Below are positions 1 through 53,648 of a stretch of 53,648 bases of DNA, piece after piece. Origin of the DNA: Clostridia bacterium (GTDB lineage: Bacteria > Bacillota > Clostridia > Christensenellales > Borkfalkiaceae); the NCBI GenBank assembly GCA_017501205.1, contig JAFVXM010000001.1, positions 1 to 53,648 on the forward strand. Reading direction: 5' to 3'. Both the position numbers and the translations under genes were made by a program. The stretch's first letter is position 1. Each line of letters begins with the position of its first letter. The notes beneath the pieces are model-generated. The model had not been told where the DNA came from. It made no database searches and saw only the letters and a program-made list of their open reading frames with translations.

Positions 1-1
1 A

Positions 2-1269
2 CAGATTTCCGAGATGGAAGCAAACGTTGAGGATATTGACTTTGCTGTTGCCGAGGAGAGGGAGCGAGTTGTCCGTCATGACGTTATGAGCCACGTTTAC
101 GCCTACGGTAAGGCATGTCCGAAGGCAGAGCCCATAATCCATCTTGGCGCAACCTCCTGCTACGTTGGAGATAATACGGACGTTATAATTCTCCGCGAGG
201 CATCGAAAATAATTTTAAACAAATGCGCGCAGGTGCTTAAAAATCTAAAGGGATTTGCCCTTGAGTATAAGGATATGCCCTGTCTTGCATATACGCATCT
301 TCAGCCGGCACAGCTCACCACTGTTGGCAAAAGAGCAACGCTTTGGGCGTACGAGCTTTTGCAGGACGTTGAGGAGCTTGAGTTCCGTCTTTCCAAGCTC
401 AAAATGCTTGGGCAGAAGGGCACTACGGGCACGCAGGCAAGCTTTATGGAGCTTTTCGGCGGTGACGAGGAGAAGTGCAGAAGGGTTGAAAAGCTTATTG
501 CGGAGCAGATGGGATTTGAGGACGTAGTCCCCGTTTCCGGTCAGACGTATTCGAGAAAGGTCGATGCGTATTTTCTATCCGCGCTGTCCGGCATAGCTCA
601 AAGCGCATATAAGTTTTCAAACGATATGAGAATATTGCAGTCGTTTGAGGAGATGGAGGAGCCGTTTGAGAAGAATCAGATAGGCTCGTCGGCAATGCCG
701 TATAAGCGCAATCCCATGAGGAGCGAGAGAATATCCGCGCTTGCAAGGTACGTTATTGTGGATTCGCTCAACCCTGCAATAACTGCAGGTACGCAATGGT
801 TTGAAAGAACGCTTGATGACAGTGCCAATAAGCGCATTTCCGTTGCAGAGGCTTTTCTTGCGACCGACGCGATACTCAATATTTACATCAACGTTACCGC
901 AAACCTTGTGGTTTATCCCAAGGTTGTGGAGCGCAGGGTGATGTAAAGCTTCCGTTTATGGCAACCGAAAATATAATGATGGATGCCGTAAAAGCGGGCG
1001 GAAACAGGCAGGAGCTTCACGAAAAGCTTCGCGTGCACTCACACGCGGCGGCGCGCGCTGTAAAGCTTGAGGGTAAGGCGAACGATCTTATCGACCGCAT
1101 TGCGGAAGATCCTGCGTTTGGCACCACGAAGGAAAAGATACTGTCCTCACTCGATCCGTCGCTGTATATAGGCAGGAGCGTTTCGCAGGTGGAGGAATTT
1201 GTTTCAAGCTCGCTCGATCCCGTTCTTGCAAGATACACCGAAAGTGTGGAAACTGAGCTTAAAGTATAA
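2..1269 (+). pseudogene. purB: Adenylosuccinate lyase (ADSL-like PurB class). The 5' end lies outside the window and the reading frame is broken once near 944-946.
   Basis: ORFs 14-946 and 958-1269 are collinear with ADSL-type lyases (GATSCYVGDNTD, HLQPAQLTTVGKR, GSSAMPYKRNPMRSE, then [11 protein letters not shown]...HEK(L)RV). The frame is open back to nt 2. The two halves are in different frames and join only if one base is restored in the codon at 944-945. Confidence 0.85.
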
Positions 1270-1336
1270 ATACCCCCTGAAAAAGGGCACTAAATTTAAA
1301 AAAACACTTGGCGGTAATCCGCCGTAAGGAGAAAAT

Positions 1337-2611
1337 ATGTTAACTTCAATCGTTGGTATTAACTGGGGCGACGAAGGCAAGGGCAGAATGGTTGACCTGC
1401 TTTCTGAAAATTACGACGTGGTTGTTCGCTATCAGGGCGGCAACAATGCAGGACACACCGTTATTAACGAAAAGGGTAAATTCGTTCTTAACCTTATGCC
1501 CAGCGGCATTTTGCGTGAAACGGTAGTAAACGTTATGGGTAACGGCATGGTTATCGATCTTAAGCACCTTTGCGGAGAGATCGAAAGGCTTGTTGCCGCA
1601 GGCATCAAGGTTGATGAAACCAACCTTAAAATTTCCGATAAAGCGGTTATTTGTATGCCCTATAACGTAATGCAGGATTGCCTTGAGGAAAACCGTCTTG
1701 CAGATAAGAAATTCGGCTCCACCCGTCGCGGTATCGGCCCTATTTACGGCGATAAATATTTGAAGAAGGCTCTCCGTATGGGCGAGCTTCTCAATATGGA
1801 TATTATGAAGGAGCGCCTTAAGGGTATAGTTGAGTGGAAGAACCTCACCATCGAAAAGGCGTACGGCGAGCAGCCCTTGTCTTACGACGAAATGCTCGCA
1901 TATCTCGAGGAGTTTGGAGGCAAGCTCAAAAAGCACGTTTGCGATACCGGCCTCTTCCTCGATAAGGCTGCAGGCGAGGGCAAGAAGATCATGTTCGAGG
2001 CTCAGCTCGGCGCTCTTCGCGATATAGATTTCGGTATCTATCCCTACACCTCGTCATCATCCACCATATCCGCTTATGCTCCCATCGGCGCAGGTATCCC
2101 TAACCGCAAGCTCGATGAGGCTATCGGTATTATGAAGGCTTATTCCACCTGCGTTGGCGAGGGCCCCTTTACCGCTGAATACTTTGGCGAAAAGGCAGAG
2201 GAGCTCCGCAAGGCAGGCGGCGAATACGGCGCGGCTACAGGCAGGCCCAGAAGAGTTGGTCCCTTTGACGTAGTTGCATCCCGCTACGGCTGCAGAATGC
2301 AGGCTGCTACCGAGATAGCCCTTACCAAAATGGACGTTCTCTCTTACCTTGATGAGATCGAGGTATGTGTTGGTTACGAGCTTAACGGAAAGAGGATTGA
2401 CGAGTTCCCGTTTACCGACGTGCTCGATCAGTGCAAGCCCATAATTGAAACGGTTCCCGGCTGGAAGTGCGATATCAGCGGATGCAGAAAGCCTGAGGAT
2501 CTCCCCAAGGCTGCATACGATTACGTTAAGTTTATAGAGAAGGCTGTTGGCTGCAAGATCACCTACGTTTCCGTTGGTGCAGCGAGAGAGCAGTATCTCG
2601 TAATGGATTAA
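1337..2611 (+). CDS. purA: adenylosuccinate synthetase
   Basis: 424 aa. N-terminal WGDEGKGRMVD P-loop, GGNNAGHT and STRRGIGP motifs. AAGGAG RBS at 1326-1331. Confidence 0.97.
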   Translation: MLTSIVGINWGDEGKGRMVDLLSENYDVVVRYQGGNNAGHTVINEKGKFVLNLMPSGILRETVVNVMGNGMVIDLKHLCGEIERLVAAGIKVDETNLKISDKAVICMPYNVMQDCLEENRLADKKFGSTRRGIGPIYGDKYLKKALRMGELLNMDIMKERLKGIVEWKNLTIEKAYGEQPLSYDEMLAYLEEFGGKLKKHVCDTGLFLDKAAGEGKKIMFEAQLGALRDIDFGIYPYTSSSSTISAYAPIGAGIPNRKLDEAIGIMKAYSTCVGEGPFTAEYFGEKAEELRKAGGEYGAATGRPRRVGPFDVVASRYGCRMQAATEIALTKMDVLSYLDEIEVCVGYELNGKRIDEFPFTDVLDQCKPIIETVPGWKCDISGCRKPEDLPKAAYDYVKFIEKAVGCKITYVSVGAAREQYLVMD

Positions 2612-2630
2612 AAGTCCCGTAAAACGCGTA

Positions 2631-2664
2631 AAAACGGGGTTGTGATCGACCCCGTTTTAATTTT
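2631..2664 (+). terminator. intrinsic terminator after purA
   Basis: aaaacggggt / accccgtttt 10-bp stem with 8-nt loop, followed by a T-rich tail. Confidence 0.7.
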
Positions 2665-2752
2665 GCTTTGGTGTGTAACTGAAAAAACAAGGAGAACGAA
2701 AAATGAAAAACGATAGCAAAAACCCCCGAAATCGTGCGGGGGGGGGGTGCTA

Positions 2753-3286
2753 ATGGGGGCATTTCCTACAAGGGTTGATAAAAAAGCCGCTGAGGTTGAA
2801 GCTTTGCTTTTCAGGGCAAAAGAAGGCGTTTTCGGCCGTGCTGTGGCGGAGGCTGCGGGCTACTGGGCCGAGGGTGAGTTAGATAAATGCCTTGCCACTC
2901 TTCTAACTCAGTTTACAGTGAGAGAGCATCGCAGAGCGGAAGAGGAAAAGGCAGTTGAGATAATAATGGAGGATATTTTTGCTCATGCGGAAAAGGCTGC
3001 CGAGGGCTTTGCTCTTATTGCGAGGACGGAGCTTTCAATGTGGTGTGCGGAAAACGTAACGCTAAAGAGATTTTTGCCGCACGCTGCGCTAAAGGGAGAG
3101 AGCGGTGTAGCGCTGTTTTTTGAGAGAGAGGCAGTTGTTGTTAACGTATCAGGTAAGAGCTCGGCTTTGTACGATAAGGTTTCGTACGAAGAGGAGCGTG
3201 GAATAGTTTTGGTCGGAAAGCTTGAATTTCCTACGGACGGCGAGGATGAAATAATGCTCGGCAGACTTCTAAAGGTTATTAAATAA
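2753..3286 (+). CDS. Hypothetical protein; the start is ambiguous (ATG 2753, GTG 2747, or ATG 2703 if the G tract were 11 nt).
   Basis: Long ORF closed by a clean terminator, with no motif I recognise. A G10 run at 2738-2747 lies immediately upstream. Confidence 0.6.
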   Translation: MGAFPTRVDKKAAEVEALLFRAKEGVFGRAVAEAAGYWAEGELDKCLATLLTQFTVREHRRAEEEKAVEIIMEDIFAHAEKAAEGFALIARTELSMWCAENVTLKRFLPHAALKGESGVALFFEREAVVVNVSGKSSALYDKVSYEEERGIVLVGKLEFPTDGEDEIMLGRLLKVIK

Positions 3287-3308
3287 AAAGGGCAAAAGCC
3301 CTTTTTTT
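3287..3308 (+). terminator. intrinsic terminator
   Basis: aaaagggc-aaaa-gccctttt hairpin plus a T7 run. Confidence 0.75.
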
Positions 3309-3330
3309 GTGTGAAAAAGGGTGTTTTTTC

Positions 3331-3359
3331 TTGAAAATAGATTTGATATGTGGTATACT
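3331..3359 (+). promoter_or_regulatory. sigmaA-type promoter with extended -10
   Basis: TTGAAA (3331-3336), 17-nt spacer, TGgTATACT (-10 hexamer 3354-3359), about 20 nt upstream of ORF 3381. Confidence 0.55.
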
Positions 3360-3380
3360 GAACGGGATTGTTGAACGTGG

Positions 3381-4100
3381 ATGAATATGAACGGAAGAAA
3401 AATAGAAAAATTTAATGAGCTTGCTTGGGTTTTCGGAATGCTGCTGCTGTCGCTCGCCGTGTGCCTTATGACGAGGGCTAACTTTGGCGTATCGATGATC
3501 GTTTCACCTGCGTACGTTTTGCACCTTGCCCTCTCGGATAAGCTGCCGTGGTTTACGTTTGGAACTGCGGTGTATATGCTTCAGGGCGTGCTGCTTTTGA
3601 TAATGTGCGTTGCAGTAAGGCGTTTCAGGTGGCAGTATTTGTTATCCTTTGCGTGTGCTGTTCTTTACGGATTTATGCTGGACGGATGGCTGTATATATT
3701 CTCCGGGCTTAGCTTTGCTTCGATCGCTTGGCGAATAGCTGCGTTTGTGCTGGGGTTGGTGCTTACGGGTATATCCGTGGCGTTCTTTTTCAGAACGTAT
3801 CTGCCCGTTGAGGTGTACGACCTGTTCATAACCGAGATTTGTGCGCGATACGGCTTTAAGAGCGTGGTTGTAAAATGGATTTACGATTTTGGCATGCTCA
3901 CCCTTGCCGCGGTTTTGACACTCTGCTTTTTTGGCGATTTAACGGGGCTTGGCATAGGTACTCTCGTGTGCACGCTTGTCAACTCACCGCTCATCGCACT
4001 GTTTGGAAAAATTGAGGACAGGCTCTTTTCGTTTACTCCCATGTTTCCCGCGCTTGAGCGCGTTATAGGCAATTCTCCGCACGAAGGGAAGGGGGGATAA
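3381..4100 (+). CDS. polytopic membrane protein (YczE/DUF6198-like, tentative)
   Basis: 239 aa with about 6 hydrophobic helices. N-terminal pattern LLLSLAVCLMTRANFGVSMIVSP resembles YczE-type proteins. Family call is from memory only. Confidence 0.45.
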   Translation: MNMNGRKIEKFNELAWVFGMLLLSLAVCLMTRANFGVSMIVSPAYVLHLALSDKLPWFTFGTAVYMLQGVLLLIMCVAVRRFRWQYLLSFACAVLYGFMLDGWLYIFSGLSFASIAWRIAAFVLGLVLTGISVAFFFRTYLPVEVYDLFITEICARYGFKSVVVKWIYDFGMLTLAAVLTLCFFGDLTGLGIGTLVCTLVNSPLIALFGKIEDRLFSFTPMFPALERVIGNSPHEGKGG

Positions 4101-4103
4101 AAA

Positions 4104-5135
4104 ATGAGGATTTTAACTTTTGATATAGAGAGCTGTACGGGTAATCCTTTAGACGGTAGCCTTTGCAGCTTTGGATACGTGCTGTGTGAAAACGGCGTTG
4201 TGGCAGGCGGCGGCGATATTCTGTGCAATCCGCTTCCCGAGCGATTTTTGCTTGGCGGATTTGGTAAAAGCATAGGGCTGAAGCTTGCTTATCCCACCTC
4301 ACATTTCAGACGGCAACCGAGGTTTGATAGGCGATATTGTGAGATAAAGGCGCTTTTTGATAGTGTGGACCTCGTTTTAGGGTTTGCGGTTCAGAACGAT
4401 TTAAGGTATTTAAACAACGCGTGTGACAGCTTTTCGCTCCCCAGAATTCCGTTTAAGTTTTTAGACGTGCAGCTGCTTGGTGGCCTTGTGCTGCCCGAGC
4501 ATCGCAACCACGGGCTAAAGGCGTTTGCGGAGCAGTTTAATATTGAGTTTATAGAGCATCGCTCGGATGAGGACGCAAGGGTTACCTACGAGATATTCGC
4601 AAGGCTTGTTGAGCTTTCGGGCAAAACGCTAACAGAGCTTGTTGAGAGATACGGCATCACCTACGGCGTGAACGGCGCAGAGGGGCATAGGTGCTGTTAT
4701 TCTGAGGATATAATAACAGAGAGGCTTGCTACGTGCAGCAGGTCTACGAGAAAGCTTTTGGTAAATCACTATGCGAGTATCGCTGAGGGCGCAGTTTCTA
4801 AAAGAGGCAGCGCGCTTGAGGGCTTTTCCGTTGCGATAGCGGAGAGCGTTTATGCAAAGGATCTTGAGCTTGCGAGGCATATCGTTGCAACCGTTGCGGC
4901 GGAGGGCGGCACGTTTGATTCGTCGATCCTATCCTGCGGCATGTTTGTGATGGCGGAGGGCGATAAGCTTGGCGGCAGAGAAAAGCATCTTAACCGTGGC
5001 TGCCGAGTGGTTACAGTTGAGGAGTTTAAGTCCCTTTGCGGAGAGCTTGAAAGCTATCCGTTTGACGATAGGCAAATTATGAGAGAGCATTATTTTGCCC
5101 TCTGCAGCGATAGGGAAGAAAAAACTGAAAAGTAA
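4104..5135 (+). CDS. DEDDh (DnaQ-like) 3'-5' exonuclease with a C-terminal BRCT-like domain
   Basis: Exo I FDIES, Exo II GFAVQNDLRYL, Exo III HRSDEDARVTYEIF. The C-terminal ~90 aa (GFSVAIAESV...VVTVEEFKSL) has a BRCT-like pattern. Confidence 0.75.
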   Translation: MRILTFDIESCTGNPLDGSLCSFGYVLCENGVVAGGGDILCNPLPERFLLGGFGKSIGLKLAYPTSHFRRQPRFDRRYCEIKALFDSVDLVLGFAVQNDLRYLNNACDSFSLPRIPFKFLDVQLLGGLVLPEHRNHGLKAFAEQFNIEFIEHRSDEDARVTYEIFARLVELSGKTLTELVERYGITYGVNGAEGHRCCYSEDIITERLATCSRSTRKLLVNHYASIAEGAVSKRGSALEGFSVAIAESVYAKDLELARHIVATVAAEGGTFDSSILSCGMFVMAEGDKLGGREKHLNRGCRVVTVEEFKSLCGELESYPFDDRQIMREHYFALCSDREEKTEK

Positions 5136-5141
5136 TTTTTG

Positions 5142-5175
5142 AGGTCTGCTTTGACAAGCGGACCTTTATTTTTTG
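5142..5175 (+). terminator. intrinsic terminator
   Basis: aggtctgc / gcggacct stem (one G-U pair) followed by ttattttttg. Confidence 0.6.
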
Positions 5176-5236
5176 TGAAGGTATAAACGGGTGGGTAGCT
5201 GTCAACAAATAAAGGGAGAAGATGCGGAGGATCGAT

Positions 5237-5773
5237 ATGAAAAATTTTTGCATAAGTTTGATTTGTTTAAGCATAATAGTTTTGACGATCGTTTTGGGTG
5301 CAGAGGCGCCCAAAGCAAAGGAAGAGTATCTGAGGATTCACGTCAGAGCCAACTCCAACGACGAGCGCGATCAATCGGTGAAGTACGCCGTGCGCGACGG
5401 AATAACCGAATATCTCACCCCGATCGTGGCAGAGTGTAAAAGTAAAGAAGCCCTGCAAAACGCACTTAATCAGCACATTTGCGGCATTGAAGCAGTCGCT
5501 GAAGAGGTGCTTTTTGAAAGGGGCTTTGATTACGGCTGCAGCGCGAGGGTTACGGTTGAGCAGTTTCCGACACGCGTCTACGGCGATCTTACGCTTGAGG
5601 CCGGCTATTACGATGCGCTGATAATTGAGCTTGGAGAAGGCGAAGGCAATAACTGGTGGTGCGTTGTGTATCCGCCGCTGTGCTTTGTTGGAAACGGCAC
5701 GGGGGAGAGCTTCAGGTATAAATCCGTTATAGCGGAGATGATATCCGTCTGGCGGGAAAAGCACGGAAAATAA
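5237..5773 (+). CDS. spoIIR: stage II sporulation protein R
   Basis: LRIHVRANSNDERDQSVKYAVRD and NWWCVVYPPLCF hallmarks. GGAGG at 5226-5230 is 6 nt before ATG 5237, preferred over ATG 5222. Confidence 0.9.
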   Translation: MKNFCISLICLSIIVLTIVLGAEAPKAKEEYLRIHVRANSNDERDQSVKYAVRDGITEYLTPIVAECKSKEALQNALNQHICGIEAVAEEVLFERGFDYGCSARVTVEQFPTRVYGDLTLEAGYYDALIIELGEGEGNNWWCVVYPPLCFVGNGTGESFRYKSVIAEMISVWREKHGK

Positions 5774-5827
5774 GTTTTTCCCCCTTCGGCTATCCGCAAA
5801 AAGGTGCTATGGCACGAAGGAGGAAAT

Positions 5828-6523
5828 ATGTTTAAAAGAAAATTGATCGTTGTAATTGCCGTGCTTGCCCTATGCATAATCAGCGTTGGTGCGGTAACAG
5901 CCACGGCAGTCAGCAGTGCTGATGCTGTGCCCGTGGTTTTAAGACAGGGTAGTAGCGGACAGGAAGTAAGAACAATGCAGCAAAAGCTTAAAAACTGGGG
6001 ATATTACACGGGCGCGGTTGACGGAATATTTGGCAGCCAAACACGAAAGGCCGTGATATATTTTCAAAGAAAGAACGGCCTGACGCCTGATGGCATCGTA
6101 GGCAAAAAAACACTCGCCGCGCTTGGCATGAGTGGGGGTGGAGGCACAACGTCGGGAACGGGCGGATATTCTAACTCCGACGTATATCTTCTTGCCCGAC
6201 TGATACACTCCGAGGCGAGAGGCGAAACCTACACGGGGCAGGTTGCCGTAGGTGCGGTTGTTTTAAACAGGGTTAAAAGCTCGTCCTTCCCAAACACAAT
6301 TTCGGGTGTTGTTTATCAGAGAAACGCCTTTACTGCCGTTGCGGACGGGCAGATCAATCTTGAGCCAAACGCAACTGCCGTAAGGGCGGCGAAGGATGCG
6401 ATGAACGGCTGGGATCCGTCTTACGGAAGCCTTTATTATTATAACCCGGCAATCGCCACGAGCAAGTGGATATTGACGAGAAAGGTTGTGGTTACGATAG
6501 GTAACCATGTGTTTGCGGTATAG
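5828..6523 (+). CDS. sleB: spore cortex-lytic enzyme SleB (PG-binding domain plus Hydrolase_2 domain)
   Basis: Signal/TM segment, PG_binding_1-like GQEVRTMQQKLKNWGYYTGAVDGIFGSQT, Gly-rich linker, then LLARLIHSEARGE...GAVVLNRV...VYQRNAFTAV. AAGGAGG RBS before ATG 5828. Confidence 0.9.
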   Translation: MFKRKLIVVIAVLALCIISVGAVTATAVSSADAVPVVLRQGSSGQEVRTMQQKLKNWGYYTGAVDGIFGSQTRKAVIYFQRKNGLTPDGIVGKKTLAALGMSGGGGTTSGTGGYSNSDVYLLARLIHSEARGETYTGQVAVGAVVLNRVKSSSFPNTISGVVYQRNAFTAVADGQINLEPNATAVRAAKDAMNGWDPSYGSLYYYNPAIATSKWILTRKVVVTIGNHVFAV

Positions 6524-6531
6524 GAGGGAAT

Positions 6532-8367
6532 ATGGAAAAAAAGCAAAACAGTGCAGTAGATAAGGTTGAAGATATTTCCGCACTCGGCATGGACGCACAG
6601 CCCACGCCGATTGAGGATAGCGAGGGCGAAGTGCCTTCAAAAGCTAAAACCCCCGTAAATCGCGCAAAAACAGCGCAAAAAAAGACGAGAGTTGAGAGGA
6701 TTAGCGATGCAAAGCGCGAGCAAATGCGCGTGGAAAAGCAAAAGCAGAGAGAATATAAAAGGATAGAGGCGAAGAGAGAAAAAGAGGAGAGAGCGGAGAG
6801 CATTGCCGCAAAAAGGCTTCGCGAGAGGGAAGCGAGAAAGGCCCGCAGGGATTATTTAAAGAGTGAGAGCGCGGAAGCGAGGAGAGATAGAATCGCTGCA
6901 GAGAGAAGAGAGGCAATGCGCCTTAAAAAGGAGAAGGCCGTGCTTCGCGCCCGCATGATATCCGAGGAGCGCGAGAGAAGGGCCGTTGAAAGAGAGAGGA
7001 GAAGGGCCGTGCGCGTGCAGGAAAAAAGAGAGAAGAGGACGCGCGGTGTGGGCGGCTGGATTGCCGCCGTGGTATCACTCGGCTGTGCGGTGCTTATTTT
7101 GGGCACTCTGCTCACGTTTAATTTGATGTATATGTCCGATAGCAAGCAGCTTCTCGGCAGTAGCTACGAGAGGGCGTATTACGATCTTGCAGGATGCATT
7201 GACAATATAGACGTAAACCTCTCCAAGCTTGAGGTGACGTCGTCGCCCGCTCTTCAGCAGAGATTGCTCACCGATATAATCGTTCAGAGTGAGCTTGCGG
7301 AAAGTGAGCTTCAAGCCCTTCCTCTTGAGGATGAGAGCAAGTACGCCACGGGAAAGTATATAAATCAGCTTGGCGATTATTCAAAAATGCTTTCGTATAA
7401 GATAGCGAGTGGCGGAGAGATTACCGATGATGATATGGAGATGCTTTACGAGTTTCACAGAAGGAACGGCAATCTTCAAAGCACGCTTTCCAAAATTTCA
7501 AAGGAGAAGGGCAAGAGCTTTAACTTTACCTCTCTTTTAAAGCCCGAGAAGGATAACGCCGTGATATCTAATTTTGGCGAGCTTGAAAACAACTCCGTTG
7601 AGTATCCCAAGATGATTTACGACGGCCCCTTTTCAGATGGGCTTGAGGTGAAGCAGGCTCGAGGCCTTAAAGAAAGCGAGATTACGAGGGCGCAGGCAGC
7701 AGAGAGGTTTAACGCGCTGTTTGCCGATTACCGCCCAAAGGATACGGAGGTGGTGAACGAGGGAGAGGGCAGCCTTGCCACATATAACGTTGAGGCCACC
7801 ACGGAAAGCGGTTATTATATTTACGCACAGATGGCAAAAAGGGGCGGAAGACTGGTGCTGTTTAATTGCTATGAGCCGTGCGAGGAAGAGAAGTTTACGC
7901 TGGATGAGTGCCGTGAAATAGCCGAAGTTTTTGTGAAAAAGGCGGGATTTGAGGATATGGCGCCCGTTTGGGAAAGCTCGTCTCGTGCCGTTGCACAGTT
8001 TAATTTTGCCCACGTTAAGGATGGCGTTGTGGTTTATCCCGATCTCGTTAAGGTGAACGTTTGCATGGAGAGAGGGCTTGTTTCCGCGATAGAGGCAGCC
8101 TCTTACTACTACAATCACACGGATAGAGAAATACCCGAGGCGAATATAAGCAGGGCGCAAGCGGAAGCTGCGGTTTCGCCCTCTCTAAACGTGACGAAGG
8201 TAAGAAAGGCGGTTATACCCGTAGGCGACGGAAAGGAAACCCTCGCTTACGAGGTGGTTGGCGAAAGCGGCGGCAGGCAGTTTTTTGTTTACGTCGATGC
8301 CGTTAGCGGTGTGGAAAGAGAAATTTTTGAGGTTGTTGAAACAGAAGAGGGCCGAGTTATAATTTAA
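6532..8367 (+). CDS. ypeB: germination protein YpeB-like (TM plus PepSY-type domains) with a long charged N-terminal extension
   Basis: Immediately follows sleB, the classic sleB-ypeB pair. Single TM at aa 174-196, then a ~410-aa extracytoplasmic part with PepSY-like C-terminal repeats. AGGAGGG RBS. Confidence 0.75.
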   Translation: MEKKQNSAVDKVEDISALGMDAQPTPIEDSEGEVPSKAKTPVNRAKTAQKKTRVERISDAKREQMRVEKQKQREYKRIEAKREKEERAESIAAKRLREREARKARRDYLKSESAEARRDRIAAERREAMRLKKEKAVLRARMISEERERRAVERERRRAVRVQEKREKRTRGVGGWIAAVVSLGCAVLILGTLLTFNLMYMSDSKQLLGSSYERAYYDLAGCIDNIDVNLSKLEVTSSPALQQRLLTDIIVQSELAESELQALPLEDESKYATGKYINQLGDYSKMLSYKIASGGEITDDDMEMLYEFHRRNGNLQSTLSKISKEKGKSFNFTSLLKPEKDNAVISNFGELENNSVEYPKMIYDGPFSDGLEVKQARGLKESEITRAQAAERFNALFADYRPKDTEVVNEGEGSLATYNVEATTESGYYIYAQMAKRGGRLVLFNCYEPCEEEKFTLDECREIAEVFVKKAGFEDMAPVWESSSRAVAQFNFAHVKDGVVVYPDLVKVNVCMERGLVSAIEAASYYYNHTDREIPEANISRAQAEAAVSPSLNVTKVRKAVIPVGDGKETLAYEVVGESGGRQFFVYVDAVSGVEREIFEVVETEEGRVII

Positions 8368-8378
8368 AAGACAAATAA

Positions 8379-8420
8379 AAGTGTCCTGACGCACGGATAG
8401 AGCGATCGGGCACTTTTTTA
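8379..8420 (+). terminator. probable intrinsic terminator
   Basis: agtgtcc...gggcact stem (one G-U pair, large loop) followed by T6. Confidence 0.5.
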
Positions 8421-8447
8421 ATTTAAAAAAAGCAGGTAAAAAAAGTA

Positions 8448-8476
8448 TTGCAAAAAGAGGCAAAAGGTGATACAAT
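8448..8476 (+). promoter_or_regulatory. sigmaA-type promoter with extended -10
   Basis: TTGCAA (8448-8453), 17-nt spacer, TGaTACAAT (-10 hexamer 8471-8476). Confidence 0.55.
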
Positions 8477-8540
8477 ATTACTGTAAGAAAAAATTTGCGC
8501 TATAAAGGCGACTGATAAAAACTGCAAAAGGAGGACGAAA

Positions 8541-8939
8541 GTGTTTAAGTTTCTGAAGAAAGACAAGGAAAAGAAGAAGACCGAGGCAACCAAGGAAAAG
8601 GCCGTAGCAGAAGAAAAGGCAGAGAAGGTTGAAGAGGAAGAAAAGACGGAGATCGTGGTTGAAGGAGAGGAGAGCGTTGAGAGCTCAAATGCCGAAAAAC
8701 GTGCGATAAAGGCGGTTTACCGTGTTATTTATGATAGTGAAAACCGTGAGTGGATGGTAAAAAAGGACGGTGCGCAAAGGGTTATCCGCAGGGTAAGAAC
8801 CAAGGCAGAGGCGCTTGAGCTTGCAAATCAGTTTGCCACCAGGCAGGACCTTTCCATATCCGTTCAGAAAAAGGACGGTAAATTCCAAAAGAAGAGCAGC
8901 TATAAGACGATGATGTCGTCTGACAAGGCGGATAAATAA
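8541..8939 (+). CDS. DUF2188-like small protein with a K/E-rich N-terminus
   Basis: GTG start after AAGGAGG. Core YRVIYDSENREWMVKKDGAQRVIRRVRTKAEALELA matches the DUF2188 pattern as I recall it. Confidence 0.6.
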   Translation: MFKFLKKDKEKKKTEATKEKAVAEEKAEKVEEEEKTEIVVEGEESVESSNAEKRAIKAVYRVIYDSENREWMVKKDGAQRVIRRVRTKAEALELANQFATRQDLSISVQKKDGKFQKKSSYKTMMSSDKADK

Positions 8940-8943
8940 TACG

Positions 8944-9765
8944 GTGAACGTTTTAGTATCGATCAACAGGGGATACCTTCGCCATTTCCGCGTGATGCTA
9001 TCTTCGCTTGAGCAAAATGCGCGTGAGAGGCTTGCGGTTTACGTTCTGCACGACGATCTTATCCCGGAGGATTTTGCCGAAAATAAAAGGATGTTTCCTG
9101 AAATTGAATTTAACTACGTAGAAATGGATATCGAGCTTTGCCGTGGCTTCCCCACGGTGAAGAGGTATCCTTTTACTGTATATTACAGAATTTTCGCGCC
9201 GCTTATTCTGCCTAAGACGGTTGATCGCATTTTATATCTTGATTGCGATCTCGTTTTGCATAATTGTATAGACGGCTTTTATAACACCGATTTTGAGGGG
9301 AATCTGTTCGTTGCCTGCTCAAATACGGGCGCATTTTTAAACGCGTTTAATAGAGTGAGGCTTGGCGCTAGAAGGGATTACGTGTATATGAACACGGGCG
9401 TGTTGCTGATGAACGTTGCAATGCTGCGTGACGCTATCGACGTAAACGCTATACGCGAATACACTATCCGGCACAAGGCGATACTAGCCCTTTACGATCA
9501 GGATATCCTTTGCCGATTTTTTGGCAACAGAGTAAAAAAGGCGGATAAGCTCGTATATAATCTTTCGGATAGGCATTATAGACTTCAAAACCTTTTTCAC
9601 GCGAAAAGGATTGATGAAAAGTGGGTTGAAGAAAATAACGTTATAGCGCATTACATAGGCAAAAATAAGCCGTGGAAAAAGGGGTACAAAGGAGTTTTGG
9701 GGAAATATTATCACAGCTTTGCCAAGAGGTTGGATTCTGCCTCGGGCACAAAAGGTGAGGTATGA
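8944..9765 (+). CDS. family 8 glycosyltransferase (GT8)
   Basis: LYLDCDLVL (DxD), NTGVLLMNVAMLR, YDQDIL, HYIGKNKPW. Confidence 0.85.
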   Translation: MNVLVSINRGYLRHFRVMLSSLEQNARERLAVYVLHDDLIPEDFAENKRMFPEIEFNYVEMDIELCRGFPTVKRYPFTVYYRIFAPLILPKTVDRILYLDCDLVLHNCIDGFYNTDFEGNLFVACSNTGAFLNAFNRVRLGARRDYVYMNTGVLLMNVAMLRDAIDVNAIREYTIRHKAILALYDQDILCRFFGNRVKKADKLVYNLSDRHYRLQNLFHAKRIDEKWVEENNVIAHYIGKNKPWKKGYKGVLGKYYHSFAKRLDSASGTKGEV

Positions 9766-11267
9766 AATTTTTAAAATTGTTGTTTAACCGCTTTGTATTC
9801 GTCACGCTGTCCATATTACTGCAGATAGTATTTACGGTGCTGCTTGTAGTGGGGCTTATGGACTACTGGATATTTATCGTGATATCGGTGGTTTTATCGT
9901 TTTTGGTTTTTTTAGACGTAACCATGCGCGATATAAACCCTGCACAGCAGCTGCTGTGGATAACGGTAATACTGATCTTTCCGGTAGGCGGAATTGTTCT
10001 ATATCTTATGATAGGCGATGCAAAATGGTCAAGGCGGGCGAAGCGCAGGATGCGCGCTGTTCTCGATAAGCAGATTCCCGAGATCAACAGCCTTTCGCAA
10101 TATCCGGAAAGGTATGCCGGACAGATAAATTATTTAAAAAACAAAACCAAAACGAGCGCGTACACAGGATGTAAAACCTTGTATTTCCCCACGGGTGAGA
10201 GGTATTTAAAGGCGTTGCTTGAGGATCTTGAGCGCGCGAAGAAATTCATCTTTCTTGAGTTTTTTATAATAAGCGAGGGAAGGATGTGGGGGTCCGTTTT
10301 AAGCGTTCTGGAAAGGAAGGTTAAAGAGGGTGTTGAGGTGCGCGTTATGTACGACGATATCGGAAGCACCTGGAAGATACCTGCAAGCTACTATAAGGGC
10401 TTGAGAAAAAAGGGCATAAAGTGCGTAAGGTTTAACCGATATCTGCCCTTTGTTACAAACCTGCACAACAACAGAGATCACAGAAAAATTGTGATTATCG
10501 ACGGAATAATTGCCTACACGGGAGGCATAAATCTTGCAGATGAGTATATAAACGAGGCCGGCAACGATTTCTTCTGGAAGGATACCGGCGTCAGGATAGA
10601 GGGTAACGCCGTAAACGAATTTACTGAAATGTTCCTTCAGCTTTACGGCATAAACGATCTCAAGTGTGCCGATAGGTTTGAGGATTATTCGCATAGTTGC
10701 CACATGGATAGCGGCGAGGGCGGAGTTGTGGTTCCGTTTGGAACGGGCCCGTCGTTTTTCTACACCTGCCCCGTTGCGGAGGAGGCGATCTTAAACATGA
10801 TTGCCGGAGCAAGCAAGGAACTGATCATAACCACGCCGTATCTTATAGTGGATTACAGCATCAACAGAGCCCTTGCCATCGCTGTTGCAAGAGGGGTTGA
10901 CGTGAAGATAGTTATCCCCGACGTGCCCGACAAAAAGCTTGTGTATATGATAACGAGAAACAATGCGGAATATCTGCATAAAAACGGCGTTAAGATATAT
11001 AAAAGCATGGGCAGCTTTATACACGCAAAGAGCGTGGTCGCAGATGGAGAGGTTGCCATCGTTGGAACGATAAACCTCGATTACAGAAGCTTCCTGCATC
11101 ATTTTGAAAACGCCGTTTGGATGTACGGCACGGATGCGGTTAAGGAGCTGAAGGCAGACGTAGACGAGCTGTGCTGCGACAAGAACAGGATTAGTGAAAA
11201 AATAGGCAGCAACGCGATAGTAAGGTTTGTTGCCGCCGTTATGAAGATATTCACTCCGCTCTTTTAA
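9762..11267 (+). CDS. cls: cardiolipin synthase (PLD superfamily)
   Basis: Two N-terminal TM helices and two HKD motifs (HRKIVIIDG...GGINL; HAKSVVADG...GTINLD). Its ATG overlaps the GT8 stop (ATGA at 9762-9765). Confidence 0.93.
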   Translation: MKFLKLLFNRFVFVTLSILLQIVFTVLLVVGLMDYWIFIVISVVLSFLVFLDVTMRDINPAQQLLWITVILIFPVGGIVLYLMIGDAKWSRRAKRRMRAVLDKQIPEINSLSQYPERYAGQINYLKNKTKTSAYTGCKTLYFPTGERYLKALLEDLERAKKFIFLEFFIISEGRMWGSVLSVLERKVKEGVEVRVMYDDIGSTWKIPASYYKGLRKKGIKCVRFNRYLPFVTNLHNNRDHRKIVIIDGIIAYTGGINLADEYINEAGNDFFWKDTGVRIEGNAVNEFTEMFLQLYGINDLKCADRFEDYSHSCHMDSGEGGVVVPFGTGPSFFYTCPVAEEAILNMIAGASKELIITTPYLIVDYSINRALAIAVARGVDVKIVIPDVPDKKLVYMITRNNAEYLHKNGVKIYKSMGSFIHAKSVVADGEVAIVGTINLDYRSFLHHFENAVWMYGTDAVKELKADVDELCCDKNRISEKIGSNAIVRFVAAVMKIFTPLF

Positions 11268-11296
11268 AAGCCCCGTAAAACACACAAAAACACGAT

Positions 11297-11335
11297 AAAA
11301 AGCACGCTTGCCGAGTGGCTTGCGTGCTTTTTTGC
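11297..11335. terminator. bidirectional terminator between convergent cls and rarA
   Basis: aaaaagcacgc / gcgtgcttttt stem flanked by an A-run and a T-run. Confidence 0.75.
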
Positions 11336-11338
11336 TTG

Positions 11339-12655
11339 CTATTTATTTTCGTTTTTCCAGTTTTTTATCGCATCGAGGCGGGATTTGAATTTTGCCTCAA
11401 CTCCCTCCTCCGTGGGGTGGTAATACTCCCTGTCTATCAAATTGTCGGGCAGGCATTGCATTGTTGAAAGCTTGTCCTTTTGGTCGTGCGCGTAAACGTA
11501 GCCCTTGCCGTAGTTAAGCTCCTTCATCAGCTTTGTGGGGGCGTTTCTTATAACGAGCGGAACGGGCTCTGCAAGGGTGGAGAGAGCGTCCCTTTTTGCG
11601 CTTTCGTACGCGACGTAAAGAGAATTTGATTTGGGTGCTAACGCCATATAAACAACGGCCTCGGTGAGGTGAACGCTGCACTCCGGCATACCGATATAAT
11701 GACATGCCTGATAAGCGGCAACCGCAATTTCAAGTGCGCGCGGATCGGCAAGGCCAACGTCCTCACTGGCAAAGCGGGTAACTCTTCTCGCAACGTAAAG
11801 GGGATCCTCTCCCGCCTCAAGCATTCTCGCCAGCCAGTAAACGGCAGCATCGGGATCGGAATTTCTCATGGATTTATGAAGGGCGGATATTATATTGTAA
11901 TGCTCCTCGCCGCTTTTATCGTAAAGGAGTGATTTTTTTGAGGTGCACTGCTCAACCGTTTCGCGCGTGACGGTGACGGTATCGCCGTTGACGTCGCCGT
12001 TAAGCACGGCCATTTCAAGTGTTGTAAGCGCGCTTCTCGCATCGTCGTTTGCAAAGTTTGCAACGGTGGCGATCACGTCCTCATCCATAACGACCTTTTG
12101 GTTGCCAAAGCCTCGCGGATCGGTCAGCGCGCGCTTTATAAGCTGGCAAAGCTCTTCGGTTTTAAGCTGTTGAAGAACGAACACCTTGCACCTTGAAAGG
12201 AGTGCGCCGTTTACCTCAAACGAGGGGTTCTCCGTTGTGGCGCCGATGAGGATTATGCTTCCCTTTTCAACGAAGGGGAGAAAAGCATCCTGCTGCGCCT
12301 TGTTGAAGCGGTGTATCTCGTCTACAAAAAGTATCGTTTTTTCGCCGAAAACGCGGCTTTTTTCCGCCTGCTCCATCACCTGCTTTATTTCCTTAATGCC
12401 GCTCGTTACGGCAGAAAAGTCTATAAAGCTTGCCTTTGTTTTACTTGCGATGATGCGCGCGAGAGTGGTTTTGCCAACGCCGGGCGGGCCCCAAAAGATC
12501 ATAGAGCCGGTCGCGTCGTTTTCTATCAGGCGGCGGAGAATTTTGCCCTCTCCGAGAAGATGTTTCTGCCCTGCAAACTCCTCTAGGCTTCTGGGCCTCA
12601 GTCTTGCGGCAAGGGGTAGCCCTCCATGACTATTGAATAATGATTGCTGTTCCAT
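11339..12655 (-). CDS. rarA: replication-associated recombination protein A (AAA+ ATPase)
   Basis: GPPGVGKTTLAR Walker A, LFVDEIHRFNKAQQD, conserved MgsA C-terminal domain (YLARMLEAGEDP). Confidence 0.95.
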   Translation of the reverse strand: MEQQSLFNSHGGLPLAARLRPRSLEEFAGQKHLLGEGKILRRLIENDATGSMIFWGPPGVGKTTLARIIASKTKASFIDFSAVTSGIKEIKQVMEQAEKSRVFGEKTILFVDEIHRFNKAQQDAFLPFVEKGSIILIGATTENPSFEVNGALLSRCKVFVLQQLKTEELCQLIKRALTDPRGFGNQKVVMDEDVIATVANFANDDARSALTTLEMAVLNGDVNGDTVTVTRETVEQCTSKKSLLYDKSGEEHYNIISALHKSMRNSDPDAAVYWLARMLEAGEDPLYVARRVTRFASEDVGLADPRALEIAVAAYQACHYIGMPECSVHLTEAVVYMALAPKSNSLYVAYESAKRDALSTLAEPVPLVIRNAPTKLMKELNYGKGYVYAHDQKDKLSTMQCLPDNLIDREYYHPTEEGVEAKFKSRLDAIKNWKNENK

Positions 12656-12694
12656 AATAAACTAAAAACCTTTAATAATATGCGAAAAAGGGGG

Positions 12695-13570
12695 TTAAAA
12701 ATCCCAGTGCGGGATAAATTCCTCGCTGGCGGAGGATAACTCCTGCACGAAATAGTTTTCGATCCCCGCATCCAAAAGTGCAGTGTAAACCTTGTTGTAC
12801 TCGCGGCGGGTGATCTTGCGCTGAAGCTCCTTAAAATCATCTATCTTGCCAAACGGGGTGTATTGCCCCATGAGGGAGAAAAATGCATCGCCCTTGTTTT
12901 GGGCAAACCAGTTTACTATATCGATAGAATCGTCCGTGTTGAGTGGCAGTATGAGGTGGCGAACGATAACTCCGCTCTTCATCATACCGTCAATAATCTG
13001 CGTTTTACGGGATTTTATCATAAACTTAACCGCTTCAGAGGCAACGGAGAAGTAGTCTTCCTTGCCGGTATATCGCTTGGCCGCTCGCGGCGAAAAGTAC
13101 TTTAGGTCGGGAAGATAAACGTCTGTGAAGCCGTTGGCAAGCTCGAGCGTGGATATTTTTTCATAGCCGTGAGTATTGTAAACCACGGGGATATTCGGCT
13201 TGTAGATGGAAAATGCTTCTGCTATCTGCAAAACAAAGTGAGTGGGGTTTACAAGGTTGATATTTTCAGCACCCATTTGCTCAAGCGTACGGAAAATATC
13301 AGCAAGCTCCTTTACGGATATCTGCTTTCCCGTGAGGTTGTTGGAAACCTCGTAATTTTGGCAGAACACGCACCTTAAAGGGCAGCCGCAGAAGAACACG
13401 GTGCCTGAGCCGTTTTTGCCCGAAATGCACGGTTCCTCAAACGGATGAAGATAGAATTTTGCAATTTTAACGCGGTCGGTAGAGCCGCAAGCTCCTGTGC
13501 GCACCGCTCTGTCAACACCGCAATTATTCGGGCAGAGCAGGCAGGGATTACCGTTAAGCTTTGTTTCCAT
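12695..13570 (-). CDS. radical SAM protein, PflX-like (pyruvate formate-lyase activase homologue of unknown substrate)
   Basis: N-terminal CLLCPNNCGVDR cluster and CPLRCVFCQN (CxxxCxxC) motif; 291 aa. Confidence 0.8.
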   Translation of the reverse strand: METKLNGNPCLLCPNNCGVDRAVRTGACGSTDRVKIAKFYLHPFEEPCISGKNGSGTVFFCGCPLRCVFCQNYEVSNNLTGKQISVKELADIFRTLEQMGAENINLVNPTHFVLQIAEAFSIYKPNIPVVYNTHGYEKISTLELANGFTDVYLPDLKYFSPRAAKRYTGKEDYFSVASEAVKFMIKSRKTQIIDGMMKSGVIVRHLILPLNTDDSIDIVNWFAQNKGDAFFSLMGQYTPFGKIDDFKELQRKITRREYNKVYTALLDAGIENYFVQELSSASEEFIPHWDF

Positions 13571-13576
13571 AAAAAA

Positions 13577-13604
13577 ATTATAACAAATTTTTCTACCAAG
13601 TCAA
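13577..13604 (-). promoter_or_regulatory. sigmaA-type promoter (extended -10) abutting the start codon of the radical SAM gene
   Basis: On the minus strand: TTGACT (13604-13599), 16-nt spacer, TGtTATAAT (-10 hexamer 13582-13577), then only 6 nt (TTTTTT) before ATG 13570. Confidence 0.55.
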
Positions 13605-13620
13605 ATTTTTTGATAAAGAA

Positions 13621-13649
13621 TTGACAAATAAAATAATTATATATATAAT
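13621..13649 (+). promoter_or_regulatory. consensus sigmaA promoter of metK
   Basis: TTGACA (13621-13626), exactly 17 nt, TATAAT (13644-13649). GGAGG RBS about 10 nt before ATG 13716. Confidence 0.7.
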
Positions 13650-13715
13650 AGATAGGCAATAAAAAGAAACAGATGTAAATTTAGGTTGTGACAGGACCTT
13701 ATTCGGAGGCTATAA

Positions 13716-14882
13716 ATGAGAAAGTTTTTTACAAGTGAAAGCGTTACCGAGGGACATCCCGATAAGATATGCGATCAGATTTCGGATGCGGTTCTGGATG
13801 CTATAATTGAAAAGGATCCCGGCGCGAGGGTTGCGTGTGAGTGCAGCACCACTACCGGTCTTGTTCTTATAATGGGCGAAATAACCACCGAGAGCTACGT
13901 TGACATCCCCACCATCGCAAAGGAAACGATCAGAGAGATCGGCTATGACAATGCAAGCTACGGGTTTGACGCTAACACCTGCGCGGTAATTACCAGCATA
14001 AATTCGCAGAGTGCGGATATAGCGCTTGGCGTAAACAATTCGCTTGAGCACCGCGAGAGCGGTGACGATACCGATAAGATCGGTGCAGGCGATCAAGGCA
14101 TGATGTTCGGTTACGCCACCAACGAAACCGAGGAATATATGCCCATGGCTATCACCCTCGCACACAAGCTTACCAAAAGGCTTTCCGAGGTCAGAAAGAG
14201 CGGACTTTTGAAGTATCTCCGTCCTGACGGAAAAAGCCAGGTTACGGTTGAGTATGACGGAAAGAAGGTAAAGAGGATCGATACCGTAGTAGTATCCACG
14301 CAGCACGCGGAGGACGTTACCACCGAGCAGCTTCGCGAGGAGGTTAAGAAGCACGTTATAGAGGCTGTGCTTCCCAAGGAATACCTCGATGCCGATACCA
14401 AGTACTACATTAACCCCACCGGCCGCTTTGAGATAGGCGGACCGCACGGTGACAGCGGCCTTACCGGCAGAAAGATAATTGTTGATACCTATGGCGGAAG
14501 CTGTGCACACGGTGGAGGAGCCTTTAGCGGAAAGGATCCCACCAAGGTTGACAGAAGCGCCGCTTATATGGCACGCTATATTTGTAAAAACGTGGTTGCT
14601 GCAGGGCTTGCCGATGAGTGCGAGCTTGAGGTCGCTTACGCTATCGGCGTTGCGAAGCCCGTTTCTCTTTTTGTTGATACAAACGGCACGGGTAAGCTTT
14701 CGGATGATAAGATTGCAGAGATAATCGAGCGCGAGTTTGATCTTCGCCCCGCGGCAATTATCAAAACGCTGGATCTGTTAAAGCCCGTTTACAAGCGCAC
14801 TGCGGCTTACGGTCACTTTGGAAGAGATGAGTTTTCTTGGGAGAAAACGGATAGAGTAAACGATCTTAAGAAATATCTTTAA
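13716..14882 (+). CDS. metK: S-adenosylmethionine synthetase
   Basis: [47 protein letters not shown]. Confidence 0.98.
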
Positions 14883-14887
14883 TGATT

Positions 14888-14919
14888 ATGCGCCACCTTA
14901 TCATAGGGGCGCATTTTTA
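14888..14919 (+). terminator. intrinsic terminator after metK
   Basis: atgcgcc / ggcgcat stem followed by T5. Confidence 0.65.
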
Positions 14920-14945
14920 AAAAACCACCTAAAACGCAGGTTATT

Positions 14946-15815
14946 ATGGGTAAAATCAAGGATTTCATCATAAGAATAATTCGTGAGGTCGGGCGGGAGT
15001 ATACGCGCATCGATAGAACGTGCAACGCCTGCGGAAGGGAGTGCTTTGGCGGCACGGGTACGGGAGAGAGTCTGTTTTGCAAGGACTGCTACGAGCATCT
15101 GCCGCTGAACAAGGGCGATATATGCTCGCGCTGCGGAAGGAGCTCTGTGGAGCCCGTCGTTGCGTGTGAAAGCTGCTCGGGCGAGGAGCTTCCGTTTGAT
15201 CTGGCGAGAAGCTCGTTTTATTACGCACCGCCCATAGACGGAATGATCCGCAACCTTAAATACGATAACAGAAGGTATCTTGCAAGGGTGTTATCGCCGT
15301 TTATGGCGGAGACTGCCATGATAAATTTTTCCGACGCGGACGTTATGACCTTTATTCCTATGCCCGATAAGGCTAAAAAGAGGAGAGGCTACAATCAGGC
15401 AGAGCTTCTTGCCGAGAGCGTTTCGGAAATAACGGGTGTTGCCGTTGTGAACGCGCTCGTTAAGGACGTGGATACCGACAGGCAGGCCCGCCTTAACAGA
15501 AGCGAGCGTAAGATGAACCTGAAAGGCGCGATTAAAGTGAGAAATAAGGCACTTGTTGCGGGAAAGCGAGTTATAGTGGTAGACGACGTTATGACAACGG
15601 GCGCAACTGCGGAAACGGCTGCCGCCGCTTTAAAGAAGGCCGGAGCCGATAAGGTTTACGTTTTAACTGCCGCTTCCGTTACGGATGCAAGAACGGCCCG
15701 TCTTCTCGGTCAGGAGCGAAGCGTGAGTGCCGTAAGAAGAGAAAAGCGCAACGCACGGCTTATTAAGAAGCTTGAAAGACAACGAAAAAGAGCAGAACGA
15801 ACAAAAGGTGTTTAA
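14946..15815 (+). CDS. comFC: ComF family protein (ComFC-type phosphoribosyltransferase-fold) with a basic C-terminal tail
   Basis: N-terminal CxxC zinc-finger pairs (CNACG, CKDC, CSRCG, CESC), PRTase motif VIVVDDVMTTGAT, and comFC-secA synteny. Confidence 0.85.
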   Translation: MGKIKDFIIRIIREVGREYTRIDRTCNACGRECFGGTGTGESLFCKDCYEHLPLNKGDICSRCGRSSVEPVVACESCSGEELPFDLARSSFYYAPPIDGMIRNLKYDNRRYLARVLSPFMAETAMINFSDADVMTFIPMPDKAKKRRGYNQAELLAESVSEITGVAVVNALVKDVDTDRQARLNRSERKMNLKGAIKVRNKALVAGKRVIVVDDVMTTGATAETAAAALKKAGADKVYVLTAASVTDARTARLLGQERSVSAVRREKRNARLIKKLERQRKRAERTKGV

Positions 15816-15820
15816 AAAAC

Positions 15821-15849
15821 TTTACATTTTTAATAATTTATAGTATTAT
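15821..15849 (+). promoter_or_regulatory. candidate sigmaA promoter upstream of secA
   Basis: TTTACA (15821-15826), 17 nt, TATTAT (15844-15849), in an AT-rich intergenic region. Confidence 0.4.
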
Positions 15850-15914
15850 TAAATAGTTAGAGTAAATTATATTTACTATATTTTAAACAGCAATAATTTT
15901 ACGGAGACGTTATA

Positions 15915-18623
15915 ATGGGTTTAATTCGTTATATTCTCGGCAGTGATAGCCGTAGAAACCTTAAAAAGATTTCAGCAATGGCAGAGAAGATCGAGGCTCT
16001 TTCGCCTAAGTATGAGGCGATGACCGACGCTGAGCTTCAAGCCATGACGCCTGCCCTCAAAGCAAGGCTTGCAGCGGGCGAAACGGTAGACGATATTATG
16101 TTCGACGCGTTTGCTACGGCAAGAGAAGCCGCTTACCGCGTTTTGAATATGCGCCACTACAAGGTGCAGCTTATCGGCGGTATCTGTTTGCATCAGGGCC
16201 GCGTAGCGGAAATGAAAACGGGCGAAGGTAAAACGCTCGTATCCACCCTTCCCGCATATCTTAACGCGCTTACGGGCAAGGGCGTTCATATTGTAACCGT
16301 CAACGATTACCTCGCTCGCCGTGACGCGGAGTGGATGGGCAAGGTTCACCGCTTCCTCGGGCTTACCGTTGGCGTTGTTGTTCACGGAATGACCGACGAT
16401 GAAAAGAGAGCGGCATATAATTGCGATATAACATACGGAACGAACAACGAGTTCGGCTTTGACTATCTGCGCGATAATCTTAAGGTTAACCTTAAGGACA
16501 TGATGCAGAGAGAACTTAACTTTGCTATCGTCGACGAGGTGGACTCTATTCTTATCGACGAGGCGCGTACTCCGCTTATCATTTCGGGCAGGGGCAACAA
16601 GTCCAGCGAGCTTTATTTTACTGCAAACCGTTTTGTAAAAACGCTCGTTCCCGAGGTGGATTTTACTTACGATATCAAGGAGAAATCCGTTACCATAACC
16701 GACGAGGGCGCAATAAAGGCAGAGAAGTTCTTTAACATAGAGAACCTCACCGATATAGCCAACGCAGACCTCAACCACCACATCCAGCAGGCACTTAAGG
16801 CTCACCATATCTTTAAGAGGGATAACGACTATATCGTTCAGGACGGCGAGATAATTATAGTTGACGAGTTTACCGGCCGCCTTATGATCGGCAGAAGGTA
16901 TTCCGAGGGCTTGCATCAGGCAATCGAGGCAAAGGAAAACGTTGTTATCCGCAACGAAAACAAGACCTACGCCACCATAACCTTCCAGAACTATTTCAGG
17001 CTTTATAAAAAGCTTTCCGGTATGACCGGTACCGCAAAGACCGAGGAAGAGGAGTTCCGCACCATTTACGGGTTGGACGTTCTTGAGATTCCCACCAACA
17101 AGCCCGTTGTAAGAAAGGATATGCCGGACGTTATTTTCTCCACCGAGGCAGGTAAGGAAAACGCGGTAGTTGAGGATATAGTTGAGCGCCACGCAAAGGG
17201 CCAGCCTATTCTTGTGGGTACCGTAACCGTTGAAAAATCCGAGGAGCTTTCAAGAAAGCTTATTAAGAGAAAGATAAAGCACAACATCCTCAACGCAAAG
17301 AACCACCGCCGCGAGGCAGAGATCATTGCGCAGGCAGGTAAGAAGGGTGCCGTTACCATTGCAACCAACATGGCCGGTCGTGGTACCGATATTCTTCTCG
17401 GCGGTAACCCCGAATATCTTGCAAAGCAGGAGCTCAGAAACAAGGGCGTTACTGAGGACGTTATTGAAATGGCAACCTCGTTCGTTCAGAACGTTTCACC
17501 TGAGGTTGAAGAGGTTAGAAAGCTTTACAGAGAGCTTCTTGCCGAGCATAAAGAGGTTACCGAGGCTGAAAAGGCAGAGGTTCTTGCTCTCGGTGGCTTG
17601 CATATTATAGGTACCGAAAGGCACGAATCCCGCCGTATAGATAACCAGCTTCGCGGTCGAAGCGGTCGTCAGGGCGATCCCGGTTCCTCGCTCTTCTACG
17701 TGTCTCTTGAGGACGATCTCGTTAAGCGCTTTGGCGGAGAGAAGCTTCAGTCGCTCTACACGATGTTCAAGATCGATGAGAACACTCCTCTTCAGGCAAA
17801 GAGCCTTGCAAACTCCATTGAGAACGCACAGAGGACGATAGAGGGCAAGAACTTCGGTATAAGAAAGCGCGTTATAGAATACGATGACGTTATGAATACC
17901 CAGCGTCAGGTTATTTACGAGGAAAGAAACAAGGTTCTTCGCGGCGAAAGCATTCACGAGGAAATTCTTCGCCTTATCCCCGATTTCGTTATCGAGGTTA
18001 TCAGGGATTCTATCGACGTAACCAAGGGCTTTAAGGCTTGGGATCTCGATAAGCTCAATAAAAATCTTGAAATTTACTGTCTTGAGGAAGGCAGCGAGTT
18101 CGTTACCGCAGAAAACGCTTCTAACTGGGATTACGATTATCTTGAAGAGAAGGTTCTTGAAGAGGTTGTACGTCAGTACGAGGCAAAGATCGATAACTGC
18201 GCAGAGCTTGGCGTTGACTTCAGCGAGATAGAGAGAGTTGTTCTTCTCAAGAACGTAGACAACAAGTGGATAGATAATATCGACGCGATGGATCAGCTTC
18301 GTCGCGGTATATCGTTGCGTTCCTACGCACAGGAAAACCCCATAAACGCTTACAAGAAGGAAGGTATGGAGATGTTCGACGAGATGATTTACAACATCCG
18401 TCACGATACCCTTCGCGTCCTTCTGAAGATAAAGGTAAACGTAGAACAGCGTCAGCAGCTTGAAAAGGAAACCGAGCGCAAGCAGGTAGCAAACGACCTC
18501 ACCACCGTTGGCGGATCGGACGTGCGTCAGCCCGTCGTTAGAAAGGAGCCCACGGTAGGCAGAAACGATCCCTGCCCCTGCGGAAGCGGAAAGAAGTACA
18601 AGAACTGCTGCGGCAGAAACTGA
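15915..18623 (+). CDS. secA: preprotein translocase ATPase SecA
   Basis: MKTGEGKTL Walker A, DEVDSILIDEARTPLIISG, C-terminal zinc motif CPCGSGKKYKNCCG. Confidence 0.99.
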   Translation: MGLIRYILGSDSRRNLKKISAMAEKIEALSPKYEAMTDAELQAMTPALKARLAAGETVDDIMFDAFATAREAAYRVLNMRHYKVQLIGGICLHQGRVAEMKTGEGKTLVSTLPAYLNALTGKGVHIVTVNDYLARRDAEWMGKVHRFLGLTVGVVVHGMTDDEKRAAYNCDITYGTNNEFGFDYLRDNLKVNLKDMMQRELNFAIVDEVDSILIDEARTPLIISGRGNKSSELYFTANRFVKTLVPEVDFTYDIKEKSVTITDEGAIKAEKFFNIENLTDIANADLNHHIQQALKAHHIFKRDNDYIVQDGEIIIVDEFTGRLMIGRRYSEGLHQAIEAKENVVIRNENKTYATITFQNYFRLYKKLSGMTGTAKTEEEEFRTIYGLDVLEIPTNKPVVRKDMPDVIFSTEAGKENAVVEDIVERHAKGQPILVGTVTVEKSEELSRKLIKRKIKHNILNAKNHRREAEIIAQAGKKGAVTIATNMAGRGTDILLGGNPEYLAKQELRNKGVTEDVIEMATSFVQNVSPEVEEVRKLYRELLAEHKEVTEAEKAEVLALGGLHIIGTERHESRRIDNQLRGRSGRQGDPGSSLFYVSLEDDLVKRFGGEKLQSLYTMFKIDENTPLQAKSLANSIENAQRTIEGKNFGIRKRVIEYDDVMNTQRQVIYEERNKVLRGESIHEEILRLIPDFVIEVIRDSIDVTKGFKAWDLDKLNKNLEIYCLEEGSEFVTAENASNWDYDYLEEKVLEEVVRQYEAKIDNCAELGVDFSEIERVVLLKNVDNKWIDNIDAMDQLRRGISLRSYAQENPINAYKKEGMEMFDEMIYNIRHDTLRVLLKIKVNVEQRQQLEKETERKQVANDLTTVGGSDVRQPVVRKEPTVGRNDPCPCGSGKKYKNCCGRN

Positions 18624-18636
18624 AAAACAGAATAGA

Positions 18637-18671
18637 AAAGCGCCGTTTATATGAGATAAACGGCACTTTTT
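18637..18671 (+). terminator. intrinsic terminator after secA (copy 1 of the GTTTATRTGWGATAAAC hairpin family)
   Basis: gccgtttat-atgag-ataaacggc stem-loop followed by acTTTTT. Confidence 0.75.
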
Positions 18672-18691
18672 GCGTTTGATATAGGCAAAAA

Positions 18692-20518
18692 ATGGATAAA
18701 AAACTGAGCAGTATTTTAAAGCGGGTGGAAAAGCCCGCAAGATATATAGGCGGCGAGTTTAACGAGGTTGAGCCGTTTGAGGGCGCGTTTAATTATTGCG
18801 TGTGCTTCCCCGACGTGTACGAGGTGGGGATGAGCAATCTTGGCATAAAGATTGTGAACGAGGCGATAATGAGCGTTGCCGGCGCTTATGCGGACAGGTG
18901 CTTTGCCCCGTGGCCGGATTTCGGCAAGGAGTTAAAGGAAGCCGGTGTGGAGCTGTATGCTCTTGGAAACAAAAAACCGCTTAAAACCTTCGATATGCTG
19001 GGCTTTTCTCTGCAATACGAGATGAGCTACACCAACGTTTTATATATGCTTGACCTCGCGGGAATACCGTTGAGGAGAGAGGATAGGGGGGATAGCTTCC
19101 CCATAATTCAAGCAGGCGGTCCGTGTGCTTGCAATCCCGAGCCGCTTGCGGATTTTATAGATATTTTCATCGTAGGTGACGGAGAGGAGAGCATGAAGCA
19201 GCTCGCAGAGCTGAAGATTGCTTGCCTTGAAAAGCAGGAGTTTTTGCGCAGAGCGGCGGCAGAGATTCCCGGTGCATACGTGCCTGCGCTTGTAGACGTA
19301 AAATACGGAATAAACGGCGAAATAGAGGGTTTTTCACCTGATAAGAGGATTGAAAAGGCGCTGTGCAGGGATCTTGCCTCGGCAGTATATCCCAAGCGCT
19401 TTGCCGTGCCCACGATAGAGGCGGTGTTTGACCGCGGCGTGCTTGAGGTAATGCGCGGATGCTACCGCGGTTGCAGATTTTGTCAGGCAGGCTTTTTGTA
19501 TCGCCCCGTGAGGGAGAGAGATGCTGAGGATCTTGTGGAAACGGCAAAATCTATTATGTGCACTTCCGGCTTTGATGAGCTTAGCCTCAACAGCCTATCC
19601 ACGGGAGATTATTCTTCTCTCAGAGAGCTTATACCTGCACTGAAGGATGCGCTTCCAAACGTAAATATGGCGTTGCCGTCGTTAAGGCTTGATAGCTTTG
19701 AGGGCGACTTTGTTCAGGAAACACGCAAGTCGTCTATCACCTTTGCGCCCGAGGCGGGCACGCAAAGGCTTCGTGACGTAATCAATAAGGACGTCAGCGA
19801 GGAAGAGATAATGAGGGGCGTAAGGCAGGCGTTTGAGCAGGGCTATTCTACCATAAAGCTTTATTTTATGCTCGGTCTTCCCACCGAAACCGATGAGGAT
19901 CTTAAGGGCATAAGAGATATCGTGTTCAAGATACGCGACGTATACGCTGCACGCCCGAACAGGCTGAGAAGCCTTAAGATAAGCGTTAGCGTTTCCACCT
20001 TCATACCCAAGCCGTTCACCCCCTTCCAGTGGGAAAGGCAGGCGAGCGAGCAGGAGGTTGAGGCAAAGATCGCGCTATTGAGAAAAGAGCTTCATTTGCG
20101 CGGCGTGGTGCTTTCGTGGAACGATTTTGCGCTTTCCGAAATGGAGGCTGTTTTTGCCCGCGGGGACAGAAGGACGGGCAAGGTTATAGAGGCGGCTTAC
20201 AGAAACGGCTGTATTTTTGACGGGTGGACTCATCTGTTCAATGCGGAAAAGTGGTACGAGGCTTTCAGGCAAACGGGTGTTGATCCCAAGGCGTACACGC
20301 GCGAGTGGAGAGAGGACGAGGTTCTTCCGTGGGATCTGATCGACGTTTACGTGGATAAGAAATTCCTTTTAAAGGAACGCCACGCGGCTTATGCGAACGC
20401 GGTTACGGGCAGCTGCCTTACAGGCTGCAAGGGCTGCGGATTGCAAAAGGTGTATTGCCCTAAAAAGGATGAATTAGCTGCGAAAAAGGCGGCTAATTGC
20501 AAAAAAGAGGGGGAGTGA
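18692..20518 (+). CDS. B12-binding-domain radical SAM protein of unknown function (the class usually paired with DUF2344)
   Basis: 608 aa with radical SAM core MRGCYRGCRFCQAG. Followed at 3-nt distance by a DUF2344-type gene. Confidence 0.8.
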   Translation: MDKKLSSILKRVEKPARYIGGEFNEVEPFEGAFNYCVCFPDVYEVGMSNLGIKIVNEAIMSVAGAYADRCFAPWPDFGKELKEAGVELYALGNKKPLKTFDMLGFSLQYEMSYTNVLYMLDLAGIPLRREDRGDSFPIIQAGGPCACNPEPLADFIDIFIVGDGEESMKQLAELKIACLEKQEFLRRAAAEIPGAYVPALVDVKYGINGEIEGFSPDKRIEKALCRDLASAVYPKRFAVPTIEAVFDRGVLEVMRGCYRGCRFCQAGFLYRPVRERDAEDLVETAKSIMCTSGFDELSLNSLSTGDYSSLRELIPALKDALPNVNMALPSLRLDSFEGDFVQETRKSSITFAPEAGTQRLRDVINKDVSEEEIMRGVRQAFEQGYSTIKLYFMLGLPTETDEDLKGIRDIVFKIRDVYAARPNRLRSLKISVSVSTFIPKPFTPFQWERQASEQEVEAKIALLRKELHLRGVVLSWNDFALSEMEAVFARGDRRTGKVIEAAYRNGCIFDGWTHLFNAEKWYEAFRQTGVDPKAYTREWREDEVLPWDLIDVYVDKKFLLKERHAAYANAVTGSCLTGCKGCGLQKVYCPKKDELAAKKAANCKKEGE

Positions 20519-20520
20519 GC

Positions 20521-21144
20521 ATGATTGCGTTCAAATATTCCAAAACGGAAGGGGCGGAGTTTATATCTCACCTCGATACCCTTCGTCACTTAAACAAAAC
20601 CTTTAAGCGTGCCGGCTTTGAGGTGAAGCACTCACAGGGCTTTCATCCGCATATGCTGGTGTATATGTCAAGCCCTATCGGTGTGGGGCTGAAGAGCTAC
20701 GCCGAGTACTGTACGGTGGACGTGGATATTTCTGCCGAGCAGTTTAAGGAGGAGTTCAATCGCTATTCTCCCAAGGGAATAAAGTGTATTGAGTCTTACG
20801 CTGTGGAAAAAAACCCGAACTTTGCATCGGTTATCACACGCGCAAAATACGTTATAAGCGGATTGCACGGGGTTAATGCGGAAGAGGTTATGGCGATGCA
20901 ATCCTTTACCGTTAAGGATAAGCACGGCGAGCCAAAGGAAGTAAGAGAGAAGATCTACTCCTTCACAGAGACTGCGGAAGGGCACGAGGTCGTTCTTGCG
21001 GCTGGTAACAATGCGCTACGTCCGGATGCGTTTGTAAAGAGGCTTGCTGAGCTTTACGGCGAGATGGATGCAGATATAGTAAAAACCGAAAGCTACGTTG
21101 GCGAAGGAGATAGTGTTGCCACGGCTTTATCGGATATAGGGTAA
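20521..21144 (+). CDS. radical SAM-linked protein (DUF2344)
   Basis: FISHLDTLRHLNKTFKRAG...HSQGFHPH pattern. ATG 20521 is preceded by GGGGGAG, preferred over the overlapping ATG 20497. Confidence 0.75.
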   Translation: MIAFKYSKTEGAEFISHLDTLRHLNKTFKRAGFEVKHSQGFHPHMLVYMSSPIGVGLKSYAEYCTVDVDISAEQFKEEFNRYSPKGIKCIESYAVEKNPNFASVITRAKYVISGLHGVNAEEVMAMQSFTVKDKHGEPKEVREKIYSFTETAEGHEVVLAAGNNALRPDAFVKRLAELYGEMDADIVKTESYVGEGDSVATALSDIG

Positions 21145-21206
21145 AGGGAAAGGAAAGAGAAGAAAAAAGTCAGGCAACAGAGATGGGCATAAAAAACAAG
21201 GAGTTT

Positions 21207-22772
21207 ATGATAAAAAACATCTATCTTGACAAAAACGGGGGCAATTATATTGCTGCACTTGCAGAAGGGGGCAAGCTTCTCGAATATCACATTGAAAGGG
21301 ATGACGATTCTAATATAGTTGGTAATATTTACAAGGGCAAGGTGGTAAACGTGCTTGAGGGCATGCAGGCCGCTTTCGTGAACGTGGGCTTAAAAAAGAA
21401 CGCCTATCTTTACGTAAACGAGCTGCTTCCCGATAGGGGCGACGTGGTTGGCTCTGTAGATATTCCGCTCACCCTCAACTTAAAGGAGGGGGACGAGATA
21501 CTCGTTCAGGTTGTTAAGGATTACGTGGGAAATAAGGGGGTAAAATGCTCTCCTTACCTATCGTTTGCCGGTGTGTATTTAGTGTATATGCCGTCGTTTG
21601 ATATAGTTGGCGTTTCCAGAAAGATTGAGGACGAGGCGATCAGAGAAAGGCTCACCGCAACGGTGGAGGGCTTTAAGCGCCCCGGGCAGGGTGGCTTTAT
21701 AGTCAGGACCGCCGCGGCAAAGGCTTCCAAAAGAGAGCTTAAAAAGGAAGCGGAGGAGCTGTATTCCCAGTACGAGGCGACGAGGAGATTTGCCGAAAGC
21801 ATCAGCGCGCCTGCGCAGGTGCACGCAGAGGGCGATCTTATAACGCGTATGCTTCGCGACGTGTATTCTTCAGACGTTGCTCACATTTATTTTGGAAATA
21901 AAACCATGTACGATTCCGTTACGAGCGGAAAATGCCTTAACGAAAAAACGTGTGAAAATACCGGCCCGTGCTGCAATCAAGCGTTGTTTGGCGGCAACGC
22001 AAGGCGCAAGGAAGAATATAAAAAGAAGGCAATTTTGTTTGACCGTTCCACCGATATGTTCAAGCACTTTGGCTTGGATAGAGAGGTTGATAAGCTTTTG
22101 CGAAACCGCGTGGAGCTGTCGTCGGGAGCTTATTTGATTATAGATAAAACTGAGGCGCTCACCGCCATAGACGTAAACACTGGAAAGTTCACGGGCAAGA
22201 AGAATTTGGAGGAAACGGTTTTCCAAACGAATATGCTTGCAACCGCGGAAATAGCAAGGCAGGTTCGCCTCCGCAACATCGGCGGAATCGTGGTTGTTGA
22301 CTTTATAGATATGGAAGAGGAGGAGCACCGCACTAAGGTTGTAGAAGCCCTCGAAAACGCGCTTAAACAGGATAGAAGCAAGTGCAACGTGCTGGGCATG
22401 AGCGCGCTTGGCCTTGTGGAATTCACGAGGAAAAAGAAGCGCAAGGAGTCTACCTCAATGCTCGTGCAGGAGTGTCCGTACTGTAAGGGCGACGGGCTGG
22501 TTTACTCTAACGATTACGTCGTGCAGAAGCTCAGGATAGCCCTTCTCGATCTGTTTGCAGAAGGCTTCAGCAGCGCGATAATCGATCTCAATGCCGATAT
22601 TGCCGATTATATTATAAAGAGAAACGCGCTCAGTAAGGACGTTTCTAAAATCTGGTCGGATAAGAGGATATACATAGTTCCGCACAGAACTTATCACCTC
22701 GAGGAGTTCTCCGTGAGGGGGGATAATTCAAAGGTTCTTGACCTTCCCGATAACGCGAAATTTCTGTATTAA
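21207..22772 (+). CDS. rng: Rne/Rng-family ribonuclease (RNase G)
   Basis: S1 domain IYKGKVVNVLEGMQAAFVNVG, catalytic IDKTEALTAIDVNTGKF, Zn-link CPYCKGDG. Start ATG 21207 (AAGGAG upstream) is preferred over 21183. Confidence 0.9.
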   Translation: MIKNIYLDKNGGNYIAALAEGGKLLEYHIERDDDSNIVGNIYKGKVVNVLEGMQAAFVNVGLKKNAYLYVNELLPDRGDVVGSVDIPLTLNLKEGDEILVQVVKDYVGNKGVKCSPYLSFAGVYLVYMPSFDIVGVSRKIEDEAIRERLTATVEGFKRPGQGGFIVRTAAAKASKRELKKEAEELYSQYEATRRFAESISAPAQVHAEGDLITRMLRDVYSSDVAHIYFGNKTMYDSVTSGKCLNEKTCENTGPCCNQALFGGNARRKEEYKKKAILFDRSTDMFKHFGLDREVDKLLRNRVELSSGAYLIIDKTEALTAIDVNTGKFTGKKNLEETVFQTNMLATAEIARQVRLRNIGGIVVVDFIDMEEEEHRTKVVEALENALKQDRSKCNVLGMSALGLVEFTRKKKRKESTSMLVQECPYCKGDGLVYSNDYVVQKLRIALLDLFAEGFSSAIIDLNADIADYIIKRNALSKDVSKIWSDKRIYIVPHRTYHLEEFSVRGDNSKVLDLPDNAKFLY

Positions 22773-22813
22773 GCATGGCAGGAAAGAAGCGTCAATGCAA
22801 AAAAACAAAAAAA

Positions 22814-22840
22814 ATTGCGCCTGAAATATTAGGGCGCAAG
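22814..22840 (-). terminator. intrinsic terminator oriented for the minus strand
   Basis: ttgcgcc / ggcgcaa stem. On the minus strand it is followed by a long T-run (the plus-strand A-run at 22798-22813). Confidence 0.55.
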
Positions 22841-22858
22841 GAAAGTGGGATGATATAT

Positions 22859-22893
22859 AAAAGCCGCGTTTATGTGAGATAAACGCGGCTTTT
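22859..22893. terminator. bidirectional terminator between rng and the lipoprotein gene (copy 2 of the hairpin family)
   Basis: aaaagccgcgtttat-gtgag-ataaacgcggctttt: a 15-bp stem counting the flanking A/T runs (11-bp gccgcgtttat/ataaacgcggc core). Confidence 0.75.
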
Positions 22894-22908
22894 CCCTTTT
22901 GTTTGATA

Positions 22909-23907
22909 TTAGAAGCTTAAGCTGGTGAGCGTGTATACGAGCGTGCCGAGCTTGTAAGGCAGGGGGGCTTCCATAGAGAACAATGCGTGATGCCATCTTT
23001 CGGTTTCGGAAAAATAGCTGCAAGTGATGGAATTGCCACTGTAGGTTTCGTCGATGGAGATCTTCATTTTGTAGATCTCTGCATTTTCCTGAACGGTGGG
23101 GATGGAGTGAAGTTTAATGCCGTATCCCTTGGGAGAAATTGTGGTAACCTCACTTGCAGATAAGGCCAAAGAGTGCTTTGCAGTATTTAATACGTCTATA
23201 GACGAGAAGGAGTAGTTGAGATCCTCTGCAAAGTTGAAGGTGCGAACTGCAAAGAACAGCATATTGCTGTCGATATAATTGCCCTTATTGTATTTTTTAA
23301 AGGTATGGGTTTCACCGTCATCGAGAGAGAAGTAGTTTGCGAGAGTTTCCTTATTTTCACCCGTGATGGTGAAGGTGGACTCGGCGTTCTTATCGCCGTA
23401 AGCAATCACGGTCTTATACTTGATTTTGATGAAGCGGTTGCCGTGCTTATCGGGTGAAGCTGTCAGGTTTGTGGGTAGGGTGGATTCCGCTTCCTGCTCG
23501 GATTTAATAAACTCAAAGCCGCTGTTCCAGGTAAACCACGTTTTATTCACCGTGGTATCTGTGAATTCCATCTTTTCGGAGTTTGCGGTTGCGGTGTAGC
23601 TTCCGGAAACGATGCAGGTGGAGGTCATAAGATAGCACTTAACGCCGTCAAGCTCGGTATCCACAACGGTCATGGTGAAGGTGTTGTTATCTGCAAACTC
23701 GCAAATAACGTTCTCGTTGGGGCTTTCGAAGGGCTTGTAGGTTACGTTGTAAACAGCCGTTTCGTTTACGGTTACAACCTTGTTGCCAAAGTCCTTTTCA
23801 TCAAGCCAGTATGGCTTTTCGGGGGTGTAGACTACTGCGTTATTGTTACACGCAGTAAAGGACAACAGCGTTACGAGCGATAAAATGATCAATAAAAGCT
23901 TTTTCAA
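22909..23907 (-). CDS. lipoprotein of unknown function
   Basis: TTG start 7 nt after GGAG. Signal peptide with lipobox LSFTAC, then a beta-rich, Asn/Thr-rich mature part with no motif I recognise. Confidence 0.7.
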   Translation of the reverse strand: MKKLLLIILSLVTLLSFTACNNNAVVYTPEKPYWLDEKDFGNKVVTVNETAVYNVTYKPFESPNENVICEFADNNTFTMTVVDTELDGVKCYLMTSTCIVSGSYTATANSEKMEFTDTTVNKTWFTWNSGFEFIKSEQEAESTLPTNLTASPDKHGNRFIKIKYKTVIAYGDKNAESTFTITGENKETLANYFSLDDGETHTFKKYNKGNYIDSNMLFFAVRTFNFAEDLNYSFSSIDVLNTAKHSLALSASEVTTISPKGYGIKLHSIPTVQENAEIYKMKISIDETYSGNSITCSYFSETERWHHALFSMEAPLPYKLGTLVYTLTSLSF

Positions 23908-24117
23908 AATTGTTCTCCGTGAAATTTAATTGTAACTTTTTAGTTACTTATAATAATCTTATATCTTATTATAACACAACGGCAAAAAAATAAAAAACGT
24001 TTTTAAGGTGTTTGAAGCATCTTTGATAGCTTTTCCGTTCAAATTGCGGAGCGTGCCGTCGTTTTGAGCCAAAGCAAAGATCGTTGCAGGTATTTTATAA
24101 ATACTTTTGCGGGGTAC

Positions 24118-24146
24118 TTGAAATGACGGGGTGAATATGATATAAT
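24118..24146 (+). promoter_or_regulatory. near-consensus sigmaA promoter abutting the addB start codon
   Basis: TTGAAA (24118-24123), 17 nt, TATAAT (24141-24146), then only 6 nt (AATAAC) before ATG 24153. Confidence 0.55.
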
Positions 24147-24152
24147 AATAAC

Positions 24153-27100
24153 ATGTTTACTATTCATTTATGTAAAACCTATGCCGAGGCGCTCAGCGCC
24201 GCAGGCAAACGCGCGGCAGCGTTCGGCAAAGATCCATCCGAGCGCCTTTTTGCGTTCTGTGAGGACAAGCTGACCATGAGCCTTGAGAAAACCGTTGCCC
24301 ATGCATGCGGGGGCGGAACGTTTAACGTTCAGGTTACCACGTTCAGCCGTTTCATACATAATCACTCCCGAAGGAAGGGTGCGGTGCTCGATAAGGAAAG
24401 CTCTGCTATGGCGGTGAAGAGCATACTGTTGTCGCTTGCCGGTGAGCTCACCTGCTTTAAGCGCAGTGCGTTTGCTCCGGGAACGGCAGTAACTCTTTAC
24501 GAGCTTATAGCACAGCTCAAGAGTGCTAACGTTAGCACCGAGGATTTAAAGGGCGGCATGGAGCTTTTGGGCGGTGCGCTTCGCGGCAAGATCGAGGATA
24601 TAGTTAAGGTTTATGAGGCATACGAGGAGTACGTTTCCAAACGCGGGCTCTTTGATAGCAACTCTTATCTTGCACTCATGCCCGAGCTTCTCGAAAGTGG
24701 GCAGTTTGACGGAAGCTCCGCTATGCTCGTTGGCTTTGGCTCCCTCACAAGGCAGGGCGTTGAGATAGTAAAGGTTCTCGCAAAAAGGATGAAGGACGTG
24801 GACGTGTTTTTGCTTTCCGGTGAAAACGGAGAGCTTTACACTAATGAGCTAAAAGGCGTGTTAATGCGCGAAATAGGCGGTATTTCTGTTGTAGAAAGCC
24901 AAATGCAGTATTCTAAAGAGCACGTAGCTCTCATGGAAAATCTGTTTGGCTGCGCATCTCGCACCGAGCCAAAGACGGATACGGACAAGGTGTTTTATTA
25001 TGAGGCGGTCGATTGCTACGACGAGATAAGGCATATTGCCGCCGTTATAAGGAGAGAGGTTATCGGCGGTATGCGCTATCGCGATATTGCTGTGGCTGTG
25101 GGTAGTACGGCAGCTTATAAAACTGCCGTCAGCCGTATTTTTTCCGATTACGGCATCCCGTACTGCCTTGACGATCCAAGGCTTCTCGTTACCCACCCGA
25201 TAGCCAAGCTTACTGTTTCATACCTGGACGTGTTGCGCTCTAATTATGCGCCAAAGGACGCTGTTAAGCTTATGAAAAATCCGTATTTTTGTGCGGATAG
25301 AAGCGCAGCTGATAGGTTTGAGGCTTTTGTTTTAAGCAATGCGCTTACGGCGAAAAATATAAAAAGAGGCCTTTATCCCACGGGAAATGGGCAAGAAGAG
25401 TATGGCGAGGACTACTCTCTGTTTGAAAGAGAGAGGGCAAGGATAACTGCATTTGATAAAAAATGTGTTACTGTCAGCGACTTTGTCAGCCTTTTAAAGG
25501 AGATGCTTCTTGCCGTTGATGCGAAGGGCGAGGCGCAGAGGCAGGAGCTTGTTCTTCGCAAATACGGCGATGCGGCATCGGCAGCCTTTACCGGGCAGGC
25601 GTACGAAAAAACCGTTGCTGTTCTCGATTCTGTCGGCCGTATTCTCGGCGATCAGCCCGTTTCCGTTTCGGATTTCAGAAACCTTCTGCTTTCCGGATAT
25701 ACTGCGTGCAAGGTGTCGGTGCTTCCACAGCTTGCCGACGCCGTTTACGTGGGTGATTATAAGGAGTGCAAATACGTTGAGCACTCCATACTGTTTGCCG
25801 CGGGGCTTAGCGGAGACGTTCCCTTTACAAAGAGCGATACCGCTGTGCTAAACGACAGGGATCTTGCCAAGCTTGAGAGGTTTGACTGTATAGTTGAGCC
25901 TAAAATTAAAATCGTAAACCGTAGAGAGCGTGAAAACGTAGGTGCGGCGTTGCTGTCCTTTACGGATAGGCTTTACGCATCCCGTTCTGTTTCGGGTGCA
26001 GACGGAAAGCCCACGGTTAAAAGTAGAGTGGTTGATTGTATTCTTTCCGGGTTCACTCACGGCGGCAGAGCTTTGCCGGTGGTTACCGCTGCTATGCTTG
26101 ACGCAGCGTCGAAAAACAAGGAGGGTGTTTACCGTGAAGCATCTGCCCTGCGCTTTAATTCTCCCCGCCCCGCGATGGCGGAGTTTATTAGGGGAACTGC
26201 GGAATATAAGGCAGGGGCGAAATCTGAATATCGTGCAGAAGCCGCCTATTTCGCAGTTCTTCAGCAAAAAACGCCGGAGCAGGCGAGTCTTGCGGAGAAG
26301 TATCTTGAAAGAGAGGGCAGTGTGATAGCAAGGGAGCTTAAGGCGGGAAGCAAGCTTATCTTTAACGGCGATACTCTCAGCGCATCCGTTTTGGAAAGCT
26401 ATTTTGGTTGCCCGTTTGCCTGCTTTTTGCAGCACGGCTTGAGGCTTGCCGAGCGCGAAACCGGAGAGGTTAAGAGAAACGAATACGGAACGCTTTTACA
26501 CCAAACGCTTGAGGATTACGTGAGGCTAATTGCCGCTGATCTTGGCAAGGATGAGCGAAGGGTGAGGGATAAAGCGACCAGCGACGCGGTTGTTATGGAG
26601 ATACTGACTGCCGTGTCCTCAGATTATAAATACGCAAAATATCTTGAAACGGATAAATTCAAGGCGATGTTTGAGCTTGTTGGCAAGGAAGCGCGCAGGG
26701 TGGCTTACGCGGTATTCTGCCAGCTTGAGGGCTCGTCCTTCAAGCCTGTTGAAACCGAGGCCGTTTTTCGTGACGGGGCAAAATATCCTGCCTTGCGCAT
26801 CAACACGCCTTACGGCGTAAAGAGAATAAACGGCAAGATAGATCGTGTGGATCGCTACGACGATTACGTTAGAATTATAGATTACAAAACCGGCAAAACG
26901 CACGAGGACGACGAGAGTTTTTACACGGGAAACAACATACAGCTTTATCTGTATATGAACGCCTTTTTAGGCAAGGACGATAAGCCTGCGGGCGCGTATT
27001 ACTTCCCCGTGAGCGATAAGTACGCAGAGGGCGACGCAAACGTTTACGGGATGAAGGGAAAGACTCTTTCGAGCGAGAGTGTGGTTGTTGCAACGGATAA

Positions 27101-27431
27101 TTCCGTTCATGCTACGGGCGGAGAAAGCTCCGTGCTTGGCGCGAGGTTTGAGTTTAAAAACGGAAACGCCACCACGAGAAGTAAGGTGCTTATGAACGAC
27201 GGGCACTTCAGGGCCTATCTCGATTATGCGCTGATGATCTCCGAAAAGGGTGCAACCGAGATATCGGACGGTGTTATTGCGCCGTCTCCGTATGGTAGCA
27301 GATGCAATACGTGTAGGTACTTTAGCGTTTGCGGATTTGATCCGTCGATAGGCTACGAGCGAAAAGAGAAGGGCGTGAACGAGCAGACGGTTGCCGACGC
27401 TGTGGAGGTGCAAAATGGGCTTAACAAATGA
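24153..27431 (+). CDS. addB: helicase-nuclease complex subunit AddB/RexB (PD-(D/E)xK nuclease with Fe-S cluster; no N-terminal P-loop)
   Basis: Nuclease motif GKIDRVDRYDDYVRIIDYKTGK. Cys ligands: one of the pair in GCPFAC plus CNTCRYFSVC. Directly precedes and overlaps addA. Confidence 0.9.
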   Translation: MFTIHLCKTYAEALSAAGKRAAAFGKDPSERLFAFCEDKLTMSLEKTVAHACGGGTFNVQVTTFSRFIHNHSRRKGAVLDKESSAMAVKSILLSLAGELTCFKRSAFAPGTAVTLYELIAQLKSANVSTEDLKGGMELLGGALRGKIEDIVKVYEAYEEYVSKRGLFDSNSYLALMPELLESGQFDGSSAMLVGFGSLTRQGVEIVKVLAKRMKDVDVFLLSGENGELYTNELKGVLMREIGGISVVESQMQYSKEHVALMENLFGCASRTEPKTDTDKVFYYEAVDCYDEIRHIAAVIRREVIGGMRYRDIAVAVGSTAAYKTAVSRIFSDYGIPYCLDDPRLLVTHPIAKLTVSYLDVLRSNYAPKDAVKLMKNPYFCADRSAADRFEAFVLSNALTAKNIKRGLYPTGNGQEEYGEDYSLFERERARITAFDKKCVTVSDFVSLLKEMLLAVDAKGEAQRQELVLRKYGDAASAAFTGQAYEKTVAVLDSVGRILGDQPVSVSDFRNLLLSGYTACKVSVLPQLADAVYVGDYKECKYVEHSILFAAGLSGDVPFTKSDTAVLNDRDLAKLERFDCIVEPKIKIVNRRERENVGAALLSFTDRLYASRSVSGADGKPTVKSRVVDCILSGFTHGGRALPVVTAAMLDAASKNKEGVYREASALRFNSPRPAMAEFIRGTAEYKAGAKSEYRAEAAYFAVLQQKTPEQASLAEKYLEREGSVIARELKAGSKLIFNGDTLSASVLESYFGCPFACFLQHGLRLAERETGEVKRNEYGTLLHQTLEDYVRLIAADLGKDERRVRDKATSDAVVMEILTAVSSDYKYAKYLETDKFKAMFELVGKEARRVAYAVFCQLEGSSFKPVETEAVFRDGAKYPALRINTPYGVKRINGKIDRVDRYDDYVRIIDYKTGKTHEDDESFYTGNNIQLYLYMNAFLGKDDKPAGAYYFPVSDKYAEGDANVYGMKGKTLSSESVVVATDNSVHATGGESSVLGARFEFKNGNATTRSKVLMNDGHFRAYLDYALMISEKGATEISDGVIAPSPYGSRCNTCRYFSVCGFDPSIGYERKEKGVNEQTVADAVEVQNGLNK

Positions 27432-30400
27432 ACAAAAGCAAGCGATAATGCACGATAAAGGCAACATTTTGGTTTCTGCATCGGCAGGCAGCGGCAAGAC
27501 CTTCGTTATGATAGAGAGGCTAATACGCCTTATCGTTGAGGGGCATGCCGACGTTAGCGGAATACTTGCCGTAACGTTTACAAATCTCGCAGCGGCAGAG
27601 ATGAAGGAAAAGTTGGTAAACGCGCTTACCGCAAAGATAAACGATCCTCAAACGGATGCAGAAACGGCAAAGAGGCTGAAGGAGCAGTTGAGCGATGTGC
27701 CAAATGCCGATATATCAACCTTCCACTCCTTTTGTAACAACCTCGTAAAGAATTATTTTTACGAGCTTGGGTTGGATGCCTCCGTGAAGATTGCAGACGA
27801 GGTGCAAGCGAATATTTTAAAGACTCGGGCGATGGATTCTGTTTTTGAGGAAAGATATGCGAGCGGATCTGATCAGCTTGCAAGCCTGTTAAAGATATTC
27901 GTAAGGTACAGGAGCGACGAAGCGCTCAAGAAGCACGTGCTTGAGCTTCATAAGTTTTTTGAGAGTGAGGCCTACCCGAGCGAGGCTGCCAAAAATGCCG
28001 TAAGAGCTTACGGTGAAGAGGGCTTCGAAATGGTAAAAGCCGCCTTTTTCGAATATTATTGCGGTATTTTCAATAAAATTAAGGATCAGATGTCGGAGCT
28101 TAAGGATGAGTTTTTATCCATAGGCGCGAGTAAACAGGTTGACGTGTGCAACCTGATATACGTATATTCCGACGAGCTTATTAATGCCCGTGATTTTCTG
28201 AAGATGGCGCACGCAGCAATCGGTATGGACGTTGGCAGGCTCCCGTCGCTTCCGACAAACGGCGACGTTTATTTGGAGCAGATAAAGGAAAAGCTGTCGT
28301 CTGCAAAAAAGCGTTTTTCTGCGGAGATCAAGTACCTTACGGAAACGTTTGCCAAGCCAAGTGAGGAGCAGATAAAGGGCGACCTTATGAGTATGCGCGT
28401 CCCCGCGGAGCAGCTTATTGAGCTGTGTTTGGATTTCGGCAAGGAATATTCAAGACTCAAGAGAGAGGAAAACGTGGTGGACTTCCCTGACCTCGAGCAT
28501 TTTACGTTGGCGCTTTTGGAAAAGGATGAGATTCGCTCTGCGGTCAGCTCTCGCTACGAGTACGTTTTTGCAGATGAGTATCAGGATACGAACGGCGTTC
28601 AGGAGGAGATACTCTTAAAAATTTCTCGTGATAATCTGTTTATGGTGGGTGACGTGAAGCAGAGTATTTACGCCTTCCGCGGATGTAATCCCACGATTTT
28701 TGCTCGCAAGTTTGATAGGTTCAAATCCGGAAGCGGAGAGGGAACAGCGATGTCCTTAACCTCAAATTTCAGAAGCAGCAGCGAGGTCCTTGCCTGCGTG
28801 AACAGGATCTTTGGCGAGGTGATGACGGAGGAAACGGCGGCGTACGATTATAAATCCTCGCCCATGCGTGGCGGAAACGGAGAGGTTGGCGTTGCGGAGA
28901 TGCACATTGTAACAAGCGATGATTTAGGCGGTGCAAATGCCGAAAAACCCGCGAAAAAGGGGGTTTATAGCGTTAAAGACAATATTGATGGCAATGCAGA
29001 TGAGGAAACGTTTAACGAGGGGGTTCTCATTTCCGCGCTAATAAAAAAGGCTGCTTGTGGAACTGTTTTCGATAAGGACGTGGGTGAACGTCCGATGACG
29101 TACGGCGACGTGGTTATATTGACGCGCAGCATGGGGCCATATACGGCAAGGCTTGCTGAAACGCTTGCGGATAACGATATCCCCGTTACGTCCTCAACCA
29201 AGCAGCAGATAACCCTTTACCCCGAAATACGCCAACTCGTATCCTTCCTGCGGCTGCTGGACAGTGTCCGTCAGGACGTTGCGCTGTGCGGCGTAATGCG
29301 CGGACCGATAGGTGGCTTTACCGATGCAGAGCTTGTTGAGATACGCTCGTTTTCCACAGAGGAGAGAAGGGCTGTAGGTGAGAGGGATAGCAGGACGTTT
29401 GCCGACGCTGTGGAGTTATATATAGCCAATGGAGAGGGTGAGTTAAAAGAAAAGCTCACGCAATTTTACGGTGACGTGGAGCGTTGGCGTGTTCTTGCCG
29501 ATTACGTTGGCGCAGGTGAAATTCTCGCCACTGTTGTAAGAGAGAGAAATCTGGATATGTTTTATTCTGCCGCGCCCGATGGCAAAAACAGAATAAAGCG
29601 TATTGATAAATTTATTCAGGAGGCAGGTGCCCCCGATAGGCCTTATACAGTCAGGGAGTATCTCGATAGGTTGGATTCCAGCGCGGAGGATGTTGCCGTT
29701 ACCGAAACATCAGGCGGTGACGCCGTTAGAATTATGAGTATCCACGCGTCGAAGGGGCTGGAGTTTCCCGTTGTTATAACGTGTGGGCTTAACCGTCTTT
29801 TTAATTATATGGACTTAAGAGAAGAAATAATTAAGGACCGTGAGCTTGGTATTGCGCTTAAAACCTATGACACCGAAAACATGAAGGTCCGCACGAATAT
29901 TCTGTGTGAGCTTTTGAAAAAGAGATTTAAGGAAGCGTGCGTAAGAGAGGAAATGCGTATATTATACGTTGCTCTAACGAGGGCGAAAAGTGCCCTTTAT
30001 CTCACACAAACGCGAAAAAGCGATCTCCCAAACGCCCTTTCGGCGTTGGATATCGTATCCGCAAGCTCGTATTCAAAGCTGATATCTGCAGGCGCAGTAA
30101 AGCCGATTTTATATTCGCAGTCTGCAATAAGATCAATGTGCGTGCCCGTGAGCGCGAGAGAGGTGGTCGCCTCTGCTTCCGACGAGCAGCTTGAGCAAAA
30201 AATTGCACAGAATTTGAGCTTTGCTTATTCGTTTGATACCGAGTTGCCGGCAAAAAGCTCGGTAACCGCTCTGTTAAACGCGCAGGAGGATGGCGAGATG
30301 CCGGTGCCTGTGCTGTACGAGAGAGAGGAAAACGATGAGTATCTTGCGGGGGAGAAAAGGGAAGCTGCAATCGCGCGCGGCAATGCTTATCATAGGGTTA

Positions 30401-30852
30401 TGGAGCTTGCTGATTTTAATAAGTGGTCTGTTTCGCAGATTATCGAGCAAAAACACACCTTTGTTGAGGAAGGACTTATAGAGGAAAACGAGGCCTCACT
30501 CGTTGACGAGGCAAAGATTTGCGAGATATTAAAGGACGAATTTTTCCGTATGCCCGATGCAAGGTATTTCAGAGAATTGCCGTTTGAGGTTCTTGTTCCC
30601 GCAAGGCTCATAAAGGAAAATGGCGGCGATGAAGAGGTGCTTGTGCAGGGTGTTATCGACCTCATCGCCTTTGTTGATGGCGGTATACATATAGCCGATT
30701 ATAAGGTTTCGGGCAGAGGTGCGGAAAGGTTAAAGCAAAAGTATGCTACCCAGCTTGAGCTTTACTCGTATGCGGCGGAGCGAATAACGGGCAAACGGGT
30801 TCTGACAAAAAGGCTGTATAATTTGAGCACGGGCGAAAAAATAGAGCTGTAA
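27415..30852 (+). CDS. addA: ATP-dependent helicase/nuclease subunit AddA (UvrD/Rep-type helicase plus RecB-type nuclease)
   Basis: ASAGSGKTFVM Walker A, FADEYQDTN, C-terminal GVIDLIAF...IADYKVS nuclease motif. GGAGG is 6 nt before ATG 27415, which overlaps addB by 17 nt. Confidence 0.95.
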   Translation: MGLTNEQKQAIMHDKGNILVSASAGSGKTFVMIERLIRLIVEGHADVSGILAVTFTNLAAAEMKEKLVNALTAKINDPQTDAETAKRLKEQLSDVPNADISTFHSFCNNLVKNYFYELGLDASVKIADEVQANILKTRAMDSVFEERYASGSDQLASLLKIFVRYRSDEALKKHVLELHKFFESEAYPSEAAKNAVRAYGEEGFEMVKAAFFEYYCGIFNKIKDQMSELKDEFLSIGASKQVDVCNLIYVYSDELINARDFLKMAHAAIGMDVGRLPSLPTNGDVYLEQIKEKLSSAKKRFSAEIKYLTETFAKPSEEQIKGDLMSMRVPAEQLIELCLDFGKEYSRLKREENVVDFPDLEHFTLALLEKDEIRSAVSSRYEYVFADEYQDTNGVQEEILLKISRDNLFMVGDVKQSIYAFRGCNPTIFARKFDRFKSGSGEGTAMSLTSNFRSSSEVLACVNRIFGEVMTEETAAYDYKSSPMRGGNGEVGVAEMHIVTSDDLGGANAEKPAKKGVYSVKDNIDGNADEETFNEGVLISALIKKAACGTVFDKDVGERPMTYGDVVILTRSMGPYTARLAETLADNDIPVTSSTKQQITLYPEIRQLVSFLRLLDSVRQDVALCGVMRGPIGGFTDAELVEIRSFSTEERRAVGERDSRTFADAVELYIANGEGELKEKLTQFYGDVERWRVLADYVGAGEILATVVRERNLDMFYSAAPDGKNRIKRIDKFIQEAGAPDRPYTVREYLDRLDSSAEDVAVTETSGGDAVRIMSIHASKGLEFPVVITCGLNRLFNYMDLREEIIKDRELGIALKTYDTENMKVRTNILCELLKKRFKEACVREEMRILYVALTRAKSALYLTQTRKSDLPNALSALDIVSASSYSKLISAGAVKPILYSQSAIRSMCVPVSAREVVASASDEQLEQKIAQNLSFAYSFDTELPAKSSVTALLNAQEDGEMPVPVLYEREENDEYLAGEKREAAIARGNAYHRVMELADFNKWSVSQIIEQKHTFVEEGLIEENEASLVDEAKICEILKDEFFRMPDARYFRELPFEVLVPARLIKENGGDEEVLVQGVIDLIAFVDGGIHIADYKVSGRGAERLKQKYATQLELYSYAAERITGKRVLTKRLYNLSTGEKIEL

Positions 30853-30859
30853 AAGGTTT

Positions 30860-30901
30860 AAAAACCTCCGCTTTGGGAATAAAAAAGCAGGAGGTTTTTT
30901 T
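30860..30901 (+). terminator. intrinsic terminator after addA
   Basis: aaaaacctcc / ggaggttttt 10-bp stem followed by T7. The right arm contains GGAGG. Confidence 0.7.
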
Positions 30902-31597
30902 ATGTTCTTTAACGCGTTATGGGATTTTTTTGTTAGCGGAGGAGGAGTTAGCATCGGTATAATCTCCGTTTGCAGCGTCGGCGTGGTGTTCGTTGTAACG
31001 TTTGTTGCGGGGCTTATCAGCACGGAAACAGCAGCGGCGGACAAGAGATTTTTTCTGTGGTTTGCAGAGCTGGGCTCGCTTGCCGTGGTTGGTTGCGCCG
31101 CTTTGGATTTTCTTTCCGCAAAAAGCTTTGGCATAAAGCATCTCGCCCTTGTTTTGACATCTACCGTTATGCTGTTTTTATTTGAGTATGGCATTTTAAA
31201 GGTGCAGGCTTGTGTGGCGAAATTCATTTTGAGAAGGAAGGAAAGCAGAGAAAAAGGGCAAGGCTTCACAGAGAGCGCCGTGGCGGAGTGTCGCGTCGAA
31301 AATATAATTACCCCCTTAAAACGCGTAAAAACGGCAAAAATCAAAGAGGTTATACTTAGGAAAACCGAGCGCAGGGTAATGGAAAAGGGCTTTGAAACGC
31401 GCCTTGGCAGGGCTTACGTTGGCGACTGCATAAATAGGCTTCGAGGCAAGGCGCTGTCCTGCGAGGATGGGCGGACCGTTGACGTTATAGAGCACAATCT
31501 TGCAATTCTTTTAAGGGAAGATCGGGAAGAGGATAGCGTTGCCATAAGCGAAAATTGCGGCAGACTGATTACGCTTCTTGCAAAATATTCTAAATAA
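30902..31597 (+). CDS. hypothetical membrane protein (about 3 N-terminal TM helices plus a charged soluble C-terminal half)
   Basis: 231-aa ORF. ATG lies 7 nt after GGAGG. The hydrophobic N-terminal 110 aa are followed by a K/R/E-rich domain. Confidence 0.55.
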   Translation: MFFNALWDFFVSGGGVSIGIISVCSVGVVFVVTFVAGLISTETAAADKRFFLWFAELGSLAVVGCAALDFLSAKSFGIKHLALVLTSTVMLFLFEYGILKVQACVAKFILRRKESREKGQGFTESAVAECRVENIITPLKRVKTAKIKEVILRKTERRVMEKGFETRLGRAYVGDCINRLRGKALSCEDGRTVDVIEHNLAILLREDREEDSVAISENCGRLITLLAKYSK

Positions 31598-31614
31598 AAA
31601 GTTGGCACTAACTG

Positions 31615-31643
31615 TTAAAAATACGGAAAAGCGGGTGTATAAT
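31615..31643 (+). promoter_or_regulatory. candidate promoter for the tail-fibre-like gene
   Basis: TTAAAA (31615-31620), 17 nt, TATAAT (31638-31643), preceded by TG. Confidence 0.4.
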
Positions 31644-31688
31644 AAAGACGGTCGAAAGACTTCCGGCGCTGCCTGCGGGGAGAATTTT

Positions 31689-32627
31689 ATGACGGCCAAA
31701 ATAATAGGCAAAAAGGTTATGATATCTAACCTTGCGGTTATCGAGGGTGAGAGGCTTGTTGATGAGATCGTGTTTGAAATGCCCATCGCCTACGGGCAAA
31801 CGGATCTTACCGATAAGGAGGCTCACGTCAATCTGCGCCGTGCAGATGGCAGCACCGATAAAATTGTGGTGCCCTTTGTTGTGGATGGCGAAACTATTTT
31901 CGTAACGTGGAAGCTGGATGCAACCGCAACGGCTGTGCCCGGAGAGCTCGACGTGCATCTGTCCTTTGAGAGCCTTGAGGGCGACGTGATATACATGACC
32001 GAGCGTTTTACCCTGAACGTTCAACCCTCGGTGGATGCATATCGCGATCTAACGGACAGAAGCCCCACGGCACTCAGCAAGCTGCAGCGACAGATGGCTG
32101 AGTACGTTATGAGGATGCAGGAGCTTGTTGACGAGGTTAACGAAAAGATATCCGGCATTGAGGGTGGAGGAACGGGCTCGGGCGGTGGAGCTGTATACGA
32201 TGAAGCAAACAAGCTTCCCGCCGATTACGTCGATGGCCTTGCCGCCGTTGCAAAGAGCGGAAGCTACGGCGATCTTATCGATGCTCCGTCCCTCGCTCTG
32301 TACGCTACGCAGGCCGAGCTTGCAAGTAAGGGCGACGAGATCAAAAACACGTTTTCACCCATATACGTAAAGTACATAACCAACTCAAACACCTTTGCTG
32401 AAATTATCGATTGGAGTAATTACAACAAAGCGGTGCTTACCGAGTGGAAGGGCGGAGCAAATCTGTCGCGCCCTGTATTTTTGTGGGATACGGCGACTAA
32501 CACCTATTATCCCACGTACTATGTGGTGCTAAGCGAGGATCAGGCGGATATATTCTTTTTAAAGGATAACGCGCTCTACAGTGTGTTTTACAATTCCGCA
32601 AACGATTCGTTTGGCTTTAACGTGTAA
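31689..32627 (+). CDS. phage baseplate-upper-protein/tail-fibre-like protein (BppU_N-like Ig domain, coiled coil, Gly linker, tail-fibre repeat, unknown C-terminal domain)
   Basis: GGGGAGA RBS 5 nt before ATG 31689. The N-terminal ~115 aa resemble BppU_N (LTDKEAHVNLRRADGS...GELDVHLSF). VAKSGSYGDLIDAPSLALYATQAEL matches the common phage tail-fibre repeat. Confidence 0.65.
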   Translation: MTAKIIGKKVMISNLAVIEGERLVDEIVFEMPIAYGQTDLTDKEAHVNLRRADGSTDKIVVPFVVDGETIFVTWKLDATATAVPGELDVHLSFESLEGDVIYMTERFTLNVQPSVDAYRDLTDRSPTALSKLQRQMAEYVMRMQELVDEVNEKISGIEGGGTGSGGGAVYDEANKLPADYVDGLAAVAKSGSYGDLIDAPSLALYATQAELASKGDEIKNTFSPIYVKYITNSNTFAEIIDWSNYNKAVLTEWKGGANLSRPVFLWDTATNTYYPTYYVVLSEDQADIFFLKDNALYSVFYNSANDSFGFNV

Positions 32628-32634
32628 TTTGCCT

Positions 32635-32670
32635 AAAGAAAGAAGGGGGAGATACCCCTTCTTTCTTTTT
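32635..32670 (+). terminator. intrinsic terminator
   Basis: aaagaaagaagggg / ccccttctttcttt 14-bp stem plus T-run. Confidence 0.8.
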
Positions 32671-32751
32671 GATAACCGTATGGGTTTAATGCTCAAAAAT
32701 GGTAAACCTAACAAATAATGCGAAGATAGGCGGAATTTTGATGTGTTACGG

Positions 32752-32780
32752 TTGACAATTAAATAAAAAACAGTTAAACT
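32752..32780 (+). promoter_or_regulatory. sigmaA-type promoter
   Basis: TTGACA (32752-32757), 17 nt, TAAACT (32775-32780). Confidence 0.5.
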
Positions 32781-32815
32781 AATAAAAGATAATTCAGAAG
32801 GGCTTTAAGGTAAAT

Positions 32816-34243
32816 ATGGGATTTGTTACTGAATATATTGCGCCGGTTAAAATTTTTGCCACGCATGGAAAGATTGAAAACGTAAACAATCTTTTGATTA
32901 AAAGAGATCTGCAGATATGCGTTGAGGAAAGCGAGGTTTGCACCGTTAACGGTAAGGGCTATATCGTTTTTGATTTTGGCATGGAGTACAGCGGTGGCGC
33001 GAGAATATTGACTCACGTTACGTCAAAATCTGCAGTTAAGGTGCGCTTAAGGTTTGGCGAATCTGTTGCGGAGACCTATACGGAGGTTGGTGAAAAGGGT
33101 GCTTGCAACGATCACTCCTTGCGCGACTTTGAAACCATGCTCACCTCTTATTCGGATATGACGTTTGGTCAAACCGGGTTCAGATTTTTGAGAATCGACT
33201 TTTTAGAGGATGTGTCGCTTACTCTAAAAAACGTGTACTGCGCGTATACTCACAGGGTCTTTCCCGAGGCGATACCGTTTGCAAGCGGAGATAGCCGCAT
33301 AGAGAATATTTATTCCGTTGCAAAAAGGACCATTGAGCTTTGCTGCCAAACCTACCTTTGGGACGGGATAAAAAGAGATAGGCTTGTTTGGATAGGTGAT
33401 ACTCATCCCGAGATGCTTGCGCTCACCTCTCTGTATTCAAGGGCGCCTATCGTAGAAGAGGCTCTTGATATAACGGCAAGGCAGTTTCCTTTAGGAACTT
33501 GGATGAACAATATCCCCATGTACTCTGCGTGGTGGGTTATCATAATTGCCGATTATTGTGCGATAACGGGCACTTTTGATCTTGTTGATCGCTATAGGGA
33601 TTACGTTGAAGGCATTATCGCACAGTGTGATGACTGTGTTAAGGATAACGGTGAGTTAGACTTCCCGTACTACTTTGTAGATTGGCCTACCCACGAGCAG
33701 CCCGATGAGCTTGCAGGGTGCAGGGCGCTATTTACCATAATGGTAAACAAGGCGCTGGAGATTGAAAAATCTGCTAAGCTCGATACCACCCGCGTAAAAA
33801 GCTTAAAGGCAAAGCTTGAAAAGATGCCCATTGAGGTTAAGACATCCAAGCAGGTTATCGCTCTTAAATACCTTGCAACGGGGAAGATTACCGAAGAGGA
33901 AAGGCAAACGATACTTGCAGGTGGCGCAAAGGGCATGTCTACCTTTATGAGCTATTATATTTTAAAAACCGTTGCAGAAATTCACTCGCCCGAATACGCT
34001 ATTCAAATGATGAAGGATTATTACGGCGCCATGCTTGATAAGGGTGCAACCACCTTCTTTGAGGATTTCGATATGGACTGGGTGGAAAACAGCAACTGCT
34101 TGTATGAGTTGCCCAAGGAAGGACAGAGGGATATCCATGGCGACTTTGGTAAGTATTGCTACGTAGGCTTCCGTCACAGCTTCTGTCACGGATGGAGCGC
34201 AGGCGTAATAAAATTCCTTTACGAGTACTGTAACGAAAAATAA
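32816..34243 (+). CDS. cytoplasmic six-hairpin glycoside hydrolase, alpha-L-rhamnosidase-like (GH78-related)
   Basis: No signal peptide. N-terminal beta-sandwich (VFDFGMEYSGGARI...VKVRLRFGES), DGIKRDRLVWIGD (compare the GH78 DxPxRERxGWxGD skeleton), C-terminal SFCHGWSAG. Confidence 0.6.
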   Translation: MGFVTEYIAPVKIFATHGKIENVNNLLIKRDLQICVEESEVCTVNGKGYIVFDFGMEYSGGARILTHVTSKSAVKVRLRFGESVAETYTEVGEKGACNDHSLRDFETMLTSYSDMTFGQTGFRFLRIDFLEDVSLTLKNVYCAYTHRVFPEAIPFASGDSRIENIYSVAKRTIELCCQTYLWDGIKRDRLVWIGDTHPEMLALTSLYSRAPIVEEALDITARQFPLGTWMNNIPMYSAWWVIIIADYCAITGTFDLVDRYRDYVEGIIAQCDDCVKDNGELDFPYYFVDWPTHEQPDELAGCRALFTIMVNKALEIEKSAKLDTTRVKSLKAKLEKMPIEVKTSKQVIALKYLATGKITEEERQTILAGGAKGMSTFMSYYILKTVAEIHSPEYAIQMMKDYYGAMLDKGATTFFEDFDMDWVENSNCLYELPKEGQRDIHGDFGKYCYVGFRHSFCHGWSAGVIKFLYEYCNEK

Positions 34244-34252
34244 AACGAAATC

Positions 34253-34309
34253 AAAAGCCTTTCTCTTAAAGCGATCAAGCATTTGGGTGAAAAGAGAAGG
34301 GCTTTTTTT
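34253..34309 (+). terminator. intrinsic terminator after the GH78-like gene
   Basis: aaaagcctttctctt / aagagaagggctttt stem (one G-U pair) plus T7. Confidence 0.65.
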
Positions 34310-34364
34310 ATACGGCGAAATGGCAAAAGGTTATACGTGCTGATGAATAAAAAAGGGATAAAAA

Positions 34365-34390
34365 CCCCGTAAAACGCGTGTTTTACGGGG
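34365..34390. terminator. bidirectional hairpin terminator (serves the minus-strand regulator gene)
   Basis: ccccgtaaaac-gcgt-gttttacgggg perfect 11-bp stem, with an A-run upstream and a T-run downstream. Confidence 0.75.
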
Positions 34391-34402
34391 CTAATTGTTT
34401 TT

Positions 34403-35488
34403 TTAATTTATCAAAATGCCGGGGATATAGGTTTTGGACAAATAATGCTGTCCGTCCAATATTTGCAGCAGCAGGTTCATTGCTGTGGATCCAATCTCCA
34501 TAAAATTCTGTTTTATACATATTATATGGTTTGATCTTATAAAATCCTCGTCTATGCAGTCAAATCCCGTTATTGTTAGTTGATCGGGTACCTTTATGTT
34601 GCGGGATAATGCTTCGGCAATAAGCGCGTACATGCTTTTATCGTTAACGCAACATATCGCAGTGGGCTTTTCGGGCATTTTTTCGTATTCGTCAAGGCAC
34701 TTTGAAACGTATTTATTGAACTTTTTTACCTGCTGTGCTTGAGAAAGCGTGAGCTCCTGCTTTCTCATATCGGTACTGTCAAACAGGAAGGCTCGTTCTA
34801 TCTTAACGTTATTTTTAATCATGCCGGAGCAAAAGCCCTCAAAGCGTTCCTTTTCGGTTATTGCCATGCGGTTGTTTATGGAAAAAAAGCCTATCTTGGA
34901 GTGCCCTTGAGAAACAAGCATGGAAACCACCTGCTCGGTGCTTTTTGCGTTGGTTGTCGTTATAAGAGGAGTATTGAGCCCTATTATATTGCGGTCTATG
35001 CAAATTATCGGAATCCCTTTGGAAAGGATTTCGCCGTAAACATCTATATTATACATGGACGAGCATGGGTACACGATCACTCCGTCCGGGTTGTTTATTT
35101 TGATGCTTTCAAGAGCAGCGCGCTCCTTTGCTATGTTGTTTTTAGTGTTGTAAAACGGAGTATATACGTTGTTTTTAAGAGCAACGGCTTCAATTCCCTT
35201 AAAAATTGAGTTGTAGCTTTCCGGAAATGGCAAAACTACCGGGACAATAAGCTTTTTGTTTTTGCGGTCGAGCTTGCCGTTTACTATTGTGCCGCATTTT
35301 TTTACTCTGTAAACGATGTTTATTGCTGCAAGATCGTTAAGAGCTCTTGCCACTGTGATCCTGCTTACCCCGTAGAAGTTTGCAAGCTCCAGCTCGGTGG
35401 GTAGCTTATCTCCAACCTTATATTCGTTGGTTTTAATCTTGTGCATAATATCGTTGTAAATTTTAGAATAGAGCTTTTCTTTTTTCAC
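34403..35488 (-). CDS. AraR-type transcriptional regulator (GntR wHTH fused to a LacI/PBP1 sugar-binding domain)
   Basis: GTG start 5 nt after GAGGAG. LPTELELANFYGVSRITVARAL wHTH, then a periplasmic-binding-protein-like fold (VIVYPCSS..., IGFFSINN..., TAICCVNDKSMYALI). Confidence 0.85.
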   Translation of the reverse strand: MKKEKLYSKIYNDIMHKIKTNEYKVGDKLPTELELANFYGVSRITVARALNDLAAINIVYRVKKCGTIVNGKLDRKNKKLIVPVVLPFPESYNSIFKGIEAVALKNNVYTPFYNTKNNIAKERAALESIKINNPDGVIVYPCSSMYNIDVYGEILSKGIPIICIDRNIIGLNTPLITTTNAKSTEQVVSMLVSQGHSKIGFFSINNRMAITEKERFEGFCSGMIKNNVKIERAFLFDSTDMRKQELTLSQAQQVKKFNKYVSKCLDEYEKMPEKPTAICCVNDKSMYALIAEALSRNIKVPDQLTITGFDCIDEDFIRSNHIICIKQNFMEIGSTAMNLLLQILDGQHYLSKTYIPGILIN

Positions 35489-35566
35489 CGTAACTCCTCA
35501 AAGGTGTTTTTTGTGTAAGCCCCTTTTTTTGGGGCGTTTTATTTTTAGATAAAGTTCTCTATGGCA

Positions 35567-35595
35567 ATGATAACAAAAATTTTTTTTCTTAGCAA
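35567..35595 (-). promoter_or_regulatory. candidate promoter of the regulator gene
   Basis: Minus strand: TTGCTA (35595-35590), 17 nt, TGtTATCAT (-10 hexamer 35572-35567). Confidence 0.4.
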
Positions 35596-35678
35596 GCTTT
35601 TGTTATACCTTTTATAAAAAAAACGCTAAAAAAATATAACATAATAATTTTTTATGTCTTATTTTTTAAAAATGGGTA

Positions 35679-35708
35679 TTGACAAAAACACCACCTTGTT
35701 TTTATAAT
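35679..35708 (+). promoter_or_regulatory. sigmaA promoter of the ABC/surface-protein operon
   Basis: TTGACA (35679-35684), 18 nt, TATAAT (35703-35708). Confidence 0.6.
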
Positions 35709-35800
35709 AAGAATACACTTTTATTTAAGATTTTTGCTGAAAGAAAAAGACAAAAACTCTTAAACTTGGTTAAATAGTGACGAAAAGGAGGATCTTTAAA

Positions 35801-37159
35801 ATGTTAAAAAAGATTTTAATGCTCATCTTGTGTATTGCCGTTGTTTTTTCAACCGTTGCTTGCGGCAACAACGGCGGTCAGTCTGATGGTGGAAATGAGG
35901 AAAATCCTAACAGGCAGATAACTCTCAGAATTGAATCTGCGGCCCCGTTAAGATATAACTATCCTGCTCTTTTGAACTCTGAGGAAGAGGGCAGCATGCT
36001 TTACAATCAGGCGTTGTTTTCAAAGAAGGTGGTAGAGGGCTTCAAGGCGCTTTACCCCAACATAAATCTCCAGTTCATTGAGCACGGCTGGGGAGATGCT
36101 CTGTACCAGAAGCAGCAGCTTGAGATACAAGCGTGGGTTGACGGTCTTGGAATGTCTCTTGATATTATGATTGGCGAGCCTTATATGGGCTTTTTCGCAG
36201 AAAACGGCGTTTTTGCAGAGCTTGATGCAAGTAAATTTACGCACGTTATAGAGGGCGCGTATTCGGATATGAAAATTGACGGTAAGCTATATGGCGTTCC
36301 TATGTGTACCGGTATTATGGGCTTGCAGTACAATACCCAGATACTTGCCGAGGTTGGTATTCCTGAGGATGAATGGGTGCCTCAAACCTGGGCAGAGCTT
36401 TTGGAAAACAGCAAAAAAGTAAGCGAGTACGCTGAGAAAAACGGCAAGGAATATAGCGGAATAATGATGAATAACGTTGCAGGTATGTCCTGTGCGTTCA
36501 GAGCACTTCCTTTTATGCGTCAGGCCGGCGGCGATATTTTTGATGAGAACGGTGGGCTTGCGCTCAACTCCGAGGCAAACAAGGAAGCCTTTACTTACCT
36601 TCGTTCACTCGCAAAATACGCGTATAAGGAAGGTCTTACGACCGGTAGTGAGGATTATCTCCAGAGTTATTTTGTAACCGGGCACGCTGCTTACATGGTT
36701 GAGGGTCAGTGGTCTATGGCAACAGCTCCCGATCATATCAAGGCTGCAAACCTTCCCAAAAAAGAAGCGAATTCAACTGTAAACGGCAACGTTTACTGCG
36801 GTAACGTTTTATTTGGTATAACCGAGGGCTCTAAGAACAAAGCGGCGGCAGAGGCGTTTTTGGAATACTTAACCAGCGCTGAGGTTCAGAACTGGTTCTA
36901 CGAGCTTGACGGCAGGCTTCCTATAAACAAAAACGTTTTAAGCAGCGCAGAAATCAAAGAGGTTTATCCTAACATAAATCCCTATATCGATGCTCTTGTG
37001 GCAGGCGGCTTTGAGGGTGGACTTTCCGGCTTCACTACCAATGCAACCGATATATGGAACAAGTGGGGCTCCTTCTTTAAGGACGTTTTGACTACGGAAA
37101 AGGATATATCCGTACTGATGACTGAAACACACAACTATATCCTTGACAAGATGGATTAA
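35801..37159 (+). CDS. extracellular solute-binding lipoprotein of a CUT1-type carbohydrate ABC importer
   Basis: AAGGAGG RBS before ATG 35801, lipobox FSTVAC, family-1 SBP length and pattern. Confidence 0.88.
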   Translation: MLKKILMLILCIAVVFSTVACGNNGGQSDGGNEENPNRQITLRIESAAPLRYNYPALLNSEEEGSMLYNQALFSKKVVEGFKALYPNINLQFIEHGWGDALYQKQQLEIQAWVDGLGMSLDIMIGEPYMGFFAENGVFAELDASKFTHVIEGAYSDMKIDGKLYGVPMCTGIMGLQYNTQILAEVGIPEDEWVPQTWAELLENSKKVSEYAEKNGKEYSGIMMNNVAGMSCAFRALPFMRQAGGDIFDENGGLALNSEANKEAFTYLRSLAKYAYKEGLTTGSEDYLQSYFVTGHAAYMVEGQWSMATAPDHIKAANLPKKEANSTVNGNVYCGNVLFGITEGSKNKAAAEAFLEYLTSAEVQNWFYELDGRLPINKNVLSSAEIKEVYPNINPYIDALVAGGFEGGLSGFTTNATDIWNKWGSFFKDVLTTEKDISVLMTETHNYILDKMD

Positions 37160-37164
37160 TAAAA

Positions 37165-38100
37165 ATGAGGAAGGAAAGAGATTATAACAGCCTGTATCAA
37201 TCACAGGCTGTTTGCCGCAAACCAAGCAAGCGAAAGGTTAGGGAAACCTTGAAAGGCTGGGGCGTAATCGGTCCGATAATAATATATTTTGCTATTTTCG
37301 GGCTTTACCCTGTGGGGGTTATGATCTATAACAGCTTTTTTGCGAAGGCGGGCTTTTTTAAATACGAATTCACGGGCTTTTCCAATTACCTGGAGTTTTT
37401 CTCAGATCCCGAGTATTATGTTTTGCTGTTAAATACACTTCTAATAGCAGTTTTTACTATAGGCTTGAGTTTAGTGCTGGGTATGCTTGTTGCACTTCTT
37501 ATAACGGGACCGATAAGGGGAAAGGGAGCATACAGAACCATTTACTACGTGCCTGTTATTATATCAATGGCGGTCGTATCCCAAATCGTAAGGGTTTGGC
37601 TTGATTACAATCACGGAGCCTTTAATAATATTGTGGAGCTTATTTCGGGCAAGAGAATAGAGTGGACCGAAAGCACCTTTTGGATGTATTTTTGGATTAT
37701 CGTGATATGTATTTGGAAGGGCCTTGGCGCAACGGTTATTCTTTTTGTTGCGGGGCTTACCGGCATACCGCAGGAAATACACGAGGCAGCAGAGGTAGAC
37801 GGAGCTGCCGGAGCCGTAAAATTCTTTAAAATAACTCTACCGCAGCTTCGCCATATGCTTGTGTTTGTGATGATTACGAGCATTATTGGTGCTTTTAACG
37901 TATTTGAACCTGTACAGCTTATTTCCGGCGGCGGGCCAGACGAAACGACGGAGGTTATACTGTTTAAAATTTACAATGAGGCCTTCCAGAACGGCGATAG
38001 AGGCATGGCAAGTGCGATATCGGTTATTGTGTTTATCATACTTATGGTGCTCACGATACTGAACATGAAGTTTGGCGAAGAGAAGCAGGAAAAGCTATGA
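37165..38100 (+). CDS. carbohydrate ABC transporter permease (MalF-like)
   Basis: 6 TM helices and EAA loop EAAEVDGAGAVKFFKITLP. Confidence 0.9.
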   Translation: MRKERDYNSLYQSQAVCRKPSKRKVRETLKGWGVIGPIIIYFAIFGLYPVGVMIYNSFFAKAGFFKYEFTGFSNYLEFFSDPEYYVLLLNTLLIAVFTIGLSLVLGMLVALLITGPIRGKGAYRTIYYVPVIISMAVVSQIVRVWLDYNHGAFNNIVELISGKRIEWTESTFWMYFWIIVICIWKGLGATVILFVAGLTGIPQEIHEAAEVDGAAGAVKFFKITLPQLRHMLVFVMITSIIGAFNVFEPVQLISGGGPDETTEVILFKIYNEAFQNGDRGMASAISVIVFIILMVLTILNMKFGEEKQEKL

Positions 38101-38957
38101 AAGTAGTAGGGAAGGGAACAAAGACCCTATACCATGTTCTCCTGATTTTTGGAAGCATAATTATGCTGTATCCGTTTGCATTTGCTTTTCTCGGTATGTT
38201 TATGTCGCAAGAGGGATTTTACGAGGTAAGCTTCTTGCCGATTCCCGAGGGATTTAAGTACTGCGTGGACAACATCGCTAAAATTTTAAGGAGAACGGAG
38301 ATATATCCCTCCATTGCTCTGACGTTAGGTCGATTTGTGTGGTACGCATTTATATTGAGCTTTACCTCAGTGCTTGGCGGATACGTTTTTGCAAAGGTAA
38401 ATTTTGCGGGTAAAAACATAGCGTTCTATTTGCTTATGTCGTCAATGATGATACCCGGAGTTGCATTACTTACCCCACAGTATCTTATGTTTAGAAAATG
38501 GTCTCTCGTAGATAATCCGTTGGTATTATTCATTACGGGGTGCTTTTCTGCTTATAACATATTCCTTGTAAGGCAAACGATTGCCGGGCTTGGCGACGAG
38601 TACAAGGAGGCGGCTGAAATTGACGGTGCAGGCTTTATTACCATAGTGTTCAGGATATATTTTCCGATGCTAAAGCCGGTGCTTGCGGTAATACTGATAC
38701 AGACGTTTATAGGCCAGTGGAACGACTATCTCTTCCCCGATATTTTTATGGCGGGGAATACGTCGTGGCTACCGATAGGCGTGCTGTCTGTAAGGATACA
38801 GTCGGATTACATGTATCAGGTTTCGGGTGGCGGATTGGTAAATTATCCGCTGGCGATGGTAATGTCTGTGTTTATGATGATACCGCCCGTAATAATTTAT
38901 ATTATTTTTCAGAAAAACTTTGTTGAAGGCTTAACGGCCGGAGGCGTAAAAAGTTAG
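38097..38957 (+). CDS. carbohydrate ABC transporter permease (MalG-like)
   Basis: EAA loop EAAEIDGAGFITIVFRIYFP and a 4-nt overlap with the upstream permease gene. Confidence 0.9.
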   Translation: MKVVGKGTKTLYHVLLIFGSIIMLYPFAFAFLGMFMSQEGFYEVSFLPIPEGFKYCVDNIAKILRRTEIYPSIALTLGRFVWYAFILSFTSVLGGYVFAKVNFAGKNIAFYLLMSSMMIPGVALLTPQYLMFRKWSLVDNPLVLFITGCFSAYNIFLVRQTIAGLGDEYKEAAEIDGAGFITIVFRIYFPMLKPVLAVILIQTFIGQWNDYLFPDIFMAGNTSWLPIGVLSVRIQSDYMYQVSGGGLVNYPLAMVMSVFMMIPPVIIYIIFQKNFVEGLTAGGVKS

Positions 38958-39079
38958 GCAAAGGTTCCACAGGCATACGGCTTTTACAAAAAGCTGCGAA
39001 ACAGCTGCGTTAAATTGCTTTTTTGAGGGCTGCTTTGTTTGTGTAAAACAACGCCAAAATAAAAAACAGGAGGAATAAA

Positions 39080-41443
39080 ATGAGAAAACTAATTGGACTA
39101 CTGATATGCTTTTCTATATTGCTCAGCACGGTAGGCTGCGGTGCTCCCATAATTACTGAGGAAGAGCAGGAATTTACGGCATACAGTCAGGTGTGGCAGG
39201 CAGCGGACGCTGCAGTAACGCACGAAACGGGAAACTATTCCGTAGATAACGGGTGGGGCTCTGTTGCAGAAACGGAACCCGGCACGCTGTGCAGTGTTTC
39301 AGTAGATATGCTTTATGCTACGGCATATACTATGGCTGCGCGTCTTTTGACGGACGAGGTTGATACCTCTAAAAGCGTAGTTGCCGTTATGAGAGTGCTT
39401 GACGAAAACGGAAATGAGATAGGCAGGCATAATGTAAGGGTTTGCGATTTTAACGCAAAGCTCAATTATCAGGATTTTGTGTTTACCTTTGCAGTAAAGG
39501 AAAGAACGCCTGCAACCGTTGAAATTTATTGGCCCGGTGCTAATTATGTGCGCGTTAGTGAGTTTGGAATAATGAGCAGAACATTAGATAAGGCTCCCGA
39601 CAACAGCCTTGTAGGCAAAGCAATACTTGGCGTTGATATTGAGGAAGAGATTGTTTATGACGATCAAACCATGTACTATTTCGATCTCAATCAATATATG
39701 CAAACGATGGCAGACGCAGAGCAATCGTATGATATAGCAAACCTTATTTGTACTCTTCAGGGTCTTGTAAACCGTGACGGTCAGCGGCTGTACGTTAGAT
39801 TCTTGCAGCAGAACACCTTCTGCGCAGATACTGATAAGTACTGGCTTGATTATCTTACTGCAGACGGTGAGTGGTTGGCAGGCAAGAACATTGTTGAAGT
39901 AAAATCTCCTATGACGTTGCTTGAGCTTTTTGCTGACTATTATACCGGCTTTGCTGCTTGGGATCCCGATGTTCCCGCTACCGTAAATGCAGTGGCAACC
40001 GCTTGCGGTGTTGATAACCTTTTACCCGTTCGCTACAGTAACGTTGATAACAGCTTATACTGGTATGTAAAAAATGCAGAAGCATTTTCAGATAAACCCG
40101 TTGAAATTGATCTTGGCGGTAAGTTTACCGGAGAAGGTGTTATTTACGGAACTAATAGAGAAACAACCGGCAGCCGTAAGAACGACGTTTACGTATGGGC
40201 AAAGGAAAAATACCTTGACACGCGCAAAACTAATTCTCATATGATGGCGTATCATGTGGATGCATATGCAGCAGATACCGTATTTGCAGCTTATTCGGAT
40301 TTGCAGAATATGTTCCTTTCCAATCGCGATTATTATATTGCAAACAAGGCATTTTTCTTCGATCTTTCCGTAATGGAGTTTGAAATTCCCGATGATGATC
40401 CTGATCAGGTTGATATCGATAGAAATTTCGGTACGATAGATTACAAGACGTTTACGGAAATTATGCTTTCTCAGACGTCTTATGCGGAAGCGGTTGATCC
40501 CGCTACTCCCATTGATGTTGGCGGATTTACTCCTTGGCATCTTAAATATACCCGTTATACCAATCCGGATGCATCCGGCGAGGTTACCTGTGAGTGGGAA
40601 ACCGTTTATCAGTTCTCCATTTATAACGCGTATGTAAATGCAGATGCACCCGGATATACTGCTATGGCAAACGCATCTATTTTCTCACAGTATCCTGCAT
40701 CTGAAAGCTATACGCAGGTTGTAGATAAGAGCGTTAAGGAAACTCTTCCCACTGCGAGCGAGAGGGGTGCAAACTACCTTATGTTCTACGTTGGTGATTT
40801 CGATGCATCCGCATGGTTTAACACCGCTATGATACAGTTCTGGGCAGATCCCAACCGCGGAAAAATTCCTCTTTGTTGGTCATTTGCTCTCAATATAACC
40901 AAGCGTGCACCGCACGTTGCAGAGATGATGTATGCAACTGCAACCGCAAACGATTATTTTGTTGCGGGCGATAACGGTGTAGGTTATCTTAATCCTCAGG
41001 GCTATAACAATAAGCTTTCGGCAGATATTTACGGCGATCACGATAGCTGGGCAGAATACAACAAGGGTGTATTTGAAAGATTTGATATAGATTATCAAGG
41101 CTTCCTTATCACTACCAAAAAGCCCGGTGATCAGATTATAGAATGCTATAAGAAGTTTACCAAGGGTGTAGCTACCAACTTTGTATATACCGGTAGTGTG
41201 GATTTCCCCGTGACCACCAGCATCGACTACAGCAACATGGATAATCTTCTTAATGCAAGCACTAAGATGGAGGTTGGATCTAAGAGCACCTTTAAGCAGC
41301 TTCGCTTTATTCTCCGCAGCCCCACCGATCTCGTAAATATTTACAACATTATAACCTCAGATACCTATAAGGATTATAACTTTAAGGTTGTTGATCCTTA
41401 CACGTTCTACGGCTTATTAGCACAGCAGAACGCCGCAAAATAA
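39080..41443 (+). CDS. GxGYxYP-family lipoprotein (putative, biochemically uncharacterised glycoside hydrolase family) with an extra N-terminal beta-sandwich
   Basis: AGGAGG RBS, lipobox STVGC, and variant signature G-V-G-Y-L-N-P at nt 40976-40996 (FVAGDNGVGYLNPQG); 787 aa. Confidence 0.6.
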   Translation: MRKLIGLLICFSILLSTVGCGAPIITEEEQEFTAYSQVWQAADAAVTHETGNYSVDNGWGSVAETEPGTLCSVSVDMLYATAYTMAARLLTDEVDTSKSVVAVMRVLDENGNEIGRHNVRVCDFNAKLNYQDFVFTFAVKERTPATVEIYWPGANYVRVSEFGIMSRTLDKAPDNSLVGKAILGVDIEEEIVYDDQTMYYFDLNQYMQTMADAEQSYDIANLICTLQGLVNRDGQRLYVRFLQQNTFCADTDKYWLDYLTADGEWLAGKNIVEVKSPMTLLELFADYYTGFAAWDPDVPATVNAVATACGVDNLLPVRYSNVDNSLYWYVKNAEAFSDKPVEIDLGGKFTGEGVIYGTNRETTGSRKNDVYVWAKEKYLDTRKTNSHMMAYHVDAYAADTVFAAYSDLQNMFLSNRDYYIANKAFFFDLSVMEFEIPDDDPDQVDIDRNFGTIDYKTFTEIMLSQTSYAEAVDPATPIDVGGFTPWHLKYTRYTNPDASGEVTCEWETVYQFSIYNAYVNADAPGYTAMANASIFSQYPASESYTQVVDKSVKETLPTASERGANYLMFYVGDFDASAWFNTAMIQFWADPNRGKIPLCWSFALNITKRAPHVAEMMYATATANDYFVAGDNGVGYLNPQGYNNKLSADIYGDHDSWAEYNKGVFERFDIDYQGFLITTKKPGDQIIECYKKFTKGVATNFVYTGSVDFPVTTSIDYSNMDNLLNASTKMEVGSKSTFKQLRFILRSPTDLVNIYNIITSDTYKDYNFKVVDPYTFYGLLAQQNAAK

Positions 41444-41455
41444 GGAGGGGATAAC

Positions 41456-44400
41456 ATGAAAAAATTTACTAAAAGATTTTTAATGCTTGCCTTGAGCGTT
41501 ATGATGGCAGTTTCTACGTTTGTGGGAATTAGCATCAGCGCTACTGCTGAAGGCACAACGGAAAACGTCAATACCGTTACTGAGCTTGCAGAGGTAAAGC
41601 TGGAAGCAAGCAAATTGTTGAACATGTTAGATGGCAACAAGCAGTTCAAGAAAAACAACGTTAAATCGTTTGACTATTTTAACGGCACCGAGGTTGAACA
41701 AAAGCCCTGCTATTTCATGAAGGATATGGGTGGCTACCTCGCATTGATGACGTTTGATACTCCTTACGATGCAAGCGCATACGCAGAGGGGGCAACCCTT
41801 AAGGTAGAGAATGCGGCACTTTCCCTGTTTGTATTCTTCAAAACGGAGGATTGTCTTGCACAGTATCAAACGGCAGGTTATTTTAACATTGATATATGCT
41901 CCGGTGAGCCTCAGGCAGATGGAACATATGCTTACAGCGACAGCTACAAGTGGTCTATTAACATAGTTTCTGCATTTGAAAAGTGCAGGCCCGGCTGGAA
42001 CAAGGTCATCGTTCCCCTTGCATTGGCAGGTGAAAAGTATGGCCAGATGGATTGGGCTAATATCAGATTTATCCGTATCAACGCTACCGGCGTTGGCGGT
42101 GTTGCTACCAGAGTAGGTACCGGCGAATATACTATTTGCACCTCTGAGTACGAGGAATTGACAGTTATCGACGAAGAGAAGAACGTATTCCCCGTTCTTA
42201 CAAAAAAACAGATGGTAGGCTCCCCCGATGTGTTTAACATCGTGGAGTTTGAGCGTGACGGTAAAATGGTTCAGACGTATATTAAGCCTCGCCCCAGCCC
42301 TTGGTGGACGACGCTTGCATACGAAACCCCTATCGACCTGTCTCACTATACTACTACTGAAAAGGTGTTTGATAAGAACATAGCTTCTCTTAACGTACCT
42401 GCTTCTATCGAGGAATATGCAGCAATGCAGATTTACGTTTATTTCCCCGATGAGGAGAACCTTGAGCATTATAAGCTCTGCACCAGTATGAATCTTGACG
42501 TATGCTCCGGTGAGCCTCAGGCGGACGGAACGTATGCGTATAACGATTATTATAAGTATTCCTTCAATTTTGCATCGTTGTTTGAAAAGTGCAGCGTTGG
42601 CTGGAACAGGCTTATACTTCCCCTTTGCACAGCAAATGAAAAGAATTCCACCATGGATTGGGCTAACGTAAGATTTGTTAGAATTAACGGAATGGGCGAT
42701 CCCGGCGGAATACACCCCGTAACAGGCAAGGGCTTCCGTATCGGCTTTGCTGATATCGGCGCATGCTTTACCACCCTTACTGAAATGACTGTTGAGGGAT
42801 ACGTTCCCCCTGTTGTTGAAGAAGAAATTAAGAACGAAAAGGTTTACTGTAACGGCGGAACAGGCTTCCACGTTCTTGGCTTTGATACCGCGTTTGGCGA
42901 CGGACAGGTGATAAGCAGCAACGGATACTATAAGGAAGGCGAAGGTGCCCTCAGACTTTACGGTCAGGGAACAGGAAGCACCGGCAAAAAGCTTGAAAAA
43001 CCCGTAAATCTTTCGATGTACGATACACTTTCGCTCTGGATGTACGTTGATAACGCAGAAAACTTCCTTGCTATGGCTGACGGCCAGATAGAGCTTACCT
43101 CTGCAGGCGGCAGGGATGACGGCAATGAATACAGCTGGGCATTGAAGTCCTTGAATATTAAGGACGGCTGGAACTGGATAACGCTTGATCTTGCAAGTGC
43201 AAAGAAGGGCGAGCCCGATATTAAGAAGATAGATTACTTCAATATTTATTTTGTTGGCGTTCCCGCTCTTGGCGAAGTTATTATCGATGATCTTCACGCA
43301 CACGCAAGCAAAGGCGTTGTTTTGGAATCCTTTGATAACGGTTTTGCCGGTCAGGTTCTCACAGAAGAAGGCAAGGTTGACAAGGCCACTAATATGAGCG
43401 GTCAGGGTTGGATTGCAAGAAAGAAATATGCCACTCCCGTTAATATTGCCGACTGTGATACTATCGGTATGTGGATAAGATGTGACGATGAGACAACCTG
43501 TACCAGTATAGCAGGAACGGAGATTGAATTATCCAGCTCCGGTCAGGCAGACGTAGACGAGCTTGCTTTCTTCCTCCCCGATAATCTTAAGGTTGGCTGG
43601 AATTACGTTACGTGGAAGATCTCTGAGGGTAGAGCAGGCGGCACAATCGATCTTACTGCGATCAACTTTGTAGGTGTTGTAAAGACAGGCTTGCCCATGG
43701 TTACCTGCTTCTTTGACGATTTAAGAGCGTATGAAGATAAGCTTGAGAATCCCGTTGTAATAGATCCTATTGAAAAACAGGTTGTTATAAGTGCAGATAA
43801 GGTTGCAAGCGGCGTGTTCAACGGCATGACCATTGACGATGTTGAGTATAAAGAAGGCTTTGCTTCTCTCTCAACCGTTACCAAGGCAGGCACTACTAAG
43901 CTCAAAGCATTATTTAATCCCGTACAGAGCGGACTTTCCCTCAAGGGTGAGCACGAGCTCGGCTATGCTTTCTGGTTCTATGTAGAGGATGTAAGCAAGC
44001 TGACGGGACTTTACGTTGAGCTTGGTTCCTTTGACGGCCAGCCCTTCGAGCTTGAGTGGCATATTGATTTGAGCACAATTCAGAGCGGCTGGAACTGGAT
44101 TACGTTTAAGGCGAGCGAAGCAGCCCGTCCCAGCGGCGTAATTGATACCAACAATCTTATTCGTACGCGCATTGTTATTGATGGTGAGGCTACCACCGTT
44201 AAGTTTGACTGCTTCGTTGTGGTTGATAGCACTGTTGATGGCGCATTCGATCCTATTGAGGACAAGATTGAGCTTAATCCTATAAACAGCGTTGTAGTAG
44301 ATAACTGTGAAACCGAGTGGGGATATATGACTCACGTAACTGAAACGAACGAGGCTAACAAGAAAGAGGGTTATTCCTCTGTTGAGGTTGAGTCAAATAT

Positions 44401-45523
44401 TGACTTGGCTACCAAGGTCGTTAACGTTGGTAAGACAGAACTTTTATATAATCCGTATAGAAGCAATAACGAGTTAGGTATTGCATTCTGGGCTTATTTT
44501 GAAGACGCGAGCAAGATCACCTCTGCAAAGATTGTTCTTCTTAACGATATCGCCGGCGTTAACGGTGTAAGCTGGACTATTACCGAAAATCTCACCGACG
44601 GTTGGAATTATATAGTACTCGGTGTAGAGGCTGCTGAATTCTTTGGCGCGTTTGACGTAGATGCAATCAATTACGTACAGTACGGCGTTTTTGCTACGGA
44701 AAAGGTTATCTCGCTTGTTGATAGAATAAGAGTTATTAACTACGCAATAGAAGAAAACCGCGCGGAACCCGCATACGAGGGTATTGACCGTCACCCTGTA
44801 GAGGATAAGGTTATTATCGATTGTAACTCTACCGGCGGATTTATCTTTACCGGTAACAGAGTTGATAAGGACGATTTCCGTTATGGAACCGGATCTGTTT
44901 ACACCTCCGGCTTCGGATACCAGTTATATGCTCTCGGCTTGGATATAGGCGCTACTGATCTTATTAAAAAGACCTTTGTTATGGGGCTTTGGGTATGGAT
45001 TGAGGATATTACGCTTTACGACGTAGATTCCTTTAGCAGCCAGATTGAAATAGGCTCCACTAATAACTTTGACGAATACGAGTTGTATTGGGAAAACTGG
45101 TACGAGGGTCTTTCCAACGGCTGGAACTGGGTTGTTTTAGAAGGAAAGGATGCTCATATATCCGGTTCTGCTCCTGATTTCGATAAGCTTTGCCGCTTCC
45201 GTATTTATATTAACGGCGTTGATAATTCTACCCTTAAGATCGACCGTATTACTATTAGTAATATTTACGACGAGGGTATCTTCACCGCTCCTGATTGGGA
45301 GAATGAGGTTATCAATAAGGATAGCGCATTTAGCGGCGCAAACGGCTATATTGCTGAAAATGCTCCTTATTTAGATATCCGCCACGAGGATGTTGCTGAA
45401 GGCTTCGTCGCAGAGGGCCCCGTTGTAAACGACGGATGCTTTGCCGGTATGTCAGTTCAGATACCCGTTTGCATGGCGTTTGTATTCATTGCAGCAGGCA
45501 TGTTGATTAAAAAACGCAAATAA
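41456..45523 (+). CDS. 1,355-aa surface protein: signal peptide, seven CBM-like beta-sandwich modules, and a C-terminal TM anchor plus KKRK (no LPXTG)
   Basis: GGAGGGG RBS. Signal peptide ending SATA|EG. GWN motif recurs 7 times (nt 41993, 42599, 43166, 43595, 44087, 44600, 45119). Hydrophobic tail at aa 1329-1350 plus KKRK. Confidence 0.85.
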   Translation: MKKFTKRFLMLALSVMMAVSTFVGISISATAEGTTENVNTVTELAEVKLEASKLLNMLDGNKQFKKNNVKSFDYFNGTEVEQKPCYFMKDMGGYLALMTFDTPYDASAYAEGATLKVENAALSLFVFFKTEDCLAQYQTAGYFNIDICSGEPQADGTYAYSDSYKWSINIVSAFEKCRPGWNKVIVPLALAGEKYGQMDWANIRFIRINATGVGGVATRVGTGEYTICTSEYEELTVIDEEKNVFPVLTKKQMVGSPDVFNIVEFERDGKMVQTYIKPRPSPWWTTLAYETPIDLSHYTTTEKVFDKNIASLNVPASIEEYAAMQIYVYFPDEENLEHYKLCTSMNLDVCSGEPQADGTYAYNDYYKYSFNFASLFEKCSVGWNRLILPLCTANEKNSTMDWANVRFVRINGMGDPGGIHPVTGKGFRIGFADIGACFTTLTEMTVEGYVPPVVEEEIKNEKVYCNGGTGFHVLGFDTAFGDGQVISSNGYYKEGEGALRLYGQGTGSTGKKLEKPVNLSMYDTLSLWMYVDNAENFLAMADGQIELTSAGGRDDGNEYSWALKSLNIKDGWNWITLDLASAKKGEPDIKKIDYFNIYFVGVPALGEVIIDDLHAHASKGVVLESFDNGFAGQVLTEEGKVDKATNMSGQGWIARKKYATPVNIADCDTIGMWIRCDDETTCTSIAGTEIELSSSGQADVDELAFFLPDNLKVGWNYVTWKISEGRAGGTIDLTAINFVGVVKTGLPMVTCFFDDLRAYEDKLENPVVIDPIEKQVVISADKVASGVFNGMTIDDVEYKEGFASLSTVTKAGTTKLKALFNPVQSGLSLKGEHELGYAFWFYVEDVSKLTGLYVELGSFDGQPFELEWHIDLSTIQSGWNWITFKASEAARPSGVIDTNNLIRTRIVIDGEATTVKFDCFVVVDSTVDGAFDPIEDKIELNPINSVVVDNCETEWGYMTHVTETNEANKKEGYSSVEVESNIDLATKVVNVGKTELLYNPYRSNNELGIAFWAYFEDASKITSAKIVLLNDIAGVNGVSWTITENLTDGWNYIVLGVEAAEFFGAFDVDAINYVQYGVFATEKVISLVDRIRVINYAIEENRAEPAYEGIDRHPVEDKVIIDCNSTGGFIFTGNRVDKDDFRYGTGSVYTSGFGYQLYALGLDIGATDLIKKTFVMGLWVWIEDITLYDVDSFSSQIEIGSTNNFDEYELYWENWYEGLSNGWNWVVLEGKDAHISGSAPDFDKLCRFRIYINGVDNSTLKIDRITISNIYDEGIFTAPDWENEVINKDSAFSGANGYIAENAPYLDIRHEDVAEGFVAEGPVVNDGCFAGMSVQIPVCMAFVFIAAGMLIKKRK
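41891..42100 (+). repeat. intragenic duplicated block, copy 1 (aa 146-215 of the 1,355-aa protein)
   Basis: DICSGEPQADGTYAY...GWNKVIVPL...MDWANIRFIRIN. 45 of 70 residues are identical to copy 2, and the offset is 606 nt. Confidence 0.9.
42497..42706 (+). repeat. intragenic duplicated block, copy 2 (aa 348-417)
   Basis: DVCSGEPQADGTYAY...GWNRLILPL...MDWANVRFVRIN. The stretch tgctccggtgagcctcaggc is identical at nucleotide level in both copies. Confidence 0.9.
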
Positions 45524-45571
45524 GGGCAAAACAAAAACGGTCAGATAATAGAAGCTGATCAAAAATTGAAT

Positions 45572-45602
45572 AAAAACAGGAAGATTATTTCTTCCTGTTT
45601 TT
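45572..45602 (+). terminator. intrinsic terminator ending the ABC/surface-protein operon
   Basis: aaaaacaggaag-attattt-cttcctgttttt. Confidence 0.8.
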
Positions 45603-45798
45603 AATTCAGTTTACCTTAAAACAGTAATTTTTTTGTTTGAAGTATTCTGTGTGATGGCAGCGGAGCAGGGATCTTGTTTGCGCTGTACGTTTTAAAAGTA
45701 GGACTCTGTATAATGGCAGAGTATGGCGGCGAAAGTGCCCTAAATCGCACAAAAACCAAATATTGCGTACTTGTTTAACTACGAAAGGTATATTTGTT

Positions 45799-48450
45799 AT
45801 GAAAAAATTCGTTGTAATTTCTCATACCCATTGGGATAGAGAATGGTATATGACCTTTGAGTGCTTTAGGCTTAGACTTGTTGATCTTGTTGATAGGCTT
45901 TTAGATATAATAGAAGGGGACAGTAATTACATTTTTCATCTTGACGCACAAACCGTGGTTCTTGAGGATTATCTTGAGCTGCGTCCATATAATGAGGAAA
46001 GGCTAAGAAGCTTTGTGAGATCCGGCAATTTGATAATAGGGCCGTGGTATTTACAGAACGATTTTTATTTAAGCTCCGGCGAGTCTACGGTAAGAAACCT
46101 ACAAATAGGAACGGCTATTGCCGAGGATTTCGGCAGATGCAGCAGAGTAGGACATGCACCGGATCAGTTTGGAAATGTTTCTCAGCTTCCTCAAATTTTA
46201 AAGAGCTTTGATATAGATAGCTTTATCTTCGGCAGAGGCTTCAGCCATTATGAAACTGTTGATGGGGAAAGAAGACCTGCCGTTATGCCCACTGAGTTTA
46301 TATGGGTGGGGGCAGACGGCACGGAGGCCCTTGCCGTGCATTTAAAGCATTGGTATAACAATGCACAGCATATGCCGGAGGAGATTGAACTTTCAGAACT
46401 TATACTTACACTCAGTGAAAGCAATTTTGAGGGGCTAAACGTTTCGCCGTACGTGCTTTTAATGAACGGCGTAGATCACCTTGAAGCGCAGGCGGATATC
46501 CTGGACGTAATATCTAAGCTCAGGCAAAAAGGCCACGATATCTCACAAAAAAGCCTTGATAACTATGTTTCAGACGTTAAGCAGGCCGTTAACGGAAAGG
46601 AACTTTTTAGGTTTAAAGGTGCGCTTAATTACGGTGATGATTACAGTATGCTTAAGGGGTGCTGGTCTTCACGCATTTATTTAAAAAGGAGAAATGTTCA
46701 GGCAGAGGATTTGCTTATCAACAATCTTGAGCCTTTATATTCATACCTGGAGCTTAATGGATTCAAGGGATTGTATCCTACCTACGAATTAAACTATTTG
46801 TGGAAAAAGCTTCTTAAAAACCAAACGCATGATTGTATTTGCGGCTGTTCGGTAGACGGTGTGCATTATCATATGGAGGATAGATACTCTCGTGTGGAAG
46901 AGCTTGGAAAAATGTTGCTTGAAAGGGGTATGAAGACCCTTGCGTTGCACTCAGTACATTCGTTGGCAGATGAAAAGAAGTATTTGGTGGCTGTATTTAA
47001 TCCTACCCAGACGGAGCAAACAGCCGTTGTGCAGGCGGCAATGAATTTTACTGAAAACGTGGATAGCATGGCTGTTTACGGTGCAGACGGAGAGCAGATC
47101 CCGTACGAGATCGTAGAGGTTTTTAACCGCCAGTATGATGTTTTCAGCCCTGTAAATTTACCCGGAGTTTTAGATGTAAATACACACGTTATAAGATTTG
47201 TTGCAAAATCGGTGCCTGCATTTTCATCGGCAATTTACGCTGTGGCAATTAACGAAGAAGGGTGCACAATAGAGAAAAAGTGCCGTAAAACGCTTGAAAA
47301 CGACAAATACTGTATTAGCGTTTGTAACGGCGAGTTACATATTGAGAACAAAATAAGTAAGGAAAAAAACGTAAATCCGATACTGCTTGAGGATTGCGTT
47401 GACAGGGGTGATGCGTACGTTTATCGCAAGAGCTCCGACGAGCCGATGATAATAAAGCCCGGGCAGTTTGTTTTTAAGGACGGCGAGCTGAAGCAATCAT
47501 TGGAATTTTCCTTCGAGTACGTTGCTCCCGCGGAATACGATTTTGAGGCGCTTGCTCTGTCTGACGCTCAGGTTACAGAAAGGGTTGAGTGCTCGTTGTC
47601 TATAGACAAGGTCAGCGACGTTATTTCGTTAAGCTATAAAATTATTAACAAGAGGAAGGACCACAGGTTAAGATTGCTCGTAGAGTCCGGAATAAGAGGT
47701 GGGGCAATTGCAACCGATAGTGTGTTTGATTTTGACGAGCGCAAGCCCTATGAAAGCTGTGACGTAACGGAATCGAATACTCATTTCGCGGCAACATTTT
47801 CCGAGGTTTTTGCGGGAAATAGGGCACTTTCTGCCTATACTGAAGGGCAACATGAGGTTGCGTATGAGGAAGGCAGACTGGCGATTACCATACTGCGCTG
47901 TACGGGTGTGATAAACCGTTCTCCTGATACGTTCAGCATGATAGGTGGAGAAACGTGGAGAGTTGATGGCAATCAATGCGTTAAAGACGTTGAGGGTAGG
48001 ATTGGATTTGCTTACGGGGAAAGAAAAGGTCCCGCAAGGAATTATACGGATGCGAAAATGTTTCGCACGGGGCTGCTTGTTCACGCAGATTCCTTTGATA
48101 GTAAAAAATATTCGGGCGGAAGATTTGCCGTTCAGTCTTCAAGGCTGGAAAAGCTATACTATCTGCCGGACAAATATAGCGACTGCAAGGTGTCCTTAAA
48201 GCCCAGCTTTACGTTGGCAGAGGGCAAGCTTACCGTTACGTGCTTTAAAAAAGGTCTTTTTGGCGGATACATTGTAAGGCTGGTAAATCTTACGGATGAA
48301 ATAGTTAAGGATGAATTCTTGTTCGAAGGCAGCATATATTTAACGGATATGTCTGAAAGAGAAAGCAAATTTTTGGGCAATGGACAAGCGACCTTGACGC
48401 TTGTATCCAAGCAAATTTTAACCTTGAGGATCGAAAATGAAAAGGCTTGA
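45799..48450 (+). CDS. GH38 alpha-mannosidase (MngB/SpGH38-like, cytoplasmic)
   Basis: VISHTHWDREWY, HLDAQT, GPWYLQND, GHAPDQFG. No signal peptide. Start ATG 45799 is preferred over the upstream alternative. Confidence 0.9.
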   Translation: MKKFVVISHTHWDREWYMTFECFRLRLVDLVDRLLDIIEGDSNYIFHLDAQTVVLEDYLELRPYNEERLRSFVRSGNLIIGPWYLQNDFYLSSGESTVRNLQIGTAIAEDFGRCSRVGHAPDQFGNVSQLPQILKSFDIDSFIFGRGFSHYETVDGERRPAVMPTEFIWVGADGTEALAVHLKHWYNNAQHMPEEIELSELILTLSESNFEGLNVSPYVLLMNGVDHLEAQADILDVISKLRQKGHDISQKSLDNYVSDVKQAVNGKELFRFKGALNYGDDYSMLKGCWSSRIYLKRRNVQAEDLLINNLEPLYSYLELNGFKGLYPTYELNYLWKKLLKNQTHDCICGCSVDGVHYHMEDRYSRVEELGKMLLERGMKTLALHSVHSLADEKKYLVAVFNPTQTEQTAVVQAAMNFTENVDSMAVYGADGEQIPYEIVEVFNRQYDVFSPVNLPGVLDVNTHVIRFVAKSVPAFSSAIYAVAINEEGCTIEKKCRKTLENDKYCISVCNGELHIENKISKEKNVNPILLEDCVDRGDAYVYRKSSDEPMIIKPGQFVFKDGELKQSLEFSFEYVAPAEYDFEALALSDAQVTERVECSLSIDKVSDVISLSYKIINKRKDHRLRLLVESGIRGGAIATDSVFDFDERKPYESCDVTESNTHFAATFSEVFAGNRALSAYTEGQHEVAYEEGRLAITILRCTGVINRSPDTFSMIGGETWRVDGNQCVKDVEGRIGFAYGERKGPARNYTDAKMFRTGLLVHADSFDSKKYSGGRFAVQSSRLEKLYYLPDKYSDCKVSLKPSFTLAEGKLTVTCFKKGLFGGYIVRLVNLTDEIVKDEFLFEGSIYLTDMSERESKFLGNGQATLTLVSKQILTLRIENEKA

Positions 48451-50413
48451 TTTTGTTAATGCTTTGATGGGCTCGTATAATGAGCCGAGGTTTTCAAACG
48501 GAAATATTTATCCTGTTATTGCCCGTCCGTTTGCAATGGTTAATTTTACCGTTCAAACAAGCGGTACAAGCAATTGGTTTTATAATCCTAAATCGCGCTG
48601 CGTGGAGGGCGTGAGGCTTACGCATCAGCCGTCACCGTGGGTTGGAGATTACGGGCATCTTCTTATAACACCGTTTACAGGGGAGCTTTCTTCAGATCCC
48701 GGAATGAGATGGTCGAGTTACCGTCCGGAGCAAGCAGTTGTTAGGCCGGACTTGCTGAAGCTGTATATGCAGAGATACCGCATAAACGTTTTGGTTACCT
48801 CAACGCAAAGAGGAGGATATTTTTTCATTAAAGGCGAAGATAAAAGCGTTGGAATTGCGTTTGCTACGTTTGGTAATTCGCAGTTTGCGGCAGAGGGTAA
48901 TGCTGTAACCGGATGGACGGACAGTCAGTCTATCTGGGGCTTTGATGGATTAAGAGAATATTTTTATATACAGTTTGATTCAAACGTTCAACGCGTGCGG
49001 GAGCTCGAAAACGGTGGCATTGCCGTATACTTCAACGAAAAAAGCGTTGAAATGAAAATGTCAACGAGCTTCATTTCCGTAAAGCAAGCAGAGCTCAATT
49101 ATAAACGTGAGCTTGACGGTAAGGATTTTGAAAGCGTTAGACTTTTAAGTGAGACAGAATGGGAAGGGCTTTTGAGCTCTATTGACGTTACGAGTGAGGA
49201 TGAAAAAAAGCTTCACATCTTTTATACGTGTCTTTACAGAACGTTTTTATATCCGAGAATTTTTTACGAGTATGATGAAACAGGCATGCCTGTTCACTAC
49301 AATGCAGATACGAAAACGTGCGAAAAAGGCGTCTTTTACACAGATAACGGCTTTTGGGATACGTACAGAACCGTATATCCGCTCCTTTCAATTGTAAGGC
49401 CTAAGCTTGTTGCTGAAATGGTGGAGGGCTTTATAAATTACGGCGAAGAAACAGGCTGGCTTCCCAAGTGGATAAGCCCGGGAGAGATAGGCATAATGCC
49501 TGGCGCATTGGTAGAGGCTGTGATTGCGGATGCTTGTGTTAAGGGGATAATATCCGATGACCTGCGTTCGCGTGCATATAAGCTTCTTAAGAAAAACGCA
49601 TTTGAAGCGGGAGAGGGAAGACACGGCAGAAATGAAATAGCCGAATACATCAAGTATGGATATATACCTAATTGCTACAGGGAGAGTGTAAATAATACCT
49701 GCGATTGTGCTTATGGTGATTTCTGTGTTTCGGTTGTTGCTGAAATGGAGGGTGATCACGCAACGGCAAAAGAATTACTTGCCAGAAGTAAAAGCTACGC
49801 AAAGCTTTTTGATCCGCAAACCAAATTTTTACGGAGTCGCGATAAGCAAGGTAACGTTAAAAAGACGTTCGACCCGTTCGAGTGGGGCGGAGATAACTGT
49901 GAGGGCAGTAGCTGGCAGAATAGCTTTGCCGTATATCACGACGTTGACGGGTTGATTTCTCTTTACGGAAGCAAAAAGGCGCTGGAAGCCCGCTTGGACG
50001 AGTTGTTTTCCGCTGCCCCCATTTTTGAGGTGGGGCAATATGGGCAGGAGATTCACGAGATGAGTGAAATGGCTTGTGTGGATTTTGGGCAGATGGCAAT
50101 TTCCAATCAACCAAGCTTTCATATTCCGTGGCTATATGTTTTATGCGGTAGGAGAGACAAGGCATCTTTTTGGGTTGAGAGGCTTGCAAAAGAGGCGTTT
50201 TTCTGCGATATAGAGGGTTTTCCTGGAGATGAGGACAATGGAACCACGTCTGCGTGGTATATTTTTGCATGTCTGGGCTTTTATCCAATATGCCCGGGCA
50301 AAAACGAATACGTTGCAACAAAACCACTTTTTGATAGTATAAGGATTAACGGAAGAGACGTTAGAGTAGATCTTCCGGATGTTGTGGGCATTGAGGAGCT
50401 GTTTAGGAATTAA
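48437..50413 (+). CDS. GH92 alpha-mannosidase (cytoplasmic, relatively short)
   Basis: GNIYPVIARPFAMV, FYTCLYRTFLYPR, GFWDTYRTVYPLLSI, GWLPKW, NQPSFHIPWLY, GDEDNGTTSAWYIFACLGFYPICPG. Overlaps the GH38 gene by 14 nt. Confidence 0.9.
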   Translation: MKRLDFVNALMGSYNEPRFSNGNIYPVIARPFAMVNFTVQTSGTSNWFYNPKSRCVEGVRLTHQPSPWVGDYGHLLITPFTGELSSDPGMRWSSYRPEQAVVRPDLLKLYMQRYRINVLVTSTQRGGYFFIKGEDKSVGIAFATFGNSQFAAEGNAVTGWTDSQSIWGFDGLREYFYIQFDSNVQRVRELENGGIAVYFNEKSVEMKMSTSFISVKQAELNYKRELDGKDFESVRLLSETEWEGLLSSIDVTSEDEKKLHIFYTCLYRTFLYPRIFYEYDETGMPVHYNADTKTCEKGVFYTDNGFWDTYRTVYPLLSIVRPKLVAEMVEGFINYGEETGWLPKWISPGEIGIMPGALVEAVIADACVKGIISDDLRSRAYKLLKKNAFEAGEGRHGRNEIAEYIKYGYIPNCYRESVNNTCDCAYGDFCVSVVAEMEGDHATAKELLARSKSYAKLFDPQTKFLRSRDKQGNVKKTFDPFEWGGDNCEGSSWQNSFAVYHDVDGLISLYGSKKALEARLDELFSAAPIFEVGQYGQEIHEMSEMACVDFGQMAISNQPSFHIPWLYVLCGRRDKASFWVERLAKEAFFCDIEGFPGDEDNGTTSAWYIFACLGFYPICPGKNEYVATKPLFDSIRINGRDVRVDLPDVVGIEELFRN

Positions 50414-50498
50414 ACGAGAAGCTTTTTGTCTAGCTCACAGTAAGGAAATAAGACTAATTAACAGGTTTGCCTGATTTTGGCAAAAAAATAAATTAACG

Positions 50499-50529
50499 AG
50501 CCCTGCGGATGATACACAGGGCTTTTTTT
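50499..50529 (+). terminator. intrinsic terminator after the GH92 gene
   Basis: agccctg-cggatgataca-cagggct plus T7. Confidence 0.75.
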
Positions 50530-50586
50530 GTTCTTTTAGCGAAGAGAAAGGTGAATGTATTAAAACTTTCAAGCTTATAAAAAGAG

Positions 50587-50607
50587 GCGTTTATATGTGA
50601 TAAACGT
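50587..50607. repeat. copy 3 of the GTTTATRTGWGATAAAC hairpin family (no T-run, so not an obvious terminator)
   Basis: gcgtttat-atgtg-ataaacg. Compare 18642-18664 and 22863-22889. Confidence 0.7.
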
Positions 50608-50767
50608 AATGGCTGTACCGGCCGTGGGGAGGCCGGATGCGACGAGAGGGGTGCTGTTTCTTTTTAAGCGGCAATACGTTATTCCCTGAAATCACTAAAT
50701 CTTTGGGAGAGCAAAGAGGCTTTAACGTATGCAATTCGTTTAAAGCGATAACGGACTACAGTTTTGT

Positions 50768-50796
50768 TTGACAATGCAGGCGTTATTTATTATACT
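50768..50796 (+). promoter_or_regulatory. sigmaA promoter upstream of the metallophosphoesterase gene
   Basis: TTGACA (50768-50773), 17 nt, TATACT (50791-50796). Leaves a leader of about 105 nt. Confidence 0.55.
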
Positions 50797-50907
50797 ATAA
50801 ACAAGGGCGATGCTAAATTGTTTGATGAGAGCTTGAAATGCCGTTAGGCGCAAAAGGCCATAAAACATGCGAAAAAGGCCACTTTTATATATTGATTGAG
50901 GTTTGAA

Positions 50908-51933
50908 ATGAAGGTTAAACTGTTAACGTGTGTGCTTCTTTTGGGATGCTTATCCCTTTTGGCCTGCAATGGGTGCGGGGCGAAAAGTGAAGAGCAAATA
51001 TTGACTGTAGAGCAGCTTCTTGAAAGCAAGCACCGCCTTGAGTATAACGAGGACGGTTCGTTCAGGGTGATGACGATTTCCGATACCCATATGGACGTGA
51101 GTTCTGATAAAAATGAGGTTCAAAGCATTTCAAACAGAATTAAAACGCTTGTGGATAGAGTTAACCCCAATCTTATAATTTTTACGGGGGATAACACCAT
51201 AAATTCAAGCACGAAAAACCTCTTGCGTAAAAACATAAACGCCTTGGTTGGTTATATAGAGCAAAAGCAAATTCCTTGGTGCCACGTGTATGGAAATCAC
51301 GACCACGAAAAAGCCCTTTCAAATGAAAAACAGCAGCCCGTGTGGGAGGAGTACCAATACTGCGTGTCTAAGGACGTTTCCTCGCTTTCGGGCACGGGTA
51401 ATTACGTTTTAGGTGTTTACAATAGGGACGGAAGCTTGGGTTCGCTTATCTGGTGCTTGGATTCGGGCACTTACGCTAACGGCGGATACGACTATATAAA
51501 GCAAGATCAAATTGATTGGTATAAGAAAACCTCGCTTGAAATTAACAATCACTGTGGGGGAATAGTCAATGGCATAATGGCGTTTCATATCCCACTTATA
51601 GAAAATAGAACGGCTAATGAATTAAAGGATTTCAGTCAAATCGTTTACGAGTATACGGGCAGCGTAAATGAAAAAATATGCTCATCTGAAACCGATACAA
51701 ACCTGCTTGAAACGATTTTTGAATTACAAAACGTGAAGGCGATAGTTACGGGGCACGATCACGTGAACGACTATATGTTTAATTATCAAGGCGTAAAGCT
51801 GTGTTCATCGCCAAACGTTAGCAGGTTAACTTATTTTGATGAAAATATTCAGGGCTGCAGGGTTTTTGATTTAAATTTAAACACTATTGATAACCTTCCT
51901 ACTCACGTAGAATATTTAAAAGCCCGCCGTTAA
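50908..51933 (+). CDS. calcineurin-like metallophosphoesterase lipoprotein
   Basis: GAGG RBS 6 nt before ATG 50908, lipobox SLLAC, motifs ISDTHMD, FTGDN, GNHDHE, GHDHVND. Confidence 0.85.
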   Translation: MKVKLLTCVLLLGCLSLLACNGCGAKSEEQILTVEQLLESKHRLEYNEDGSFRVMTISDTHMDVSSDKNEVQSISNRIKTLVDRVNPNLIIFTGDNTINSSTKNLLRKNINALVGYIEQKQIPWCHVYGNHDHEKALSNEKQQPVWEEYQYCVSKDVSSLSGTGNYVLGVYNRDGSLGSLIWCLDSGTYANGGYDYIKQDQIDWYKKTSLEINNHCGGIVNGIMAFHIPLIENRTANELKDFSQIVYEYTGSVNEKICSSETDTNLLETIFELQNVKAIVTGHDHVNDYMFNYQGVKLCSSPNVSRLTYFDENIQGCRVFDLNLNTIDNLPTHVEYLKARR

Positions 51934-52026
51934 CGGTTTTCTAAATATAAAAAGGTCGAATATACTTCTATATACTACACATAAGCTACCGCTTCGCTCT
52001 CAATCTATAACCGCTTTGTAAGGAAT

Positions 52027-52070
52027 AAAAACCCCCGTTTTTGTGCGAAAAACGGGGGTTTTATATTTTT
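52027..52070 (+). terminator. intrinsic terminator
   Basis: aaaaacccccgttttt-gtgcg-aaaaacgggggtttt plus a T-rich tail. Confidence 0.8.
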
Positions 52071-52314
52071 AAATTTCTTTATTTATAAGCCAATTTGGCG
52101 AAAGAACTGTTTGCAACGCAAAAGCGTGGATATATATTAAAAGGTTGAAAATATTTTTTGGTTTTAGTATGTTTTTATGAAATATGTGTAAAAATCCTAA
52201 AATGTTATGTTTTTTTCTCTATTGATTTATTTTTTCCGTATAGTATAATTTTAGTAGGATTCGATCAATTAGCGAGATTGAAGTTTAAACTATCATTGTA
52301 TTTTGGAGGAATTT

Positions 52315-53648
52315 ATGAAAAAAATTGCGTGGTTGCTGCTTTGTAGCCTTATCGGTGGTGTTTGTTTTTACGGAATGGCGTGTAAAGCAAAAAACGAACA
52401 ACCTAAAGAGCTTGCGGATAAGAATTTATATTTCGTAGAAGACGATTGGATTGAGCAAGCTGGCGATTGGGAGTTTAGCGATCGTATTCTCACACAAAAG
52501 CAAAATGGAAATGCAAACAGGATACTTTTAGACGAGGTAATAGACCAAAATTATCTTAACGTGTCTGTGGATATCAGGTTTGACGACAATGCAAGCGAAG
52601 CAGGTATCGAGTTTAGAGCGGATTATACATATAATTCAAAAGAAAGGCTTTGTGTTGCGATTGACAATAAAAACAGCAAGGTTGGCGCATATTTACAATC
52701 GGGTAGTAGGGTTGCGGCGGATAAAAGAAAGCATACGGTAATGCGGGGGCGTTGGTATCGTTTAAGGGTTGAGCTTTCAGGCGTGAGCGCAAATTATTAT
52801 ATTGACGAGCAACTTTTTTTAACAAGAAACGATGTAAGCCTTAAAGAGGATAGCGCATATATATGCCTTTATTCAAATGGCAGTAACGTTTCTTTTAGAA
52901 ATTTTGAGTATTCTACAAGCATAAACGATAGCTATACGTGGAAAAATCTTGTTTCTTCCTCAGATATAACAAAATCCGGATGGGAACGTTTTAACGCAAA
53001 CAAGTTTGAGTATCCGTATGTAGGGCTTGGCAGAACTACCTTATTGGTAGGTCCTTATGGTTTTCTTTCTCCTGAAGCTAATCGCCCGGGAATACAGTCA
53101 TATCAATACAAGAATGATCCTGCACTCATATATGATTATTGGTGGGATGACGCAATTAAGGTAACGCCGTTTTCCTTCAGCGGCGGATATTTAAAAAATG
53201 GCAGAGTTCGCAACGGTGAGGTTACAGAAGACGAAAGAACTGCTTACTATCAAAGCACAGACGTTGAAACGGGCCTTTTAACAACGGCATTGACGCTTGA
53301 TGTTGATGGAGATTACGTTGAAACGTTAAGGGAAATGATTGTTGATAAGAACGGTGTTGTTGCGTACAAAATTACGAACAAAACCAAACTGGATTTCGTG
53401 TTTGAGGTTGAAACCGAAGCTGGCTTCCACGCTAAATACACAGAGCTTAAAGATGGACTTATTGTGGAAAGTAATTTAAGAAAAGATACCGAAAACAAAG
53501 GTTATTTAGCAGTTAAGGCTGTTTCAAGCAAAGGAATTAACGTAGATGCCGAAAACGGAAAGATAACCTTTAAGGCAACCGATAAACCTATTTATATATA
53601 CCTTTCTCCTTCTTCCACCTTAAACGAAGGGGAGAATGCAAAAAACGG
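52315..53648 (+). CDS. Secreted protein/lipoprotein, 3' end outside the window: LamG/DUF1080-like beta-sandwich followed by an unidentified (possibly glycoside hydrolase) domain.
   Basis: Not in the supplied ORF track because it has no stop in the window. GGAGG lies 5 nt before ATG 52315, and the frame stays open for 444 codons to the window end. Signal peptide MKKIAWLLLCSLIGGVCFYGMAC. DDWIEQAGDWEFSDRILTQ...YRLRVELSG pattern. Confidence 0.75.
   Translation, partial: MKKIAWLLLCSLIGGVCFYGMACKAKNEQPKELADKNLYFVEDDWIEQAGDWEFSDRILTQKQNGNANRILLDEVIDQNYLNVSVDIRFDDNASEAGIEFRADYTYNSKERLCVAIDNKNSKVGAYLQSGSRVAADKRKHTVMRGRWYRLRVELSGVSANYYIDEQLFLTRNDVSLKEDSAYICLYSNGSNVSFRNFEYSTSINDSYTWKNLVSSSDITKSGWERFNANKFEYPYVGLGRTTLLVGPYGFLSPEANRPGIQSYQYKNDPALIYDYWWDDAIKVTPFSFSGGYLKNGRVRNGEVTEDERTAYYQSTDVETGLLTTALTLDVDGDYVETLREMIVDKNGVVAYKITNKTKLDFVFEVETEAGFHAKYTELKDGLIVESNLRKDTENKGYLAVKAVSSKGINVDAENGKITFKATDKPIYIYLSPSSTLNEGENAKN

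Follow-up and report, generated by a model that had tools for sequence, protein, structure and literature searches.

The locus studied here raises the question of what a large secreted protein built from repeated modules does among sugar transport and mannosidase genes, and how it is held at the cell surface. It lies in a 53,648-nt stretch of a Clostridia contig (JAFVXM010000001.1; here called the window), whose host is of the spore-former type (SpoIIR, SleB, and YpeB are encoded in the window). The explanation that we consider best, and moderately probable, is that the protein is a non-catalytic surface glycan-binding protein of a conserved mannose-glycan (i.e., N-glycan or alpha-mannan) operon in Christensenellales-type gut Clostridia, carrying a Cys-type sorting signal. 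The relevant features are listed in Table 1.

Table 1. Features of the window, with positions counted from its first nucleotide
Feature	Coordinates	Strand	Description	Basis
Regulator	34403..35488	-	Divergent; GntR HTH plus LacI-type sugar-binding domain	Pfam GntR and Peripla_BP_3/4; same position in related loci
Promoter-like site	35679..35708	+	TTGACA-18-TATAAT (12/12), 5' of SBP gene	Consensus scan, pattern match only
Substrate-binding protein (SBP)	35777..37159	+	ABC transporter SBP, family 1, oligosaccharide type	Pfam SBP_bac_1/8
Two ABC permease genes	37165..38957	+	37165-38100 and 38097-38957	Pfam BPD_transp_1 in both
GxGYxYP-family lipoprotein	39080..41443	+	Putative extracellular glycoside hydrolase	Pfam GxGYxYP_C 1.8e-23; lipobox STVGC
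Shine-Dalgarno	41442..41450	+	AAGGAGGGG; overlaps GxGYxYP stop codon	Direct sequence reading
Seven-module surface protein	41456..45523	+	CDS, 1,355 aa	ORF translation
Signal peptide	41456..41548	+	Residues 1-31; predicted cleavage between SATA and EG	Translation; n-, h-, and c-regions and A-x-A rule read directly
Module 1	41561..42169	+	Type A; residues 36-238; GWN 41993	GWN scan, subtype comparison, BLASTP vs module 2
Module 2	42170..42811	+	Type A; residues 239-452; GWN 42599	AlphaFold and Foldseek
Module 3	42812..43291	+	Type B; residues 453-612; GWN 43166	GWN scan, module comparison, hhalign
Module 4	43292..43723	+	Type B; residues 613-756; GWN 43595	GWN scan, module comparison
Module 5	43724..44230	+	Type B; residues 757-925; GWN 44087	GWN scan, module comparison
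Module 6	44231..44749	+	Type B; residues 926-1098; GWN 44600	GWN scan, module comparison
Module 7	44750..45259	+	Type B; residues 1099-1268; GWN 45119	phmmer, AlphaFold, Foldseek
Acidic linker	45260..45433	+	Residues 1269-1326; conserved PDWENE...G.N...EN..Y; mostly predicted disordered	Alignment A1/A3 invariant columns; AlphaFold confidence
Cys-type tripartite C-terminal signal	45434..45520	+	Residues 1327-1355; G1327-C1328, hydrophobic helix, KKRK	Family alignment
Terminator-like hairpin	45571..45603	+	14 bp, 3' of seven-module gene; reads on both strands	Sequence scan
GH38 alpha-mannosidase	45799..48450	+	Cytoplasmic, without signal peptide; N-terminus MKKFVVISHTHWDREW	Pfam Glyco_hydro_38N, Alpha-mann_mid
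GH92 alpha-mannosidase	48437..50413	+	Cytoplasmic, without signal peptide	Pfam Glyco_hydro_92 2e-124

The gene and its operon

Translation confirmed the ORF reported in an earlier note on this DNA, together with its Sec signal peptide, whose end fits the A-x-A rule. The gene begins 13 nt after the GxGYxYP lipoprotein gene (stop codon end, 41443; ATG, 41456) and is followed by a terminator-like hairpin, both as previously described. Judging from the sequence pattern, the TTGACA-18-TATAAT site is likely the start of the operon. No catalytic domain was detected, the whole 1,355-aa protein being without any Pfam or NCBIfam family match, in agreement with the reported absence of hydrolase, lyase, and protease motifs.

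The same gene string (i.e., regulator, SBP, two permeases, GxGYxYP lipoprotein, seven-module-type gene, GH38, and often GH92) was found in 15 of 15 related loci, which belong to Christensenellales-type gut MAGs, and the synteny extends to an orthologue with 27% identity. Homologues are thus tied to carbohydrate loci, a linkage on which the earlier note had made its interpretation depend. The orthologues come from chicken, human, and mouse gut MAGs and are 26 to 54% identical, while their neighbours are about 60% identical; this much faster evolution is typical of an exposed surface protein. A large, repetitive, fast-evolving, surface-located protein of gut MAG origin would also suit an adhesin directed at the host or at particles (mucin, epithelium, or yeast cells), with an operon position that reflects co-regulation and not substrate capture. 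We consider such a role distinctly improbable, since in orthologues down to about 26% identity the gene always has the putative extracellular enzyme on one side and the mannosidases on the other; substrate capture and adhesion to mannose-rich surfaces can, moreover, coexist.

The GH38 and GH92 enzymes are predicted to be cytoplasmic because signal peptides are absent. The N-terminus of the GxGYxYP protein (MRKLIGLLICFSILLSTVGC) is a lipobox. Genes of the GxGYxYP family are known to be linked to alpha-mannan/N-glycan loci and to GH38/GH92 (PMC4071793), which favours the best explanation; the family has no demonstrated activity, which counts against it. The transporter had been called a mannoside importer. 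The adjoining GH38 and GH92 genes are the sole basis for that name, which the SBP itself does not support: its closest solved relatives bind maltose or acarbose (2e-16), and the mannotriose binder BlMnBP1 reached just 4.5e-6. In this comparison with solved PDB relatives, the SBP showed no mannoside signature, which counts against the best explanation. Gram-positive N-glycan/mannoside loci (e.g., pneumococcal EndoD-NgtS) combine an ABC importer and GH38/GH92/GH125 enzymes with a surface endo-enzyme, namely, a GH85 or GH18 endoglycosidase that is LPXTG-anchored and itself carries CBMs. The locus in the window shares with them the regulator, the SBP and two permeases, the cytoplasmic exo-alpha-mannosidases, and the presence of surface-exposed proteins, but its surface parts are a putative enzyme (i.e., the GxGYxYP lipoprotein) and a separate, non-catalytic seven-module protein.

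Fold and family of the modules

The tripeptide GWN occurs exactly seven times in the protein, against 0.15 occurrences predicted from composition, and a hydrophobic strand lies 20 to 30 aa past each copy; both the positions and the strands are those of the earlier note. The two module subtypes are mutually homologous (hhalign probability, 97.5%; E = 6e-12), and sequence comparison places all seven modules in one superfamily. Modules 1 and 2 are 40% identical over 197 aa (BLASTP; E = 5e-45), with an offset of exactly 606 nt and an identical run of 22 nt, which upholds the proposed duplication. Orthologues differ freely in module number and type. The best-conserved module is module 7 (phmmer against P0011, 8e-49), which alone among the type-B modules is retained in the most distant orthologue.

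The earlier proposal that the modules fall outside characterized CBM and adhesin families agrees with our searches. Pfam gave no match to the whole protein or to 34 module copies even at E ≤ 10, no NCBIfam model matched the modules, and PDB profile searches with them returned no sequence match. At the level of fold, the CBM-like character claimed for them holds: the confident AlphaFold models of module 7 (pLDDT > 90 over model residues 20 to 171) and module 2 (pLDDT, 82.6), both beta-sandwiches, place both subtypes among the beta-jelly-rolls of CBM type. The best PDB neighbours of the two models are CBM61, CBM16, CBM30, CBM11, CBM4, CBM6, and CBM28; Foldseek matched module 7 to the first four of these and module 2 best to CBM30 (1wmx; E = 4e-6; TM-score, 0.58). 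These matches are fold-level only (E = 1e-6 to 1e-3; target-normalized TM-scores of about 0.5 to 0.6; about 10% identity) and do not fix the ligand. The modules are similar in size (140 to 200 aa) to CBM30, CBM11, CBM16, and CBM61 (e.g., the CBM30 of Clostridium thermocellum CelJ; PDB 1wmx/2c24), but here seven modules make up the whole protein with no enzyme attached, and the context suggests mannose glycans, not beta-glucans.

Jelly-roll folds also include the enzymes GH16, GH11, GH12, and PL7, and the operon, the uncharacterized GxGYxYP protein aside, has no recognized extracellular enzyme. One or more modules could be a cryptic enzyme, making the protein the endo-acting depolymerase of the locus, a reading to which we give very little credence: no catalytic family was matched in Pfam or NCBIfam, the leading structural matches are non-catalytic CBMs, and the only residues invariant across the 34 module copies (i.e., G-W and one Asp) fit a structural core and not a conserved acid pair. 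Chondroitinase ABC and agarases do appear among the lower-rank Foldseek matches, but they match through an accessory domain.

Although unnamed, the module family is not rare, comprising 1,960 clusters at 50% identity. One distant member reaches the Pfam CBM30 cut-off (27.6 versus 27 bits), some members carry GH5 or have T9SS or sortase-type ends, and dockerin-like repeat motifs were read by eye in some. One Bacteroidota lipoprotein (P0088), with three module copies, takes the SusE/F place in a SusC/SusD locus (SusC-SusD-DUF3823-hyp-P0088-GH43), which directly supports the SusE-type analogy; of the likeness to SusD and SusE drawn previously, the SusD part is not sustained, SusE/F (SGBP-B) being the better fit. 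SusE/F is likewise a surface protein with several beta-sandwich domains and no catalytic function, and its gene lies between the transport genes and the glycosidases of a substrate-specific locus. The window protein differs in its Clostridia host of the spore-former type, in ABC import instead of SusC/D, in a C-terminal anchor instead of an N-terminal lipobox, and in its much larger size, with seven modules.

The same fold is found in protein binders (i.e., the Eph receptor ligand-binding domain and CIA30), and the modules might bind proteins instead of glycans. The seven-module protein would then act like a cohesin or a stalk, as a scaffold or spacer that holds the GxGYxYP lipoprotein, the SBP, or both out past the cell wall. 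Such a role would agree with the strict linkage to the GxGYxYP gene and with the far better conservation of module 7 and the linker, the only type-B parts left in the most distant orthologue. We consider it unlikely, however, because CBMs make up the great majority of the best structural neighbours, family members occur fused to GH5 and in a SusE/F slot, settings in which proteins normally bind glycans, and freely varying module number and type suits polymer avidity better than a fixed protein interface. The linker itself is mostly of low confidence in AlphaFold (block means of about 40 to 53 in model residues 191 to 240 and <50 in residues 192 to 211), and we propose that it may be a wall-spanning stalk.

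The C-terminal tail

The protein ends in NDGC-FAGMSVQIPVCMAFVFIAAGMLI-KKRK, with 24 residues from C1328 to the first Lys and no LPXTG, and is thus consistent with the non-LPXTG hydrophobic anchor described earlier. The possibility, raised at the same time, that the tail is uncharacterized gains support from the curated sorting-signal models: the window tail matched none in NCBIfam or Pfam even at E ≤ 10, and none reached its own cut-off with the tails examined. Gly-Cys is invariant in 11 of 11 clusters of the seven-module protein family, although conserved tails inside one protein family are non-independent observations. In one orthologue (L006; "Candidatus Gallimonas intestinalis"), ...TAATVC... 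replaces G-C, which counts against the best explanation.

The signature G-C-[SGKQN]-S, followed by a helix and a basic end, was also found at the end of secreted proteins of four or more other, unrelated architectures, with up to four copies in tandem in one locus. An unrelated CHB_HEX_C/F5_F8 family of ~1,180 aa carries a Cys signature in 40 of 44 tails (again within a single family); of these, 34 have G at -1 and 31 have S at +2, and the first K/R stands 22 to 24 aa past the Cys. Loci L016 and L018 each encode a tandem run of four secreted proteins, in three architectures, that share the Cys-type ending, and in L005 GCQSSA is present on both the orthologue of the seven-module protein and its neighbour. 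Such recurrence of one tail on unrelated secreted architectures, and in tandem copies per locus, is how a sorting signal behaves. The tail is probably more than a stop-transfer helix, namely, a portable sorting signal of the Cys type.

Membrane anchoring needs only the helix and KKRK, and in 12 representatives of the module family the C-terminus is a plain helix followed by basic residues, lacking both the Cys and a sortase motif. The protein could thus be a plain type I membrane protein with a permanent stop-transfer helix, in which Gly-Cys is kept for interface packing, a disulfide, or reversible acylation, with no sorting enzyme or cleavage. The tail matches no curated sorting model at its cut-off, which would fit such a protein. 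Likewise, the window yielded no candidate for a sorting enzyme, be it a CPBP-type protease, a sortase, or another type, and none turned up when 413 kb of sampled loci were scanned crudely for motifs; both results count against the best explanation. We regard a stop-transfer helix as possible but somewhat unlikely, because a fixed 22 to 24 residues separate the signature from the basic cluster in no fewer than five unrelated passenger architectures, several times per locus, while the residues flanking the signature diverge freely, and because module-family members of other lineages carry xPxTG sortase-like C-terminal signals in place of the Cys signature.

Those xPxTG-type ends, and a common layout (i.e., an N-terminal signal peptide and a C-terminal motif, helix, and basic tail), link the sorting signal that we favour to LPXTG/NPXTG sortase proteins. 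Both motifs are, however, absent here, no tail reached the TIGR01167 or Rumino_NPXTG cut-off (the window tail had zero matches), and the Cys motif abuts the helix, where LPXTG has a typical spacer. The Cys-type signals MYXO-, JDVT-, Synerg-, and CGP-CTERM are processed by CPBP/Rce1-like myxosortases, and all four were described in diderm bacteria or archaea (Haft 2023 bioRxiv 10.1101/2023.06.07.544157; mBio 2025 PMC11980579), which counts against the best explanation. With the MYXO-CTERM class, the tail shares an invariant Cys in a short signature (generic GCGC there), the lack of a spacer before the helix, the terminal basic cluster, and the occurrence, in each genome, on numerous secreted proteins that are otherwise unrelated (here counted in sampled loci). 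The best tail score with the MYXO-CTERM model TIGR03901 was 12 to 16 bits against a 20-bit cut-off. That class has its myxosortases, whereas no candidate enzyme emerged here, and hosts of Cys-type signals are Myxococcota, Proteobacteria, Synergistota, and Thermococcales, not Clostridia; if the hosts here are monoderm, they would not need the type II secretion step that has been proposed for MYXO-CTERM.

Proposed role

We infer glycan binding by the modules, the identity of their ligand, and an enzymatic role of the GxGYxYP protein as follows. The seven-module protein would be exported by Sec, and its tandem beta-jelly-rolls, of an unnamed CBM30/CBM11-like family, would be displayed on the acidic disordered stalk and retain polymeric substrate on the cell surface. 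The GxGYxYP lipoprotein, the sole other secreted operon product that could be an enzyme, would cut this substrate; the fragments would be imported via the SBP and the two permeases and broken down to mannose by cytoplasmic GH38 and GH92. Surface retention would depend on the tripartite signal, in which Gly-Cys abuts a helix of ~20 residues followed by Lys/Arg. By analogy with MYXO-CTERM, the Cys may be lipidated at the outer face of the membrane, after which an intramembrane protease, as the sorting enzyme, would remove the helix. Matched by no catalogued sorting signal, yet found in related bacteria on numerous secreted proteins that are unrelated to one another, this tail is the most novel part of the locus.

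Gene architecture and module fold

The anatomy proposed for the seven-module protein in the earlier note was borne out: an open reading frame encoding 1,355 aa, a Sec signal peptide of the signal peptidase I type whose end falls between SATA and EG, a start codon 13 nt downstream of the GxGYxYP gene, a C terminus (NDGC-FAGMSVQIPVCMAFVFIAAGMLI-KKRK) lacking LPXTG, and a terminator-like 14-bp hairpin downstream. The GWN motif, which marks each module, occurs seven times, exactly where the note had placed it, against 0.15 occurrences expected from composition; a chance repeat was therefore rejected. The claimed duplication of M1 and M2 is seen in 40% identity over 197 aa (E = 5e-45), a 606-nt offset, and a 22-nt identical run. 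The Shine-Dalgarno sequence overlaps the stop codon of the GxGYxYP gene, the product of which starts with a lipobox (STVGC), and a perfect TTGACA-18-TATAAT sequence lies upstream of the SBP gene.

Two module subtypes were defined by phmmer comparison of each module with 11 family members (types A and B; see the table). These types were joined by profile-profile comparison (hhalign probability, 97.5%; E = 6e-12); the seven modules are therefore all members of a single superfamily. M7 is linked to the tail by a conserved acidic stretch (PDWENE...G.N...EN..Y) that is mostly disordered in the AlphaFold model. Pfam and NCBIfam revealed no catalytic family in the protein, as the note had asserted, and a cryptic enzyme was rejected as a reading. 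An S-layer protein was likewise rejected, since Pfam detected no SLH or other cell-wall-binding domain in the whole protein.

Coordinates of features in the window and in related loci
Feature	Location	Strand	Description
ORF	2747-3286		
ORF	22909-23907	-	
ORF	30902-31597		
ORF	31578-32627		
475-aa protein gene	32816-34243	+	directly upstream of the operon regulator
TTGACA-18-TATAAT	35679-35708		upstream of the SBP gene
Seven-module gene	41456-45523	+	
Signal peptide	residues 1-31		
M1	residues 36-238		type A
M2	residues 239-452		type A
M3	residues 453-612		type B
M4	residues 613-756		type B
M5	residues 757-925		type B
M6	residues 926-1098		type B
M7	residues 1099-1268		type B
Tail	residues 1327-1355		
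Terminator	45571-45603		
Promoter-like site	50768-50796		for the metallophosphoesterase gene
Metallophosphoesterase gene	50896-51933	+	calcineurin-like
End of the window	51934-53648		
Christensenella-type locus	L002:13793-20838		
Gallimonas orthologue	L006:7724-10756		
CHB_HEX_C protein	L005:1-2502		
L005 orthologue of the seven-module protein	L005:10001-14446		
Tandem secreted proteins	L016:1-13546		another Clostridia MAG
Tandem secreted proteins	L018:1-13573		another Clostridia MAG

Searches of the whole protein against Pfam and NCBIfam returned no family. The per-module Pfam check suggested in the earlier note covered 34 module copies individually (E ≤ 10) and yielded no CBM family and nothing recurrent; module profiles had no match among PDB sequences at E ≤ 1. 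The only phmmer matches of the whole protein in the PDB were chance-level ones to Eph receptors (E of ~0.3), which foreshadowed the module fold. The AlphaFold models of M7 with the tail (pLDDT of 80.5, and >90 across the sandwich; 34-row alignment) and of M2 (pLDDT of 82.6; 25-row alignment) are both beta-jelly-rolls (galactose-binding-domain-like fold). The suggested structure search (Foldseek against the PDB, both models) retrieved CBM-type jelly-roll neighbours, i.e., CBM61, CBM16, CBM30, CBM11, CBM4, CBM6, and CBM28, together with CIA30 and Eph ligand-binding domains (E = 1e-6 to 1e-3; target-normalised TM, 0.5 to 0.6; ~10% identity); the CBM30 match had an E value of 4e-6 and a TM of 0.58. 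The Pfam CBM30 (PF21582) cutoff was reached only by a distant relative (P0087), at a borderline 27.6 versus 27 bits. Because the Pfam/NCBIfam searches, the 34-copy scan, and the PDB profile searches were all empty, the likeness lies at the fold level only: as modelled, the modules resemble CBM30, CBM61, CBM16, and CBM11 and are not members of these families.

The operon and the wider module family

Among 5.8 billion proteins, full-length relatives of the protein form just 11 clusters (85% to 27% identity). The position of the gene is fixed in all 15 loci for which a gene order could be read (five from look-ups, ten from GTDB species genomes); their sources include Candidatus Gallimonas intestinalis, Christensenellaceae, Christensenella, and Clostridia MAGs from the gut of chicken, human, and mouse. 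These loci share a divergent GntR/LacI-type regulator, then SBP, two permeases, the GxGYxYP lipoprotein, the seven-module gene, and GH38, often with mannose-catabolic genes and GH92. Between loci, the neighbours are ~60% identical and the seven-module protein 26 to 54%, with a module count that also varies; this pattern fits a surface component that is exposed and evolves quickly.

GH38 and GH92 lack signal peptides, so any extracellular cutting is left to the GxGYxYP lipoprotein, a putative enzyme. Its family has been put forward as a putative new class of glycoside hydrolases tied to alpha-mannan/N-glycan loci (PMC4071793); the only PDB match of the protein was 3sgg (5e-4). The PDB relatives of the SBP did not reveal its ligand; the basis for the term mannoside is therefore the glycosidases, together with mannose-catabolic genes in related loci. 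In Christensenella-type loci (L002, L003, and L012 to L014), genes for a PfkB kinase, a Lyx_isomer-like cupin, and a class II aldolase lie between GH38 and GH92, and L002 carries a PMI-ROK fusion upstream as well. These genes look like a full route from mannose to central metabolism, which supports the mannose assignment of the locus. The 475-aa protein encoded next to the operon regulator has weak matches to a bacterial alpha-L-rhamnosidase six-hairpin domain (1e-9) and a concanavalin-like domain (3e-3); it may be a further glycosidase belonging to the locus.

The remainder of the window is housekeeping in character (purine genes, SecA, AddAB, RNase E/G, MetK, and SpoIIR/SleB/YpeB); the presence of SpoIIR, SleB, and YpeB indicates a host of the spore-former type. 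Neither the Rfam scan nor the tRNA scan of the window gave a match. Four ORFs (179 to 349 aa) had no Pfam match at E ≤ 0.001. Of these, three were rescanned at E ≤ 0.1, with only two chance-level matches for the one at 31578-32627. The calcineurin-like metallophosphoesterase has a lipoprotein-type N terminus (...LLACNGCGAK) and a promoter-like site of its own. In the last 1.7 kb, the G+C content falls to 30 to 41%, the expected strand has no ORF of ≥70 aa, and no Rfam matches, tRNA matches, or notable repeats were seen.

When 1.84 billion representative proteins were searched exhaustively with the type B profile (HMMER), 1,960 clusters matched at E ≤ 1e-3; the number fell to 966 at E ≤ 1e-10 and to 237 at E ≤ 1e-30. 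Up to 18 module copies occur in one protein. In a Pfam scan of ten matches, the module itself was unannotated save for one borderline CBM30 match, and its partners were a GH5 cellulase with Laminin_G_3, DUF3823, and PKD with a T9SS tail. Judged by these searches, the module family is large but unnamed in Pfam, NCBIfam, and PDB sequences. One member, the Bacteroidota lipoprotein P0088, contains the module three times (E = 1e-61). Its gene lies in the series SusC-SusD-DUF3823-hypothetical-P0088-GH43 and so takes up the SusE/F position of a polysaccharide utilisation locus. The earlier idea of a SusE-type analogue is thus backed by homology as well as by analogy.

The family members (P0016 to P0161) have at least five kinds of end (i.e., bare, Cys-tail, sortase-like xPxTG, T9SS Por_Secre_tail, and dockerin-like repeats), and many from Bacteroidota start with a lipobox followed by CKKE or CKKD. 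Among 150 representatives, 107 have no C-terminal helix, 19 end in GC, a helix, and basic residues, 12 in a plain helix with basic residues, 8 in a sortase-like xPxTG signal, and 4 in another Cys-helix-basic arrangement.

The Cys-type C-terminal ending

Within the last 50 residues, only Gly1327 and Cys1328 are invariant (ten aligned family sequences). The Gly-Cys pair is kept in 11 of 11 family clusters, and the first Lys/Arg lies 22 to 30 aa (mostly 22 to 24) past the Cys. The tripartite Cys-type layout is present at the extreme C terminus: a short signature with an invariant Cys directly adjoins a helix, which is followed by a basic cluster. The sole exception in the family is the shorter orthologue (~1,010 aa) of Candidatus Gallimonas intestinalis, in which the Cys opens the helix without a Gly-Cys pair (...PDTAATVCVIVFPVLG...KKKRKS). 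In a search of 5.8 billion proteins, a linker-plus-tail profile matched fragments of the seven-module family and nothing else; the conserved linker is therefore family specific. The signal itself is too short to be searched for by E value.

The decisive result for reading the tail as a sorting signal came from neighbouring proteins. Upstream of the operon in one related locus (L005), an unrelated CHB_HEX_C/Fn3_assoc/F5_F8_type_C protein ends in ...EGDGCQSSASGSAAAALAAAGIAVIKKKKKKED, and the orthologue of the seven-module protein on the same contig ends in ...EGGCQSSAEAAGALFVCAIAAAATFLKRKFAK. A search with the former retrieved ~45 full-length clusters (28 to 99% identity), 44 of which have a helix-plus-basic end. 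Among these 44 tails, a Cys stands just ahead of the helix in 40, G at -1 in 34, and S at +2 in 31, with [SGNKQ] at +1; the first Lys/Arg follows 22 to 24 residues past the Cys, a spacing as in the seven-module family. Two further loci (L016 and L018) each encode four consecutive secreted proteins of three architectures (Big_2, 3-keto-disaccharide-hydrolase-like, and two CHB_HEX), all with the Cys-type ending, which the adjacent lipobox proteins lack. Occurrence on several proteins was read per contig (L005, L016, and L018), and one contig represents one genome. Because C-terminal sorting signals are recognised by a short signature that has an invariant residue, keeps a constant spacing to a helix and a basic cluster, and ends several unrelated secreted proteins of one genome, the Cys signature points to such a signal. 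The tail seems to represent a Cys-type sorting signal that is common to many Clostridia surface proteins and is so far uncatalogued.

The two unrelated L005 proteins share an extended signature (GCQSSA), where orthologues elsewhere have GCGS, GCSS, or GCKS. Such a pattern hints at co-variation of the signature within a genome, via either co-evolution with a sorting enzyme or gene conversion. The tandem proteins of L016 and L018 (Big_2, an 850-aa lipoprotein, 3keto-disac_hyd-like, and two CHB_HEX_C/F5_F8) include four per locus that end in GC[GSQNA][SG], a helix, and K/R, and GH65 (L016 only), GH3, and other glycan genes lie beside them. We infer that G-C-[GS]-S mimics positions -1 to +3 of Gram-positive lipoboxes, with the helix on the opposite side.

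The NCBIfam sorting models (release 20.0) were compared with 18 tails at E ≤ 10, and none reached its cutoff; the best was MYXO-CTERM (TIGR03901) at 15.6 versus 20 bits. In this comparison, likewise suggested in the earlier note, the window tail matched no known signal (models including TIGR03901, GC_trans_RRR, JDVT-, Synerg-, and CGP-CTERM). Sub-threshold matches to LPXTG, NPXTG, MYXO-, Loki-, Heimdall-, and PEP-CTERM occurred only among homologue tails, and Firmicu-CTERM and the other NCBIfam sorting models had no listed match. LPXTG/NPXTG sortase substrates have a pentapeptide and a model match, whereas the seven-module tail has neither: no LPXTG-type pentapeptide occurs in the last 50 aa, and TIGR01167/NF033846 gave no match for the window tail and sub-threshold ones for homologues. 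With the MYXO-CTERM class, the tail shares the layout and the presence on several unrelated proteins per genome but misses the curated cutoff.

So far, Cys-type signals are known from Myxococcota, some Proteobacteria, Synergistota, and Thermococcales only. Their predicted processing enzymes are CPBP/Rce1-like myxosortases, a role shown for MYXO-CTERM, with Cys lipidation proposed to precede cleavage; the key papers do not mention Firmicutes (bioRxiv 10.1101/2023.06.07.544157; PMC11980579). No gene for a CPBP/Rce1-like protease or sorting enzyme was found in the window, nor did a crude scan for the CPBP motifs EExxxR/FxxxH/HxxxN find any in 413 kb of sampled loci. Since housekeeping sorting enzymes are usually unlinked, this absence is uninformative and neither supports nor refutes a sorting signal. 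In the proposed mechanism, the ending would mark a set of large secreted glycan-active or adhesin-like proteins for C-terminal lipid anchoring; the Cys would be lipidated, and the helix would then be removed by a CPBP-like intramembrane protease.

Overall interpretation and significance

The modules, the locus, and the tail support and sharpen the earlier reading of a surface glycan-binding protein. The evidence supports a non-catalytic, seven-module, CBM30-like protein of a conserved Christensenellales mannose-glycan operon, with glycan binding and the ligand as predictions; we also infer the activity of the GxGYxYP protein and the lipidation and cleavage of the tail. Like SusE/F-like proteins, it is a non-catalytic surface protein beside a transporter in a substrate-specific locus. 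However, SusE/F have an N-terminal lipoprotein anchor in the Bacteroidota outer membrane and accompany SusC/SusD, whereas the seven-module protein has a C-terminal anchor, an ABC importer, and a Clostridia host. It is an analogue of SusE/F and not a member.

Taken jointly, G-C-[SGKQN]-S, the helix, and Lys/Arg may constitute a fifth, uncatalogued Cys-type sorting signal, the first in presumably monoderm Clostridia of the spore-former type, with the seven-module protein as one of its substrates and as a founding member of a new mannose-glycan CBM family; we offer this combination tentatively, giving it somewhat less than an even chance. If true, it would represent a Gram-positive surface-anchoring route distinct from sortase and N-terminal lipoproteins.

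Approximately 2,000 clusters of gut Firmicutes/Bacteroidota surface proteins share an unnamed domain without a solved structure. The family spans classic SusE/F positions and cellulase fusions, and defining its ligands would improve the annotation of glycan-foraging loci. Christensenellales are a health-associated, little-studied gut lineage, and the operon shows the surface layer of a mannose-glycan system in them, i.e., the module protein and the long-enigmatic GxGYxYP family. The tail is a more interesting lead than the module family: it suggests that Cys-type C-terminal sorting also works in Clostridia, and a list of substrates is at hand with which this mode of Gram-positive surface anchoring can be tested directly.
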